Shown one piece after another: positions 1-64,000 of a stretch of 64,000 bases of DNA. Source of the DNA: an uncultured Actinomycetota bacterium (GTDB lineage: Bacteria > Actinomycetota > Actinomycetes > Propionibacteriales > DAIQRJ01); assembly GCA_963724495.1 (NCBI GenBank), contig CAVRUZ010000009.1, positions 1,673 through 65,672 of the forward strand, written 5' to 3'. Numbering within the stretch: the stretch's first letter is position 1; the number at the start of each line of letters is the position of its first letter. A program made the translations under genes and the position numbers. A model generated the notes under the pieces. It saw only the letters and a list, made by a program, of their open reading frames with translations. It searched no databases and had not been told where the DNA came from.

Positions 1-667
1 GTCCGCGCTGCTGTTGGTGAGTGTTTCCCGGCTGCCACCTCCTCCTCGCGAGGGTCCACCCACGCGTATCCGTGACGACGTCGTGGAGGGGCTGCGGTAC
101 CTGTTCGGACACCGTCACCTGCGTGGACTGGCGCTCGGCATGGGTGCGTACAACTTCGGCTACAACGTTGCGTTTGCCACGTTCGTGCTCTACGTGACGA
201 GGACCCTCGGCCTGCGCGACGTCACCTTCGGGATCTTGCTGGCGGTGCTTGCCGTTGGTGGCGTGGTGGGGGGCTGGTTGGGTCCAGGGGTCGCCAGGCG
301 GCTGCCCGCGCTGCGGATTTACGCCTTCGCTGTGTTGATCCAGGCCGCGACATGGTTCAGCTTCTTCGCCTTCCGCGAGCTGTCCGTAGCTGCGGTCGGC
401 CTGTTCGCTGTCGGCGTCACCTCCACGACCGTCACCATCGCTGGTGGCACGGCCCGGCAGATGCTGACGCCCGACGGCCTGCTCGGACGTGTTGGCGCGG
501 GAACCCGCGTTGTGGGCATTGGATCGGCTTCCCTGGGCGCCCTTCTAGGTGGCGCGCTAGCCGACCTTTGGAATCTGACCACACCCTTCGTGGTCGCCTC
601 GGCCTTCCTCCTGGCAGCGTCCGTTGCATTCGGATACGCCAGCCGAGGGCAGCGCCCACCCGAGTAA
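1..667 (+). CDS. MFS transporter, C-terminal portion; the gene starts upstream of the window
   Basis: The reading frame is open from the window edge. The translation shows about six hydrophobic helices with Gly/Ala-rich MFS-like segments and ends at TAA 665-667. Confidence 0.7.
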   Translation, partial: SALLLVSVSRLPPPPREGPPTRIRDDVVEGLRYLFGHRHLRGLALGMGAYNFGYNVAFATFVLYVTRTLGLRDVTFGILLAVLAVGGVVGGWLGPGVARRLPALRIYAFAVLIQAATWFSFFAFRELSVAAVGLFAVGVTSTTVTIAGGTARQMLTPDGLLGRVGAGTRVVGIGSASLGALLGGALADLWNLTTPFVVASAFLLAASVAFGYASRGQRPPE

Positions 668-719
668 CTCAGCCTGTTCAGGGAGCGACACGCCAGCATC
701 TCCCTTGTGCTTGACATCT

Positions 720-754
720 ATGCAGTAGTGCGTGAGTGTGATGCACTAATGCAT
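720..754. promoter_or_regulatory. Inverted repeat ATGCAGTAGTGC-N11-GCACTAATGCAT just downstream of a TTGACA hexamer (711-716); candidate operator/promoter of the pra-like gene
   Basis: The two 12-nt arms differ by one mismatch. The site lies in a locally AT-richer intergenic region upstream of the RBS AGGAGG (767-772). Confidence 0.35.
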
Positions 755-779
755 GATTCCTACGACAGGAGGAGCAGAG

Positions 780-1175
780 ATGCCGAGTTACGCGGTGGAC
801 AGCAGCAGGCAGTCGATGACTGCGACGGGGATCGTCGAGGCGGTCCGGGAGTGGGAAGAGGGCCTGGATGGGAGAAGGCGTCCGTCGGATCGTCAGGCCA
901 GGGACGAGAACACCGGGATGCCGTTGTGGGGTGTGGAGGTCTTGTACATGCAGACCGCGTTTGGCCGGATCTCCACGACGACGGCGAAGGTCACTGTGGG
1001 AGCCCTGGAGGAGCCGAAGCCTGCACCGTTGACCGCCATCGGCTTCGTCGGCCTGTCTGTTGAGGCACGAACCAACAAGTCCGGCGGCTTCACGGAGAAC
1101 TGGTTCGCCGAGGGACTGGCCGAGGCTCCGAAGGCTGCGTCGAGGCCGGCTGGGGAGAGGGTCAGCTCGACATGA
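780..1175 (+). CDS. Small AICE protein, Pra-like (plasmid replication/integration/excision activator family) by position and sequence pattern
   Basis: ATG 780 is preceded by AGGAGG. The motif pattern TGMPLWGVEV...KVTV...P.P...F.GL...W.AEGL matches my memory of Pra-type proteins. The stop overlaps the next ATG (ATGA). Confidence 0.4.
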   Translation: MPSYAVDSSRQSMTATGIVEAVREWEEGLDGRRRPSDRQARDENTGMPLWGVEVLYMQTAFGRISTTTAKVTVGALEEPKPAPLTAIGFVGLSVEARTNKSGGFTENWFAEGLAEAPKAASRPAGERVSST

Positions 1176-1224
1176 GTGGGGCGACTCGTGGGCGCGGCGA
1201 GCCGCCGAGGGATGCGTGGGCATC

Positions 1225-2643
1225 GTGAACCGGCTTGGTGGAGATCAGCGGAACGACGGTCCCCTGCGTCTGAACGTGGCGAAGGTCCGTGTTCCCTTGT
1301 CGGCGGTCGTGGCCGTTTGGGTAGCTCGGAAGGTCCTTGCCGGGCTGTGGTGGTTGGTTCGCCATCCCCTGGTCTGGCTGAGCTTTCTGCTCGTCGGGCT
1401 GGCCGTGTGGGTCATCTCGAGGGTGGGTCCGTGGCTGTGCCTGGCTGTCGTGCTCGCCATCGCCGTGGGTCTGGTGACGTGGTGGCGCCTCGCCGCGGGT
1501 TCGTTCACGCGCCTTGTGGTGTGGCGGTGGCGGGCGATCTGGCGCCGGGCGCTGGTGTATCGCTACGTCTGGCAGCCGGCGATGGTGACGGCGAACCTGG
1601 CTGTGTACGTCAACGGCAGCGAGTTCCTGCCGAAGATTGTGTCGGTCAGATCGACCGGCGCCGTGGATCAGGTCAGGGTGCGGATGTTGCCTGGACAGAC
1701 CTTGGAGGACTGGGCACAGGCTTCACCCCGATTGGCGCAGACCTTCTCGGCGAGTGAATGCCGCGTTCGTTCCGAGGCGCGGTCGCGCCGCGAGCTGGTG
1801 CTGTGGTTCCTGATCGTTGACCCGCTGACCGAAGACGTCCCCGTGCTTCCTCCAGGCGAGCACGTTGACTTCGCCGCACTGCCTGTTGGGCGAGGTGAGG
1901 ACGGTGTCGTCTATCGCCTTCGCCTGCTGGGTAGTCATCTGCTGGTGGTCGGAGCGACCGGTTCAGGCAAGGGCTCGGTGATCTGGTCGATCATCAACGC
2001 TCTTGCGCCGGCCCTTCGCGATGGCTTGGCCCAACTGTGGGCGTTGGATCCCAAGGGCGGCATGGAACTCGCACCCGGACGCGCCCTGTTCACACGCTTT
2101 GTCTACGGCGATCCGGACGAAGGCACCGACTACGAGATGGAGTTCGCCCAGGTCCTCGAAGACGCCGTGGCCGTGATGCGTCGCCGACAGGCAGCGCTAC
2201 GTGGTGTTGCCCGCCTGCACACGCCGACCGTGGACGAGCCGCTGATCGTGGTCATCGTGGACGAGCTGGCCTCGCTGACCGCCTACGTGCTGGACCGGGA
2301 TGCGAAGCGGCGGATCGCGGCAGCCCTGTCGCTGTTGCTGTCGCAGGGCAGGGCCGTCGGTGTCAGCGTGGTCGGCGCTGTCCAAGACCCACGCAAGGAA
2401 GTCGTCGCCCTGCGGGATCTGTTCCCCACCCGGATTGCGCTCCGGCTCTCCGAAGCCGAACAGGTGAGTCTCGTCCTGGGACCCGGAGCCAGAGACCGAG
2501 GCGCACGCTGCGACCGCATCCGCGAGTCGATGCCCGGTGTCGGCTACGTGGGAATCGACGGCGTCGCCGAACCCGTCCGCGTCCGGTTCTGCCACATCAC
2601 CGACGAACACATCGCCCACCTGGTTGGTAACCACAGTCGCTGA
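1225..2643 (+). CDS. FtsK/SpoIIIE-family DNA translocase (TraSA/TraB-like conjugal transfer protein)
   Basis: There are N-terminal TM helices, a Walker A motif (VVGATGSGKGS) and a Walker B motif (LIVVIVDELASL). The start was chosen at GTG 1225; the ORF is open from 1060. Confidence 0.85.
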   Translation: MNRLGGDQRNDGPLRLNVAKVRVPLSAVVAVWVARKVLAGLWWLVRHPLVWLSFLLVGLAVWVISRVGPWLCLAVVLAIAVGLVTWWRLAAGSFTRLVVWRWRAIWRRALVYRYVWQPAMVTANLAVYVNGSEFLPKIVSVRSTGAVDQVRVRMLPGQTLEDWAQASPRLAQTFSASECRVRSEARSRRELVLWFLIVDPLTEDVPVLPPGEHVDFAALPVGRGEDGVVYRLRLLGSHLLVVGATGSGKGSVIWSIINALAPALRDGLAQLWALDPKGGMELAPGRALFTRFVYGDPDEGTDYEMEFAQVLEDAVAVMRRRQAALRGVARLHTPTVDEPLIVVIVDELASLTAYVLDRDAKRRIAAALSLLLSQGRAVGVSVVGAVQDPRKEVVALRDLFPTRIALRLSEAEQVSLVLGPGARDRGARCDRIRESMPGVGYVGIDGVAEPVRVRFCHITDEHIAHLVGNHSR

Positions 2644-2722
2644 GTCGCCGGCGATCAGCGGACAGGCCGGACATACAGCTTGTCCGCGTTGGTGAGGGAG
2701 CAGCTCGATCGAGTGATGCGGC

Positions 2723-4380
2723 ATGACACTGCGGGCTGCCCGACCCGTGGCGGTGACCGACGAGGCCGTCCGTGAGATCGCGATCGACCACGGCGTCTGT
2801 GTACGGCCGGTCCTGCGTCAGGTCACCGATCTGGAGACCGGCGAGATACACAAGCTGGTCATCCCCTGCGGAGCCACGCGCGACTACCTGTGCCCGCCCT
2901 GCGCGACGAAGGCACAACGGCTCCGGATGCAGCAATGCGCCGAAGGCTGGCACCTAGACACCGAAGTCCTCTCGGATCGACACAGGCGAGGATGACTGGC
3001 GACGCTGGTGCTGGCGAACCAGGAGGATGACGACGACGAACCATCTGAACGACGAACGCCGGGTGCGGTCGACCAGGCGCCGATCCGACATGGCCGACCT
3101 GCCACGAGTATCGATGGAGCACCGGTCGATCGGCCGCACCTTCACCGCGCCGCGACGGGACCGTGTATCGGCCCTCGATGTTCGTCACCGTGACCTTGCC
3201 GTCCTACGGCCGCGTGACAACACCAAGCAAGGGAGTGGCAGTCCCCGGTGCTGGCGCACCCCTCGACCCGGACACCTACAACTATCGGCGCGCGGCCTTG
3301 GACGCGCTGCACTTCCCCAAGCTGTTCGACCGGTGGATTCAAAACCTGCGGCGATGTGCCGGCTACCAGGTGCAGTACTTCTCGGCCATCGAGGAACAAC
3401 GCCGCCTCGCCCCGCACGCTCACGTGGCCCTGCGTGGCGCCATCCCCCGGCAGATCCTGCGCCAGGTCACCAAGGCCACCTATTTCAGTCTGTGGTGGCC
3501 GCCGCACGACCGGCCGGTCTACGTGCACCGCACACCGCTGTGGGATGACGAGACCGGCTCCTACCGCGACCCCGACACCGACTCGCCGCTGCAGACCTGG
3601 GACCAGGCCGTCGCCGAGCTCGACCACCCCGAAGCAGTGCCGGCGCACGTGATGCGGTTCGGCTCGCAGGTCGACATCAAGGGCGTGATCGCACCATCGG
3701 AAGATGCCAACCGCACCATCCGCTACCTGACGAAGTACCTCACCAAAGCCGTCGCGATGACACACGCCGATCCGGCGAACCCTGACCCGACCTATCTGGC
3801 GCACATCGACCGCCTGCATCGAGAAGTCCTCTACCTCCCGTGTTCGGAGGAGTGCGCGAACTGGCTCCGATTCGGCATCCAACCCAAGGACGCCGGCCCA
3901 GGGCTCATCCCCGGAAGGTGCACAGCCAAGGCACACGACGTGGAGAACCTCGGCCTCGGCGGTCGCCGCGTCCAGGTATCGCGCAACTGGTCCGGCAAGA
4001 ACCTCAGCCAACATCGCGCCGACCGAGCCGAAGTCGTACGACAAGTCCTCGCCGCATCCGGCATCGAAGCCCCCGAAGCCGACCGCTGGGCCGCAGACAA
4101 GACCACCGTCGACGGACGACAACGCTTCGTGTGGGAAGAGCTGTCCACCGACAACGCCGACTACATCGACGTCGTCATCGCCTGCGTCCTGGAGCAACAA
4201 CGCTGGCGCGAGCAATACCGAACGGCGAAGCAGGCATGGGAAACGACACGGGCCGGCCCGATGTCGACTGTGGATACCCGCTCAGCAACGCCGGCGGTGA
4301 GGGTGGGTGAGCCGACGACAGCTCGGCCTCCCCCGCAACCAGCTGACCTTTCGGGTGTCCGGGTCGGTTGTCCAGGGTGA
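2723..4380 (+). pseudogene. RepSA-type replication initiator, disrupted by a stop or frameshift near 2960-3050 and a frameshift near 3150
   Basis: Three frames carry consecutive parts of one protein. The first has CGATRDYLCPPCATKAQRLRMQQCAEGWHL, the second RRVRSTRRRSDMADLPR...IGRTFTAP, and the third VYRPSMFVTVTLPSYGRV continuing to 4380. Confidence 0.75.
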
Positions 4381-4477
4381 AATCCGGAGGACGCGAAGCG
4401 CCCTTGACAGCCGGTTCGGGGACCCCACCATCCACCGCGGGGGAGGCCGAGCCCCCAACCACGAAGGGATCACGGTC

Positions 4478-4696
4478 ATGGAAAGGATCGTTGTTGAGCG
4501 GGCATTGTATGACGTGTCGGAGGCGATGGCGTTGCTCAATTTGAGTCGTGCCCAGGTGTACAGGCTGATTCGTGCGCACCGCTTGCTCACGGTGACGCAG
4601 GGTCGGCGGCGGTTGGTGCCGGCCGCGTCGATCGCGAAATATGTTGCGCTCTTGGAGAGGGAAGCCAACGGGCGCGATGGCGGCCGCGCCGCGTAG
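4478..4696 (+). CDS. xis: Excisionase / helix-turn-helix DNA-binding protein
   Basis: ATG 4478 has an upstream GAAGGGA. The gene lies directly upstream of int, and the motif SEAMALLNLSRAQVYRLIR is typical of excisionase-family HTH proteins. Confidence 0.75.
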   Translation: MERIVVERALYDVSEAMALLNLSRAQVYRLIRAHRLLTVTQGRRRLVPAASIAKYVALLEREANGRDGGRAA

Positions 4697-4723
4697 TTGC
4701 TCGGCGAGGTTGGAGGTGCGGCG

Positions 4724-5865
4724 GTGAGCGTGCAGCGATTGACCTTGGCATCGGGAGAGGTGCGATACCGGGCTCGCGTGAAGTCCCACGGTAGGGGCGT
4801 CGCGTCGCGAGTGTTCACGCGTCGCGCTGATGCCCTTGCGTGGGAGTCCGAACAGGTGCGTCGCCTTCGCCTGGGTGAGTGGATCGATCCTCGGCGCGGG
4901 GCCGTGCCACTGTCGGTCGTCGCGGCGTCGTGGCTCGAGACGCGTGGGTCGGTGAAACGTCGGACGCGCGAGACGGATGCTGCGGTTTGGCGTCGCTACA
5001 TCGAGCCGCGGTTCGGGGCCTGGCCAGTGGCGTCGATTACCGGAGCGGAGGTTGCGAGTTGGCTGGGCGGCATCGTCGCGTCTGGCTCGGCTCCGGCGTC
5101 TGCTCGTCGTGCGCTGGCGACACTTCGGCTGATCCTGGCGCACGCTGTCGAGGACCAGCGGGTGACGCGAAACGTTGCTGTGGCGGTGCGAGCTCCCCGA
5201 GGTGGAGCCCGCCGTGAGGGTCGCGCTCTCACGACGGCGGAGGTCCGGGCGCTACAAAGTGCTGTGCCGCGGAGTCCTGGCCGACGTGGTGTTGGTTCTC
5301 GCGTTCACCGGGCTGCGGTGGGGCGAGCTGGCAGGTTTGCGGGTCGAAGACCAGGTGACGGTTCCGGGCCGTGGCCTGCGGGTGCAGCGTGCGCTGTTGG
5401 CCAGTAGCGAGGGCGGCAGCCTGTATGTCGACTCGGTGAAGTCAGGTCGTTCGCGCACGGTTCCGCTGCTGCCGGACGTGGCACTGATCGTGGATCGGTG
5501 GGCTACGGACCGGGAGCCAGGCGACTGGCTGTTCCATGCGCCGGGCGGTGGTCCCCTACGAGAAACGAATTGGAAGCGCTCGGTGCGTTGGGCTGACGCG
5601 ACTGCGGCGATCGGGCTTCCCACGTTGCGGGTGCACGACTTGCGGCACACGGCGGCGTCGATCTGGCTGGGGGCTGGTGCCGACCCAAAGGTGGTCCAGC
5701 GGGTGCTGGGGCATGCGTCAGCGGCCATGACGATGGACCTCGTACGGCCACATGATTGACGACAACTTGTGGACTGCCGCGAAGAGGCTTGGGGACAGCA
5801 CGGGGACAGGATCGGGTGTTGTGTCCGAGTTGCACCGTCGTGGTTCAGACGGTGCAGGGCCCTGA
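4724..5865 (+). pseudogene. int: Tyrosine recombinase/integrase with two frameshifts (about 5240-5275 and about 5740)
   Basis: The N-terminal SAM-like domain is in one frame. The catalytic domain (LAFTGLRWGELAGL, HDLRHTAAS, LGHASAAMTMDL) is in a second frame. The tail YGHMIDDNLWTAAKRLG is in a third frame and ends at TGA 5863-5865. Confidence 0.85.
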
Positions 5866-5880
5866 CCTGCGGCGTTTGCG

Positions 5881-5956
5881 TGGAGCCGCCTGTCGGAATC
5901 GAACCGACGACCTTCTCATTACGAGTGAGATGCTCTACCGACTGAGCTAAGGCGGC
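5881..5956 (-). tRNA. tRNA-Thr (anticodon CGU) with encoded CCA
   Basis: The reverse complement folds as a cloverleaf: acceptor GCCGCCT/AGGCGGC, D arm GCTC/GAGC, anticodon stem TCTCA/TGAGA with loop CTCGTAA, and T arm GTCGG-TTCGATT-CCGAC. Confidence 0.9.
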
Positions 5957-6051
5957 GGGCGCGGGCGAGCCCGGACCGACCGCAGAGTCTAGCGGGGCTA
6001 CCCGGTGGCTCCTGACACGTTCCGGGCCGCGGCCAACCAACCGCCGAACGG

Positions 6052-7638
6052 CTACTTGCAGACCGTCCCTGCCTTCGGCACGGTCCCGTCGATCAGGTAG
6101 GCGTCCACGGCCGCGTCGATGCAGGCGTTGCCCTCGTGGTAGCCGGTGTGGCCGTCGCCTTCGCGCGTCAGCAGTACCCCGGAGTCCAGTGTCGAGGCCA
6201 GCTCCTTTGACCAGGCGTACGGAGTCGCGGGGTCCCGGGTGGTGCCGAGCACGACGATGGGTGCCGCCCCTTCGGCCTTCAGTGGTACCCAGGGGAACTG
6301 CGCCTGCACCGGCCAGTCGGTGCAGGCCGAGCCCAGCCCAGGCAACCGTGTCCCCGAACGTCGGCGACGCCTTGCGGAACGACGGCAGCTCGCGCTTGAT
6401 GTCGGACACCGACGCGTCGGACTCCTGGTCGATGCAGTTGATGGCCAGGTTGGGGATGAGGATCGACGAGCGGTAGCTGTCCTGTACCCGGCCGGCATAC
6501 GCGTCGGCCAGCTGCAGCAGCCCGGATCCGTCACCGTCGAGGGCAGCGTCGAGCACAGATCGCAGCTGCGGCCAGTACGCCTTCGAGTACATGGCCTGCG
6601 CGAGGCCGGTCTCGCCAAGCTGCTGAGTCAGGTCCCGGCCGAGCAGCGTGGGCAACGGCTTGGAGTCCAGGCCCTTCAGGAAAGTGTTCAGTCGCCGATG
6701 CGCGTCCGCCTTCGTCGAACCCAGAGCACACCCCTGCTTCACGCAGTCGGCGAGGAAAGCATCCAAGGCTGTTTCGAACCCGGCGGCCTGCACCATGGCC
6801 TGGTTGTCGTCATCGGTTGGGCCGGTTACGGCACCGTCGAGCACCATCTGGCCCACGTTCTTCGGGAACTCCTGGGCATAGGTAGCACCCAGCAGTGTCC
6901 CGTAGGACTTCCCGAGATAGTTGAGCTTCTTCTCCCCCAGGACGCTGCGGAGAATGTCCATGTCGGCTGCCGCCTCCAGCGTGCTGACGTGCCCGAGCAG
7001 CGACCCGCTGTTCGTCGCGCAGGCCTTCCCCATCCCGCCAGGACATCGCGCCACCGCTTCTCCTCCTGCGGGGTGTCCGGAGTGTCGTCCATCGACAGCC
7101 AACTCTCCATGGCCGGATCGTCGAGACAGGCAACGCGATCAGGCTCTCCGACACCACGAGGATCGAAACCGATGATGTCGTAGGACTGCAGCACAGCCGG
7201 CGTGAACACCTGCCCCGCCGCGGCCGCGTACTGAACCCCGGAACCGCCCGGTCCACCCGGGTTGACCACGAGGGAGCCGCGGCGCTGATCGGCCGAACGG
7301 GCCGGGACCTTCAACACCCGCAGCCGGATCGACGCCTCTGGCTTGGCGTAGTCCAGCGGCACCTCGAGAGCAGCACACTGATAACTGGAACCCCCTGCGC
7401 ACTGCTTCCAGTTCAGCTTCTGCGCGTAGTACCGCTCGGGCGCTAGCGGCATGCCGGCACCGTTCTTCGCCCCAGCCGCACCGGCCTTACCAGCCGGCGT
7501 GCTCGTCGCCGGCGCATTCGTGTCCCTGACATCGCTAGCACTCGGGATCGCGCTGCACGCCAGCGGTGTCAGCAATGCGAAGGCAGCCACCCCAGCGAGA
7601 ACGGCCCGCGGCCAGCGCGACGAGGCCACCGATTCCAT
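6052..7638 (-). pseudogene. Secreted alpha/beta-hydrolase, S33 tripeptidyl-aminopeptidase-like lipoprotein, with two frameshifts (about 7030 and about 6335)
   Basis: The signal peptide ends in LTPLAC. The nucleophile motif GKSYG and the TAP-like C-terminus PIVVLGTTRDPATPY are present. The three parts lie in three different frames. Confidence 0.75.
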
Positions 7639-7654
7639 GACCCCGTCAGCGACC

Positions 7655-8623
7655 TCACGAGTCCTCGGTAGCCGGGGGCGGACGCCGCCGGAGGCGACGT
7701 CGGCGGCCAGGAGTTCTCTTCGGAACTTCGGCATTCTCGTCGGTCGCAACTGCGGAGGCTGGTTCTGGATCAGACGTCCGGCGACCGCCGTCAGCGACCA
7801 TCGTCTCGTAGTTCTTCCTGCTCCCGCACACGCTCGCCTTGGGACACACCACTGCCTTGCCGTCCGCCTGCATGCGGATCACCAACGACTCGGTCGGCAC
7901 GCTGTGGGCGATCACCGTGCCGTCGCCCTCGGGAAGCGAGACCTTCTCCCCCACCGCGGGAGCGTCGGCCTTGAAGTCGTTGTAGAGCGGGTGTTCGTAC
8001 TTCAGGCAGCACATGAGCTTGCCGCAGGCACCGGAGATGCGCAGCGGGTTGAGCGGCAGGTCCTGGTCCTTGGCCATGCGCAGGCTCACCGGTTCGAAGT
8101 CGGTGAGGAACGTGGCACAGCACAGATCGCGGCCGCACGAACCGATGCCGCCCATCACCCGGGCTGCGTCGCGATCACCGATCTGGCGCAACTCGATGCG
8201 GGCCTGCAGCGTCCGGGCGAGTTCGCGCACCAGGTCGCGGAAGTCGACGCGATGCGGCGCCGAGAAGTAGATGAGGATGAGCTGATCCACATCTTCGCGA
8301 GTGTCGATGATGTCGACAGCCGACACCTTCATCGGCAGCTTGTGTGCGCGAATGATGCGCCGCGCGGTGATCGTTGCCTCGGTCTTGCGACGAGCGTTGC
8401 GGGCATTGCGTTCCAGCTGTTCGTCGGTGGCAAAGCCCGCCATCGTGGGCAGTCCGCCGATGTCCTCCGACACCCACGACGGCGCCCACACGCACTGCGC
8501 AACCTCTGGACCCTCCGGGGTGGGGACGAGCACCATGTTCCCGACTCGCGGGCTGTACTCCCCGGGGTCGAGGTAGAACAGCTGCCCGTGACGCGCGAAG
8601 GTCACCGCCATCACCATGCCCAT
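7655..8623 (-). CDS. PSP1 domain protein (RicT/YaaT-like)
   Basis: The Cys-rich motifs GSCGRDLCCATFL and GACGKLMCCLKYE are typical of the PSP1 C-terminal domain. Confidence 0.8.
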   Translation of the reverse strand: MGMVMAVTFARHGQLFYLDPGEYSPRVGNMVLVPTPEGPEVAQCVWAPSWVSEDIGGLPTMAGFATDEQLERNARNARRKTEATITARRIIRAHKLPMKVSAVDIIDTREDVDQLILIYFSAPHRVDFRDLVRELARTLQARIELRQIGDRDAARVMGGIGSCGRDLCCATFLTDFEPVSLRMAKDQDLPLNPLRISGACGKLMCCLKYEHPLYNDFKADAPAVGEKVSLPEGDGTVIAHSVPTESLVIRMQADGKAVVCPKASVCGSRKNYETMVADGGRRTSDPEPASAVATDENAEVPKRTPGRRRRLRRRPPPATEDS

Positions 8624-8700
8624 CGGCTCAGGGTAGTGGAGCGATGGGCAGGCTCCGGTCCGTTGTGGACGCCCTCGATCAGACGATCGGGGTCGCCGGA

Positions 8701-11266
8701 TCAGCCGAGGTTGCGCTCGTTCGCGGCCTCGAGGACCGCATTGATCTTGCGCCGGACCTGTCGCGACAGGCCGGGGCTCACGGCGAGCAGACCGTCCAGG
8801 GTCTGGTCGTCCTCGGCGGTCGCGAACGACATGCCTGCGTCCACGTCCCGAAACACGGTCTCGAGCTCTGCCCAGGTGACGCGATCCCGTCGCAGCTCGT
8901 CGAACGGCGTTTGCAGGTCGAAGTTCTCGAACTGTGCGTCCGGCTCAACCGCGACGTAGTCGAAGTGATGCTGGCCGCCATCGACCGTCTGGCGCGTGCC
9001 ACCGTCGGCCTCAGAGTCGCCGTGCAGCGGCAGGGTGACGTCGGCCTCCACACCCTCGGGGACGGTCACGTCCAGAGTGATGCGCTCACCGGTGCGACGC
9101 CACTCCACGGCGGCATAGCCGTGAGGCGTCTCCAGTGATGCCGACGCGTGGGTGATCCCGCCGCCCGGCTGCGGCGCGATCGCGAGACGCGCATAGCCAG
9201 GCTCGGCCGGCGCGAGGCCCGCAACCACACGGTGAACCCAGTCGATGACCGCACCGAGCGCGTAGTGGTTGAACGACGTCATCGAACCAGGGTTGATCGT
9301 TCCGTCCGGGCGCATGGAGTCCCAGCGCTCCCAGATCGTGGTGGCACCCATCGTCACCGGGTACAGGAACGACGGGCACTCGGTCTGGAGCAACATCGCG
9401 TAGGCGTCGCGCATGTGTCCGGTGGACGACAACGCGTCGGCGACCAACGGCGTTCCGGCGAAGCCCGTCGAGATGCGGTGGCCGGCCTTGCGGACCAGCT
9501 TGGTGAGCGCCTTGCCCGCCCGGTCCCGCTGCTCGTCATTGAGCAGGTCGAACTGGATCGCGAGCGCATACGCGGTTGCCGACTCGTTGACGAGGCGACC
9601 CGACGGCGCCACGTACTCCCGCTGGAAGGCCGCACGCACCGTGTCGGACAGCTGCGCGTAGCGCTTCGCATCCTCAGTCTTCCCGAGGATCTCGGCAGTC
9701 CGCGACAGGGTTCGCGAAGCGTGCGCGAAGTAGGCCGTGGCGAGCAGGTGCGGGTCGGTCTTGCCGTCGGCGGCTCGGTCCGGTGGAGCGTCCGGGTCGA
9801 GCCAGTCACCGAACTGGAACCCCGTGTCCCACAAGCCGTCGTGCAGCTTTCCCGCCACGCGGTCGACATACGCGGTCGCCGACGCGTAGTTGTCGGCGAG
9901 CACCTGCTCGTCCCCGTAGGCGATGTAGAGCGTCCACGGCAGCAGCACACTGACATCGCCCCATAGGGCCGTGTCGATGTTGGAGGCAAGGACATCCGGC
10001 ACCACGAGCGGCACGAAGCCCGTGTCCAGATGCTCGGCGGACAGGTCCTCGAGCCAGTTGCCGAGCACCTGCCGCACGTCGTACAGGTAGGCGGCCGAGG
10101 GGCCGAAGGCGTTGATGTCGCCGGTCCAGCCCAGGCGTTCGTCGCGCTGTGGGCAGTCGGTCGGAACGCTGACGAAGTTGCCCCGCATGCCCCAGACCGT
10201 GTTGCGGTGCAGCTGATTCAGCAGGTCGTGTGAGCTGTCGAACGTGCCGGTGCGCCGCATGTCGCTGTGCACCACCACCGCGGTGAATGCGGCGGGGTCG
10301 AGCGTGCCGGGCCAGTCATCCACTTGCACGTAACGGAAGCCGTGGAAGGTGAACCGCGGCTCCCACGACTGTTCGCCGTCGCGCAGCGTGTAGTGATCGG
10401 TCTGCTTGGCCGTTCTCAGCGGACGGGTTCCGAGCTCGCCGTGCTCCATCACCTCGGCGTGAGTCAGCGTGACGGTCGAGCCCGCCTGGCCCGTCACCGT
10501 GAACCGGACCCAGCCGACGAGGTTCTGGCCGAAGTCCAGCACGGTCTTGCCGGACGGCGTGGTGATGACCTCACGCACGGCCAGCTCTTCGGTCCGACGG
10601 ACCGGCTCGAGGTCGCCGGCCGAGAGCAGCTTGGACAGGTCCCAGTCCACTGCGGTGACGGGTCCCCAGGCAGTGTCGTCGAACCCGGGTTCGGACCAGC
10701 CGGGAATCTCCTTGCGGGCGTCGTAGTCCTCGCCGTCGTAGATGCTGTTCGCGGTCACCGGACCATCGGTGGACACGCGCCAACTGCCGTCGGTGCCCAC
10801 CAGCACCGTCTCGCCCGGACTCCAGCGTGATCTCCAACTGGGCCAGCAGACCCGCATTCTCGGCGAAGTGGTGGGTGCTGCGCTTGTCCTTGTTCCACGC
10901 GAGCCGGGTGCGCGCCCAGCCGTCGCCCACGTAAGCGCCGAGCGTGTTGTCCCCGTCGCGCACCAGCGCGGTGACGTCGTGGCTGCGGTAGTGCAGCCGG
11001 TGCCGGTAGCTCGTCCATCCCGGCGCGAGCACCTCATCGCCTACGCGCACTCCGTTGACGAATGCTTCGTAGATACCCAGGGCGGTCACGTGCAGCACGG
11101 CCTTCTCGACGCCGCCCGGGGCGGTGAAGTCCTTGCGGAACAGCACGGCTGCCTTGCCGTGCACAGCCGACTCGTCGACCGGTGCGATGAAGCCCGCGGT
11201 CCAGGTGGGCTGTGCGGTCACGGCTGAAACGTCGGTGCTGGTGGTCGCCTCTGCGGTGGTGGTCAT
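8701..11266 (-). pseudogene. Alpha-L-rhamnosidase (GH78) with one frameshift near 10815
   Basis: The motif PTDCPQRDERLGWTGD is present. The N-terminal part (ALGIYEAFVNGVRVGDEVLAPGWTSY) is in a different frame from the rest. The start is either ATG 11266 or ATG 11344. Confidence 0.8.
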
Positions 11267-11361
11267 CTCGCCAGTCAAGCCCGATGCCTGCGCGCTCGCG
11301 CCTGGCCTGCCGGAATCGGACGGACCTGTGCCGGGTCCGGACATGCCGTCGGTCGGCTGGC

Positions 11362-12669
11362 TCAGCGGCCTCGGGACATCCGCAGGAGAACGGCGGCGCC
11401 AGGCCTCAACCCGAACCGGACGCTGTTCCGGCCGGCCGTCACCTGCCCGGGCACCGGCCGGTACTCCTCGTCAGCGGGATCGAACCTCGCCACCCGATGC
11501 ACTCCGGCTCCGAAGCGCACGGTGACCGACGCCGCCCGGTCGTGCCGCTCGTTCACCACCAACGACCATCGGCGGTCGCGCCGAAGGCGGGAGGTGAACG
11601 ACCCGACGATCACCGGGCTGCCCTCGACCGCGCCGATCCAGCCGTCGGGCCGGAACTCCTCGTCGCCCGACCTGCCGTCTGTGTGCCGGACCGACTCGGA
11701 GCGCATCATCGCGAGCTCATCGCCGACAGGTTGCAGCCACTGCCGGTTCACGGACTTGACGGCACCCAGGGACTCGTCGGTGACCTCACCGGCGAAGGTC
11801 ACGGACGTCGCCCCGTAGGCGAGCGCCACGTTGGCCCGCCACAGCAGCTCACGCAACGCGATCGCCTGACCGTCTGCGCCAGCCGCCGGCAGGGTGCCCC
11901 AGAGCGGTACGGCCCGACGTCGAGCATCCGCACGTGCCGTTGCCCAGTTGGCGAAGGCGGCGTGGTCTTCGCCGTCGGCCTGGGCAGGGACATGCCCGGC
12001 AGACACGACGGGAACGCTGACCTGGCTGAACTGCTGGAGGTAGTCGGCAAAGTCTGCAGCTCGCAAACGCCCGGGTGCCGTGTCCGTAGGCATCAGCCCG
12101 ATGAGCGACAGATGTTCGGGAGCCTGACTCCGCAGAAGGTCGACCAGATACGCCTGGCGGCCGAACACGTCTGCGTGTGTCTCGTCGTCGAGGTGGAAGC
12201 CCACCACGGCCGGGTGTGCGACGAACGGTTCGATCGCCTCGGCCACGAGACCCGGCCACTCGGTCCTCGGCGGGAGTGCGGCCCCTCGCAGGGTCGCGAG
12301 CCGGGTGAGCTCGGGGCTTCTGGCGATGCAGCGGAGCTTGAACTGGTGAGCGAGATCCAACACCTGAGTGCTGGCCACGTCGCCGTCCGTACCCGCCGAC
12401 AGGAGCAGGTTGAAGCCACTGTCGGCGATGGCGCCGAACCGCTCAGCACAGATGCCGGTCGAACGCGTCCAGTGGATGCCGATGCCGAACCGGCCGTTGC
12501 GGAGGTACTTCGGTAGCTGGCGACCAGCGGCATCGACACGGCCGTCGGCGACGAGTGGGAGCGCGGCGCCGGCGGCACCGGCCGTCGCAGCCTGCAGCAG
12601 TCGGCGTCGGGTTAGCCCCGTCGCCTCCAGCTGGGCGGGCACCTCGCGTGCCCCCGCGTCCCTCGCCAT
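11362..12669 (-). CDS. Tat-signal secreted hypothetical protein (possibly glycoside-hydrolase-like)
   Basis: There is a twin-arginine motif (TRRRLLQAATAGAAGAALP). The ORF is long and intact with high GC3. I recognised no catalytic motif. Confidence 0.5.
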   Translation of the reverse strand: MARDAGAREVPAQLEATGLTRRRLLQAATAGAAGAALPLVADGRVDAAGRQLPKYLRNGRFGIGIHWTRSTGICAERFGAIADSGFNLLLSAGTDGDVASTQVLDLAHQFKLRCIARSPELTRLATLRGAALPPRTEWPGLVAEAIEPFVAHPAVVGFHLDDETHADVFGRQAYLVDLLRSQAPEHLSLIGLMPTDTAPGRLRAADFADYLQQFSQVSVPVVSAGHVPAQADGEDHAAFANWATARADARRRAVPLWGTLPAAGADGQAIALRELLWRANVALAYGATSVTFAGEVTDESLGAVKSVNRQWLQPVGDELAMMRSESVRHTDGRSGDEEFRPDGWIGAVEGSPVIVGSFTSRLRRDRRWSLVVNERHDRAASVTVRFGAGVHRVARFDPADEEYRPVPGQVTAGRNSVRFGLRPGAAVLLRMSRGR

Positions 12670-12830
12670 GCCTGACCCCTTCGTCAGTGAGCAGTCTTTT
12701 CAGTATCCGACGCAGCTCCGCGATCTCCCAACCGGCAGCAGTGATCGAGACCGAGACGGCGCAGGTGCCGCCGAATCGTTACCCGAAACAGCGCCGAGCT
12801 CCTGGCACGGGCACTGGCAGGATCGCCGAC

Positions 12831-13307
12831 GTGGATGAACCGGAGTCGTGTTACGCGTGCCAGACCAGTCGTTCTCCATCGCTACCCGTGCGGGAAGAGG
12901 TGTATCGCAGCGACGACTGGCGGGTCGCTCACGCGTTCGACACGAGCCTGCCCGGATGGCTCATCGTGCTGCCGATTCGGCACCTGTCGTCGATGGGTCA
13001 GCTGACTCCCAGCGCTGCCGAGGAACTCGGGCGCCTGTTGCGGGCGTTGTCGCTCGTCCTCGAACGCCGGCTCGGCGCGACCAAGGCGTACGTGATGTTC
13101 TTCGCCGAGGCGGAAGGGTTCGCGCACCTGCACGTGCATGTCGTGCCGCGCATGCCCGACCAGCCTGCGACCGAACGCGGACCGAGCATCTTCGCCAGGC
13201 TCGGCGGACCAGACCAGTTGTCCACCGACGAACGCGATCGTGTGAGTGCAGACCTGCGGGACGCCCTCACCGAGACACTTCGAGACTCCGACTCCGAGCC
13301 ATCCTGA
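12831..13307 (+). CDS. HIT family protein
   Basis: The histidine triad HLHVHVV is present. The start was chosen at GTG 12831. Confidence 0.75.
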   Translation: MDEPESCYACQTSRSPSLPVREEVYRSDDWRVAHAFDTSLPGWLIVLPIRHLSSMGQLTPSAAEELGRLLRALSLVLERRLGATKAYVMFFAEAEGFAHLHVHVVPRMPDQPATERGPSIFARLGGPDQLSTDERDRVSADLRDALTETLRDSDSEPS

Positions 13308-13362
13308 ACGGTCTTGCGGCGCGTGCACACGCGTGAGCCGTGCGCGTGGCAACAATGGAGCA

Positions 13363-14355
13363 ATGCTCAGCGACCAGTGCTCCCTCTCCAGCCTGGTCTG
13401 GCGCGGCAACGACCCCGACGCCGGCCCGATTCCGTTCGACCGGATCTCCGATGCGCTCGAGGACAAGGAATCGCTGGTGTGGGTCGACCTGGTGAACCCC
13501 ACCGACGACGACATGCGCAGGCTGGGCGAAGAGCTTGGTATCGGCGCGGCAGCGCTGGAGGATGCGACCGCACCGCACGAGCGCCCGAAGGTGACCCGCC
13601 ATGGGTCGCACCTGTTCTTCACGACCTACGCCACCACGCTGTCGTCCGCGGTCGACGACACAGACCTGGTGCTCAGCCGGGTCTCGGGATTCCTGATGGA
13701 GGGCGGACTCATCACTGTCCGCCTCGACGAGACCTTCGACATGGCACCAGTCACCGAGGGCTGGCAGGACAACGCCGATCTCATGCCGTTCGGTTCGGGC
13801 GCGCTGATGCATGGACTCCTCGATGTGATCGTCGACGGTCACTTCGAGGCGATCCAGCGGCTCGATGACGCCATCGAGGAGATGGAGGACACGCTGTTCG
13901 AGGAGGGCCGCACCGGCCCTTCCTTCCAGCGAAGGGTTTACCAGCTGCGCAAGCGGCTCGTGCAACTGCGGCGGGTGGTGCTGCCGATGCGTGAGGTCGT
14001 GAACGGCCTGCTGCGTCACCGCACGGCAACCAACGACGAACTCGACGCCCTGTATGACGATCTGTACGACCACGTGCTCCGTGCAGCCGAGTGGACGGAA
14101 TCGGTCCGGGACATGGTGGCGACCGTGTTCGAGACCAACCTGTCGCTGCAGAACGCGCGGTTGAACACGGTGATGAAGAAGCTGGCCGGCTGGGCCGCGA
14201 TCATCGCGGTTCCGACCGCCATCACCGGCTGGTTCGGCCAGAACATTCCGTTTCCCGGAGTCGGCTCGCACGTCGGTCTGGTGCAGAGCATCATCCTGAT
14301 CGTGGCGCTCTCCTCCGGGCTGTACGTCGTCCTGCGCCGCCACGACTGGATCTAG
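13363..14355 (+). CDS. corA: CorA-family magnesium/cobalt transporter
   Basis: There are two C-terminal TM helices with a GWFGQN motif in the GMN position, preceded by the typical soluble N-terminal domain. Confidence 0.8.
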   Translation: MLSDQCSLSSLVWRGNDPDAGPIPFDRISDALEDKESLVWVDLVNPTDDDMRRLGEELGIGAAALEDATAPHERPKVTRHGSHLFFTTYATTLSSAVDDTDLVLSRVSGFLMEGGLITVRLDETFDMAPVTEGWQDNADLMPFGSGALMHGLLDVIVDGHFEAIQRLDDAIEEMEDTLFEEGRTGPSFQRRVYQLRKRLVQLRRVVLPMREVVNGLLRHRTATNDELDALYDDLYDHVLRAAEWTESVRDMVATVFETNLSLQNARLNTVMKKLAGWAAIIAVPTAITGWFGQNIPFPGVGSHVGLVQSIILIVALSSGLYVVLRRHDWI

Positions 14356-15602
14356 CCGACAACCGCCCGGGCCGCGTCACGGGCGATATCAGTGCGGTAC
14401 TGCGCTCCGCGCATCCGCACATGCGTGACTCCGGCGTAGACCTTTTCCCGTGCCTGTGCGAGAGAATCTGCGCTGGATGTCAGTGCGAGTACACGCCCGC
14501 CGGCCGACACGAGCGTGCCGTCCTCGGTTCGTCGAGTCCCCGCATGCAGGACGCGCACGCCATCGGGCAGGTCGTCCAGGCCTTCGATGGGGTCTCCGGC
14601 GACCGGACTCGTGGGGTATCCCTCGCTGGCCACCACCACGCACACCGAGGCGCCGTCGCGCCATTGCAGGTCGGGGAACGCGGACAGAGACCCGGTGGCG
14701 GCCGCCGCCAGCAGTTCCGCAAGCGGCGACTCCAGTAGCTCGAGGACGACCTCCCCGTCGGGATCACCGAGGCGGACGTTGAACTCCACGACTTTCGGGC
14801 CCTCCGACGTGAGCGCCAGGCCCACGTACAGCAAGCCGGAGAAGGGGATTCCCCGGACGCGCATCTCGGCCAGGGTGGGTTCGACCACCGCGGCCTGCAG
14901 GCGCACCACCAGGTCGTCGGCGGCCCACGGGAGCGGCGCGTAGGCGCCCATGCCACCGGTGTTCGGTCCCGTGTCGTCGTCGCCGATCCGCTTGAAGTCC
15001 TGTGCCGGCAGAAGGGGAACGGCCGTCTCGCCGTCGCACACCACGAAGAGCGACACCTCGGGACCGTCGAGGTACTCCTCGATCACGACGACTCCGCTGG
15101 CTGCGGCATGTGCCTCCGCGGCTGCCCGGTCTTCCGTGACGACGACGCCCTTACCCGCTGCGAGTCCGTCCTGCTTCACCACGTACGGCGGACCGAACAG
15201 GTCGAGAGCCGCAGCCACCTCGATGGGATGCGTGCACGTTCGTGAGCGCGCAGTGGGCACGCCGGCCGAATCCATTACCTGCTTGGCGAATGCCTTCGAT
15301 CCCTCCAGCGCCGCGGCGGCGCGAGATGGGCCGAACACGGTGAAGCCGTCGTCGGTCAGCACGTCCGAGATGCCCGCGACCAGCGGCGCCTCGGGTCCCA
15401 CCACGACCAGGTCAGGCACGATCTCGCGGGCCAGTTCGAGGACGGCAACGGGATCAGTGGCGTCCACCGCGTGGCAGGTGGCATCTTCGGCGATTCCGGC
15501 GTTGCCGGGAGCCGCGTGCACGGCGGTGACGACCGGATCGCGAAGCAGGCCTCGCACGAAGGCATGCTCACGAGCACCGGAACCGAGCACGAGAACGATC
15601 AT
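14352..15602 (-). CDS. purD: Phosphoribosylamine--glycine ligase
   Basis: The protein starts MIVLVLGSGAREHA and has an ATP-grasp core ending GPNTGGMGAY. The length is about 416 aa. Confidence 0.9.
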   Translation of the reverse strand: MIVLVLGSGAREHAFVRGLLRDPVVTAVHAAPGNAGIAEDATCHAVDATDPVAVLELAREIVPDLVVVGPEAPLVAGISDVLTDDGFTVFGPSRAAAALEGSKAFAKQVMDSAGVPTARSRTCTHPIEVAAALDLFGPPYVVKQDGLAAGKGVVVTEDRAAAEAHAAASGVVVIEEYLDGPEVSLFVVCDGETAVPLLPAQDFKRIGDDDTGPNTGGMGAYAPLPWAADDLVVRLQAAVVEPTLAEMRVRGIPFSGLLYVGLALTSEGPKVVEFNVRLGDPDGEVVLELLESPLAELLAAAATGSLSAFPDLQWRDGASVCVVVASEGYPTSPVAGDPIEGLDDLPDGVRVLHAGTRRTEDGTLVSAGGRVLALTSSADSLAQAREKVYAGVTHVRMRGAQYRTDIARDAARAVVG

Positions 15603-15618
15603 CGGCAGACTCCCGTTG

Positions 15619-17320
<1,702 letters not shown>

Positions 17321-17354
17321 GGCAACCCCTCCGGGGCGTCGGGCCTGCAGGTGG

Positions 17355-18392
<1,038 letters not shown>

Positions 18393-18491
18393 CTCGAATC
18401 GCTGACGCGGCCGGCTCGACCCGGTCGGACGGCCAGCGGAAGTATTCCAGTCCCGACGTCTCGCGCGCGGGCCGGACCGCAGCGCGAACGG

Positions 18492-19271
18492 TCAGAGCGA
18501 CGACGCGGGCGGGCGGGTGTCGCCGGTCCCCTGCCTGGGCGGGGTCTCGGTGTGCGGCTCCGCCTCCGGCAGGTCGCCGAAGCCGGGCACCGGATTGTCC
18601 TGCTCGGCGGCGTGCAGTTGCGGTGTCGGGGTGCCGCTTGCGGCTGGTACCTGGTCCGGCGGGTACTCCCGTACGGGCTGGGATCCATATGCGTCGGTGT
18701 CGAAGGAGACCTGCGGCATGTCCCGGGCCTGCTCGTCGTGGATGTCGAAGTACTCGGCCGGTTGGTGGTGGAAGGCGCCACCGATCACCGACGAAGGGAA
18801 CGTACCTAGCCGGGTGTTGTAGGCCCGGACGTTGGCGTTGTAGAACCGCCGGCCGGCGGCGATGCGGTCCTCGGTGTCGGCGAGGGTCTGCTGCAGCTGC
18901 AGGAAGTTCTGGTTCGACTGCAGCTGTGGGTAGGCCTCCACCTGCACCATCAACTGATGCAGCTGACCGGAGATCGCCTCCTCGGTCTGGGCCCGCTCGG
19001 CACTCGGCCCGGACGGACCGCTCACCGCCTGGGTACGGAGGCGGGACAGCTCCGTGAGCACCTGCCGCTCCTGCGAGGCGTAGCCCTTGACCGTTTCGAC
19101 CAGCTGCGGGATCAGGTCGTAGCGGCGGCGCAGTTCCACGTCGATCTGCCGCCAGGACTCCTCGATGACGTTGCGCTGGCTGACGAAGCGGTTGAACATC
19201 GTGATCACGCTGATCCCGAGGATCAGGACGAGCGCCAGCACGATCACCATGAACACGACGAAGGCAGTCAT
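18492..19271 (-). CDS. LemA family membrane protein with a Pro-rich C-terminal extension
   Basis: There is an N-terminal TM helix followed by the LemA core NRFVSQRNVIEESWRQIDVELRRRYDLIP. The RBS GGGAGGG lies before ATG 19271. Confidence 0.8.
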   Translation of the reverse strand: MTAFVVFMVIVLALVLILGISVITMFNRFVSQRNVIEESWRQIDVELRRRYDLIPQLVETVKGYASQERQVLTELSRLRTQAVSGPSGPSAERAQTEEAISGQLHQLMVQVEAYPQLQSNQNFLQLQQTLADTEDRIAAGRRFYNANVRAYNTRLGTFPSSVIGGAFHHQPAEYFDIHDEQARDMPQVSFDTDAYGSQPVREYPPDQVPAASGTPTPQLHAAEQDNPVPGFGDLPEAEPHTETPPRQGTGDTRPPASSL

Positions 19272-19346
19272 TCGCCCTCCCATTCAGTCCGGTCGGTGGG
19301 CGTCAGGTCGGAGCCACTCTAGGTGGGATGGCTCGCACCACCTGCG

Positions 19347-19428
19347 ACGCGCTACATGCAGCAGCAGCCGGCATACCGGGACAGGTGGCTACGAAAGGGA
19401 CGCGTGGAGCGCCCGTTTGCATGTCTTG
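19347..19428 (-). repeat. Diverged copy (F) of the CATGCA/CGGACATGTCCG intergenic repeat family
   Basis: The reverse complement reads ACATGCAAACGG...CCTGTCCCGGTATGCC...GGCTGCTGCTGCATGTAGCGCG, and its modules align to copies A and B. Confidence 0.4.
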
Positions 19429-19452
19429 TGGCAACGACGTGGCAGGCGACCG

Positions 19453-20163
19453 TCAGCTGCCGTAGTCCTTGAGCACCCAGGCGGGGATCAGGGCGGCGAC
19501 TGCGGCGAGGAAGTCCCATCTCGCGGTGATGTCCTCGGGCTGCGGGCGCTGGGACATCGCGTTGTACAGGATGCGGCCGTTGATCCGGGTGACGCCGGTC
19601 TGGCCGGCCAGCATCAGCTCCATCATCCGCGTGGGCATCAGAGCGGAGCCGTAGCGCTCGTCAGCCGCCTTGTACCGGAACCGGCGGTTGAAGTCGTCAC
19701 TCTCGAGCTGGACGTCGTCGAAGCCAAAGGCGTCAGCCACCTTGCCGCCGAAGATGCCCTCGTCCTCGATCGTCATCGACGGCAGTGCCGTGGGTAGCCA
19801 GAGCGCGCAGATCTGCCAGCGGTAAGTCGTCGTCGAGCTGGACTTCCCGCTGCTGGTGGTCTCTTTGTAGATGTAGGTGAAGCCGAGAACCGGAGCCCCG
19901 TTGAGCGTGCCACTCAGGACGTGTGTCGCGCTGCGGCTGTGGCCCCTCCCGAACGGGCTGTCGTTGCCGAACTGCTTGTACAGCTCGTCGTCGACCTTGG
20001 GTTGGTACGTCAGCCCATGGTTGGCCGCGAACGCTGTGTAGAGCGCCTGCCGCTTGCGCTCCTGCCTCGCCGAGAGGACGACTCCTGCGACCACCGCCGC
20101 GATCCCGAGCGTGAGGAAGATGACGAAGGCGTTGTCGACCAATCCGAACATCGCGCTGTCCAT
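19453..20163 (-). CDS. DUF3137-like membrane protein (the usual LemA partner)
   Basis: There is an N-terminal TM helix, the gene is adjacent to lemA, and the RBS GGAGGA lies before ATG 20163. Confidence 0.6.
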   Translation of the reverse strand: MDSAMFGLVDNAFVIFLTLGIAAVVAGVVLSARQERKRQALYTAFAANHGLTYQPKVDDELYKQFGNDSPFGRGHSRSATHVLSGTLNGAPVLGFTYIYKETTSSGKSSSTTTYRWQICALWLPTALPSMTIEDEGIFGGKVADAFGFDDVQLESDDFNRRFRYKAADERYGSALMPTRMMELMLAGQTGVTRINGRILYNAMSQRPQPEDITARWDFLAAVAALIPAWVLKDYGS

Positions 20164-20222
20164 TGATCCTCCGCTGGTCGGGCCGTCCCGAGCGGGCCAA
20201 CGATTGCTGGCACGATGTCGCC

Positions 20223-21305
20223 ATGTCCTCCGATGTTCCCCCATCGCGCGTCGAGGCGGCCGAACCCGGCCCTACCCAGATGTCGGTGGAGGTCGCCGAG
20301 CAACCCGAGGCAGTGGCCCGCACGCTGGCCCACCTCCGCCCGAGAAGGGCCGACCTCGCCCGGTTGGCGGAGGGTCGGCGCCGGGTGCTGCTGGTGGCGC
20401 GCGGGTCGTCGGACAACGCCGCTGTCTACGGCCGTTATCTGCTGGAGACGCATGCCGGCTGGAGTGCAGCGCTCGCCGCTCCCAGCGTGGCGACGCTCTA
20501 CCAGGCCGAGCTGGACCTGAGCGACGCCATCGTGGTGTCGGTGTCGCAGTCGGGCGCTACCGAGGAGATCGTCGAGGCCCAGGCATGGGCGACCCGGCAC
20601 GGCGCCGCCACCGTCGCGGTCACCAATGACGGCGACAGCCCCTTGGCCTCCACCGCGAATGTCGCTCTGGTCACGCAGGCAGGCGTGGAGCGGGCCGTCC
20701 CCGCCACGAAGACCTACACGACCCAGCTCACCGCGATGGCCGTGCTCGCCTCTGCGCTGGCCAGTGACACGGAAGTCCTCGACGAGCCGCTCGACCGGGT
20801 GCCGGCCGAGATCGCGGGCCTCATCGAACACCGGGCGGGCATCGACGAGGCGGTCGACCGGCTCGCCCAGGCCGCCGAGGTGCTGGTCTCCGGCCGCGGC
20901 CTGGTGTTCGGCACCGCGCTCGAGATCGCCCTCAAGCTGGAGGAGACGTGCCTGCGGCCGGTGCGGGGGCTCTCGTACGCCGACCTGCGCCATGGACCGA
21001 TGGCCGTGGTCGACGCCGAGCTCGTGGCGGTGCTGGTGGCGGCTGCCGACGGGCCGATCCTGCCGGGCATGCACGACCTGGCCGACGATGTCGCCGCTCG
21101 CGGCTCGGTGACCATCGGCATCGGGGGCGACACGACGTTCGCGGCGAAGTGTGGAGTGGCTGTGGCCGGACCAGACCTCCCCGAGACCGTCGCTCCCCTG
21201 GCCCTCGTGGTTCCCGGCCAGTTGATCGTCGAACAACTGGCGCGCCGGCTCGGGCTCGACCCCGATGCCCCGCGCGGCCTGAAGAAGATCACCCAGACCG
21301 ACTGA
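20223..21305 (+). CDS. SIS-domain sugar-phosphate isomerase/aminotransferase-like protein (GlmS isomerase-domain family)
   Basis: Two SIS repeats are present (ARGSSDNAA, VSQSGATEE, RGLVFGTALEIALKLEE). An alternative start is ATG 20280. Confidence 0.75.
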   Translation: MSSDVPPSRVEAAEPGPTQMSVEVAEQPEAVARTLAHLRPRRADLARLAEGRRRVLLVARGSSDNAAVYGRYLLETHAGWSAALAAPSVATLYQAELDLSDAIVVSVSQSGATEEIVEAQAWATRHGAATVAVTNDGDSPLASTANVALVTQAGVERAVPATKTYTTQLTAMAVLASALASDTEVLDEPLDRVPAEIAGLIEHRAGIDEAVDRLAQAAEVLVSGRGLVFGTALEIALKLEETCLRPVRGLSYADLRHGPMAVVDAELVAVLVAAADGPILPGMHDLADDVAARGSVTIGIGGDTTFAAKCGVAVAGPDLPETVAPLALVVPGQLIVEQLARRLGLDPDAPRGLKKITQTD

Positions 21306-21328
21306 AGCCGCCTGACTTGCCCAGAGCC

Positions 21329-21959
21329 TCAGACGGCCTGCCCGAAGACGTGCGCTCGCACCCAGGCGTGCATGGCGATGGCCGCTGCCGCTCCCACGTT
21401 GATCGAACGGGTTGATCCCACCTGTGAGATCGCGAGCACGGCGGTGCACGCCGACAACATCGCCGTCGACAGCCCTTCGCCTTCGGTGCCGAACACGAGC
21501 AGGCAGTCGCGCGGGAGGGTGAACGTCTCCAGGGGGACCGACCCTTCGGTGTTGTCGATCCCGATGACCGTCAGGCCGGTGGCACTCGCATGGTCGAGCA
21601 GGCCAGCCGGATCCTCGTGGTGACTGATGTCGAGGTAGCGGTCGGTGACCATCGCGCCGCGCCGATTCCACCGCCGTCGGCCCACCACGTGCACCGCAGT
21701 CGACGTTGAAGGCGTTGGCGGTACGCACCACCGAGCCGATGTTGAAGTCGTGGCCGAGGTTCTCCACGGCCACCTCGAGCCGCACCCGCTGGGTGGCGAG
21801 TTCGGCGACGATCGCCTCGGTGCGCCAGTAGCGGAAGCGGTCGGCGACGTTGCGCCGATCGCCGTCGGCCAGCAGGACGGGGTCAAGCCACGGATCGTCT
21901 GGCAGCGGGCCGCGCCAGGGCCCGACGCCCACGCTCGAGGCGTCCCGATCGCTGCTCAC
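21329..21959 (-). pseudogene. SpoU/TrmH-family RNA 2'-O-methyltransferase with one frameshift near 21700
   Basis: The N-terminal part (ENLGHDFNIGSVVRTANAFNV) and the C-terminal part (LLVFGTEGEGLS...SINVGAAAAIAMHAW) lie in different frames. GTG 21959 is preceded by GGAGG. Confidence 0.7.
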
Positions 21960-21972
21960 CCGGTAGCCTCCA

Positions 21973-22614
21973 ATGGTGTCGACGACCCTTGCGCTGGGCC
22001 CGTCCTTTCTGGATCCCGAGCACATTCTCGAGAGTCTGGGGCCCTGGGCGCTCTGGGGCGCGGTCGCCATCATCTTCGCCGAGTGTGGCCTGCTGATCGG
22101 CTTCTTCCTCCCCGGTGACAGCCTCTTGTTCATCACCGGGATGTTCACCGCGCAGGGCTTCATCGATCTGCCCCTCGCGGTCGTGTGCCTGGTGCTGACC
22201 GTGGCCGCGATCGTCGGCAACCTCGTCGGTTACGCGATCGGCTACCGAGCGGGACCGGCGATCTTCAACCGGGAGGACTCCCGGTTGTTCAAGGCATCCC
22301 ACGTCGCGAAGACGCACGAGTTCTTCGAGAAGCACGGGGTGAAGGCCATCATCCTCGCCCGGTTCGTACCGATCGTGCGGACGTTCATCACCGTCGTGGC
22401 GGGCGTCGGGCGGATGCCCTTCAGCAGCTACGCGGTCTTCTCCACGGTCGGAGCGATTCTCTGGGCCACCGGGGTGACCGTTCTCGGGTACTACCTCGGC
22501 CAGATCCCGTTCATCCGGGACAACATCGAGGTGATCCTGATCCTGGTCGTGCTGGCCTCGGTGACGCCCATCGTGATCGAGGCAGTGCGCCACCGGAGGC
22601 GGGTGGGAGCGTGA
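21973..22614 (+). CDS. DedA family membrane protein
   Basis: The motifs FAECGLLIGFFLPGDSLLF and ARFVPIVRTF are present. Confidence 0.85.
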   Translation: MVSTTLALGPSFLDPEHILESLGPWALWGAVAIIFAECGLLIGFFLPGDSLLFITGMFTAQGFIDLPLAVVCLVLTVAAIVGNLVGYAIGYRAGPAIFNREDSRLFKASHVAKTHEFFEKHGVKAIILARFVPIVRTFITVVAGVGRMPFSSYAVFSTVGAILWATGVTVLGYYLGQIPFIRDNIEVILILVVLASVTPIVIEAVRHRRRVGA

Positions 22615-23936
22615 TCTGGAGTCCGCGCCGGCGGGCGCGGCGGAGCAGTCGCGCGAGCGGGCCCAAGGTCGTGGTCCTCGGCGGCGGCTTCGCCGGGATC
22701 GCCGCCGTTCGACGCCTCACCAAGGACGGCGTCGACGTGACCCTCGTCGACCAGCACCCTTACGCGACCTTCCAGCCACTGCTGTACCAGGTCGCCACGG
22801 CCGGTCTGAACCCCGGAGACGTCGTGTACCCGCTCCGCAGCCTCACCGCTGCCCACGGCGCCCACATGGTGCGCGGCCGGGCGGTCGGCCTCGACCTCGA
22901 GGCCAAGCACCTGCGGCTGGCCGACGGCAGGACCGTCCCCTACGACTATCTGCTGATCGGGAGCGGCGCCACCACGAACTACTTCGGCATCCCCGGTGCG
23001 GCCGAGAACGCGCTGCCGCTCTACACCCGGGCCGACGCGCTTCGAGTCCGCGACCGTGTGTTCGGGGCACTGGAGCGGGCGGCCGCGGCCCAACCGCCGC
23101 CGCCTGAATTCCGCGCTCATCGTGGTGGGCGGCGGCGCGACCGGCGTCGAGACGGCCGGCGCGCTGGCAGAGCTACGCAAGGCCGGGCCGCAGACCTATC
23201 CCGAACTGGAGGACATCAACCAGTCGATCCTGCTGGTCGAAATGGGGCCGACCCTCCTGGCCTCCGTACAAGGAGCGACTACGGAAGTACGCGCGCTCGC
23301 AGCTGATCAAGCGAGGCGTGGAGGTCCGCACCGACACGGCCGTCACCGAAGTGCTGCCCGGCGGCGTCGTGCTGAAGTCGGGCGAGCGCTTGTCTGCCGT
23401 CGCCGTGATCTGGGCAGCGGGAGTGACCACCGACAGCCTTCTCGACGATTGGCGTCTGCCCCGAGGACGAGGAGGCCGGATCCAGGTCGCCGACGACCTG
23501 CAGGTGATCGGGATTCCCTCGGTGTTCGCGGCCGGCGACGTCTCGATCGCGGCCGACGGCGAGCCACTGCCGCAGGTGGCCCAGCCGGCGATCCAGGGCG
23601 GGCGCCACGCCGCCGAGCAGATTCTCGCGAGGATCAACGGCGTCGAGACCAAGCCGTTCCGTCTATCACGACAAGGGAACGATGGCGACGATCGGCCGTC
23701 GGTCAGCCGTTGCCGAGGTGCGGTTCCTGCCGTCGATGAAGGGCACGATCGCCTGGCTGATCTGGGTGGGGCTGCACCTGGTGACGCTGCTCGGCGGACG
23801 CAACCGCGCCTCCGCGTTGGTCAACCTGGTTGCTCGGTACACGTCGTGGCCGCACACGATGAACGTGATCGTGGGTGACGCCGACATGGACGTGGTCCTC
23901 GCCGGCGGAGAACACCCGAAGGAGATCGTGGAGTAG
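22611..23936 (+). pseudogene. ndh: Type II NADH:quinone oxidoreductase (NDH-2) with three frameshifts (about 23090, 23260 and 23662)
   Basis: Four consecutive segments lie in different frames. The first has VVVLGGGFAGI...LLYQVATAGL, the second IVVGGGATGVETAGALAEL, the third YARSQLIKRGVEV...VFAAGDV, and the fourth YHDKGTMATIGRRSAVA. The GTGA start overlaps the dedA stop. Confidence 0.8.
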
Positions 23937-23947
23937 GGCACCCTGCC

Positions 23948-24517
23948 CTATTGGGCCGACAGCCCGAGGTCGTCGAGGTCGTACAGGGTGCGATAGCCCA
24001 GCCCGCTGTCGGCGATCCGCTCGGCCGCTCCGGTCCCGCGGTCGACGATCACCGCGACCGCCACCACCTCGGCCCCGGCATCCCTTAGTGCTTCGACCGC
24101 GGTGAGCACCGAGCCGCCGGTCGTGGAGGTGTCCTCGACGGCGAGCACCCGGCGGCCCTGCACGTCGGGACCCTCGATCCGGCGCTGCAACCCGTGCTGC
24201 TTCTCCGACTTGCGCACGACGAACGTGTCGAGGTTCCGGCCCTGCGCTGCGGCCGCGTGCAGCATGGCCGCGGCCACCGGATCAGCGCCGAGCGTCAGGC
24301 CACCGACCGCGTCGAACTCGAGGTCGCTCGTGAGCTGGAGCATGAGCCGCCCGATGGCCGGAGCCGCCTCGGCGCGCAGGGTGATCCGGCGCAGGTCGAC
24401 GTAGTAGTCGGCTTCCCGACCAGAGGCCAGCGTCACCTTCCCGTGCACAACCGCGTGGCGGCGGATCTGGTCGAGGACAAGGGCCCGGTCGTCGGGACTG
24501 CCGGCTGGCTCGGTCAC
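23948..24517 (-). CDS. pyrE: Orotate phosphoribosyltransferase
   Basis: The PRPP-binding motif VLAVEDTSTTGGS is present. The start is GTG 24517. Confidence 0.85.
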   Translation of the reverse strand: MTEPAGSPDDRALVLDQIRRHAVVHGKVTLASGREADYYVDLRRITLRAEAAPAIGRLMLQLTSDLEFDAVGGLTLGADPVAAAMLHAAAAQGRNLDTFVVRKSEKQHGLQRRIEGPDVQGRRVLAVEDTSTTGGSVLTAVEALRDAGAEVVAVAVIVDRGTGAAERIADSGLGYRTLYDLDDLGLSAQ

Positions 24518-24545
24518 GCGGCAGAGGGTAACCACGCGGGCAGGG

Positions 24546-25082
24546 TCAGGCCGCGGCGAACCAGGCTCTGGTCGGCGCCCGCCACAGGAACACGACCCCC
24601 AGGGCACCGGCGAGCGAGGACACCGCCTGGACGGCGAGCGAGCCGGTCGACGAAGCGGCCAGCGCGTGGCGGTCGAGCGCTGCTACCAGGCCGACCAGGA
24701 ACAACACGGCGTTGACCACGCCGAGCAGGCTCGCGAGCCAGCGAGCCATCTGACTCCGCCGGCGGACATAGATGCCCAGCAGCAACCAGATGAACGCGGC
24801 TATCAACGAGGCACCCACAGCCAGCTGCACCTGACTGCCGACGACTGCGTCCACCCGGTTCAGATCGATCCTCAGCTCGCCTGCGTTGATCCGGTCGAGC
24901 AGCGACTGCTTGATCACGTCCACCTGGGTGTAGGTGAGCAGGCCGCCCAGGACCGAGGCAACCGCCCCAACGACGGCGCACCAGAACACCCACATCACCT
25001 CGCGCGGCTGCGGGACATCCGGCTGCGGTGGCTTCGGGGGAGGACGGCGCCGACTGCGCGCGCCACCTCGCTGCTGCGCCAT
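24546..25082 (-). CDS. Hypothetical membrane protein
   Basis: The N-terminus is Arg/Pro-rich and is followed by about four TM helices. GC3 is high. Confidence 0.5.
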   Translation of the reverse strand: MAQQRGGARSRRRPPPKPPQPDVPQPREVMWVFWCAVVGAVASVLGGLLTYTQVDVIKQSLLDRINAGELRIDLNRVDAVVGSQVQLAVGASLIAAFIWLLLGIYVRRRSQMARWLASLLGVVNAVLFLVGLVAALDRHALAASSTGSLAVQAVSSLAGALGVVFLWRAPTRAWFAAA

Positions 25083-25175
25083 GCCGGTCCACCTCCGCTC
25101 GTCGTCGAGGACGCTCGACCCGTCGCGTCAGGATAGGGACCCGCGGACCCATCGGCTTCGGCCTCGGCGTGGCGC

Positions 25176-25300
25176 CACGCATGCAGACCGGCACGGCGCG
25201 CGGCCGACATGAGCGGACATGTCCGGATCGGTCTGGGTCGGCTGCATGTATCGCGCACGCTGGTCGGCCGGCGACGGCGGCCGACCCCCGAGCGACGTCA
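25176..25300 (+). repeat. Copy A of the structured intergenic repeat (outer stem CATGCAG/CTGCATG, 28-nt core GACATGAGCGGACATGTCCGGATCGGTC, then a 9-bp GC hairpin)
   Basis: The 28-nt core is identical to copy B. The palindrome CGGACATGTCCG is at 25214-25225, and the hairpin GGTCGGCCG-N7-CGGCCGACC is at 25262-25286. Confidence 0.6.
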
Positions 25301-25363
25301 GGGTCTAGCGTGCGCGGACACATCCGAGAGCTTTCGCGCCGGTCGAGAGGACGAGTTCGTTAC

Positions 25364-25856
25364 ATGAGCAGCAACCAGGACGAGGTCGGCTTCCTGCAGC
25401 AGGCCATCCGGCTTGCCGTCGACAACGCGGCAGCGGGGCGGTTGCCCTTCGGGGCTGTGGTCGTGCGGGCCGGGGAGGTGCTCGCGACCGGCGTCAACAC
25501 CGAGCAGCGTGACTCGGATCCGACCGCGCACGCCGAGGTCGCCGCGATCCGGAACGCCTGTGCCGCCGTTGGCGCGACCCGCCTGCCCGGAGCGACGGTG
25601 TACTCCAGTTGCGAGCCGTGCGCGGTGTGCCAGACCGTGTCCGCCGCGGCCGAGGTGACAGGGATCGTGTACGCCGCGCCGCGGGAGTTGGTACCCGACC
25701 TCGGGAGTGCCGGTTCGCGCTGAGATCGGCGCGCTGCTCGGACGCATGCAGGACGACATGCGCAGCCTCGCGCCGGATCGCGTCACGCACGTGCCGGTGG
25801 ACGGCGCGGCCGAACCGTTCGAGCGGTTCCTCGACTACCGCTCCGGTACGCCGTGA
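25364..25856 (+). pseudogene. CMP/dCMP-type zinc deaminase (guanine/tRNA-adenosine deaminase-like) with one frameshift near 25700
   Basis: The motifs HAEVAAI and SCEPCAVC are present. The C-terminal part PVRAEIGALLGRMQDDMRSLAPDRV... continues in another high-GC3 frame to TGA 25854-25856. Confidence 0.7.
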
Positions 25857-25930
25857 AGCTGGGGCTCAACATCCGCAACTTCGGCCCGAGCGCCGGGCGT
25901 GACTGACCCGTACCTCTCGTAGGCGGCGCG

Positions 25931-26060
25931 ACACATGCAAACCGCGACGCCGGACGGTCGACATGAGCGGACATGTCCGGATCGGTCCCTTCCGGCTGCA
26001 TGTTTCGCGCCGCGGGCAAGAAGCGGTCGGACGCCGACAGCCGACCCATCAGCGAGGTCG
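25931..26060 (+). repeat. Copy B of the structured intergenic repeat
   Basis: The modules are ACACATGCAAACCG, the identical 28-nt core at 25960-25987, CGGCTGCATGT at 25993-26003, and the hairpin GGTCGG-N10-CCGACC at 26025-26046. Confidence 0.6.
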
Positions 26061-26076
26061 GCCACAATGGGCGACC

Positions 26077-27252
26077 GTGACCAGTTCTCGCGCCGATCGG
26101 TTGTCCGGGCTGGGCACCACCGTCTTCGCCGAGATGTCGGCGATGGCGCTGGCGACCGAGTCGGTGAACCTGGGCCAGGGCTTTCCCGACACCGACGGTC
26201 CCGACAGCGTGCTGCAGGCCGCCAGCGACGCGATGTTCTCCGGCCGGTACAACCAGTACCCGCCCGGCATCGGGGTGCCCGAGCTTCGCCATGCGGTGAG
26301 CGAGCACCAGCAGCGCTTCTACGACCTGCGCTACGACGCCGACACCGAGGTGCTGGTCACCGCCGGTGCCACCGAGGCCATCGCGGCCGCCCTGCTGTCC
26401 CTGGTGAACCCGGGCGACGAAGTCGTTGCGCTGGAGCCCTACTACGACTCCTACGCGGCCTGCATCGCGATGGCCGGCGGCGTGCGCCGTCCGGTGACCC
26501 TTCGTGCACCGGACTTCCGACTCGACGTCGATGCCCTGTACGCCGCGGTGACACCGCGCACCAAGCTGCTGCTGATCAACAGTCCGCACAATCCCACCGG
26601 CACCGTCTTGTCAGCAGACGAATACGCCGCGATCGCACGGGTGGCGCAGGAGCACGACCTGCTGGTCATCACCGACGAGGTCTACGAGCACCTGGTCTAC
26701 GACGGCGCGCACCACATCCCGCTCGCGACCCTGCCCGGTATGCGGGACCGGACGATCTCGATCTCGAGCTCGGGCAAGACGTTTTCCCTGACGGGCTGGA
26801 AGATCGGCTGGGTCTGCTCCTCGCCCGAGCTGGTCCGCACGGTCATGATGGCCAAGCAGTTCCTCACATACGTCTCTGGTGGTCCGTTCCAGCCGGCCAT
26901 CGCGGGGGCGCTAGGCCTCGGCGACGACTACTACCGGCAGCTCACGGCTGGCATGCAGGACAAGCGCGACCGGCTGTGCGACGGCCTCGAGGCGATCGGC
27001 TTCGAGGTGTTCCGCCCGCAGGGGACCTACTTCGCCACCACCGACGTCCGCTCGCTCGGGTTCACCGATGGCGCGTCCTTCTGTGCCGAACTCCCGCACG
27101 CATGCCGGGTGGTGGCCATCCCGCACGAGGTGTTCTACGACCACACAGAAGTGGGCCGTCCGCTGGTGCGCTGGGCCTTCTGCAAGCGACACGAGACCTT
27201 GGACGAAGCCCTCGCCCGGCTCGCGTCCGGTCTTCCGCGGATGCGTCGTTGA
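26077..27252 (+). CDS. Class I/II pyridoxal-phosphate aminotransferase
   Basis: The motif NSPHNPTG and the PLP-lysine motif SSSGKTFSLTGWKIGW are present. The start is GTG 26077. Confidence 0.85.
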   Translation: MTSSRADRLSGLGTTVFAEMSAMALATESVNLGQGFPDTDGPDSVLQAASDAMFSGRYNQYPPGIGVPELRHAVSEHQQRFYDLRYDADTEVLVTAGATEAIAAALLSLVNPGDEVVALEPYYDSYAACIAMAGGVRRPVTLRAPDFRLDVDALYAAVTPRTKLLLINSPHNPTGTVLSADEYAAIARVAQEHDLLVITDEVYEHLVYDGAHHIPLATLPGMRDRTISISSSGKTFSLTGWKIGWVCSSPELVRTVMMAKQFLTYVSGGPFQPAIAGALGLGDDYYRQLTAGMQDKRDRLCDGLEAIGFEVFRPQGTYFATTDVRSLGFTDGASFCAELPHACRVVAIPHEVFYDHTEVGRPLVRWAFCKRHETLDEALARLASGLPRMRR

Positions 27253-27286
27253 GAGCCAATCAGCCCCAGATCAGGAGGATGCTGCC

Positions 27287-27787
27287 GTGGAAGACATCGA
27301 CGCGTACGCCCGTGACCTCATCGACGCCAACCTGTACGTGACGCTCGGCACGGCCAACGGTGACGGCACTCCCTGGGTGTCTCCGGTGTACTTCGCCACC
27401 GCCGACTACGCCGCGTTCTACTGGATGTCGGCCAAAGATGCAGAGCACTCGCGCAACATCGCTCAGCGCCCGCTGATCAGCATGGTGATCTTCGACTCGC
27501 AGGTTCCGCCGTACCACGGTCGCGCCGTGTACCTGACAGCAACCGCGACCGAGCTGGCCGGCGACGATCTCGTACGTGCATTGGACATCTACCCAGGACC
27601 ACCGAGCCGGGACGCGACTGGCGTCGACCTGACCGACGTCATCCCACCCTCGCCATACCGCATGTACCGAGCCGACGTCACCGAGGCGTCCGTGTTGTGT
27701 CCGCGAGAGCCCCGACAGCCGTGCCACCTGCATGGGCTCATGGGCGATCACCGCACGCCCGTCACTCCTTGGCAACGCGGGACCTAG
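27287..27787 (+). CDS. Pyridoxamine 5'-phosphate oxidase-family (FMN-binding split barrel) protein
   Basis: The RBS AGGAGGA lies before GTG 27287. The translation has the PNPOx-like pattern YVTLGTANGDGTPWVSPVYF. Confidence 0.65.
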   Translation: MEDIDAYARDLIDANLYVTLGTANGDGTPWVSPVYFATADYAAFYWMSAKDAEHSRNIAQRPLISMVIFDSQVPPYHGRAVYLTATATELAGDDLVRALDIYPGPPSRDATGVDLTDVIPPSPYRMYRADVTEASVLCPREPRQPCHLHGLMGDHRTPVTPWQRGT

Positions 27788-27806
27788 ACACACCGATCGG
27801 GACGGG

Positions 27807-29307
27807 TCAGCGCCGCGACGGCATCAGTGGCGGCTTCGAGTAGCGGAGGTGCCGTCGCTCTCTGCAGGCGGGATCGACGTCGATCGGTGGGCGTACCTGC
27901 GGCAGGCCGTCGCGCGCGATCTCGATCTCCCACTGGTCTCCGGGCGGTACATGCGGATCCGGTTCGACCAGGCGATGGTGGTACGGACACAGCAGAACTC
28001 CGTTGGCGAGGCTCGTCTCCCCGCCGTCCCACCACGGTTGGACGTGGTGCGCATCGCAGGCTGCCGGCGGCGCATCACAGCCGGGGAAGGCACAACCGCG
28101 GTCGCGTGCGTTGAGTGCCTGCCGCAGCTCCCCGCCGAAGAAGCGGCTGGCTCTGCCCACCGACAGCGGAACTCCCTTGAGATCCAGAGCGATCAACCCG
28201 ATCAGGGCGTCACACGCCAGGCGTCGTGCCGTGTTCGCAGACACCGGTCGATCGTCGCTCAGCAGTCCGTGGCCCGGCTCGCCCACGAGAACCTCTAGCG
28301 GGACAAGCAGATTCACCCGAGGACGGTCTGCGCCACGACTCGGGGCGTCACCTGAATCGGCATAGCAGTGGACGATCTCCATCAGTGCATCGGCGCGCTT
28401 CTGCGTTGCCGACCTGTCGTCGCCTGCCTCGACACCCCCGGAACCGGGCCTTGGCCGCGCCACGAGCGAGTCGACCAGGAGCCGAAGGTGTCCACCCTCC
28501 ACCGGTGGGAGCACACCCCTCAGCCCGACTCCACCCGTGGCGGGATCGTCGTAGAACCAGAGCGATCGGCCTGCATCTGCCTCCGCGTCGAGTCTGCGAA
28601 CGGCAGCTTCGGCATCTGCCTCAGCTACCTCGGGGGCCAGGAGCTCGACGACTAGGTTGGCGGCCATCCTCAGGTCGCGCGGATTGTGGCTACGCGCGAG
28701 TTCGACGAGGTCACGCTCTGCCCGGTGCACACTCTCCACCGGAAGTTCCTCAGGGAGCTTGCGCATGGTCGCCACGACCGCTTCGGCCTGCTCCATCGAC
28801 ACGGCTCCGGCGGCAAGCGCCGCACCAACAACGGTGAACTTCTCCCGGAGCAGCCGCCCGAGCCGGACGAGTTCGCGTGCTCGCTCTACCGACACCACGT
28901 TCAGGTGATGCGCCAGGAAGGTCGACGTCTGGAGTTGATGTCTGCCGATCGTGGCGCGGCGAGCTTCAGCCTCGGCTATCAGTCGCAGAGTCGACGCCTG
29001 CGCCATGGCCTGAACGGCCTGCCCAGCCTCGAGAAGTCCGAGGAGGTCGTGATCACCAAGACCGTCGAGATCGGCGTGGACGAGCGACTCGAGTGCGGAG
29101 CGTGCATCGCTGACCGCAACCCTCGCCGATCGCAATGCAGCTGCGAGCCTCGTCGTCGAACAGATCGAAGGCCTCGGACCCGAGGACCCACGTGTCCTCG
29201 AGCTCCGCCCAGAGCGCGGCATCGTCAGGTACGGACTCCGAGAGTCTCGATCCCTTCGACGAGTCGAACATGTGTTCGATTGTACTGAGTTTCCTCTGCC
29301 TGCACAA
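27807..29307 (-). pseudogene. DUF222 / HNH endonuclease (REP13E12-like family) with one frameshift near 29150
   Basis: The C-terminal HNH motif is CAFPGCDAPPAACDAHHVQPW...LLCPYHH. The N-terminus MFDSSKGSRL...DLFDDEA is in another frame. Confidence 0.75.
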
Positions 29308-29393
29308 GGGTGTCTCGGTCGATTACCCCTGCGAAGTCTGACGCTTGCAACCCCCGCGCTCGCCCTCGATCCACGATGCGCAAGGGTTGGCTG

Positions 29394-30062
29394 ATGAGCA
29401 CAGAGACGCTGACTGGAAAGCAGGTTGCCGAGGCCGGCCTCGACGGCTGGGCCTTCCTCCTGTCCTACGGGGCGGGTTCGCTCCAGACCCGCATCCGCAC
29501 CAAGGACTTCGCCACCGGACTCCAGATCGTCAACGCGATCGGGGCGGCGGCGGAAGAGATGGACCACCATCCCGACATCGACCTCCGCTATTCCCGCGTA
29601 GACGTCCGGATGACCAGCCACGACTCAGGTGGTGTGACGAAACGCGACCTGAAGCTCGCCCGCCGCGTCACCGAGATCGCCGAAGCCGCAGGCACGAAGG
29701 TGGAGTGCGACACCATCTCCCTGCTCGAACTGGCCTTGGACACCCCGCACTACGACAAGCTCGGCCCGTTCTGGGCGGCGGTGATGGGCGGGGAGCACGT
29801 GACGGGCGACGGCTTCGCCGACGTGGGCGACCCGAACCAGGCGCTGCCGCTGATCTGGTTCCAGCGCTCCGGCAGCGAGGAGCCCAGGCAGCGCTGGCAC
29901 GCCGACGTCTGGGTCGATCCGGCCCAGGTGCAGCCGCGAATCGACGCGGCACTCGCCGCCGGCGGGACTCTTGTCAGCGACGCGGAGGCGCCGTCATTCT
30001 GGGTGCTGTCTGATCAGGACGGCAACAAGGTCTGCCTGTGCACCTGGCAGTCGCGCGACTGA
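29394..30062 (+). CDS. Fusion of pterin-4a-carbinolamine dehydratase and a glyoxalase/VOC-like domain
   Basis: The N-terminal half has the PCD motif EEMDHHPDIDL. The C-terminal half is VOC-like (LIWFQRS...WHADVWV...FWVLSDQDGNKVCLC). Confidence 0.65.
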   Translation: MSTETLTGKQVAEAGLDGWAFLLSYGAGSLQTRIRTKDFATGLQIVNAIGAAAEEMDHHPDIDLRYSRVDVRMTSHDSGGVTKRDLKLARRVTEIAEAAGTKVECDTISLLELALDTPHYDKLGPFWAAVMGGEHVTGDGFADVGDPNQALPLIWFQRSGSEEPRQRWHADVWVDPAQVQPRIDAALAAGGTLVSDAEAPSFWVLSDQDGNKVCLCTWQSRD

Positions 30063-30071
30063 GAGTCGGCA

Positions 30072-32510
30072 TCAGCTCAAGCTGAGCTCCAGCGAGTCAC
30101 CCATGGCCAACGCCTTGGACTCCAACCGTGCGGAGCCGACCCCGGGAATCGTCAGTGCTGACAGGGTCAACTCGCCCCCGAGCACTCGCAGAGTCGCTTC
30201 GCTCCCTTCGGTGGCGACCGTGCCCCACGCATCACCAGTACTGAAGAACTGCGAACCTGAAGCGATCGTCATGGTCTGATCGACACCGTCGTAGTGAAAG
30301 GTCGAGAGGGCAAGCAACATTCCCCAGCTCGCCATGGCACGCGCGTAGTGGTGACCGCACTCCGCCTCGTCGTAGGGGTTGCGCCGGCGACCGTCGTACC
30401 GCTCCCGGATGTCGGCGACCACACGCAGCGCCTCGTCGATGTCGCCCTCGTAGGCCAGACCTGCGGCGAGCGTGTACTCGAATCCCGTCATCACCTCGGT
30501 GAAATAGCTGAACGGCTCCTTAGGTCGCTCGCCGTGCGGATAGCTCGCCATCAGCACGGCTGTCTCGTCACCGAGGACGTAGGACCGCATCACGTTGTTG
30601 TGATCGAAGAATCCCTCGCGCCGGTTGAACTTCACCACCGAGCGGAGCGCGGTCGTCATCTGCTCCTTGTCCAGCAGGTGTCCGAGGCCCGCCACGTGCG
30701 CCAGGAACTGGCCCACCAGTTGGTCGATCAAGCAGCCGGCGCCCAGCTGCAGCGCCGGTGTGAGACCGGAGATCGCCAGGCCTGGTGCGGCATGGTCCGA
30801 CGTCTGCACCTTGTGCTCGTAGTAGTCGCCGTTGAAGAGGTTGGCCTCGGTCCAGTCCCGGCCGCGATCGGCAAGGTCGGTGCACTTCGAGGCGAAGGAG
30901 TCGTCGCCGACGTAGGTGGCCATCGCTGCGGCGGACCTCAGCGCGGCCAGGTACCAGACCTCCATCTGCGGGTTGGGCCCGTGGTACTCCACGTCCATCG
31001 TGTTGTGCTGCACGCCTTCCATCACGCCGTCGACGTCGGCGTCCCAGCCACCAGGAACCCAGCAGAACTCCAGGGCGGCTCGTGCGCGAGGCCAGTGGCG
31101 GCGGAGGAAGGCGTCATCGCCGCTCAGCCTCCATTCCCTGTAGAGCTTGATGATGCAGCCCATCTGGCCGTCGGCGGCTGCGACCTGCCACTCCTGCGCG
31201 CTATCGGCGAGAGGCAGGCCGACGCGAAAGCTCATGAAGCCGGAGTCCGTGGTGGCCTGCTCGAGTTCGACTTCACGCATTGACCGGGCGAGTTCGCCGA
31301 AGAGGAACGGCGTCGCCTGCTCGTAGTTCCAGACGTGCGTGCAGCTGCCGGAGCAGCAACCGACGTCGTCATTGCACCCTTCCCAGCCGAAGAACCGTCC
31401 GTCATCCGTGCGGAAACAGGTCTGGGTACGCAACGTCGAGACATTGGCGAGCGCGGCCTCCTTCACCACGTCAGGGAGGTCGGATCCCCAATAGGCCTTG
31501 ACGAATTCCTCCGTCCGCACTCGCAGGTCCTCGAGTCTCGGCACGACTGCGGAGAGCACGGACGCGCTGTCGTCGAAGAGCGTCGTGTAGTGGTTCGTCA
31601 CAGTTGGCTCGGCATCCGCCCATGAGCCTCGGTCGGGGAACCGCCACGACATCAGCAGCCTGACAGTTGTCGTCTCTCCTGCTTGCAGAGTTCGACGTTC
31701 GCAGACAGACCCGACAGGACGGCGTACGCCAGCCGGCCGCTCGTCGAGTGCGCCGTCATCCAGCAGGTCGTCGGCGAAGTCCAGCGCCGGGCCACCCCAG
31801 GTCAGCTCGGCCCAGTTGGTCCGCCGGCTGACGTCTTGGCCGTCCACCACGGCGATCGCGATGTCGCCCGTGTCCTCCGGCAGCCCGCCCTCGCCTGGTT
31901 GCAGGTGCACTCCCGCATAGCCAGCACCCTCGATCAGGGTGTTGTGCCCCACCGGAGCCTCCGCTCCCCGACGCATCGCTCCGAGGGTGTTGCGCAGGTT
32001 GAAGGCCAGGGACACCGACAGTTCCTCGTCGGTGACGTTCACGAGAGTGACGTCGAAGACAGCCAGGGGCAGGCTGGAACTCTCCACGTCCACAGGGATG
32101 AACGGGTTCCAGGCTTCCACGGCGGCGGCAACCGGGAAGTGCGGATCGGTCAGCTGGACGCGCCCGAAGGGGTAGGCCGTGAGGTACTCCGCCTGGCGGA
32201 ATCGCGGGAGTCCGTGGTTGTGGGCCGGCGACCCGCTCGAACCTTCGTACTCCGACGGATCGAGTGGCCCTTCCAGCACCTTCAGGGCGGGTGCTCGGTC
32301 GGCACCGGCCACGCGAACGATCAACGACGCGATGTCGGGAACGAAGCCCTTCGCCGGCCGGTTCGCGATCTCGACATCCCGTAGGTCACCCCTTCCGCCG
32401 AACCCGATCGTGCCGGTTCCGATCCCTCCTACCGGGAGGCTGACGCGGTGCAGGTGGTCGGCGTCGAAGCGGCGGACGACCGGCCAGCTCGGAGACGGTA
32501 GCGATGTCAT
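30072..32510 (-). CDS. GH116-family beta-glucosidase (GBA2-type)
   Basis: The motifs GGIGTGTIGFGGRG and CCSGSCTHVWNYEQ are present. The start ATG 32510 gives about 813 aa. Confidence 0.8.
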   Translation of the reverse strand: MTSLPSPSWPVVRRFDADHLHRVSLPVGGIGTGTIGFGGRGDLRDVEIANRPAKGFVPDIASLIVRVAGADRAPALKVLEGPLDPSEYEGSSGSPAHNHGLPRFRQAEYLTAYPFGRVQLTDPHFPVAAAVEAWNPFIPVDVESSSLPLAVFDVTLVNVTDEELSVSLAFNLRNTLGAMRRGAEAPVGHNTLIEGAGYAGVHLQPGEGGLPEDTGDIAIAVVDGQDVSRRTNWAELTWGGPALDFADDLLDDGALDERPAGVRRPVGSVCERRTLQAGETTTVRLLMSWRFPDRGSWADAEPTVTNHYTTLFDDSASVLSAVVPRLEDLRVRTEEFVKAYWGSDLPDVVKEAALANVSTLRTQTCFRTDDGRFFGWEGCNDDVGCCSGSCTHVWNYEQATPFLFGELARSMREVELEQATTDSGFMSFRVGLPLADSAQEWQVAAADGQMGCIIKLYREWRLSGDDAFLRRHWPRARAALEFCWVPGGWDADVDGVMEGVQHNTMDVEYHGPNPQMEVWYLAALRSAAAMATYVGDDSFASKCTDLADRGRDWTEANLFNGDYYEHKVQTSDHAAPGLAISGLTPALQLGAGCLIDQLVGQFLAHVAGLGHLLDKEQMTTALRSVVKFNRREGFFDHNNVMRSYVLGDETAVLMASYPHGERPKEPFSYFTEVMTGFEYTLAAGLAYEGDIDEALRVVADIRERYDGRRRNPYDEAECGHHYARAMASWGMLLALSTFHYDGVDQTMTIASGSQFFSTGDAWGTVATEGSEATLRVLGGELTLSALTIPGVGSARLESKALAMGDSLELSLS

Positions 32511-32531
32511 CGCAGGAGCTAAGCACCTGGC

Positions 32532-33632
32532 GTGGTGCCCGTCGCCCACAGCCACCAGGCAACCGGACCAGGACCGGCCACGACGGCCCGCGATACGGTC
32601 GCGCGCGTGCCGACCGAGTACCCCGACGCCTTCATCGCCGGCCTGCCGAAGGTCGAGTTGCACGTCCACCTGCAGGGCGCCGCCTCTGTCGACACGGTCC
32701 TGGAGTTGTCGCGACGCCACCCTGCCGCTGGGCTGCCGACCGAGCGGGACGAGCTGATGGCCTTCTACCGCTTCACCGACTTCGCCCACTTCATCGAGGT
32801 CTACATCGCCGTGAACCGCCTGGTGCGGAGTCCGGACGACGTGCTCGCGCTCGTCGTGGGCCTGGCCCGAGACCTCGTTGCCCAGCAGGTGCGCTATGCC
32901 GAGGTCACCGTGACGCCGTATTCGCATCTGCTGCACGGGATGGCCGGGCAGGCGGTCGCGGATGCACTGTCAGCCGGGCGAACAGAGGCAGCACGACTGG
33001 GCATCGAACTCGCATGGGTGTTCGACATTCCCGGTGAAGCCGGACTGGTCGCCGCCGACCAGACCATCGATTGGGTGGAGTCGTTCGCGCCGGACGGTTC
33101 TGTCGGCTTCGGCCTCGGCGGTCCCGAGATCGGTGTCCCGCGGCCCCAGTTCGCCCCGCACTTCCAGCGCGCGAATGCGCTCGGCCTGGTGAGCCTCCCG
33201 CATGCCGGCGAGACGACCGGCCCCGAGACCGTGTGGGACGCGCTGACCGACCTGAACGCCCGTCGCGTCGGTCACGGCATCGCCGCCGCTGATGATCCGG
33301 CGCTGATGCAGCACCTGGCGGACAACGACATCGCCCTCGAGGTCTGCCCGACGAGCAACGTGTGCACGCGCGCGGTCGACAGCCTCGAGAGCCACCCGTG
33401 GCCGGTGCTGGCGGAGGCGGGCGTGCCGTTGACGCTGAACAGCGACGATCCCGGCATGTTCTCCACGACGCTCAACCGGGAGTACGAGGTCGCACGCGAG
33501 CACTTCGGCCTGACGAACGCCGGCCTCGCCGATCTCGTGCGAGCAGCCATCCGGTACTCCCTCGCCACCGACAGCACCAAGCACGCCCTGCTGGCCGAGG
33601 TCGACGCCTTCGCGAGCGCCACGCCCGACTGA
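32532..33632 (+). CDS. add: Adenosine deaminase
   Basis: The motifs ELHVHLQGA, HAGE and NSDDPGMF are present. An alternative start is GTG 32607. Confidence 0.85.
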   Translation: MVPVAHSHQATGPGPATTARDTVARVPTEYPDAFIAGLPKVELHVHLQGAASVDTVLELSRRHPAAGLPTERDELMAFYRFTDFAHFIEVYIAVNRLVRSPDDVLALVVGLARDLVAQQVRYAEVTVTPYSHLLHGMAGQAVADALSAGRTEAARLGIELAWVFDIPGEAGLVAADQTIDWVESFAPDGSVGFGLGGPEIGVPRPQFAPHFQRANALGLVSLPHAGETTGPETVWDALTDLNARRVGHGIAAADDPALMQHLADNDIALEVCPTSNVCTRAVDSLESHPWPVLAEAGVPLTLNSDDPGMFSTTLNREYEVAREHFGLTNAGLADLVRAAIRYSLATDSTKHALLAEVDAFASATPD

Positions 33633-33639
33633 CCGCATC

Positions 33640-33694
33640 GAGTGGGCACGAATCGGGGTTATGGGCGGGTCATAACCCCGATTTGTGCGCACTC
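33640..33694. terminator. 24-bp stem-loop 8 nt after the add stop (hairpin D); no U-tract
   Basis: The structure is GAGTGGGCACGAATCGGGGTTATG, loop GGCGGGT, CATAACCCCGATTTGTGCGCACTC, with one mismatch and one G-T pair. Confidence 0.5.
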
Positions 33695-33729
33695 GGCGGG
33701 CCTCGCGCGTCGGTGACGTGCCGTAGAAC

Positions 33730-34809
33730 ATGCGCATGACCCGTCGCATCAGCATGCGCGAGTGGAACCGCACCCTGCTGTCGCGCCAGTTCCTGCTGGA
33801 GCGGGTCGACCTGCCGGCCATGGAGGTCCTCGACCGGTGCGTTGGGCTGCAGTCGCAGGAACCGCAGGCGGCGTTCTTCGGGCTGTGGTCGCGGATCGAG
33901 GGCTTTCGGCCGGCCGAACTCGATGCCCTGATGACCGAGCGCCAGGTCGTGCGGATGGCCTCGTTGCGCAGCACGGTGTTCCTGATGTCGACCGAGGACG
34001 CGCGGTGGGTCCGACCGACCGGCCAACCGGCTCTGGATGCGGAACTGGCCTTCCATGCCAAGGACCTCCAGGGCGCCCAGCCCGACGAGGTCGTCCAGGC
34101 CGGTCGAACTCTGCTCACCGGAACCGAGCTGTCGGTCCGCAAGCTCGCTCAACTCCTGGGCGAACGGTGGCCGGGGGAGCCACCCTCCGCCCTCTCGGCG
34201 ATCGTGCGCGCGGCGTTGCCTCTGGTGCAGGTCCCGCCTCGCGGACTGTGGCGCCGAAGTGGCGCGACCACCTACCGGCACCTGGACGAGTGGGCACCCG
34301 GCGTGCCTGCGTTCTCCGGCGACGGTGCCCGGCAGCAGCTGATCCGCCTCTATCTCAGGGGATTCGGTCCGTCGACGGTCAACGGCATCCAGACCTGGGC
34401 ACGCCTGACCAAGCTGACCGGACTGGTCGACGCGATGGTCAAGAGCGGCGAGGTCGTCCCGATCGAAGGACCAGAAGGCGAGAAGCTGTTCGACCTGGCC
34501 GGTCTGGAGATCGTCGATGGCGACACGCCAGCGCCGGTTCGGCTCCTCGCACCGTTCGACAATGTCGTAGTGGCGCAGGCCGACCGTCGGCGCGTCGTCG
34601 ACCAGGACGTGTTTCCCGGACTGGTCACGGCCAACGGCCAGTCCCCGGGCTTCGTGCTGGTCGACGGGCGAGTCGTCGGTGCCTGGAAGCCGCCCGGCCT
34701 CACCCGCCGGACCGATGTCGAGCTCGAGTACCTCGCGCCCGTCACTGCCCGCAACCGCAAGAAGGTGGCCGCGGAAGTCGACCGGCTCACCGCCTTCTGC
34801 AAGGCCTAG
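33730..34809 (+). CDS. Winged-helix DNA-binding protein, YcaQ/AlkZ (DUF1006) family
   Basis: The N-terminal pattern NRTLLSRQFLLER...VGLQSQEPQAAFFGLWSR is typical of that family. The length is 359 aa. Confidence 0.65.
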   Translation: MRMTRRISMREWNRTLLSRQFLLERVDLPAMEVLDRCVGLQSQEPQAAFFGLWSRIEGFRPAELDALMTERQVVRMASLRSTVFLMSTEDARWVRPTGQPALDAELAFHAKDLQGAQPDEVVQAGRTLLTGTELSVRKLAQLLGERWPGEPPSALSAIVRAALPLVQVPPRGLWRRSGATTYRHLDEWAPGVPAFSGDGARQQLIRLYLRGFGPSTVNGIQTWARLTKLTGLVDAMVKSGEVVPIEGPEGEKLFDLAGLEIVDGDTPAPVRLLAPFDNVVVAQADRRRVVDQDVFPGLVTANGQSPGFVLVDGRVVGAWKPPGLTRRTDVELEYLAPVTARNRKKVAAEVDRLTAFCKA

Positions 34810-34834
34810 GCACGCGCCGCCGCCCCAACGCGTC

Positions 34835-34886
34835 GAGTGGGCGCAATCTGTTGCCTGCGGCGCTGCAGCACAGATTGCGCCCACTC
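34835..34886. terminator. Perfect 17-bp stem-loop between the convergent YcaQ-like gene and clpB (hairpin E); candidate bidirectional terminator
   Basis: The structure is GAGTGGGCGCAATCTGT, an 18-nt loop, ACAGATTGCGCCCACTC. The outer arm sequence is shared with hairpin D. Confidence 0.55.
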
Positions 34887-34899
34887 AACGGAGGTGCGG

Positions 34900-37509
34900 T
34901 CAGGAGGCGACCGTCGCCGGCTCCTTCGCGTGCACCACCAGCTTGTTCGTGGCCGCGTCGAGGTCGACCACCACCGTGTCGCCGTCCCGCACGGCACCGC
35001 CGAGGAGCTGCCGGGCCAGCTCGTCACCGATCGCCGACTGCACCAGACGCCGCAGCGGGCGGGCACCGTACAGCGGGTCGTATCCGGTCACGGCCAGCCA
35101 GCGCTCGGCCTCCTCGGTGACCTCCAGAGCGATCCGCCGATCGGCCAGCCGCGCGGCCAGCGCCGCCACCTGCAGGTCGACAATGCGCGTCAGGTCGTCC
35201 TGCGACAGCGCGTCGAACACCACGATCTCGTCCAGCCGGTTGAGGAACTCGGGCTTGAACGACTGGCGCACGACCGACATCACCGCATCGTGGGCTGCCT
35301 CCGGTGCCATCGTCGGGTCGGACAGGTAGTTCGAGCCGAGGTTCGACGTCATCACCAGGATCGCGTTGCGGAAGTCGACCGTGCGGCCGTGGCCGTCGGT
35401 CAGCCGGCCGTCATCGAACACCTGCAAGAGGATGTTGAAGACCTCGGGATGCGCCTTCTCCACCTCGTCGAGCAGCACGACGGAGTAGGGACGCCGCCGC
35501 ACCGCCTCGGTGAGCTGGCCGCCCTCGTCGTAGCCGACATACCCGGGCGGCGCACCGACGAGTCGGGAGACCGAGTGCTTCTCCGAGTACTCGCTCATGT
35601 CGATGCGGATCATCGCCCGCTCGTCGTCGAACAGGAAGTCCGCGAGCGACTTGGCCAGTTCGGTCTTGCCGACGCCAGTGGGTCCCAGGAACAGGAACGA
35701 CCCGGTCGGCCGGTTGGGATCGGAGATGCCGGCACGGGCCCGACGGACTGCGTCGGACACGGCGCCCACAGCATTGGTCTGCCCGATGAGGCGTCGCCCG
35801 AGCTCCTCCTCCATCCGCAGCAGCTTGCCGGTCTCCCCCTCCATCAGCCGGCCCAACGGGATGCCCGTCCAGGACGAGATCACCTCGGCGACCTCCTCCG
35901 GCCCGACCTCGTCGCGCACCATCGTCTGGGCGGTGTCCTTCTGCTCCGCCTCCGACGTGGTCTCGATCTCCTTCTCCAGTTGCGGAATCCGTCCGTAGAG
36001 GAGCTCGCTGGCGGCGGCCAGGTCGCCCTCGCGCTGGGCCTTCTCTGCCTGCATCCGCAGCTCGTCGAGCTGTTCCTTGAGCTCGCCGACTCGGTTGAGC
36101 GATCCCTTCTCGTTCGCCCAGCGAGCTTCGAGCCCGAGCAATTCCTCTTCCTGGTCAGCGAGTTCCGCGCGCAGTCGCTCGAGTCGCTCCTGCGATGCCG
36201 CGTCGTCCTCCTTCTCCAGGGCGAGTTCCTCCATCTTCAGCCGGTCGACGGAACGTCGAAGCTGGTCGATCTCGACCGGCGAACTGTCGATCTCCATCCG
36301 CAGCCGCGATGCCGACTCGTCGACAAGGTCGATGGCCTTGTCGGGCAGCTTGCGCCCGGTGATGTAGCGGTTGGACAGCGTCGCGGCGGCGACCAAAGCG
36401 GCGTCGGCGATCGCGACCTTGTGATGCGCCTCGTAGCGCTCCTTCAGGCCACGCAGGATCGCGATCGAGTCCTCCACGCCCGGCTCGGATACCAGCACCT
36501 GCTGGAACCTGCGCTCCAACGCCGGGTCGGACTCGACCCGCTTGCGGTACTCGTCCAGGGTGGTCGCGCCGATCATGCGCAGCTCACCGCGCGCGAGCAT
36601 CGGCTTGAGCATGTTGCCGGCGTCCATCGCGCCGTCGCCGCCCGCACCGGCGCCCACCACGGTGTGGAGTTCGTCGATGAACGTGATGATGCGGCCCTCG
36701 GACGACTTGATCTCCTCGAGGACGGCCTTCAAGCGTTCCTCGAACTCGCCCCGGTACTTCGCCCCGGCGATCATGGCTGCCAGGTCGAGCGACACCAGCT
36801 TGCGGTCCTTCAGCGACTCCGGCACGTCTCCGGCAACGATGCGCTGGGCCAGTCCCTCGACCACAGCGGTCTTGCCCACGCCCGGCTCGCCGATCAACAC
36901 GGGGTTGTTCTTCGTACGTCGGCTCAGGACCTGCACGACCCGCCGGATCTCGGAGTCCCGGCCGATCACGGGATCGAGCTTGCCCTCGCGGGCGGATGCG
37001 GTGAGGTCGACCGAGTATTTCGCCAAGGCCTGCAATGTGTTCTCGGGGTCGGCAGTGGTCACCTTCTGGCCGCCGCGAACTCGATCGATGGCCGGCGTCA
37101 GCACCTCGGCGGTCACTCCCCGCTCGGCGAGCAGCGCCTTCGCCGGGCCGTCGATCGTGACCAGCGCGAGGAGCAGGTGCTCGATCGACACGAAGTCGTC
37201 ACCCATCCGGGTGGCCGCGTCATCTGCCTGGGCCAGCACCTGGGTCATCTGCCGCGTCGCCTGAGGCTGCCCGACGCTCGACCCGGAGGCCCGCGGCAGC
37301 TTGTCGATCTCGGCCCCGACCACGCGGTCGAGGTCTGCACGGCGAACACCGACCGCCTCGAGCAGCGGCTCGACGATCGTGGTGTCGTCGACCAGCAGCG
37401 CGGCAAGCAGGTGAAGTGGTTCGAGTTGCGGATTACCGCGGGTCGACGCGAGGCGCAGTGCCAATGCCACGGCCTCGTTCGACTTCGTCGTGAGGTTGCG
37501 TCCAGCCAT
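34900..37509 (-). CDS. clpB: ATP-dependent chaperone ClpB
   Basis: Two AAA+ modules are present (GEPGVGKTA and GPTGVGKTE) with a coiled-coil middle domain. The length is 869 aa. Confidence 0.95.
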
Positions 37510-37598
37510 GGGTCGTTCTCCTGATGATCTTTGCTGGTTGAGATTTCGCTTCGTGAGTGTCGAGTTGGGCCCGATCCGTGGATCTCCCGCCCGCAGCG

Positions 37599-38066
37599 CT
37601 ACCGGTCGGTTCCCGCCTCCAGCTGGCGTGGCCGCGGATACGGATCGGGTCGCCGTCGGCGGACCCGCATGTCGACCACGTCGCCGGCACTCCCGGCGAG
37701 GAACACTCGGGCCGCAGCTGGATCGGGTGTCGGCAGGCCGTGCTCCTGCAGCTCGTGCTGGAGCAGCATCACCTGTGCCCGCAGGCCGGCGATCTCTGCC
37801 TGCATGGCCAGCACCCGCCGGATGCCGGGCAGTCCGACGCCTTCCTTGGACAGTCGCTGCACGAGCCGCAACGCGGCGATGTCGCGGGCGGAGTAGCGGC
37901 GCCCGCGGCCACTGCTTCGTTGCGGAACCACCAGGCCGGCCCGGTCGTACTGCCGCAGCGTCTGCGGATGCATCCCCGCGAGCTCGGCGGCAACGCTGAT
38001 CACGTAAACAGGACGATCGGCTGGCAACCCGCCGGCACGCGCGTCGGCCGACGATGGTGAGGTCAT
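37599..38066 (-). CDS. hspR: Heat-shock repressor HspR (MerR family)
   Basis: The MerR HTH is [26 protein letters not shown], and the gene is the last in the dnaK operon. Confidence 0.85.
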
Positions 38067-38163
38067 GTCAGCCTCCTTCGGCCTGCGGTGGAACGGTCTT
38101 GCGGTGTTGCGGATTCTTCGGCGTTACTGCTTCTACTACAGGTGGTGCGGTGAAAGCCTTGGG

Positions 38164-39336
38164 TCAGGCCGAGGTCGCGTCCCGCAGCAGCTTGGCCCGA
38201 ACGTCGACCCCATCGGTGGACTTGGCGTACTTGGCCAGTGCCTGCTTCTGCTCCTCGTCGAGCTCGTCGGGGACGATGACCTTGAGCGTTACCAGCATGT
38301 CGCCGTAGCTGCCATCGGATCGCCGGGCGCCCTTGCCACGCACGCGAAGCACGCGCCCGTTGGGAGTTCCCGGTGGGACCCGGACGCTCACCGGCGGACC
38401 GGTGAGCGTCGGCACCTTGATGTCGGAACCCAGGGCAGCTTCAGCGAAGGTGACCGGAACCTCGATGGTGAGGTTGGCTCCCTTCTTGCCGAACACCCGG
38501 TGCGTTCCGACGTGGACGCGCACGTACAGGTCGCCGCTCGCTCCGCCGTTCTCGCCCGGGCCGCCCTTGCCCTTGAGCCGGATGCGCTGGCCGTCGTCCA
38601 CGCCGGCGGGGATCCGGGCCTGGACCGTGCGAGTTGATTGGGCCCGTCCCGAACCATGGCAGGTCACGCACGGGTCTTCGACCACCAGGCCGCGACCGAG
38701 ACATTCCTTGCAGGGCTCGGTGATCGCGAAGCCACCGGACCTGCCGACGGGCTCCATCCCGGTGCCTTCACAGTTCGGGCAGATCTTCGGCAGCGAGCCG
38801 GTCTTCGCCCCGGTGCCGTGGCACGTGGGGCAGGCGGCGTCGCTGGAGAGGTTCAGCCGGATCGTGGTGCCGGCGACCGCGTCGGAGAAGTCGAGCGTGA
38901 CGTCGGTCTCGACGTCGGCACCTCGCCGAGCAGCCGTCGTGGTTCGAACCCGGGTGTTCCCGGTGCCGCCCTGACCGAACAGTCCGCCGAAGATGTCGCC
39001 GAGCCCACCGTTGCCCCCTTGACCGAACAGGTCACCAAGGTTGCCGCTGCCGGTCCCAGCCGTACCAGGACGGCGGAACGGGCCACCCCGGCTGAAGCTT
39101 CCGAACAGGGAGCGAGCTTCGTCGTACTCCTTGCGCTTCTCGCGCGACGAGAGAACGGAGTAAGCCTCCGAGATCTCCTTGAACTTCTGCTCGGCCTTGG
39201 CGTCGCCGGGGTGGTTGTCGGGGTGGTGGGCACGCGCGAGCTTGCGGTAGGACTTCTTGATGTCCTCGGCCGATGCGTCTTTGGACACACCGAGCGTGGC
39301 GTAGAAGTCCTTCTCCAGCCAGTCCTTGGTGCTCAC
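38164..39336 (-). CDS. dnaJ: Molecular chaperone DnaJ
   Basis: The J domain has the HPD motif ([14 protein letters not shown]), followed by a G-rich linker and four CxxCxGxG zinc motifs. Confidence 0.95.
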
Positions 39337-39406
39337 GATGCCCCCTCCCGTTCCGTGTGGGTCATTCTGGCGTTCGGTCGTGCTCGTTCACAACTGAAAC
39401 TGCGCA

Positions 39407-39444
39407 GGTGATGAGGATCAGGCACTCGCCTGATCCTCACCACC
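39407..39444. other. 17-bp intercistronic stem-loop between grpE and dnaJ
   Basis: The structure is GGTGATGAGGATCAGGC, loop ACTC, GCCTGATCCTCACCACC, with one mismatch. Confidence 0.45.
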
Positions 39445-40128
39445 TGCCTTGGCGTCGTTGCCGGCAGCCTGACCGTCGACGGCCGCTTCGTCCGCGGCTG
39501 TCTCGTCGATGCACCGGCTCCGCGCCACCGTGCTCGGGCGCGGTGACCGCCACCCTTGCCGGGCGGAGGATCCGGTCGCCCAGGCGGTAGCCGGGCTGCA
39601 GGATGGCCGTGGCCGTCGGCTCCTCGACGTCGCCCGACTGCGCGAACATCAGGGCCTCGTGGTGGGTGGGGTCGAAAGGCTCGCCCACCTCGCCGAAGCT
39701 GGTGACGCCCATCCGCTCCAGTGCCCGGGTCAGCGAGTCCGCCACCGCCTTGAAGCCGCCGGTGAGCTCACCGTGCTGCTCTGCCCTGGCGATGTCGTCG
39801 AGCACCGGAAGCAACTCGGTGGCTGCCTTGACCGTGCCGGCCTGTGCGGATGTCGCCCGGTCGCGATCGACCCGCCTGCGGTAGTTCACGTACTCCGCTT
39901 GCAGGCGTTGCAGGTCGGCCGTGCGTTCGTCGGCCAGCTTCTGCAGCCGATCGATCTCCTCCGACGCAAGCGCGTCGGCTGAGGGCTCGTCTGCTGCCGG
40001 CGCGGCCGGCCCGGCGGATTTCGCCGCCGGGCCGACTCCCGGACGTGCCTGACCGGTCACCGGGTCGATACGCCGGCGGTCACGGACCACGGGGCCGTCG
40101 AACTCTTCCTCGGTGTTGCCGGTCTCAC

Positions 40129-40132
<4 letters not shown>
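39437..40132 (-). CDS. grpE: Nucleotide exchange factor GrpE; the C-terminal tail is probably frameshifted near 39510, with the alternative stop at 39418
   Basis: The GrpE core is [16 protein letters not shown]...HEALM. The last 30 or so codons have low GC3 and are Arg-rich. The +1 frame instead gives an acidic, high-GC3 tail [30 protein letters not shown]. Confidence 0.85.
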
Positions 40133-42006
<1,874 letters not shown>

Positions 42007-42153
42007 GTGTGTTTCCCTCCATCAGGCCGGGACGGACCCGGCCGGTTTGCCTGAGTGGGCCGGTCTTGCCGGCCGCTTGCCCCGGCACGCAGCCGGGCGA
42101 GTGGTCATCTTGGCCAGGCGAGCCACCGTTCGGCAACTAACCTGCGTCCAGTT

Positions 42154-42172
42154 GGCTCAACTTTACTGAGCC
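42154..42172. promoter_or_regulatory. Perfect inverted repeat GGCTCA-N7-TGAGCC overlapping a putative dnaK promoter (TTGCGG-N18-TAAAGT on the minus strand); candidate HspR operator
   Basis: The site lies about 150 nt upstream of the dnaK ATG. The half-sites resemble the TGAG/CTCA core of HAIR, but the arrangement is not the canonical CTTGAGT-N7-ACTCAAG. Confidence 0.35.
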
Positions 42173-42261
42173 GTGCAAGATTCCCGCAAGCCTGCGATGT
42201 GATCCAGGTCACTTCTTGCGGCTCGGCCGTCCTGAGTGCAGGCAAGCACCCTCGGGTCCGG

Positions 42262-42350
42262 CGCGCCTCAAACATGCAGTCGGATGCGACCAGTCCGGAC
42301 ATATCCGCTCTTGTGGGCGCTCAGGACGCCTCGATTGCATGTGTGAGGTC
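42262..42350 (-). repeat. Copy C of the structured intergenic repeat (reverse orientation)
   Basis: The reverse complement reads ACACATGCAATCGA...GAGCGGATATGTCCGGACTGGTC...CGACTGCATGTTT. Confidence 0.55.
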
Positions 42351-42401
42351 GGCGGCTGCACGTTTCAGGCTGCCGCGGCGGCCTCGTCCTAGCCTGGCCG
42401 C

Positions 42402-42905
42402 GTGTCCGACCAGCCCGCGATTGTCGTCGTCCCGATGACCGACGAGCATGCCGAACGGTCCTGTCGATCTACCGGCAGGGCATCGCCGAGGGCAACGCCA
42501 CGTTCGAGACCGACGTGCCGTCGTGGCCGGCCTTCCGGGCGGCGAGGCTCGCCGACCACTGCTTCGTGGCCGCCGCTGATGGCCGGGTGATCGGCTGGGT
42601 CGCCGCCTCGCCCGTCTCCAGCCGGCCCGCCTACCGCGGCGTGGTCGAGCACTCGGTGTACGTGGACAACGAGGCCCGCGGCCGGGGAGTCGGTGCGCTC
42701 CTGCTGCGGCGTCTCATCGCCTCGACCGAGGCGGCCGGGATCTGGACCATCCAGTCGGCACTGTTCCCGGAGAACACAGCCAGCCTCGCCCTGCACCGAG
42801 CGGCTCGGGTTCCGCGTGGTCGGTACCCGCGAGCGCATCGCCCGACACCACGGCCGCTGGCGGGACACCGTCCTCGTCGAGCGTCGCTCGCCCCTCGTCG
42901 ACTGA
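42402..42905 (+). pseudogene. GNAT N-acetyltransferase (phosphinothricin-acetyltransferase-like) with two frameshifts (about 42455 and about 42810)
   Basis: The segments MSDQPAIVVVPMTDEHAE, IYRQGIAEGNATFETDVPSW...RGRGVGALLLRRL...LALHRAA and GFRVVGTRERIARHHGRWRDTVLVER lie in alternating frames. Confidence 0.75.
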
Positions 42906-42958
42906 CGAAGCTGCGGGCTCCCTGGCCCGTCTCCGACCACCACGGGCACGATGGCGCC

Positions 42959-43486
42959 ATGACGTTCCCCAGTGCCAACCAGACCTCCCCGGGTTACCCG
43001 GCCCAGCGCTACCTCGACGACGCGGGCGAGGCGAGTGCCGCCTTCCATGGCCACGACGTCGGCCACGACCTCGAGATGAGTCCGGGCGGTACCAGGACGT
43101 CGTACCTGGCGACCGGCGAACTCACCGGCGGGCAGTTCGGCCTGTACCAATGGGACATGTCAGCGTCCGGTGGAGGTCCCTCGCCGCATTTCCACCGGAC
43201 CATCAGCGAGTCCTTCTATGTAACGAAGGGAGCGGTGTCGCTGTACAACGGCGAGGCGTGGCGCACGGCTGTCGCGGGCGACTTCCTCTACGTCCCTCAG
43301 GGCGGGATCCACGCCTTCCGCAACGACTCCGGCGAGCCTGCCTCGATGCTGATCCTGTTCACGCCCGGCGCACCGCGAGAGGCCTACTTCGAGGCGCTGG
43401 CACAGGTCCGGGCCGAGGGCCGCACCATGTCGCCGGAGGAGGAGGCCGACCTGCTCCGCCGCCACGACCAGTTCCCGGCGACCTGA
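42959..43486 (+). CDS. Cupin domain protein
   Basis: The cupin motifs are HFHRTISESFYV and GDFLYVPQGGIHAFRN. Confidence 0.7.
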   Translation: MTFPSANQTSPGYPAQRYLDDAGEASAAFHGHDVGHDLEMSPGGTRTSYLATGELTGGQFGLYQWDMSASGGGPSPHFHRTISESFYVTKGAVSLYNGEAWRTAVAGDFLYVPQGGIHAFRNDSGEPASMLILFTPGAPREAYFEALAQVRAEGRTMSPEEEADLLRRHDQFPAT

Positions 43487-43547
43487 TCTGACCGGCCAGC
43501 AAGGCCGATCAAGCCATCCGTCGGTCAGCGCCGATACCTTCTACGCC

Positions 43548-44074
43548 ATGTTCGAGACACCGGAGGAAACGGCCGAACTGCAGGAGCTGCTGGACCGCTC
43601 GCACGCGGGCTCCACCGAGCACCTGCGCGGCATCATCGGACCCAAGGCACTCTGCGCGCCGTGGACATCGTGGCGCTGATGACCGGGATGAAGGTGCTCT
43701 CGGTCGCGACCGTCACCGCTCGCGGTGAGCCGCGCATCAGCGCACTCGACGGCCACTTCCTGCACGCCACCTGGACCTTCACCACCAGCGGTACCGCGGC
43801 GAAGGCCCACCACATCGCCCGGCGCCCGGCGGTGAGCATCGCCCACATCGACAACGAGGAACTGGCGCTGTTCGCCCACGGGCAGGTCCAGACGCTGCAA
43901 CCAGGCGAACCGTTCTGGGACGAGACCCTGGACCACTGGACGGCGCACTACGGCAGCTCACCGCTCTCGTGGGGCGAAGACATCCGCGTCTATCGGTTCC
44001 GGCCGCAGTGGATGGTGGGCTACACCGGCGATCGCGACAAGCTGATGCGCGAGCGGGGGATCACGCCGCCCTGA
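43548..44074 (+). pseudogene. Pyridoxamine 5'-phosphate oxidase-family protein with one frameshift near 43650
   Basis: The N-terminus MFETPEETAELQELLDRSHAGSTEHLRGIIGP is in one frame, and the remainder DIVALMTGMKVLSVATVTARGEPRIS... is in another. Confidence 0.65.
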
Positions 44075-44093
44075 CCAGTCGGGGCGGTCCGCT

Positions 44094-44600
44094 GTGGCCA
44101 ACGTGTCAGGCGGCGTCGGACATGCTGGCGAGGTGACCTCGATCATCTCCCTGACCCGCGAGATCTCCGCACCGGCCGCGGCGGTCTTCGACCTGCTGGC
44201 CACACCTTCGCGACACCAGCTGATCGACGGTTCGGGTTCGGTGCGGAGTGCTCGACCCGGCGGCCCGGACCGCCTGTTCCTCGGCGCGCGGTTCGGGATG
44301 AACATGCGGATGGGCCTCCCATACCGAATCCTCAACGAGGTGGTCGAGTTCGAGGAGGGCCGGCTGATCGCCTGGCGGCACTTCGCCGGCCACGTCTGGC
44401 GCTACATCCTGGAACCGGTCGAGAACTCGGCATCGGATGTCGGAGCCCGTTACTCCACCAGGCTCACCGAGCAGTTCGACCCGACCCATGCCGGATCGCC
44501 GCTGACGCTCAAGCTGCTCGGGTTCCGCCGCCGGAACGAGCGCGCGATCCGCGGAACGCTCGACCGGATCGCCGCCCTGGCCCGCGCCGGCACCCTCTGA
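44094..44600 (+). CDS. SRPBCC (START/polyketide-cyclase-like) family protein
   Basis: The size and the pattern ISAPAAAVFDLLATPSRHQLIDGSG fit this family. I prefer it over the overlapping antisense ORF because of its GC3. Confidence 0.6.
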   Translation: MANVSGGVGHAGEVTSIISLTREISAPAAAVFDLLATPSRHQLIDGSGSVRSARPGGPDRLFLGARFGMNMRMGLPYRILNEVVEFEEGRLIAWRHFAGHVWRYILEPVENSASDVGARYSTRLTEQFDPTHAGSPLTLKLLGFRRRNERAIRGTLDRIAALARAGTL

Positions 44601-44628
44601 CAGGGCTTGCGGGCGTGGGCCTGAGTCG

Positions 44629-45172
44629 TCAGCTCTCGACGGCCAGCCCGGCCAGCACGTCGAGCCAGCCCCGGGAGGTGTCGTCGAACGGGGGCAGGTG
44701 ATTCGTGACAGCCGGCACCAACTGCGCACACGACGACTCTGCCGCACTGATCACCTCAGGCGGATACGCCAGCGTGCGTTGATGCTCGAGGAACTCGTCC
44801 TCATCGTCGACATACACCGAGCCGTCCCAGCGGCGCACGACGTCGAGATCCAGGTCGACTGCCGTCGCCGAGGCAGCCGACCACGACGTCACGCTGGCCA
44901 CGTCGACATAGACCTCAGGATTGTTGGCGCCGGGCGGAGCGTCGGCATAGAAGGTCGCCAAGAACCAGTCATCTCGTGGGCACAGCAGAACGGCGTTGCT
45001 GGGCATCACGAAGTCGGCGCCCGGGCCGCGAGAGTTCGTCGCCGAGATGCTGGCCCATCCAGTGACCGTGCTCGTCACTCCCGAGCCACTTGGCGTCGAA
45101 CGTCCAGTGCCTGGCGCCGCCCCACTTCGTCATCGCGACGTGCACGCGGTCACCGGGCGCCAGGTCACTCAC
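44629..45172 (-). pseudogene. DUF402 domain protein with one frameshift near 45030
   Basis: The two halves lie in different frames. The GTG start overlaps the upstream stop (GTGA at 45169-45172). Confidence 0.55.
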
Positions 45173-46152
45173 CCAGAGGTCCACTCGGCCCTCGTGAGCT
45201 CGGCAGCCTCGGCGCAGCTCGTCCACCGGATCCTGTTGCCCAGCAGCCGATTCACCCGCTCACCAAGCAGGTCCAGCGCGCGAAGTCCCACCTTCGTGCC
45301 GTTGCCGTACAGGCACTGCCAGTGCGTGACGATCGCCGGCCAGCCGCCGGCCTCGAGGATGGGCAGGATGGCGCCCTCGGACCCGTCGTCGGTGAGGTAG
45401 CGGTCAGCGATGCTCTGTACCAGCTCATCATCGTCGCGGCTGTGGTGGAGCGACGCCCAGAAGTGGTCGTTGATGTTCGTCACGATCGAGACGAGCGTGT
45501 TGCCGCCCTCGGCCCTCGCCACGTAGGGCCTCGTCCAGGGCCGATCGTTGAACGCGTGCAGGAAATACCACGAGTGCTTTCGATTGTTCACCGCGAGTTG
45601 CGCGGCCATGATCGCCTGCTGATACTCCGACTCCACGTGGTCGGCGAAGCTCCACGGACTCGTGACTCCGCTGGCATCGATGCCGGCGTCGGCAAGGAGT
45701 TGCAGGGCGTAGGTGATGTAGGGCGTCAGCGTGCTGATGTCCTGGTGCCGCGACCACACGAGCTCCGTCTCCGACAGCATCGAGCCGTCGTCGAGATTGA
45801 CTGCCCAGTCGTGGGTGAGCATCTCCGGTGAGAAGTCGAACCTCGGACCCAGCCGCGTGCGCGCTGTCTCGATCCACGACCGGGTGACCTCCGGCGGGTG
45901 ACCCTCGATGCCACGGACGATGTCTCCGCGGCCGGCAGGCATCGGCACGATCGAGAACTTGCCGGCCATCCCATGGCGTTCGGTCACGTCGCAGAACTCG
46001 TCGAGCAGGCTGTTCGGAACCTCGTCCACGAGGCGCACGCCATCGCCGGTGAGCGGCTCCTTGTCGTGCGCATCCGGGAGGTGATGTCGATACAGGTGGA
46101 CGACAGGGCAACCGTCGTCGATGACCAGCGAGAGCGGCACAGCCTCTGGCAT
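45169..46152 (-). CDS. Hypothetical protein, family not recognised
   Basis: The ORF is intact at 327 aa with high GC3. I recognised no diagnostic motif. Confidence 0.5.
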   Translation of the reverse strand: MPEAVPLSLVIDDGCPVVHLYRHHLPDAHDKEPLTGDGVRLVDEVPNSLLDEFCDVTERHGMAGKFSIVPMPAGRGDIVRGIEGHPPEVTRSWIETARTRLGPRFDFSPEMLTHDWAVNLDDGSMLSETELVWSRHQDISTLTPYITYALQLLADAGIDASGVTSPWSFADHVESEYQQAIMAAQLAVNNRKHSWYFLHAFNDRPWTRPYVARAEGGNTLVSIVTNINDHFWASLHHSRDDDELVQSIADRYLTDDGSEGAILPILEAGGWPAIVTHWQCLYGNGTKVGLRALDLLGERVNRLLGNRIRWTSCAEAAELTRAEWTSG

Positions 46153-46271
46153 TCCTGACCTCCTGATTGGCTTCTCGAGTGCGCCGCGACGCTACCCGGC
46201 GTCACGGTCGGGCCCGCGACCAAGGTCGCCGGTCCGGGGAGCGTCCGTTGGCTCACTGGCAGGCTGCGCCC

Positions 46272-46934
46272 ATGACCGAGGAAGCGGAGTCCGAGGAGCG
46301 CGACTACCTGCAGTGGCACGACGCCTACGACGATCCCGGCTCCGACCTGTCGCGCCGGCTCAGCGTCGTCCAGGGGCACATTCGCGACCGGTTGAACGCC
46401 ACCACGGGACCCATCCGAGTTCTCAGCGTCTGCTCCGGTGACGGTCGCGACATCCTCGACGTGCTGGCCGAGCGGTCGGACCGCGAGCGGGTGTCCGGTG
46501 CTCTGCTCGAACTGCACGAAGGCGTCGCCGAACGCGCCCGGCAGCGGATCGACGAGCTCGGACTCGCCGACCGGTTCGAGGTCCGGACTGTGGACGCCGG
46601 GCTCACGGACAGCTTCATCGACGCCGTGCCGGCCGACATCGTGTTGCTGGTCGGCATCTTCGGCAACATCCACCCGCCCGAGATCAAGGCCCTCATCGAC
46701 ACGGTCCCGCAGCTCGCGCGGCCGGACGCGCTGGTGCTCTGGACGAGGGGACGCTCGGTTCCGGGCGGTGGCGGCCGCACGAGTGAGATTGCGGGCTGGG
46801 TGCGCGACGCCGGGTGTGCCGAGCTCTCGATCACGGCCCCGGCGGACGCCCAGTTCGTCGTCGGGGCCGCGGAGTTCCGTGGCGTTCCCGAACCGCTGCG
46901 CACCGGCCGGCGGCTGTTCACCTTCTTCCGCTGA
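46272..46934 (+). CDS. Class I SAM-dependent methyltransferase
   Basis: The motif I-like sequence VLSVCSGDGRDIL is present. Confidence 0.7.
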   Translation: MTEEAESEERDYLQWHDAYDDPGSDLSRRLSVVQGHIRDRLNATTGPIRVLSVCSGDGRDILDVLAERSDRERVSGALLELHEGVAERARQRIDELGLADRFEVRTVDAGLTDSFIDAVPADIVLLVGIFGNIHPPEIKALIDTVPQLARPDALVLWTRGRSVPGGGGRTSEIAGWVRDAGCAELSITAPADAQFVVGAAEFRGVPEPLRTGRRLFTFFR

Positions 46935-46950
46935 CGGGTGCATTCGACCA

Positions 46951-46977
46951 CATTGCGGACCGGAACCGTCCGCAATG
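46951..46977. other. Perfect 10-bp inverted repeat CATTGCGGAC-N7-GTCCGCAATG
   Basis: The repeat lies 17 nt after the methyltransferase stop and upstream of the DinB gene. There is no U-tract. Confidence 0.35.
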
Positions 46978-47029
46978 GCCTGGACACTTGGTCGTACGTC
47001 CGCTTCGACAACACACCGAGGAGCTGTTC

Positions 47030-47626
47030 ATGACGACCGCATCGCAGGCGACCACCCGCACGTTGACCGAATCCCTGGTCGACCAGCTCGAGTGGCACTG
47101 GCAGGAGCACCTACGGCCTCGCTTCGACGGGCTCACCGACCAGGAGTACTTCGCCGAGCCGGTGGCCGGCTGCTGGAACGTGCACCCGCGCGGCCGGTCC
47201 AGCGCTCCGGTGCAGGCCGGGTCGGGCGCCTTCACCATCGACTTCGCCTTCCCGCAGCCGGAACCGGCGCCGGTCACGACGATCGCCTGGCGGCTGGGTC
47301 ACCTGCTGGTGGGCGTGTTCGGAGCGCGCAACGCGAGCCACTTCGGCGGACCGCCGTGCGACTACGAGTCGTTCGACTACGCCGGCACGGCCGCAGGCGC
47401 CCTCGCCCAGCTCGACGAGCAGCACGACCGCTGGATCGCCGGCGTCCGCGCGCTCGACGACGAAGCGCTGCGCCGCCCGGTCGGGCCTGCCGAGGGCCCG
47501 TTCGCCGAGTCGCCGATGATCGACCTGGTGCTGCACATCCACCGCGAGGTGATCCACCACGGTGCGGAGATCGCGCTGCTGCGGGACCTCTGGGCGCACG
47601 GGCTGCCCGACCAGCGGGCGGCCTGA
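47030..47626 (+). CDS. DinB-family (DUF664-like) protein
   Basis: The RBS GAGGAG lies before ATG 47030. The helical-bundle His pattern is WRLGHL...HIHREVIHHGAEIALLRD. Confidence 0.7.
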   Translation: MTTASQATTRTLTESLVDQLEWHWQEHLRPRFDGLTDQEYFAEPVAGCWNVHPRGRSSAPVQAGSGAFTIDFAFPQPEPAPVTTIAWRLGHLLVGVFGARNASHFGGPPCDYESFDYAGTAAGALAQLDEQHDRWIAGVRALDDEALRRPVGPAEGPFAESPMIDLVLHIHREVIHHGAEIALLRDLWAHGLPDQRAA

Positions 47627-47701
47627 CCTCAAGCCGAGCAGCGAAGGAGGCAGCGGCGATCACCGTCGGCGACGCCTGAGGTCAGGGCACAATCGTCTGC
47701 A

Positions 47702-48227
47702 ATGGCAACCTCGGCGGCCGACGTCCGCACCATCATCACCGTGCTGCGACGTCACTGCATCGATCCCGGCGTCTCCGGTGGCTGGGGAGTCGACGCCCTG
47801 GCCGGCCGGCAGACCCGGCCGCATCGCGATCTGGATCTCTCCGTACCGGCTGACCACCTGGACCGTGCGCTGTTCGCCTTGACCGGCTTGGGATTCTCGA
47901 TCTCGGTCGACTGGCTGCCCGTGCGAGTGGAGCTGGCAGCGCGGAGTGAGTGGGTCGACCTCCACCCCGTTCGGGCCCGTCGCGACGGGAGTGCGTGGCA
48001 GGCAGGACTCGACACGCCCGGATCCCTGGTCCGCTGACGAGGTCGGCGGATTCGTCTATCCGGCGGACGGATGGGCTGAGGGATCGCGTGGACGGACTGC
48101 CGGTGCGGTGCATCTCTGCCGATCTGCAGCGGCAGTTCCACTCCGGCTACTTCCCGCGCGACATCGACCTGCACGACCTCGAAGGTCCTTGCACTCCCTG
48201 CCGGAGCAGGTCAACCGCCCAGACTAG
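47702..48227 (+). pseudogene. Nucleotidyltransferase (aminoglycoside/lincosamide NTase-like) with at least two frameshifts (about 47990-48090)
   Basis: The catalytic pattern GGWGVDALAGRQTRPHRDLDL is in the first frame. Downstream, GFVYPADGW and VDGLPVRCISADLQRQFHSGY lie in the other two frames. The end coordinate is uncertain. Confidence 0.55.
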
Positions 48228-48874
48228 CAACGAAGTTGATCAGCGTGGCGATGACGAAGGTGCCGAACACGTAGCTCAGAAGGGCGTGCTGCAGTCCGGC
48301 CGTGCGCATCGTGGTGTTCCGGAAGCCGGTGTCCGAGACCTGGAAGCACATGCCCATCGTGAACGCGACATAGGCGAAGTCGCGGTAGCTCGGGACCACC
48401 GTCCCGGCGAAGTCGATGCCGCCGCCGGCATCGTCGCCCGGAGCCTTGCCCGTGAGCGCAGCGCCCATACCCGCTTCAACGTCGGCGTAGTAGAGCTGCC
48501 CGTACAGAGCCGTGAAGATGGTCTGCACCGAGAACCAGGCAACGGCGCAACTGAGCAACGCCACCGCCGCCTGCAGGTCGCGGGTGGCCTCCGCCCCCGA
48601 ACAGCAACAGCGCAACCGACGCGAGACTGCCGAAGGCGAGGAGCACGACCAGGACATGTGACACGAGTCGGCCCGGTTCCTCCTCCTGAGCATGCAGCCG
48701 TGTCTGGTCGCCGTCGAACGGCCACATGACCACCCAACTCCACGCCGAATAGACGACGCACAGCACAGCCAGCCCGATCAGCAGCCCGAATCGCCACCCT
48801 GACTGGGCGGTCGTAATCGCACCGGCCGCGCGCGCAACGACGATCGCGACCATCAGTCGTATCCGCCCGGCCAT
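48211..48874 (-). pseudogene. DUF1345 membrane protein with one frameshift near 48595
   Basis: The N-terminal TM part (MAGRIRLMVAIVV...) and the C-terminal part (FAYVAFTMGMCFQVSDT...) are in different frames. Confidence 0.65.
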
Positions 48875-48967
48875 CAGTCCCTCCTCGCCGCACTCATCGT
48901 GTCCCACCGACGAGACCGGTCGGCGTCTGACGCGCCACCACGACGGAGCACGTGTCACAGTGCTGCC

Positions 48968-49328
48968 ATGGACGCCGGGCCGCCGTTGGACACGCTGGTG
49001 TTCTTCGTCCCGGTCGAGGACACCGACCGCGTACTCGAGGCGGTCTTCGCCGCCGGCGCTGGCCGCGTCGGCCAGTACGCCGACTGCGCGTTCGTCTCCT
49101 CCGGGACCGGGCAGTTCCGGCCGCTTCCGGGCTCGGCGCCCTCGGCTGGGCACGATCGGGGAACTCAGCCAGGTCGAGGAGAACCGCGTCGAACTCGTCC
49201 TCCCGCGTTCGAGTCGGCCTCGGTGGTGGCGGCGTTGCTTGCGGCCCACCCCTACGAGCAACCGGCCTGGTCGGTCTTCGAGAACGCCGTCGTGCCGACC
49301 GCGGATCCAGCAGGGCAGGCCGGCATGA
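48968..49328 (+). pseudogene. Small Nif3/YqfO C-terminal-like protein with a pair of compensating frameshifts (about 49140 and about 49205); the stop is uncertain
   Basis: The protein reads VFFVPVEDTDRVLEAVFAAGAGRVGQYADCAF, then LGTIGELSQVEENRVELVLPR in another frame, then returns to the first frame for VVAALLAAHPYEQPAWSVF. Confidence 0.45.
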
Positions 49329-49918
49329 CGACACTCGTGACGGGCTTCGATCCCTTCGGTGGCATGAGCAGCAATCCCTCGCAGGCTGCTGGTTCGTGGC
49401 TGGCCGACCATCATGACGACACCGTGTTCGTGCCGGTGCCGACTAGCTACGCCGGCAGCGTCACTGCTCTGGAGCGTGCGCTCCGGACGCACAGTCCAGC
49501 CTCCGTGCTGCTGCTGGGCTTCGCCGCCGGCGCAGCCGGTCTGCGGCCCGAGCGGTGCGCCCGCAACCGGACCACCGCCGCAGCACCGGACAACGACGGC
49601 AAGTGGCAGGCCGGTCCGATCCAGGCAGACGGACCGGACCGGATCGATACTTCCGTCGACTACGACGGGCTCCTGAACGTCCTTGGCAGCAAGGGAATTC
49701 CGCACACGGCCTCGGACGACGCGGGCGGCTACGTGTGCAACTGGCTGTACTGGCACGCGCTGGTCGACCATCCACAGCTGCCGATCCTGTTCGTGCACCT
49801 GGCCGAATCGCCAACCAGGGCTCAGTGGCGCAAGAACTGTGCCGGCCTGTTGCTGATAGCCGATGCCCTATCAGCACGATCTGCGGTCAGTACTCGTCGT
49901 GCCGCTTCCCCGTCGTGA
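49325..49918 (+). CDS. pcp: Pyroglutamyl-peptidase I (peptidase C15)
   Basis: The protein starts MTTLVTGFDPFGG and carries SDDAGGYVCNWLYW around the catalytic Cys. The C-terminus may be altered. Confidence 0.7.
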   Translation: MTTLVTGFDPFGGMSSNPSQAAGSWLADHHDDTVFVPVPTSYAGSVTALERALRTHSPASVLLLGFAAGAAGLRPERCARNRTTAAAPDNDGKWQAGPIQADGPDRIDTSVDYDGLLNVLGSKGIPHTASDDAGGYVCNWLYWHALVDHPQLPILFVHLAESPTRAQWRKNCAGLLLIADALSARSAVSTRRAASPS

Positions 49919-50553
49919 ACGTCGGAAGCTGCGGCCAGCCCTCGGGTGAGTCCTCCCACTCCTCCTGACGGCCGTAGGGGCTGATGTCGAGGTAGCCGAC
50001 CAGCCCCGAGAGCGGCTCGACCCCGCGGCCAGTGGTCGAGTAGGTGAGGAACACCTCGTCGCCGCGGCGCAGGTAGACGCTCACTCCGGGCACTTCACCG
50101 TCGGGCTGGGTCCAGCCGAAGTCCTGGTTGTACGAACAGCCCGACGACGAGACCCACGGCACCTGCCAGCCCATCCGCTCGGAGTAGGCCAGCAGCTTCT
50201 CGATCGGCGCACGGGAGATCCGGACGAAGCTGACGTCGTGCGCCCACAGATGGGCGAGGTGCGGGACGTTGTCGGCGAGGTTCGAGCAGCTCGGGCAGCC
50301 CGCATCCCACTCCGGGTCGAACATGAAGTTGTGCACGATCAGCTGGGACCGGCCATCGAACAACTCGAGCCAGGGTCACCGGACCGTTCGCACCCTCGAA
50401 CACGTAGTTGTCCACGCGCATCATCGGCAGTCGCCGGCGCCGTGCACTCACCTGGTCGCGTGCCTTGGTCTCGGCCTTCTCTTCGGCGAGGAGGTCGGCG
50501 CGTGCCTGCTCCCAGCGGCTCTTGTCGACCACGTCCGGGTATGCCTGCGTCAT
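49887..50553 (-). pseudogene. DUF899 thioredoxin-fold protein with one frameshift near 50365
   Basis: The N-terminus MTQAYPDVVDKSRWEQARADLLAEEKA and the C-terminal part LIVHNFMFDPEWDAGCPSCS lie in different frames. Confidence 0.75.
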
Positions 50554-50732
50554 GCGGTGTCCTCTCAGTCATGCTGTCTCTCGTCGATGCCGCGCGGCGG
50601 AAATGCGCGGTCACCAAGTCAGACTCGGCCGGTGCGCCCGGCTCATCGGGTACATGATGATCGTGTCCTGTGCCACAGGTTCATCGGTGATCATGGGCTC
50701 TCCGGCCCGCGGACGACGGCGATCTAGGTCTC

Positions 50733-50817
50733 TTGACGCCAACGTGACATCAGGTCGGAAAGATTTGACGTCAGAACTGCTTGACGTGACGTCATCGTGA
50801 TGTCATGGTTGGCGTCA
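50733..50817. promoter_or_regulatory. Composite palindromic operator/promoter region: a 19-20 nt inverted repeat flanking two TGACGTCA palindromes and repeated TTGACG boxes
   Basis: The left arm is TTGACGCCAACGTGACATCA (50733-50752) and the right arm is TGATGTCATGGTTGGCGTCA (50798-50817). The TGACGTCA palindromes are at 50766-50773 and 50787-50794. The right arm covers both candidate ATGs of the downstream gene. Confidence 0.45.
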
Positions 50818-51594
50818 TGGAACTCGCACCGCACGTAGATGCCATCCGTCGCGACCTGTCCGCGGCGACGGCGCTGGCCGATGACAGCACCCGAGAGATC
50901 GCTGCCCGGCTCGGCTCCACGCTCGACACGAGCGCCCGGATGGCCTTGATGGACGCGCTCTCGCAGGCGTGCGCGGAGATCAGCCGCGACCTTGCGCCCG
51001 GCTCGGTCGAGGTTCGCCTCGCCGGCCGTGACCCTCAGTTCGTCGTCACCGCTCCCCCGAGGATGACACCGGCAGCCGAGCCCACCCGGGCCGTGCCGAC
51101 CACCGACGAGGACGAGGACGAGGCCACCGACGCCACCGAGGGTGACGAAGACACCGCCGAGGGCGGCGAGGAGGAGTTCGACGAGGAGGACGGCAACACC
51201 GTCCGGCTCACCTTCCGGCTCCCGGCCGGCCTCAAGAACCGGGTGGAGGCGGCGGCCAGCGACAGCGGCCAGTCGGTCAACGCCTGGCTCAACGACGCGG
51301 TCCGCTTCGCGGTCGACATGAACGACTGGAGCGCGTTCGGCCAGGGCCGAGGGCCGCGCCCGCCACGGGCACCCTCGCCCACCGCGTCCGCCCCGTCCGC
51401 CCAAGGACAAGAGCGGCCGCCGCGGCGGGATCAACTTCGGCGAGATGTTCGGCGACATGTTCGGCAACATCGGCGAGCAGGTCAGCCGCGAAGTCGAGCG
51501 GTCGCTCCACGGCCTGCACGGCGAACACGGCCCGCACGGCAAGCCGGGCAAGAAGCACGGCCCGGACACCCACGTCAGCGGCTGGGTCCGCTGA
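50805..51594 (+). pseudogene. Ribbon-helix-helix (HicB/Arc-like) DNA-binding protein with an acidic linker; frameshift near 51350-51410
   Basis: The RHH motif is RLTFRLPAGLKNRVEAAASDSGQSVNAWLNDAVRFAV. The tail GGINFGEMFGDMFGNIGEQVSREVERSLHG... continues in another frame to TGA 51592-51594. An alternative start is ATG 50817. Confidence 0.6.
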
Positions 51595-51686
51595 CCCAGC
51601 CAGCACCACCAACGTCACGAAAGACCATGCCGACCCCACGCGTCGGTACCAACACCTAGGCGCACGCGCCATCAGGAGGCATTGCC

Positions 51687-52589
51687 ATGCCCAGCTACAG
51701 CTTCGACACCCCCGAGCCGATCGACCTTCGGGTCTCCAATCCGTCCGGCACTGTCGATGTCAGCACCCATGACCGACCGGTCACCGAGATCACGATCGAG
51801 GGTGACGAGAGGTCGATCGAACAGGACGTCGAGGTCGAACAGCGCGGGAACCAGATCCGCGTGAAGATCGAGCCGCAGAACCGCTGGGGCAACGGTCGGG
51901 ACTATGAGGTGACGATCGCCGTCCCAGCACAGTCCGACGCCAGGGTGGAGACCGCCTCGGCCGAGATCCACCTCGGCGGCACGTACGGCGACGTCCGCGC
52001 CAACAGCGCCAGCGGAGAGGTGCACCTCGACGTGGCCGACTCGGTTCGGATCGAGACCGCCAGCGGCGAGATCCACGCTCAGCACGTGCGCGGCGACGGC
52101 AAGTTCAACTCCGCCAGCGGCGAAATCGGCGTGGAGCGGTGCGACGGCGCCAAGCTCGAGCTGAACACCGCCAGCGGCGAGATCCACGTCGAATACGCCG
52201 CTGGTGACATGCGCGCCAACGCCGCGTCCGGCGACATCAGTGTCGAAGAGGTGTACGGCGACTTCTCCGCGGCCGTCGCCTCGGGCGACGTCAGCGTGGA
52301 GTACATCCACGCCGGCGAGGCCAGGGTCGAGACGGTGTCGGGTGACGTCTCCGTCGGAGTCGCCGAAGGCACCGCGATCTGGCTCGACATCCACACGATG
52401 ACCGGCGACGTCGAGGTCGAGCAGGAAATGGGTGGCGAGCCCGAGCCCGGACAGCCCACCCTTCAACTCAGGGCGAACACGCTGTCCGGTGACGTGAGCG
52501 TGCATCGGAGCGATCGTCGCCCGGAGCCAGCAGCCCGCCCGGAGATCGACGAACACGGAGAGCACCACAGTCCTGCCTACCAAGACTGA
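51687..52589 (+). CDS. DUF4097 beta-strand-repeat protein (LiaG-like putative adhesin fold)
   Basis: The translation contains repeated SGE(I/V)H / SGD(V/I)S strand motifs. The length is 300 aa. Confidence 0.8.
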   Translation: MPSYSFDTPEPIDLRVSNPSGTVDVSTHDRPVTEITIEGDERSIEQDVEVEQRGNQIRVKIEPQNRWGNGRDYEVTIAVPAQSDARVETASAEIHLGGTYGDVRANSASGEVHLDVADSVRIETASGEIHAQHVRGDGKFNSASGEIGVERCDGAKLELNTASGEIHVEYAAGDMRANAASGDISVEEVYGDFSAAVASGDVSVEYIHAGEARVETVSGDVSVGVAEGTAIWLDIHTMTGDVEVEQEMGGEPEPGQPTLQLRANTLSGDVSVHRSDRRPEPAARPEIDEHGEHHSPAYQD

Positions 52590-52671
52590 GCGCCACCAGC
52601 CCGAACCGCAGGGCGCTTTGCCCACTGACCTGATGTCCCTGATCCACCCGATCTGATTGAGGGTTCCTCTC

Positions 52672-52905
52672 ATGCTGCCCGCACCGCTTCCCGAACTGGC
52701 CGAGGTCAGGCGGGGCGACCGCCTCGCGTTGGCCTCCAAGAGGAGGCGCGCCGCCCGCGTGGCCACCCGTTCGAGCTCGGTGCGGGCACGGCTCGCTGTC
52801 GCGATGACCCGGTTCGCGGCGCGACTCGACAACGAGGCCAGCCGGTCCGTGCTCGCAACAGGCGCCCCCGCGCGTCTGCACGGGCCGGCTGGTGCCGGCC
52901 GATGA
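52672..52905 (+). CDS. Small Arg/Ala-rich hypothetical protein, translationally coupled (ATGA) to the first ABC gene
   Basis: GC3 is high, and a GAGGG lies upstream of ATG 52672. I found no recognisable family. Confidence 0.4.
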   Translation: MLPAPLPELAEVRRGDRLALASKRRRAARVATRSSSVRARLAVAMTRFAARLDNEASRSVLATGAPARLHGPAGAGR

Positions 52906-54869
52906 CCGCCGTCGACAGCACGACGAAAACCGACGAGACCAGCGCTACCGATGCAACCTCCCTAACCGACCCGAAGCCGAGGGGATTCGGCCGGGTCACC
53001 CGGGTCACCAGGTTCTACCGCAGCCACACAGCTCTGCTGTTCAGGGCCGCACCCGTCGAGTCGACGGCCGCGCTGATCCTCACGCTGATCGGCGCCGCCA
53101 GTTCCACCGCCGCCATCGTGCTGCTGGGCAAAGTGGTGGGTACCGGCGTCGCCGCCATCTCCACCGGACCGGGTTCAGCCGAGGCCGACCAGGCCATGGT
53201 CTGGGTGATCTGGCTCGCCGCCACCTTCCTGCTCTCACCACTGGTGGGCGGTGCCCTGAACATCCTCTCCAACCAGATCCTCTCCAAGTCAGCCGCCTAC
53301 GCGGGGATGCTGCTCGCCGAGCTCGCCAACGCACCGGTGGGCATCGGTCACCTCGAGGACACCGAACACGCCGGTCGCCTGCAGACGTTGGTGAAATCGA
53401 TCCACGAGTGGACCTACCTGGAGGGTGTCGGCGGCACCTGGGGTGTCATCCAGGCCCGGTTGTCCGGGCTCGGTGCCTTCGCGGTCATGGCCGCCTGGCA
53501 CTGGTGGGCGGCCGTGGTGCTCGCCGCCGGCTACATGATCTCGGGGCGCGCGCTCACCAAGTGGCTGCTCACGGTCTTCGCCGACATGGTCCTGGAACCG
53601 CCGCTCGACCGCCGGAAGTCGCAGTACGTGTTCGGCTTGCTGATGAAGGGCGAGGCTGCGAAGGAGATCAGGCTCTTCGGCCTGTCCGGTTGGATGATCC
53701 AGCGTTACCGCGACCTCTGGACCACCGCGATGGCAGACGTGTGGAAGCGCCGGGCCGCCACCATCGGTCCGGTCTTCGCCACCACGCTCGTGATGATCGT
53801 GTGCGCGTTCATCACCTACGGACAGATGGGCCGCGAGGCCTGGGCGGGCACGTTGCCGGTCTCGACGCTGACGGCACTCGTCGGCGCGTCCGTCGGCATG
53901 TGGGCGCTCGGGATGCTCGGCGACCAGCAGGTGATGTTCACCCAGTCGATGGCCACCACCGACCAGCTCCGCTCAGCGCGTGAGGAGATCGGCCTTGCTG
54001 GCTTGCAGGTTGCGGTCACCGAGGAGCGTCGGGCCATCGCTCCCGGCAAGCACGAACCGGCCGAGGTGCGGATCCGCAACCTGCACTTCACCTACCCGTC
54101 CCGCGACGAGCCGATCTTCGAGGGCCTCGATCTCACCATTCCGGCTGGCCAGTCGATCGCGGTCGTCGGTGTCAACGGCGCGGGAAAGTCGACACTGATC
54201 AAGCTCCTGTGCGGTCTCTACGAGCCGGACAGCGGCGAGGTACTGGTCGACGGTGTGGCGCCGGCTCTCGACGTGCGAGCCCGCGAGCGGGTGGCGGTGA
54301 TCTTCCAGGAGTTCGTCCGCTATCAGCTGTCGCTGAAGGACAACGTGGCACTCGGCGCGCGGGGTGTCGTCGACACCGATGCCGTCGTCCGTCAGGCCCT
54401 GCACGACGCTGCCGCAGACGACGTGCTCAGCCGGCTGGACAACAACTGGGACACGGTGCTGTCCGGTGAGTACAAGGGTGGCACCGACCTGTCCGGCGGT
54501 CAGTGGCAGCGCGTGGCTCTTGCCCGTGCTCTTGCCGCGATTGCCGGCGGCTCGGGAGTACTGGTGCTCGACGAACCGACGGCTGCACTGGACGTTCGTG
54601 CGGAGGCTCAGCTGTTCGACCGCTTCCTCGAGGTGACTCGGGGAATGACCACGTTGCTCGTGAGCCACCGGTTGAGCTCGGTTCGCCACGCCGACCGGAT
54701 CGTCGTGATCGAGAACGGCCGCATCGTCGAGGACGGGTCGCACGCCGAGCTGCTCCTTCGTGGTGGGCGCTACGCGGACATGTTCACCTTGCAGGCCAGC
54801 CGATTCGCGTCAGCATCCGGTGCGCCCATCAACCTGGACGAAGCCGAAGAGCAGGAGGTCGTCGAATGA
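52902..54869 (+). CDS. ABC exporter, fused permease and ATPase (subunit 1)
   Basis: There are six TM segments followed by Walker A (GVNGAGKST), the signature LSGGQWQR and Walker B (VLVLDEP). Confidence 0.85.
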   Translation: MTAVDSTTKTDETSATDATSLTDPKPRGFGRVTRVTRFYRSHTALLFRAAPVESTAALILTLIGAASSTAAIVLLGKVVGTGVAAISTGPGSAEADQAMVWVIWLAATFLLSPLVGGALNILSNQILSKSAAYAGMLLAELANAPVGIGHLEDTEHAGRLQTLVKSIHEWTYLEGVGGTWGVIQARLSGLGAFAVMAAWHWWAAVVLAAGYMISGRALTKWLLTVFADMVLEPPLDRRKSQYVFGLLMKGEAAKEIRLFGLSGWMIQRYRDLWTTAMADVWKRRAATIGPVFATTLVMIVCAFITYGQMGREAWAGTLPVSTLTALVGASVGMWALGMLGDQQVMFTQSMATTDQLRSAREEIGLAGLQVAVTEERRAIAPGKHEPAEVRIRNLHFTYPSRDEPIFEGLDLTIPAGQSIAVVGVNGAGKSTLIKLLCGLYEPDSGEVLVDGVAPALDVRARERVAVIFQEFVRYQLSLKDNVALGARGVVDTDAVVRQALHDAAADDVLSRLDNNWDTVLSGEYKGGTDLSGGQWQRVALARALAAIAGGSGVLVLDEPTAALDVRAEAQLFDRFLEVTRGMTTLLVSHRLSSVRHADRIVVIENGRIVEDGSHAELLLRGGRYADMFTLQASRFASASGAPINLDEAEEQEVVE

Positions 54870-56647
54870 TCGACATGCTGAAGTCGGTCTGGCTCGTCGT
54901 CTCGACCTCGGTCCGGGTGAGTCCGAAGCAGAGCGCCGTCTGCCTGCTCGAGACCATCAGCAACTTGATGATGATGCTCCAGCCGCTCTTCATCACCTGG
55001 ATGGTGACCGGTGCCATCGAGCACGACCGCGGCCTGGTGATCCGCGCGGTCACCGCGTTCGTGTTGTCGCTCTCGGTGGTGCTCTTCATGATGATCGTGG
55101 GGAACAACGCCCGGATCGGCCAGAACGAACGAGTCGGCTTCTGGTTCGACACCGAGGTGTCGCGGCTCACGTCCTCGATCACGACGCTCGATCACCTGCA
55201 GACGCCGGAGTACCTCGACAAGGCCCAGACGCTGCGCGATCACCAGGGACTGCTGGGATTCGCCTTCAACTCCGTGCTCAACACCCTGCGGATGACCGCG
55301 ACGGCCGGGGGCACACTGGTCCTGGCGCTGACCGCCGACCCGCGGATGCTGCTGGTGATCATCGCGGGCATACCAGCTGTGCTCAGCACGCGCTGGACTA
55401 CCAAGTGGCAGTCCGCGACCGACGAGGCCTCCGGGGAGCCGAGCAGGCGCACCAAGCACCTGCTGGACCTGTCGAGCACCGCCACACCTGGGGCGGAAGT
55501 CCGGGTCTTCGGCCTGCAGACCTGGCTGCGCGACGCCACCGGTGCCGCCACGCGCCAGTGGCTCGACCTCCGGGTCGTGTTGGCAAAGAAGTCGACCCTG
55601 GTCGAAACGGCCTGCACGGTGTTCTTCTTCGGCGTCGCTTCCCTGGTGCTGATCTGGATCATGCGCGACACCATCAACGGCAACGTGGCAGTCGCCAACT
55701 TCGTCCTGGCGGCGACACTCGTGACGCGGTTGCAGGACATCACCAACGTCATGCAGTGGGCGGTCCACATGCTGGTGCGAGTGAGCAAGGACGGAAGTCG
55801 CTTCCTCTGGTTGCGCGACTACAGCAACGACGAGGTGGCTCGCCACGCTGGATCTCTCACCCCGCCGGCGCGTCTTGGCCGGGGCATCAGCACGCTGAAT
55901 CTCGGCTACACCTATCCGGAGGCCGAGAAGCCCACGCTCTCCGACATCAGCCTCGAACTGCCGGCTGGGTCCGTCGTTGCGGTGGTGGGGGAGAACGGCG
56001 CGGGCAAGTCCACCCTGGTCGGACTGCTCACCGGCATGCTCCGCCCGACCGAGGGGCAGGTGCTGGTCGACGGCATCGACATGAGTGACTTCGACCACGA
56101 CCAGTGGCGTGCCCGGATGTCGGGTGCCTTCCAGGACTACGCGAAGCTGGAGTTCAGCGCCCAGGAGTCGATCGGCGTGGGCGACCTGCCCGATGTCTCC
56201 AGCGACTCGGCGGTGAACGAGGCACTGTGGGAGGCCTCGGCGACCGACCTGCTGCGCTCGCTGCCCCAGGGACTCGACACCCAGCTCGGCACCACGTGGC
56301 CCGGCGGCGTGGAACTGTCCGGCGGCCAGTGGCAGCGGATCGCGATTGCCCGCGGGATGATGCGCGACACTCCCCTACTCCTGGTGCTCGACGAGCCGAC
56401 CGCTGCGCTCGACGCCGGCACCGAGCACGCGCTGTTCGAGCGGTACGCCGACGCCGCCCGCAAGACCGGCGGCCGCGGCGGGGTCACGCTGCTGGTCACG
56501 CACCGCTTCTCCACGGTGGCCTCCGCGGATCTCGTGGTGGTGCTGGAGAACGGGCGGGTCGCGGAGATCGGGACCCACGCCGAGCTGTACGCAAGCGGGG
56601 GTCACTACTCCGAGCTGTACGAACTGCAGGCCCGCGGCTACCGCTGA
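54866..56647 (+). CDS. ABC exporter, fused permease and ATPase (subunit 2)
   Basis: The start overlaps the upstream stop (ATGA). Walker A (GENGAGKST), the signature LSGGQWQR and Walker B (LLVLDEP) are present. Confidence 0.85.
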   Translation: MIDMLKSVWLVVSTSVRVSPKQSAVCLLETISNLMMMLQPLFITWMVTGAIEHDRGLVIRAVTAFVLSLSVVLFMMIVGNNARIGQNERVGFWFDTEVSRLTSSITTLDHLQTPEYLDKAQTLRDHQGLLGFAFNSVLNTLRMTATAGGTLVLALTADPRMLLVIIAGIPAVLSTRWTTKWQSATDEASGEPSRRTKHLLDLSSTATPGAEVRVFGLQTWLRDATGAATRQWLDLRVVLAKKSTLVETACTVFFFGVASLVLIWIMRDTINGNVAVANFVLAATLVTRLQDITNVMQWAVHMLVRVSKDGSRFLWLRDYSNDEVARHAGSLTPPARLGRGISTLNLGYTYPEAEKPTLSDISLELPAGSVVAVVGENGAGKSTLVGLLTGMLRPTEGQVLVDGIDMSDFDHDQWRARMSGAFQDYAKLEFSAQESIGVGDLPDVSSDSAVNEALWEASATDLLRSLPQGLDTQLGTTWPGGVELSGGQWQRIAIARGMMRDTPLLLVLDEPTAALDAGTEHALFERYADAARKTGGRGGVTLLVTHRFSTVASADLVVVLENGRVAEIGTHAELYASGGHYSELYELQARGYR

Positions 56648-56680
56648 CCGTGCGGGTGCGGCCGCTGGTTCGCCGGACCG

Positions 56681-59065
56681 TCAGGTGAACCGGATGGTCA
56701 GCGGGCCGTCGGCCGGGCCGGTCACCGTGGTCACATCGTCCTGTGTCTGCACGTCGGCGTCGGTGTCCAGATCTGCGATCCCGCTGAGGTGGACCACGGT
56801 CCGGTCACCGAGCCCCGGCCCGAACGTCACCCGATCCGGGCCGACTTCGGTGATCTCGGCGTTCGCCGACACCAGCGTCGCGCCGGACGGGAGGACCAGC
56901 CCGAGGCCCAGGATCACGCCGGTCTTCGGCGGCAGGAGCAACGGCTCGTCGAGCTGGCCGGTCGGATCCCCCACGTCGACCTGGACCGTCGCCGGGTAAC
57001 CGGTCGGGTTGAGCAGGTGCAGCATCCGGCCACCGCCGGGACTGGCCGTCGTGGTGGCGACCACACCGAGGACGGTGGTGCGAAGCGCCAGCCCAGCGGG
57101 CGATCCGAGCCAGGTTGTCAGCTTGCTGATGAGATCGGGCCTGGCCGGATAGTCGGCGCAGATGACCACAGCCCGACCAGCACCAGCCTGGACCGTCACC
57201 GCGCACACGGTTCCGTCCACGTCGGTCAGCAGCACGTCGGCGTCACCGACCACCTCGCCCAGCCAGCTCACCCGGGTCTCTGGCATCCCGGCCGCGACTC
57301 CATGGCCCACCACAGACGGCTCTTGGTGGCGGCCACTGGTGTGGATCGCCCCACGGGTCAGGCCGAGAGCGTCGCCCAGGACGGAACACGGCCGATTCTC
57401 CAGGTCACGCTGGGGAATCCGGCCCATCAGCAGCAGGCTGCCACCATCGCGCACGTGCTCAGCGAGGCGCTGCTGCACGGCTGCGTCCAGCACGTCGCCG
57501 CTGCTGAGCGCGACGGTGTGCGGGAGCGTCGCCGACGGATCCTGCAGATTCACGGCGGAGAACCGATGACCGCCGAAGAGCAGGGACCGCCACAGTGATC
57601 GGCGTTCCCCCGGGCCACGGAAAGCCATCAGGTCGTCCGTGACCTCTGACATCACGGCACTGCGGGGGTAGCGGTACTCGGTCATGAAGGCGTCCGGCCA
57701 GAAGCCCATGGCGAGGTCGTCGTGCTCCTCGTCCATGTCCGCCAGCCACGACGAGTTGGCGACCATCGCATGAGTCACGGCGGCGGTTGCGCCGAACGTC
57801 AGTCCGCGTTGCCCCAATGGGCCGATCGGGGCTGCCTGCCCATGCCACTCACCGGTGAAGGCGATTCGGTCGTTGCCGTCGCCGACCGGCTCGTCCAGGT
57901 GCGGGTTGATTCCGCCGGCCAGCAGGTAGTAGTTGATGATGCGGCAACCCTGCGCAACGCAGAGCCTGGTCTTGAGGTCGACGGTGGAAGGGTCGTAGAG
58001 CTGCTCGAGTCCCCCGCTGTAGTCGCCGGTTCCTGCCTCGAACTCGAGCGAGGTCAGCGGTTGGTCGGCCGAATTCACCGCAGCCATTGCCGCATTGATG
58101 AAGTGCAGGTCGATGGTGGCCGACCGCGTCATGTCGCCGAGGTAGTGGTCCGATCCCGCAGCGAACCCGGCCAAGCCGGCATAGCTCTCGAACAGCTGGC
58201 TGACCCCGATCCCGAACGGCACACCGTTCGGGCCTTCTGTGCCATGGATGTTCACGAGGAAGGGCACGTCGACCACCCCGTGCCGCCGAGCCGAATCCGC
58301 AAGCCACTCGATGTAATTGGCGAACCTGGCCCGCATGAAGTGACCGAGGTCGACGCGAAGTGCTGCCGCCCACTCCTCGGTCGGGGACCGCACTGCTTCG
58401 GCCCAGCCGGCAGCGTCCGCCGTGGCTCCCGGGTAGCGGTCGGTCACCAGTTCACCGTGACGCTTCCTGCACCAGGCAAGGAAGTCCTGCAGCAGTCCGT
58501 CGGTCAGGTCCGGGCTGTTCGACACCCAGGCCAGCATCCCGACCTCGTTGTCCAGTTGAACGGCAATCACGTTGCCGCCGGTCGGCTGCAGCCGCTGCGC
58601 GAGCACCGGCATCACCTCGGCGTACCAGCGGTCCACGTCCGCCAGGAACGCCGGCGCGAGGTAGTCGACCGTCCTGGTTGGTGCGGGTACACCGTCCCAG
58701 CCGACGGGCACGACCTCGGGATGATCGCGGTAGACGCGGTAGGGAATGCCTTCGTTCTTCAGCTCGGCCATCACGAACGGCCCCGGCCGGGCGAGGAAGG
58801 TCAGCCCACGATCGGCACACAGGTCGATGAACGCGCCCAGGTCGCGTTCGGGACGGGTACGCCCGGTCACGTCGATCGAGCCGTCCGGCAGTTCGTGGAA
58901 CAGCCAGGGGATGTAGGCGGCCACACAGGTGCACCCGACCTCGACGAGCTTGTCCAGCCGGTCCTCCCACTGCGCGCGATCGACGCGGAAGTAGTGGATC
59001 TCCCCCGCCATCACCAACCGGGGTTCGCCGTCCACCACGATGCGGGCGCGCTCGAGTGCGATCAC
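56681..59065 (-). CDS. GH35-family beta-galactosidase
   Basis: The motifs GEIHYFR and VQLDNEVG are present. The length is 794 aa. Confidence 0.8.
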   Translation of the reverse strand: MIALERARIVVDGEPRLVMAGEIHYFRVDRAQWEDRLDKLVEVGCTCVAAYIPWLFHELPDGSIDVTGRTRPERDLGAFIDLCADRGLTFLARPGPFVMAELKNEGIPYRVYRDHPEVVPVGWDGVPAPTRTVDYLAPAFLADVDRWYAEVMPVLAQRLQPTGGNVIAVQLDNEVGMLAWVSNSPDLTDGLLQDFLAWCRKRHGELVTDRYPGATADAAGWAEAVRSPTEEWAAALRVDLGHFMRARFANYIEWLADSARRHGVVDVPFLVNIHGTEGPNGVPFGIGVSQLFESYAGLAGFAAGSDHYLGDMTRSATIDLHFINAAMAAVNSADQPLTSLEFEAGTGDYSGGLEQLYDPSTVDLKTRLCVAQGCRIINYYLLAGGINPHLDEPVGDGNDRIAFTGEWHGQAAPIGPLGQRGLTFGATAAVTHAMVANSSWLADMDEEHDDLAMGFWPDAFMTEYRYPRSAVMSEVTDDLMAFRGPGERRSLWRSLLFGGHRFSAVNLQDPSATLPHTVALSSGDVLDAAVQQRLAEHVRDGGSLLLMGRIPQRDLENRPCSVLGDALGLTRGAIHTSGRHQEPSVVGHGVAAGMPETRVSWLGEVVGDADVLLTDVDGTVCAVTVQAGAGRAVVICADYPARPDLISKLTTWLGSPAGLALRTTVLGVVATTTASPGGGRMLHLLNPTGYPATVQVDVGDPTGQLDEPLLLPPKTGVILGLGLVLPSGATLVSANAEITEVGPDRVTFGPGLGDRTVVHLSGIADLDTDADVQTQDDVTTVTGPADGPLTIRFT

Positions 59066-59080
59066 AGCTTCGTCTCCTGC

Positions 59081-61240
59081 CTAGTCGACGATCCGAAGGC
59101 GGGCCGACGACCCGTGCGCGGCGTTCGGGCCGATGATCACGTCCACGTCGCCGCGGTCGACGCGCCATCGCAGTGACCGGTCCCAGTAGCCGAACATCTC
59201 CGGGGTGATCTTGAAGACCACCTTGGCCGAGGCGCCGGGCTCGAGCTCGACGGCCTGCCAGTCGGCAAGTTCCACGAGGGGCCGCATGACGTCGGCGACG
59301 AGATCACGGAGGTACAGCTGCACGACCTCACGGCCCGGCCGCATGCCGGTGTTGGCGACCTCCACCGTGGCGCGGACGACTCCGCCACGGACCGGGATGT
59401 GGTCGCGGCTCAGTTCGACAGCGGAGTAGGCGAAAGTCGTGTAGGTGAGGCCGAATCCCAATGACAGTTCGGGATGGACCAGCGCGTTGAGGTAGCGGCC
59501 GAACTTGATGTCGCCGGAACGACCGAGCCGGCGACCGGTGGTGCGCTCCAGCGTGCCGATCGCCCCCGTCCTCGACATCCTGGGCAAGTTCATCGGCAGT
59601 CGTCCCGACGGTGCCTGGTCGCCGAGCAGCACGTCGGCCAGCGCCGGCCCGGCCTCGGCGCCGGGGTGCCAGGCGAGCAGCACGGCGTCGGCCAGCTGCA
59701 TCACCGGTCGGAGTTCGAGCGGCCGTCCGCTCACCACCACGACCACCAGCGGCTTGCCGAGCATCGCCAACTGACGCAGGAGTTCGAACTGACCGACGGG
59801 TAGTTCGGCGTTCGGAAGGCACCGGTCCTCGCCGCTGCGGCTGGGGTGCTCGCCGACCAGGGCGATCGTGAGGTCGGCTGCGTCGGCGCGGCGAGCGGTC
59901 AGGTCGGGGAAGCGACCGTCGGAGACCACCAGACTCTCGGCTCCGAGGCGATCGGCCAACGCCGAGGCTGCAGTGTCGCCAGAAGGTTCGGTGCCGGGGA
60001 AGACCCAGGCGCCCAGCAACGCGTCGACGTCGTCGGCGAACGGGCCGCACAGGTGCACGGTCCCGATGTTGCTGTGCAGCGGCAGGATCCCGTTGTTCTT
60101 CAGCAGCACCATCGACCGCCCGGCGGCCTCCCGGGCCAGCACCGCACCGGCGCCGGGCTTGGACACAGGAGACGTGCTGACCGTCGGGGCGACCTCATCG
60201 AACAGGCCGCTCGCGAACTTCAGCCGCAGCACCCGGCGCACGGCGTCGTTGACCAGTGCCTCGTCGACGTCCCCGGCGGCGACAAGTTCGGGCAGATGCC
60301 GGCTGTACGTGCCCGACACCATGTCGACATCGACGCCCGCGACGATGGCCTGCCGGGCCGCCTCGCGGGCATCGGCGGCCACGCCCTGCGCCACGAGCTG
60401 CTCGATGCCACTCCAGTCGCTCACCACCACACCGCGGAAGCCCCACTGCGACTTCAGGATGTCGCGGATCAGGTGGGTGTGGCTGTGCATGGGTACGCCG
60501 TCGACGTCGTTGAAGCCCACCATCACCGAGCGGCAGCCCGCCCGGATGGCCGCGAGGAACGGCCGCAGGTGCAGGTTGTGCAGGGCGTTCATCCCGACCG
60601 ACAGCGTCTCGTGGTCACGCTCCGCGTGCACCAGGCCGTAGCCACAGAAGTGCTTCGCGCAGGCCGCGAGGCCGTCGGCCTCCAGGCCACCGACCACCGC
60701 GGCGCCCATTCGCGAGGCGAGTTGCGGCTCGTCGCCGAAGGTCTCCCCGACCCGGCCCCACCTGTGTTCGGAGGAGATGTCGACCATCGGGGCGAAGGTC
60801 CAGGTGAGGCCCGCCGCCCGGCCCTCGCGCGCCGCCTGCTGGGCGCAGGTCCGGACCAGGTCGGTGTCCCAGCTGGACGCCAGGGCGAGCGGGATCGGGA
60901 ACGTGGTGCGGAAGCCGTGCACCACGTCGCTGCCGAACATCAGCGGGATGCCCAGCCTCGATCGACTCCGTGCGATGTCCTGTAGCTCCGCGATCCGCGA
61001 GGGCAGCGAGCGAAGGTGGGTGTCGTCGCGCGCCATCGGACCCTCGGAGTAGATGCCGGCGCCCACCCGCCCGGCTGCGACATCGTTCCCATCGCCGTCC
61101 GGGTCGAGGTCATGACTGAGCTGCAGCTGGCCGACCTTCTCCTCAATGGTCATCGCCGCGATCAGCGCCGCGATCCGGGTCTCGACCGGCAACGCCTTGT
61201 CGAGCCACCGGGGCTTCTCGCCGACCTCGGCGGCCGTCAC
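59081..61240 (-). CDS. GH3-family beta-glucosidase
   Basis: The motifs EEKVGQL, AKHFCGYG and VVSDW are present. The length is 719 aa. Confidence 0.9.
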   Translation of the reverse strand: MTAAEVGEKPRWLDKALPVETRIAALIAAMTIEEKVGQLQLSHDLDPDGDGNDVAAGRVGAGIYSEGPMARDDTHLRSLPSRIAELQDIARSRSRLGIPLMFGSDVVHGFRTTFPIPLALASSWDTDLVRTCAQQAAREGRAAGLTWTFAPMVDISSEHRWGRVGETFGDEPQLASRMGAAVVGGLEADGLAACAKHFCGYGLVHAERDHETLSVGMNALHNLHLRPFLAAIRAGCRSVMVGFNDVDGVPMHSHTHLIRDILKSQWGFRGVVVSDWSGIEQLVAQGVAADAREAARQAIVAGVDVDMVSGTYSRHLPELVAAGDVDEALVNDAVRRVLRLKFASGLFDEVAPTVSTSPVSKPGAGAVLAREAAGRSMVLLKNNGILPLHSNIGTVHLCGPFADDVDALLGAWVFPGTEPSGDTAASALADRLGAESLVVSDGRFPDLTARRADAADLTIALVGEHPSRSGEDRCLPNAELPVGQFELLRQLAMLGKPLVVVVVSGRPLELRPVMQLADAVLLAWHPGAEAGPALADVLLGDQAPSGRLPMNLPRMSRTGAIGTLERTTGRRLGRSGDIKFGRYLNALVHPELSLGFGLTYTTFAYSAVELSRDHIPVRGGVVRATVEVANTGMRPGREVVQLYLRDLVADVMRPLVELADWQAVELEPGASAKVVFKITPEMFGYWDRSLRWRVDRGDVDVIIGPNAAHGSSARLRIVD

Positions 61241-64000
61241 GGCACCTCGACGTCCACGAAGCCGCCCGCCGACGTGAGATCGGACATGAGCACCGACACT
61301 CCACCCGGCCGGTAGCGGTTGGGCACGTCCTGCGTGTCGAGGGCAACCCCGGCCGAGCGGACAACGCGGACCCCGTGGCCCTGACTGCCGACCGCGAAGC
61401 GGAACTCCACCGGCGAACCGCCGACCGGCACCCGCACCTGCAGACCGTCGAGACCGGGATCGAGCACCGGATCGATCTCGACCCTGGAGCCACGCACGCG
61501 AATGCCCAGCAGGTTCTGCACGACCAGCTGGAGGAACAGTCCCGGGCCGGAGGAGTACACCCGCCAGCCGCCTTCGAGGGCGACGCTGCCGTCGGCGATC
61601 CGGCCGTACTCCGCGTCCGCCTGGTAGCGGTCGTCGAACGCGGCGTCGGAGGAGGAGAAGTAGACGGTCGACTGCCGCGGCCGGGCCGAGCTCACCCTGC
61701 TGGTGATGCCGAGCGGATGTGCCTGCGCCAGCGCCCGTAGCAGACCCTGTGCGTCACCGACCCGAGCCAGAGCCTCGGCGTACCGCAGGTGCGCGTGCAT
61801 GTACATGACGCCGATCTCGCGGCCGAAGAAGGTGCTGGCCTCGGCTCGCTGGAACAGCTCCATCGGCCCGCCGTGATAGGCCACCGGCCGGTCGAAGAGC
61901 CGAACGCCGTCGGGTCCGGTGAGGTGCTCGCGGATGAGGTCGAAGTGACGGGATACCTCCTCCTGGGTCAGCAGCTCGCCGGCAATCGCATGGATCATCG
62001 GCAGCAGGCTGTACGCCAGGCCGGTACGACGGTCGCGCGGATGCAGCAGCGGCTCGATCGCACCGTCGTCGGCCACCAGGCCGTAGCCCGCGAGCACACC
62101 GTCGGGCATCAGGCTCGCTCGCAGATCGGCAGTCCCGGCTTGCGGCGATGCGCAGCGCCCGGGCCGCCAGCTCCGGCTCCTCGGTCAGCGCCTCGCCGAG
62201 CGTCCTCAGCGCCTCGGCCTGCAGCACGACCGTCCAGGTCGAGACCATCCGCGCGGCCAAGGCCGGGTCGGCAGGCTGGAGCGAGTCGTTCCAGTCGCCG
62301 TTGCCGTAGGCGGGCAGGTTGGTGGTGCCGATCATCGTGGACTCGATCACCGCCAGCGCCCGGTCCACGTGCTCGCTGACGCTGATGGCGTCGGTCGGGC
62401 CGACATCTCCCATGCAGGGAACGCGTTCTCGCATCAGCGCGTGGTCACCGGTGGTGCGGAGGTAATTGCCGAGCGCCAGCAACGGCCAGTAGACGACGTC
62501 TCCGTGCGCCTCGCTCTGCCCCGCCGACCGGTGCCGAGGGAGGAAGTCGAACGCCTGTGGCCAATCGCCGCGTTCGTTCTGCGCGGCCAGCACCAGCAAC
62601 AGCAACTCGCGCAGCTCATCGTGCGCACCGAGTGCGAGCAGGAGTCCGACCGGGCCCTGGGTGACGTCGCGAGAGCCCCAGGCGCCACCGCTGTACTGCT
62701 CGAGCCCGCGGGGCGACAGGTAGTGGATGAGCGCATCGTGGGCGAACCAGGGCAGCATCGTCGCGATCTGGTCGAGCTCCCTGCCGGCCGTCGTATCGGG
62801 CGTCTCCAGGCTGAAGGCAGCGCCCAGGGTCTCCCAGAAGTCGCTACCTGTCTGCGGGTCTGCGGTCGGCACGCGGTCGACCAGGTGCGGCTCGAAGACC
62901 AGCTCCAGCTCGCGGACCTGCTCTGATCGCAGGCTGACCCAGGGAAGCCCGCGGGATCGACCGTCGCCGAACAGGACACCGTCGTCGGCCACCTGCGTCA
63001 CCGAGCCGGGCGTCCAGCGCACGTCCAGCCGGGCGTCGGCGTAGAACCGGGCAGTCGCGCTGTCGGGTGGTGGCGTGATCGAGAGGGCGTCGCCTCCGGT
63101 GGTCACGGTCCCGATATCGCCGCCGGCGTCGAGCCATCCGACGTTTGCGACCGCGAGCACGGCACAGGCCGGGCCTTCGAGCACGTCCAGCGTCACGACG
63201 CACTCGTCCCGGCCGGCGGGAACGCTTGTGGTCACCTGGATCAGGCCGCCGTCGTACGCGTACCACCACCGGCAGTCCGAGCTACCGATCGACCAGGCCG
63301 AGGGGGTCCCGAGCAGCTGCCAGTCCGGATCGCCGGTTGGCCCTTCGGCTGGGGCGACGAAGAGCCGCAAGCCATGCGCCTGGTTGAGCCCGAGGTAGCT
63401 GCGGCGGTGCGACAGCACGAAGCCGAGCGAGACGTGCCCCTGGGTGAGGTGGGAGCAGAACGAGCCGTCCATCCAGGCCGTCACACACACGCTTGGCTCG
63501 TCCGGAACCAGCGTCGAGCCCGAGCGCATCAGGTGGCCGTGTGGGCGAAGGACGGCCGCCTGCTTGGCCGCGGTGACCACGTGCCGTCCGTCGTCGGTGA
63601 AGAAGCCGAACAGCTTGCCGTCGGCCTCTTCGACGTGCCGCCGCCCGTGGCCGGCGAGCCGGTCGAGTTCCGCGTCGGTCAGGTCACGCGTGTTCAGCGA
63701 GGGTCCGGCGAACAGGGATCGTCTGGCCTGCGCCGAAGGATCGTCGGTCCGGTTGTCGCTCGCGGTGTCGGGCCATTCATCCAGCAAGTGGTCCGGTGGT
63801 CGCGCAGCCGGATCAGCGAGCGCAGCCTCGGCATGCACGGCGTCGGCCGGTCCGGAAGCCTCGGCGTGGTCGGCCAGGAAGAGACCGAAGAAGCCCGTGA
63901 CCATCGACTGGCCGGGTTCGAGCCTCGTCGTCTCGCCCTGCAAGCGCCGCCACGGTGTGCTCGTGCTGCAGCCGGCGGGAGGGAAGGTCGGCGGAGAGAC
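61237..64000 (-). pseudogene. GH94-like glycan phosphorylase/hydrolase (cellobiose-phosphorylase superfamily) with a frameshift near 62130-62150; the 5' end is outside the window
   Basis: The motifs YSGGAWGSRDVTQGP and YGNGDWNDSL are in the upstream frame. The C-terminal FGREIGVMYMHAHLRYAEAL is in another frame. The ORF stays open to the window edge. Confidence 0.7.

Follow-up and report, generated by a model that had tools for sequence, protein, structure and literature searches.

A putative lineage-specific family of intergenic palindromic repeats in an uncultured actinobacterium, with one pair of copies bracketing a deaminase gene fragment

Introduction

Why should two look-alike intergenic stretches, each carrying a perfect palindrome, stand on either side of one deaminase gene in an uncultured soil actinobacterium? 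The window studied here, meaning the whole 64,000-nt stretch of DNA that was analysed, raised this question when a sequence-only reading described the two stretches as copies of a structured element. That reading proposed a selected RNA or DNA structure or a protein-binding site, and it suspected a wider family. To our knowledge, interspersed palindromic repeats have been described in detail from Proteobacteria and from a few Firmicutes, but scarcely from high-GC Actinobacteria. Here we ask what the element is made of, where else it occurs, how the deaminase gene came to lie between two copies, and whether the element is best understood as RNA, as an operator, as a recombination site, or as a repeat. 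The best reading is that the two stretches and two further copies in the window belong to a previously undescribed, lineage-specific family of intergenic palindromic repeats.

Results and Discussion

Two copies of one element flank a deaminase gene

The two stretches, copies A and B, lie among genes for a phosphoribosyltransferase, a membrane protein, the deaminase and an aminotransferase, and copy A sits in a divergent intergenic region 5' of the deaminase gene. The features of this locus are as follows.

24546..25082, - strand: membrane-protein gene, diverging from copy A
25166..25263, + strand: copy A, with its core CATGCA...GCATGT at 25180-25249
25179..25186, + strand: left terminus of A, GCATGCAG (family consensus ACATGCAG)
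25215..25228, + strand: internal box of A, GGACATGTCCGGAT, holding the palindrome CGGACATGTCCG
25242..25249, + strand: right terminus of A, CTGCATGT, the left terminus inverted
25257..25300, + strand: co-duplicated right flank, A side, including the GC-rich hairpin at 25262-25286
25301..25913, + strand: insert between the duplicates, 613 nt, absent from contigs L081 and L082 and from outgroup genera
25364-25856, + strand: deaminase gene, frameshifted in the window
25853-25906, + strand: remnant of an LLM-type (luciferase-like) oxidoreductase gene, VKLGLNIRNFGPSAGRD*, the start of the gene only
25920..26017, + strand: copy B, with its core at 25934-26003, upstream of the aminotransferase gene
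25933-25940: left terminus of B, counterpart of that of A
25969-25982: internal box of B, counterpart of that of A
25996-26003: right terminus of B, counterpart of that of A
26011-26062, + strand: co-duplicated right flank, B side, including the hairpin at 26025-26046
26077..27252, + strand: class I/II aminotransferase gene (like Rv0858c/DapC), downstream of B

Over 86 ungapped nucleotides, A (25171-25256) and B (25925-26010) are 83% identical, and a gapped alignment extends the likeness to ∼130 to 140 nt, GC-rich hairpins included. The 28-mer GACATGAGCGGACATGTCCGGATCGGTC occurs exactly twice in the window, at 25206-25233 and 25960-25987, both times on the + strand; it was matched in none of 100 dinucleotide shuffles of the window. 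Inside it lies the perfect 12-nt palindrome CGGACATGTCCG, at 25214-25225 in A and 25968-25979 in B. The long-range complementary pair CATGCAG/A...CTGCATG is present in both copies, with the GC-rich hairpins 3' of it. The sequence-only reading was right on all of these points: the two near-identical copies around the deaminase gene and their coordinates, the identical 28-nt core, its palindrome, the enclosing stem and the presence of a hairpin after each copy. It also took the hairpin for a module of the element, and this part does not stand, since the hairpin belongs to a right-flank segment that lies outside the family consensus and is absent after other copies. A and B alone have it in common because they are paralogues.

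The pair belongs to a dispersed family

Searches bore out the expectation of more copies, two of them in the window and others retrieved by a sequence pattern from metagenome contigs. The copies in the window are the following.

42258..42355, - strand: copy C, with its core at 42272-42341, found by BLAST and nhmmer
19340..19437, - strand: copy D, diverged, with its core at 19354-19423

Copy C, also in a divergent intergenic region, has dnaK ∼250 nt downstream and an orthologue in contig L043. Copy D, presumably the one listed as F by the sequence-only reading, is flanked by the stop codon of the gene at 19453-20244 and by the start codon of lemA (gene at 18492-19283). It keeps the exact family spacing, CATGCA-N34-TGTCC-N18-TGCATGT, and has orthologues in contigs L091 (86% identity) and L090 (82%), with the box decaying in the latter. 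An iterated HMM search found no fifth copy in the 64-kb window. The octamer ACATGCAR occurs there 8 times against 2.2 expected, and 7 of the 8 occurrences are inside the four copies.

Some 14 further loci bring the family to ∼18 independent loci, so the suspicion of a dispersed family was well founded. Metagenome contigs of relatives at ∼89% identity supplied these loci, nearly all of them from JGI metagenome Ga0190275, so the copy number stands at four per 64 kb plus ∼14 loci drawn from one metagenome population through a restrictive pattern. This relaxed three-block pattern returned 49 stretches from the metagenome contigs, of which ∼20 are genuine copies; it fixes the three motif blocks and their spacing, and the invariance of those blocks among the copies so retrieved is partly ascertainment. 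Mean column identity in the family alignment is 68%, with almost no indels. Copies can also be clustered, as a head-to-head pair in L036 (2653-2870) and as tandem pairs in L039 (1115-1355) and L044 (1073-1321). In L044, the duplicated unit takes in the final codons of the upstream gene, which indicates that local tandem duplication around copies recurs.

Outside this lineage, we found no member of the family. The strict core pattern has zero matches in 185,579 reference genomes, and the relaxed three-block pattern has 28 in the same genomes, all singletons in unrelated taxa; we regard these as chance because none scores with the family HMM. Viral contigs gave only chance matches to the relaxed pattern, and BLAST of copy B against plasmids and phages gave no match. 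The earlier statement that the element resembles no named family is borne out by Rfam, for which a tRNA alone in the window reaches the gathering threshold and nothing credible appears over 24900-26300 even at E<=10. A full-text literature search with the box and end sequences matched only human p53 response elements, and exact look-ups of DnaK, of a 429-aa ORF that opens inside copy B and of the public cluster member P0131 gave no match.

Ends and box are constrained in place, and spacers vary

What defines the element? Our family alignment (A4) holds 24 copies in 98 nearly gap-free columns, and the element spans about 88 to 95 nt. Its termini are inverted, with ACATGCAG(y)CG at the left, CGGCTGCATGT at the right and a looser outward arm on each (GCGCGA left, TCGCGC right). 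CATG.A and GCATGT do not vary across A4, unlike the interior; the terminal inverted repeats ACATGCAG/CTGCATGT are invariant or nearly so and reach ∼18 nt at the consensus level. Between them lies an off-centre palindromic box, GACATGTCCGGAT (also written GAGCGGACATGTCCGGATC). This box is the sole local palindrome in A4, and the terminal consensus GCGCGAnACATGCAGyCG forms no stem-loop of its own. An RCATGY hexamer is found in each of the three conserved blocks, the centres being spaced at 38 and 27 bp, and the spacers are near-constant in length and free to vary in sequence.

A view of this pattern without that ascertainment comes from orthologues fetched through neighbouring proteins only, a set that covers A (3 genomes), B (5 genomes) and D (3 genomes). 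In this set, 15 of 90 columns (17%) vary in the termini and box, compared with 61 of 123 (50%) in the spacers (Fisher p=6e-7). Such low variation of the ends and box in orthologues chosen independently of the motif indicates that the blocks are constrained in place, and the earlier observation that modules are kept and spacers are free is confirmed on the same data.

The left spacer is hypervariable (alignment columns 22-36; window positions 25187-25201 in A and 25941-25955 in B). About 40% of its positions differ between genomes that are 90 to 93% identical overall, whereas the 40 nt immediately outside the element are almost unchanged between those genomes. The changes in the left spacer are not compensated on the opposite arm.

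In both A and B, a spurious ORF beginning MSGHVRIG... starts from the ATG of the conserved core (GACATGAGC; regions 25209-25367 and 25963-27252). The one in B is in frame with the aminotransferase and yields the 429-aa ORF, and P0131 is also 429 aa, which suggests that gene callers start the aminotransferase inside the repeat. A small ORF from the core ATG was considered and rejected, as the site reads CAAG in C and in copy A of L001.

The A/B pair arose around an inserted gene fragment

Orthologous loci were fetched by way of the aminotransferase. The named relatives closest to it, at ∼75% amino acid identity, are in Tenggerimyces, Actinopolymorpha and Kribbella, all Propionibacteriales, which places the uncultured host in that order. 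Both A and B are present in the syntenic contigs L001 and L080 (∼90 to 93% identity), and L053 and L043 (Ga0190275, ∼89% identity) carry A plus B and C. The deaminase and two copies are found together in the window, L001, L080 and L053. The orthologous locus in L081 and L082, ∼83% identical to the window, reads membrane-protein gene, single copy, then aminotransferase, with no deaminase, and the membrane-protein orthologue directly adjoins the single copy. That copy matches A in its left flank, and B in its body and right flank. In Tenggerimyces and Actinopolymorpha the gene neighbours are the same, but both the deaminase and the element are missing.

The single copy without a deaminase in L081 and L082 indicates that A and B are a ∼140-nt direct duplication bracketing the 613-nt insert. 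The duplicated segments, about 25161-25300 for A and about 25914-26062 for B, each comprise the element and ∼45 nt of right flank. Judged from these alignments, one resident copy became two around an inserted fragment. On this point we depart from the sequence-only reading, which held that the pair does not look like a recent plain duplication: A and B are a local duplication, as the single copy with A's left flank and B's right flank attests. The fragment may have inserted with duplication or recombination at a resident copy. By another route, a composite of element, deaminase and element would have inserted earlier and been reduced to one copy in the lineage of L081 and L082.

Three parts make up the insert: a leader, the deaminase gene, and ∼15 codons from the start of an oxidoreductase gene of the LLM type (VKLGLNIRNFGP...). 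This remnant shows that the fragment was cut from a deaminase-oxidoreductase operon elsewhere. The remnant overlaps the deaminase stop in a GTGA arrangement, which is conserved in L001, L080 and L053. In the window, the deaminase is frameshifted at 25700-25725, giving 119 aa and a stop with the remainder in the +1 frame; in L001, L080 and L053 it is an intact 163-aa ORF. The window version is either a pseudogene or an assembly error.

Copies lie between genes in either orientation

All copies are intergenic, outside high-GC3 reading frames, and those in the window fall between called ORFs. Several abut stop codons, and in L058m and L077 a copy fills the gap between convergent genes. A, C and the copies in L039 lie in divergent regions; others lie between codirectional genes in either orientation. 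All four window copies point toward a start codon, to which we give little weight because this is automatic in divergent regions; only B and D are informative.

Scans around A and B found no sigma-70-like promoter and no T-tract terminator, and terminator function was rejected on the latter result. A SigH/SigR-type promoter (GGAT-N18-GTT) fits B and C by eye. It was rejected for its -35 without AA, the random orientation of copies to genes and the copies between convergent genes. Likeness to HAIR, CIRCE and the DnaA box, also judged by eye, is poor.

Several other features of the window were recorded alongside. A heat-shock gene cluster occupies 34903-42006 on the - strand, encoding, by synteny with L001, ClpB, a MerR-family (HspR-like) regulator, DnaJ and then DnaK; the likely HspR operator region has copy C on its upstream side. 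Next to a tRNA gene (5884-5956, - strand), positions 750-5960 hold a pSAM2-like integrative and conjugative element, which encodes an FtsK/SpoIIIE protein (1033-2640) and an excisionase-like HTH_17 protein (4301-4693). Its RepSA replication initiator is split into ORFs 2717-2992 and 3049-4377, a possible frameshift, and its GC3 is below that of the rest of the window. A 1.55-kb insertion at 27818-29368 carries a DUF222 and HNH endonuclease gene (ORF 27807-29621, - strand); L001 and L081 lack it and have ∼25 nt at that site instead. A link between the repeat family and this insertion was rejected, the junctions being unrelated.

A probable DNA-level repeat rather than a structured RNA

It is tempting to see in each copy a structured RNA, either a cis-regulatory leader (riboswitch-like or a thermometer) or a multicopy small RNA, with the conserved hairpin as its functional unit. 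Each copy folds unaided into a long imperfect hairpin, in most cases end to end, and in one column pair (14-84) A-U is found in 16 copies and G-U in 8. That A, B, C and D all point at the start of a downstream gene would suit a leader, but this is automatic in divergent regions, and about half of the metagenome copies face the 3' end of a convergent gene or are antisense to both neighbours. The folding is also no property of one strand. The copies are more stable than dinucleotide shuffles to the same degree on both: the mean z score is -1.85 on one strand and -1.85 on the other, the mean energies are -43.8 and -43.2 kcal/mol, and G-U and A-C mismatches occur on both arms.

The sequence-only reading had proposed a test for covariation, and here every search for compensatory change came out negative. 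The RNAalifold consensus is an invariant 7-bp stem with zero compensatory pairs. In a hand-drawn 17-pair outer stem, 79.1% of cells are paired, versus 76.8% with shuffled partners, and 26 of 500 shuffles reach the native value, so covariation is not above the shuffle control. Chimeras that join arms from independent loci are as stable as native elements (-42.9 ± 7.3 versus -43.8), and chimeric arms within orthologue groups are no less stable than native ones. The palindrome thus belongs to the family consensus and does not reflect co-evolution of the arms. Together with the empty Rfam search and a 78%-identical relative whose aminotransferase has no such leader, the lack of covariation, the strand-equal hairpins and the placement in either orientation leave a riboswitch-like or leader RNA without support. 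We consider a structured RNA quite improbable, and the earlier suggestion of a selected RNA structure does not survive these comparisons.

The reading we think probable is that the copies are lineage-specific, ∼90-bp interspersed intergenic palindromic repeats, of the REP/REPIN/BIME/MITE kind, that matter at the DNA level as protein-recognition sites. The element would act as DNA, with the termini and the box, that is, the three RCATGY blocks, as putative recognition sites. Their recogniser may be a trans-acting transposase or recombinase responsible for past copying of the element, or a DNA-binding factor of the host. Recognition would keep the blocks at each locus as the spacers drift, and the family-level palindrome can form a hairpin from either strand when transcribed or single-stranded. 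The family would have arisen by copying, as the architecture and the similarity across spacers also suggest in preference to convergent origin.

The copies are old and vertically inherited. Among relatives at 82 to 93% identity, we saw no presence/absence polymorphism of whole copies, with A/B, C and D all kept; mobility is thus only inferred. The outgroup genera lack the element at the A/B site, but they are phylogenetically distant. Direct repeats of 3 to 9 nt were sought at all offsets around 19 copies as target-site duplications, and only GC-rich chance matches appeared. No transposase or RAYT gene was found among the ORFs scanned in the 64-kb window and the short contigs. Insertion into an ACATGT target with CATG duplication was rejected, as GCGCGAAACATGTTTCGCGC-like palindromes do not occur uninterrupted and ACATGT shows no enrichment. 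Constraint in place is contrary to the prediction for a purely selfish element.

Alternative explanations

Could the copies instead be independent operator sites of a transcription factor regulon, for instance a stress regulator of dnaK and metabolic genes, that were never copied from one another? The perfect 12-nt palindrome in the box and the constraint on box and ends would fit, as would the position of A and C in divergent promoter regions, C being upstream of dnaK. But operators that arose independently would not be expected to share a ∼90-nt architecture with fixed spacing and a mean identity of 68% that extends through the spacers, or to occur in tandem and head-to-head clusters, or to fill the stop-codon gaps between convergent genes in L058m and L077, where no promoter is expected. 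With no sigma-70-like promoter found around A or B, and a box unlike the HAIR and CIRCE heat-shock operators (consensus sequences compared by eye), we regard this explanation as unlikely. The opposite simplification, that the A/B pair is no more than a local duplication and has no wider family, draws on their being each other's closest match and on the 45 extra nt of right flank that they have in common. It is already refuted by the additional copies: C, D and ∼14 further loci have the same ends, box and spacing, and C and D stand at orthologous sites in relatives.

The insert itself invites a different view, in which the element is the recombination site of a gene-capture system, on the logic of integron attC sites or plasmid pdif modules, and the stretch from A through the deaminase to B is a captured cassette. 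Direct copies do bracket the deaminase fragment, relatives with one copy have no deaminase, the outgroups have neither, and the conserved inverted ends around a variable interior recall attC sites. Yet this is a single case. The duplication overruns the element by ∼45 nt on the right, so that the joints are off the element boundaries; the insert ends within the oxidoreductase gene, more like illegitimate capture than a tidy cassette; no integrase or recombinase is nearby; and the copies are scattered among housekeeping genes with no array. We doubt, then, that capture is what the element is for. A bolder combination would be a host-maintained, three-site (RCATGY) protein-binding module that also captures gene-sized fragments, with the deaminase as the first visible product of a new actinobacterial system; this we hold to be improbable, somewhat more so than capture by itself. 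Altogether, the interspersed DNA repeat remains the reading that we carry forward.

Comparison with known repeat systems

REPINs are doublets of REP sequences that form hairpins; they have two conserved inverted regions, the length of the spacer matters, and compensatory changes are reported to be common (Bertels & Rainey 2011, PMC3116915). Our family resembles them in its two conserved inverted regions with a variable interior of fixed length, its extragenic placement, a length of about 90 to 110 nt, a predicted hairpin in single-stranded DNA or RNA, the occurrence of clusters, and long-lived vertical inheritance. It differs in that compensatory changes across the hairpin were not detected, the conserved ends are not small palindromes themselves, and an extra, asymmetric conserved box lies within the spacer. 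REPINs number tens to hundreds per genome and flank a cognate RAYT (Y1 transposase) gene, whereas this lineage has no known RAYT. The host differs as well, being an actinobacterium, whereas REPINs are described mainly in Proteobacteria. Without compensatory changes and with nonpalindromic ends, the family does not pass as a REPIN.

The BIME-1/RIP (RIB) elements of Escherichia coli and the Correia elements of Neisseria have inverted terminal repeats around a conserved site for a host protein (IHF). They occur between genes in both orientations, frequently at the 3' ends of genes, and form part of the mRNAs of their neighbours; Correia elements make a TA target duplication. By analogy, inverted repeats flanking a conserved internal site, in intergenic DNA and in either orientation, would place our family close to these. 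The sequences, however, are not similar, the box here is no IHF site but a GC-rich palindrome centred on ACATGT, and no TA duplication was seen.

As in MITEs of DDE type, the copies are short, noncoding and dispersed between genes and have terminal inverted repeats of ∼8 to 18 nt. The differences are that the 19 copies searched show no target-site duplication, the family has no known parent insertion sequence, individual copies are constrained in place, and no insertion polymorphism was seen among relatives at 82 to 93% identity. The absence of target-site duplications argues against a classical MITE. Integron attC and pdif sites offer imperfect palindromes with conserved inverted ends and a variable middle, and there is one gene-sized insert bracketed by direct copies here. 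However, the R''/R' core sites of attC (RYYYAAC / GTTRRRY) are absent, the ends being ACATGCAG/CTGCATGT; there is neither an integrase nor an array, the copies lie between housekeeping genes, and the duplication extends past the element. In all, the family is best filed as a lineage-restricted interspersed palindromic repeat and not as an RNA class.

Implications

Three features make these repeats of interest: the constraint in place, the fast-changing left spacer and the gene-sized insertion between duplicated copies. The constraint suggests a role that serves the host or a dedicated protein. Knowledge of the repeat also improves the annotation of these metagenome-assembled genomes, and the deaminase insertion is a concrete case of such repeats shaping gene content.

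Follow-up and report, generated by a model that had tools for sequence, protein, structure and literature searches.

REPINs are doublets of REP sequences that form a hairpin, and REP sequences are mobilised by RAYT transposases (Bertels & Rainey; PMC3337134, PMC3116915). We analysed a repeat in a 64-kb stretch of high-GC actinobacterial DNA (the whole of this stretch is hereafter called the window) that shares several traits with REPINs: it is an extragenic quasi-palindrome of about 85–90 nt with inverted, conserved ends and a less conserved interior, and it is inherited vertically at orthologous sites within one lineage, in copies of different ages, some of which are decaying. It departs from REPINs in that its best-conserved block is central rather than terminal and its variable interior preserves no hairpin pairing. 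Only 4–5 copies are present in 64 kb, no RAYT is found among the called genes around them, the paralogues resemble local segmental duplicates, and many copies sit in divergent promoter regions.

Bacterial MITEs and intergenic palindromes include Correia/NEMIS in Neisseria, ERIC/IRU in enterobacteria, RUP and BOX. Elements of the MITE/Correia type resemble the repeat in being short, non-coding and intergenic, with terminal inverted repeats and a location near promoters, and MITE-type repeats, like this one, could carry protein-binding sites or alter the expression of their neighbours. Terminal inverted repeats, as expected of a MITE, are present in all copies, but neither the target-site duplications nor the sharp ends of homology that would also be expected were found at them, and the flanks are inverted (GCGCGA/TCGCGC, CCTCA/TGAGG), not direct. 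The repeat differs from MITEs further in having no known parent IS, in its rigid 71-nt length and in the purifying selection on its blocks at orthologous loci.

Composite operators for dimeric or oligomeric regulators in actinobacteria (such as HspR/HAIR at dnaK or CRP-type GTGA-N6-TCAC sites) have in common with the repeat nested dyads at a fixed spacing, sequence that is conserved without covariation, and a promoter-proximal position. The repeat is much longer than usual operators, however, and appears to have arisen by repeat duplication; HAIR-like and CRP-like sites do occur near one of its copies, copy C, but are separate from it and lie downstream, and no HspR operator HAIR (CTTGAGT-N7-ACTCAAG) is present inside copy C (42266–42348). 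To our knowledge, none of the ArgR, DasR, DosR, GlnR, ArpA, MerR, LexA, DnaA-box, parS or dif consensus sequences fits the repeat. Integron attC sites are likewise imperfect palindromes (57–141 nt), whose 7-bp inverted ends are conserved and whose centre varies, and copies A and B of the repeat flank a single gene in direct orientation. Yet the attC core sites RYYYAAC/GTTRRRY are absent from the repeat, which ends in ACATGCA/TGCATGT, and the flanked genes, which have promoters of their own, are conserved housekeeping genes with no integrase nearby.

We describe the repeat as a small, lineage-restricted family of ~85-bp quasi-palindromic, intergenic elements at five loci (A–E). In our leading explanation, to which we give close to an even chance, it would be a REPIN/MITE-like dispersed repeat whose blocks are recognition sites of a sequence-specific protein that binds duplex DNA.

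Copies in the window and in related genomes

A repeat search of the window aligned copies A and B at 83% over 86 nt and found an inverted match of 75 nt, 75% complementary, between B (25931–26005) and 42270–42344. An HMM built from orthologues of A and B only matched 42345–42265 on the minus strand with 40.6 bits (E=1.5e-11). Because the same HMM reached only 6 bits on the plus strand at this site, the orientation of copy C is well defined. The window contains the 17-mer GAGCGGAYATGTCCGGA exactly three times, and a covariance model run with filters off added one copy there, E, whose arms are intact and 71 nt apart and whose core has decayed. The tally for the window is four copies and one remnant in 64 kb, a count that draws on these 64 kb and on short contigs only:

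19346–19430, minus strand: copy E, between the stop codon at 19453 and the LemA-family gene; covariance model, 19.7 bits, E=0.005
25171–25256, plus strand: copy A, between the divergent membrane-protein gene and the cytidine/dCMP-type deaminase gene
25925–26010, plus strand: copy B, 67 nt upstream of the start of the dapC-like aminotransferase gene (GTG at 26077)
42266–42348, minus strand: copy C, matched by the A/B-only HMM; includes the CCTCA/TGAGG flank pairing specific to this genome
42272–42278, minus strand: 3' arm of copy C, TGCATGT; arm-to-arm distance 71 nt, as in A, B and E
42289–42303, minus strand: right half of the core of copy C, TATGTCCGGACTGGT, the best-conserved block of the family
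42296–42307: palindrome of copy C, CGGATATGTCCG
42336–42342, minus strand: 5' arm of copy C, ACATGCA on its own strand, an invariant block of the alignment
42354–42370, plus strand: remnant of copy D, GGCTGCACGTTTCAGGC, which the alignment equates with the 3' arm of the intact, GNAT-facing D of L135, L136 and L002

The original prediction had read 42262–42350 as a third, inverted copy of the A/B repeat with one change in its palindrome. The reverse complement has the letters quoted there, the inverted copy was recovered by both the A/B-only HMM and the repeat search, and the one-change variant is present at the position given above. The outer stem of copy C reaches beyond the earlier description, with CCTCA (42344–42348) pairing with TGAGG (42266–42270) where A and B have GCGCGA...TCGCGC. 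Copy C is a bona fide inverted member of the A/B family, and the family is non-random and partly under purifying selection.

Two further covariance-model matches, at 34561–34657 and 39402–39449, are not family members. The second is a near-perfect 17-bp hairpin (GGTGGTGAGGATCAGGC GAGT GCCTGATCCTCATCACC) at the grpE-dnaJ junction inside the dnaK operon, and may be an internal attenuator or a processing site. Isolated core sites elsewhere in the window, counted with up to three mismatches (<=3), show no enrichment (19 vs 16.8 expected).

Outside the window, the family turned up only in metagenomic sequences closely related to this uncultured Propionibacteriales-like organism. Comparison of the whole window with Rfam at the gathering threshold returned a single match, a tRNA gene (5884–5956, minus strand), and no family for the repeat; in E-value mode, the surroundings of C and of A and B gave nothing better than E>2, far under gathering scores. 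A scan of GTDB with one genome per species (185,579 species) gave 0 matches to the exact 23-mer and six to a gapped arm-core-arm pattern, all of which were chance matches in unrelated taxa and mostly coding. The best matches in plasmid and phage collections were at chance level (E about 0.8–0.9), and the one match in viral contigs was by chance. The 17-mer core was too unspecific for a metagenome scan, with one true copy (in L077) among the 120 matches listed, and a literature search for the core sequence returned p53 papers only. The nearest cultured DnaK is that of Kribbella (81%), and the nearest cultured aminotransferases are those of Tenggerimyces and Actinopolymorpha (about 75%).

Among the metagenomic relatives, L077 and L131 carry orthologues of A and B, and L133, L134 and L135 carry orthologues of C. 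L131 is otherwise collinear with the window (91–93% identical) and lacks about 1.5 kb corresponding to 27818–29368, an insertion/deletion polymorphism. Copy D is intact in L135 (489–573, plus strand), on the opposite strand to C and facing the GNAT gene, and is cut by the contig end in L136 (1–24). In L002 (3997–4085, minus strand) a weak, diverged copy with a 10-nt insertion lies on the D strand, and C is absent. In the window, L133 and L134, only the 3' arm of D is left. The farther relatives L001 (fourfold-site divergence about 50%), L132 and L003 (36%) have no recognisable copies; L132 is a dapC-like locus, and its protein is 78% identical.

Where C or D would be, L003 (1721–1786) has an unrelated 66-nt palindrome, CTGGAAAG...CTTTCCAG with GTTCGGCGGTCCGAAC inside it, 14 nt upstream of the GNAT -10. 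The C/D intergenic site seems to attract palindromic elements.

Neighbouring genes and predicted promoters

Copy C lies between dnaK (40129–42006, minus strand) and a GNAT gene that starts at 42402 (plus strand). Promoters were assigned by eye from sequence; a scan of 41950–42480 for sigma-70 promoters and terminators found none. The features around copy C are:

42154–42172, minus strand: HAIR-like inverted repeat GGCTCAGTAAAGTTGAGCC (putative assignment), overlapping the dnaK -10; conserved in all relatives and outside the repeat
42160–42165: dnaK -10-like hexamer, TAAAGT
42184–42189: dnaK -35-like hexamer, TTGCGG
42199–42212: CRP-like palindrome GTGA-N6-TCAC, between C and the dnaK promoter; conserved in all relatives and outside the repeat
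42390–42395, plus strand: TAGCCT, putative -10 of a leaderless GNAT gene (GTG at 42402), conserved in all orthologous loci; predicted promoter

The distance of 90–190 nt claimed earlier between the element and the dnaK promoter agrees roughly with these positions, with the -35-like hexamer 76 nt and the -10-like hexamer about 100 nt downstream of the 3' end of copy C (42266). Copy C does point toward dnaK, as had been claimed, though probably only incidentally, because C is likely to have come from D by inverted duplication. A connection with the GNAT promoter region is more probable for this dnaK-side element than a role in heat-shock control.

TAGCCT-N6-GTG is present at all GNAT loci, and the gene is predicted to be leaderless, as is the dapC-like gene with its CACAAT-N7-GTG. 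A conserved TAGCGT island precedes the deaminase gene as its predicted promoter, and the predicted -10-like hexamers are TATCCT at the membrane-protein gene and TAGAGT at the LemA-family gene. Every copy has one end 27–59 nt from the predicted -10-like hexamer of a neighbouring gene, and the distances from the arm to the nearest -10 (27, 32, 43, 47, 56 and 59 nt) show no helical phase. Copies A, C and D each occupy a divergent promoter region, and none of the three is preceded by a TANNNT. As these copies sit upstream of their neighbours' predicted promoters and have no -10 upstream of themselves, the element is not expected to be transcribed at these loci; B and E could share a transcript with the upstream gene. 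At five of five loci the repeat points toward the downstream gene, for which p is only about 0.06.

Several genes beside the copies have features of their own. Compared with intact L133, L134 and L002, the GNAT gene (42402–42905) has two frame changes, one near 42455 and one between about 42590 and 42690, and the deaminase gene (25365–25856) has one near 25720 compared with intact L131 and L077; either long-read assembly has introduced indel errors or the genes became pseudogenes recently. A 17-codon ORF at 25853–25906 (VKLGLNIRNFGPSAGRD, followed by a stop) overlaps the deaminase stop (GTGA), ends just before copy B and is conserved in L077. We take it to resemble a truncated LLM/F420-type oxidoreductase gene of which only the N-terminal end is left, which suggests that a deletion took place where copy B lies.

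Block conservation, history of the copies and protein recognition

The family data comprise 12 copies from four or five genomes, and the alignment holds 11 sequences. Three blocks are common to the 12 copies, RCATGCA, CATGTCCGGAyysGT and TGCATGT, which are the arm and core blocks of the repeat (core block CATGTCCGGA). All copies have terminal inverted repeats of 7–10 bp (GAmACATGCA ... TGCATGTkTC), and there is a nested dyad symmetry, with CGGAcATGTCCG placed within GAC-N22-GTC. The distance from arm to arm is exactly 71 nt in 10 of the 12 copies, E included, and this length is kept despite variable segments that are about 50% diverged and neighbouring intergenic DNA that is rich in indels. 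Rates of change, as parsimony changes per site within orthologue groups, are as follows:

Outermost flank columns: 0.48–0.65 changes/site
5' arm: 0.10 changes/site
20-nt 5' variable segment: 0.55 changes/site
Left core half: 0.25 changes/site
Right core half: 0.09 changes/site
10-nt 3' variable segment: 0.43 changes/site
3' arm: 0.10 changes/site

The blocks thus change 4–5 times more slowly than the intervening segments (blocks vs rest, Fisher p=1e-11). Fourfold-degenerate sites are 20% diverged between the window and L131 and 12–25% among the four closest genomes, so that the variable segments of the repeat drift roughly neutrally. The blocks of A and B together show 6 differences in 164 sites (3.7%, p=9e-10 against about 20% at fourfold sites), which indicates that they are under purifying selection. 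Copy C is less constrained, its whole blocks being 10–15% divergent and close to neutral, with only 5 of 87 sites differing in its arms and right core half.

In the JGI metagenome Ga0190275 (L077, L134), the 5' arms of B and C have both changed from A to G at alignment columns 17 and 24 and have thereby become identical to the arm of A, GCATGCAG. This parallel change suggests either concerted evolution or co-evolution with a trans-acting factor.

Recognition of the repeat as duplex DNA by a protein would fit the conservation at the level of sequence, the nested dyads, the fixed spacing and the absence of covariation described below. The candidate binder might be a regulator, an architectural protein or an enzyme that once mobilised the repeat, and the copies may modulate the neighbouring predicted promoters. 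Some findings count against a DNA-binding protein: no known operator consensus matches the repeat, and the gene-ward orientation at five of five loci would be natural for a transcribed element. An 85-bp site of three blocks is also unusual for a bacterial transcription factor. The blocks of C as a whole are close to neutral, one lineage has lost D, the core of E is degenerate, and C/D is absent or diverged in L002 and L003, so any host function is dispensable at some loci.

A bolder version is possible but doubtful, namely that the repeat is a DNA module maintained by the host, with three blocks at a rigid 71-nt spacing, copied in front of the LemA, deaminase, dapC and GNAT/dnaK promoters and serving as an operator for a global regulator or architectural protein not yet described, or else as a domesticated REPIN-like system. 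If a host protein does bind the blocks, the family would represent a regulatory or architectural site spread by palindromic-repeat duplication in a poorly known, uncultured actinobacterial lineage, and a selection-maintained REP-like element outside Proteobacteria. REPIN-like domestication, if true, would have taken place in Actinobacteria, a phylum that goes unmentioned in the REPIN/RAYT papers retrieved.

The relationships among paralogues bear on how the copies arose. Beyond the 3' arm, A and B stay similar for another 45 nt or so. C and D have in common a GGACTsGT variant and a TTT(C/G)AGG flank, with a weaker likeness over the next 30 nt, as far as the GNAT -10 region, and the outgroup L002 has D and lacks C. 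The simplest history appears to be one in which D came first, in front of GNAT; an inverted local duplication of D would then have produced C, and the common ancestor of the window, L133 and L134 would have lost about 165 nt, including most of D. Copy C appears to be young and derived from D by inverted duplication, in which case its orientation toward dnaK carries no functional message. Local duplication probably spread the family as a whole, giving a direct pair (A and B) and an inverted one (C and D).

The rival that survives best, although we consider it unlikely, is a purely selfish or neutral REPIN/MITE-type element that is moved as an ssDNA hairpin by a RAYT-, IS200/IS605-like or other transposase and has no host function; the conserved blocks would then be recognition sites of the transposase. 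Such an element would account for a REPIN-sized quasi-palindrome with conserved ends and a variable interior, for its confinement to one narrow lineage and for its variable presence (D deleted, C absent in L002, E decayed), and it sits well with the unrelated 66-nt palindrome at the same spot in L003 and with the arms of B and C in Ga0190275 that changed to match A, as in co-evolution with a trans-acting factor. A selfish copy that stays in place would be expected to drift, however, and the blocks of the A/B orthologues are 3.7% divergent against about 20% for neutral sites. The similarity of paralogues past the arms points to segmental duplication rather than excision and insertion, and there are no target-site duplications. 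The centre is best conserved, and not the ends alone, and the spacer has kept no hairpin pairing. Of the five loci, three are in divergent promoter regions; no transposase domain is annotated by Pfam among called genes near the copies; and the word Actinobacteria is absent from the REPIN/RAYT papers found in our literature search.

Base pairing and coding potential

Our preferred reading, recognition as duplex DNA, also has to be weighed against readings in which the repeat acts as RNA. The original prediction had taken a change at the base of the outer stem, from CCG...CGG in A and B to TCG...CGA in C, as compensatory. The difference is present, though only after a register shift of 1 nt (two bases separate CATGCA from CCG in A and B, and one base in C); the compensatory inference fails for want of covariation, the very outcome that the original prediction had named as refuting it. 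In the covariation check on the 11 aligned copies, the paired change as a conserved RNA stem did not rise above the level of shuffles: 5 pairs had changed on both sides against 4.9 in shuffles (11 copies, two explicit structures), the covariation score of 0.142 compares with 0.125±0.014 and was reached by 52 of 500 shuffles, and the RNAalifold covariation term was about 0. Among the orthologues of C, the highlighted pair is T-A beside a broken neighbour pair in L133, T.G in L134 and C.C in L135, and the CCTCA/TGAGG extension, present in the window and L133 only, is missing from L134, L135 and D.

Other properties of the alignment bear on folding as well. Mismatches of the G.U type are about as frequent as those of the A.C type (13 vs 15), so the mark of single-strand folding is seen on neither strand. 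The left half of the palindrome varies (TGCAT, CGCAC, CTGAC) and the right half never mutates, which is the opposite of what is expected for a hairpin under selection. The terminal arms (7–10 bp) pair in 11 of 12 copies, but interior pairing is not conserved: MFE folds inside the terminal stem differ among copies, with z from +1.0 to -3.2 and a mean of about -1.3. A candidate inner helix, S2/S3 (GACATG/CATGTC), was rejected, its U-A pair being broken in 8 of the 11 copies. These results show that base pairing in the repeat is not maintained by compensatory change, and a lone apparent compensatory change between paralogous palindromic repeats is no evidence for RNA structure.

A structured RNA, that is, a cis-regulatory leader or small RNA with a long hairpin in which compensatory changes preserve the stem, is accordingly named here as a poor prospect, less probable than a selfish element. 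It could draw on the 7–8-bp terminal stem of 11 of the 12 copies, on the orientation of five of five loci with the downstream gene, on folds that in some copies are better than shuffles (z down to -3.2), and on the one T-A for C-G swap together with CCTCA/TGAGG in copy C of the window and L133. Set against these are the lack of any Rfam match, covariation equal to that of shuffles, G.U pairs no commoner than A.C, and a mean fold z of only about -1.3. The stems are conserved as sequence, with pairs inside the arms broken in many copies, and one half of the palindrome mutates freely while the other is fixed. The positions of the copies are awkward for a transcript, too: the dnaK -35 is about 76 nt downstream of C, the -10 of leaderless GNAT is downstream of D, and A is amid divergent -10 boxes; no copy is preceded by a -10-like hexamer, and there is no terminator.

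A small peptide (MQ..ERTCPD..AAC) read from the ATG inside the 5' arm can safely be dismissed: although every 5' arm has this ATG, the peptides of A, B and C in the window are alike and that of A is in frame with the deaminase gene, there is neither a ribosome-binding site nor a leaderless -10, differences between orthologues are mostly non-synonymous, and the small-ORF reading is refuted by early stops in two orthologues of C (after 9 codons in L133 and after 17 in L135) and by frame changes, the core being read in another frame in D.
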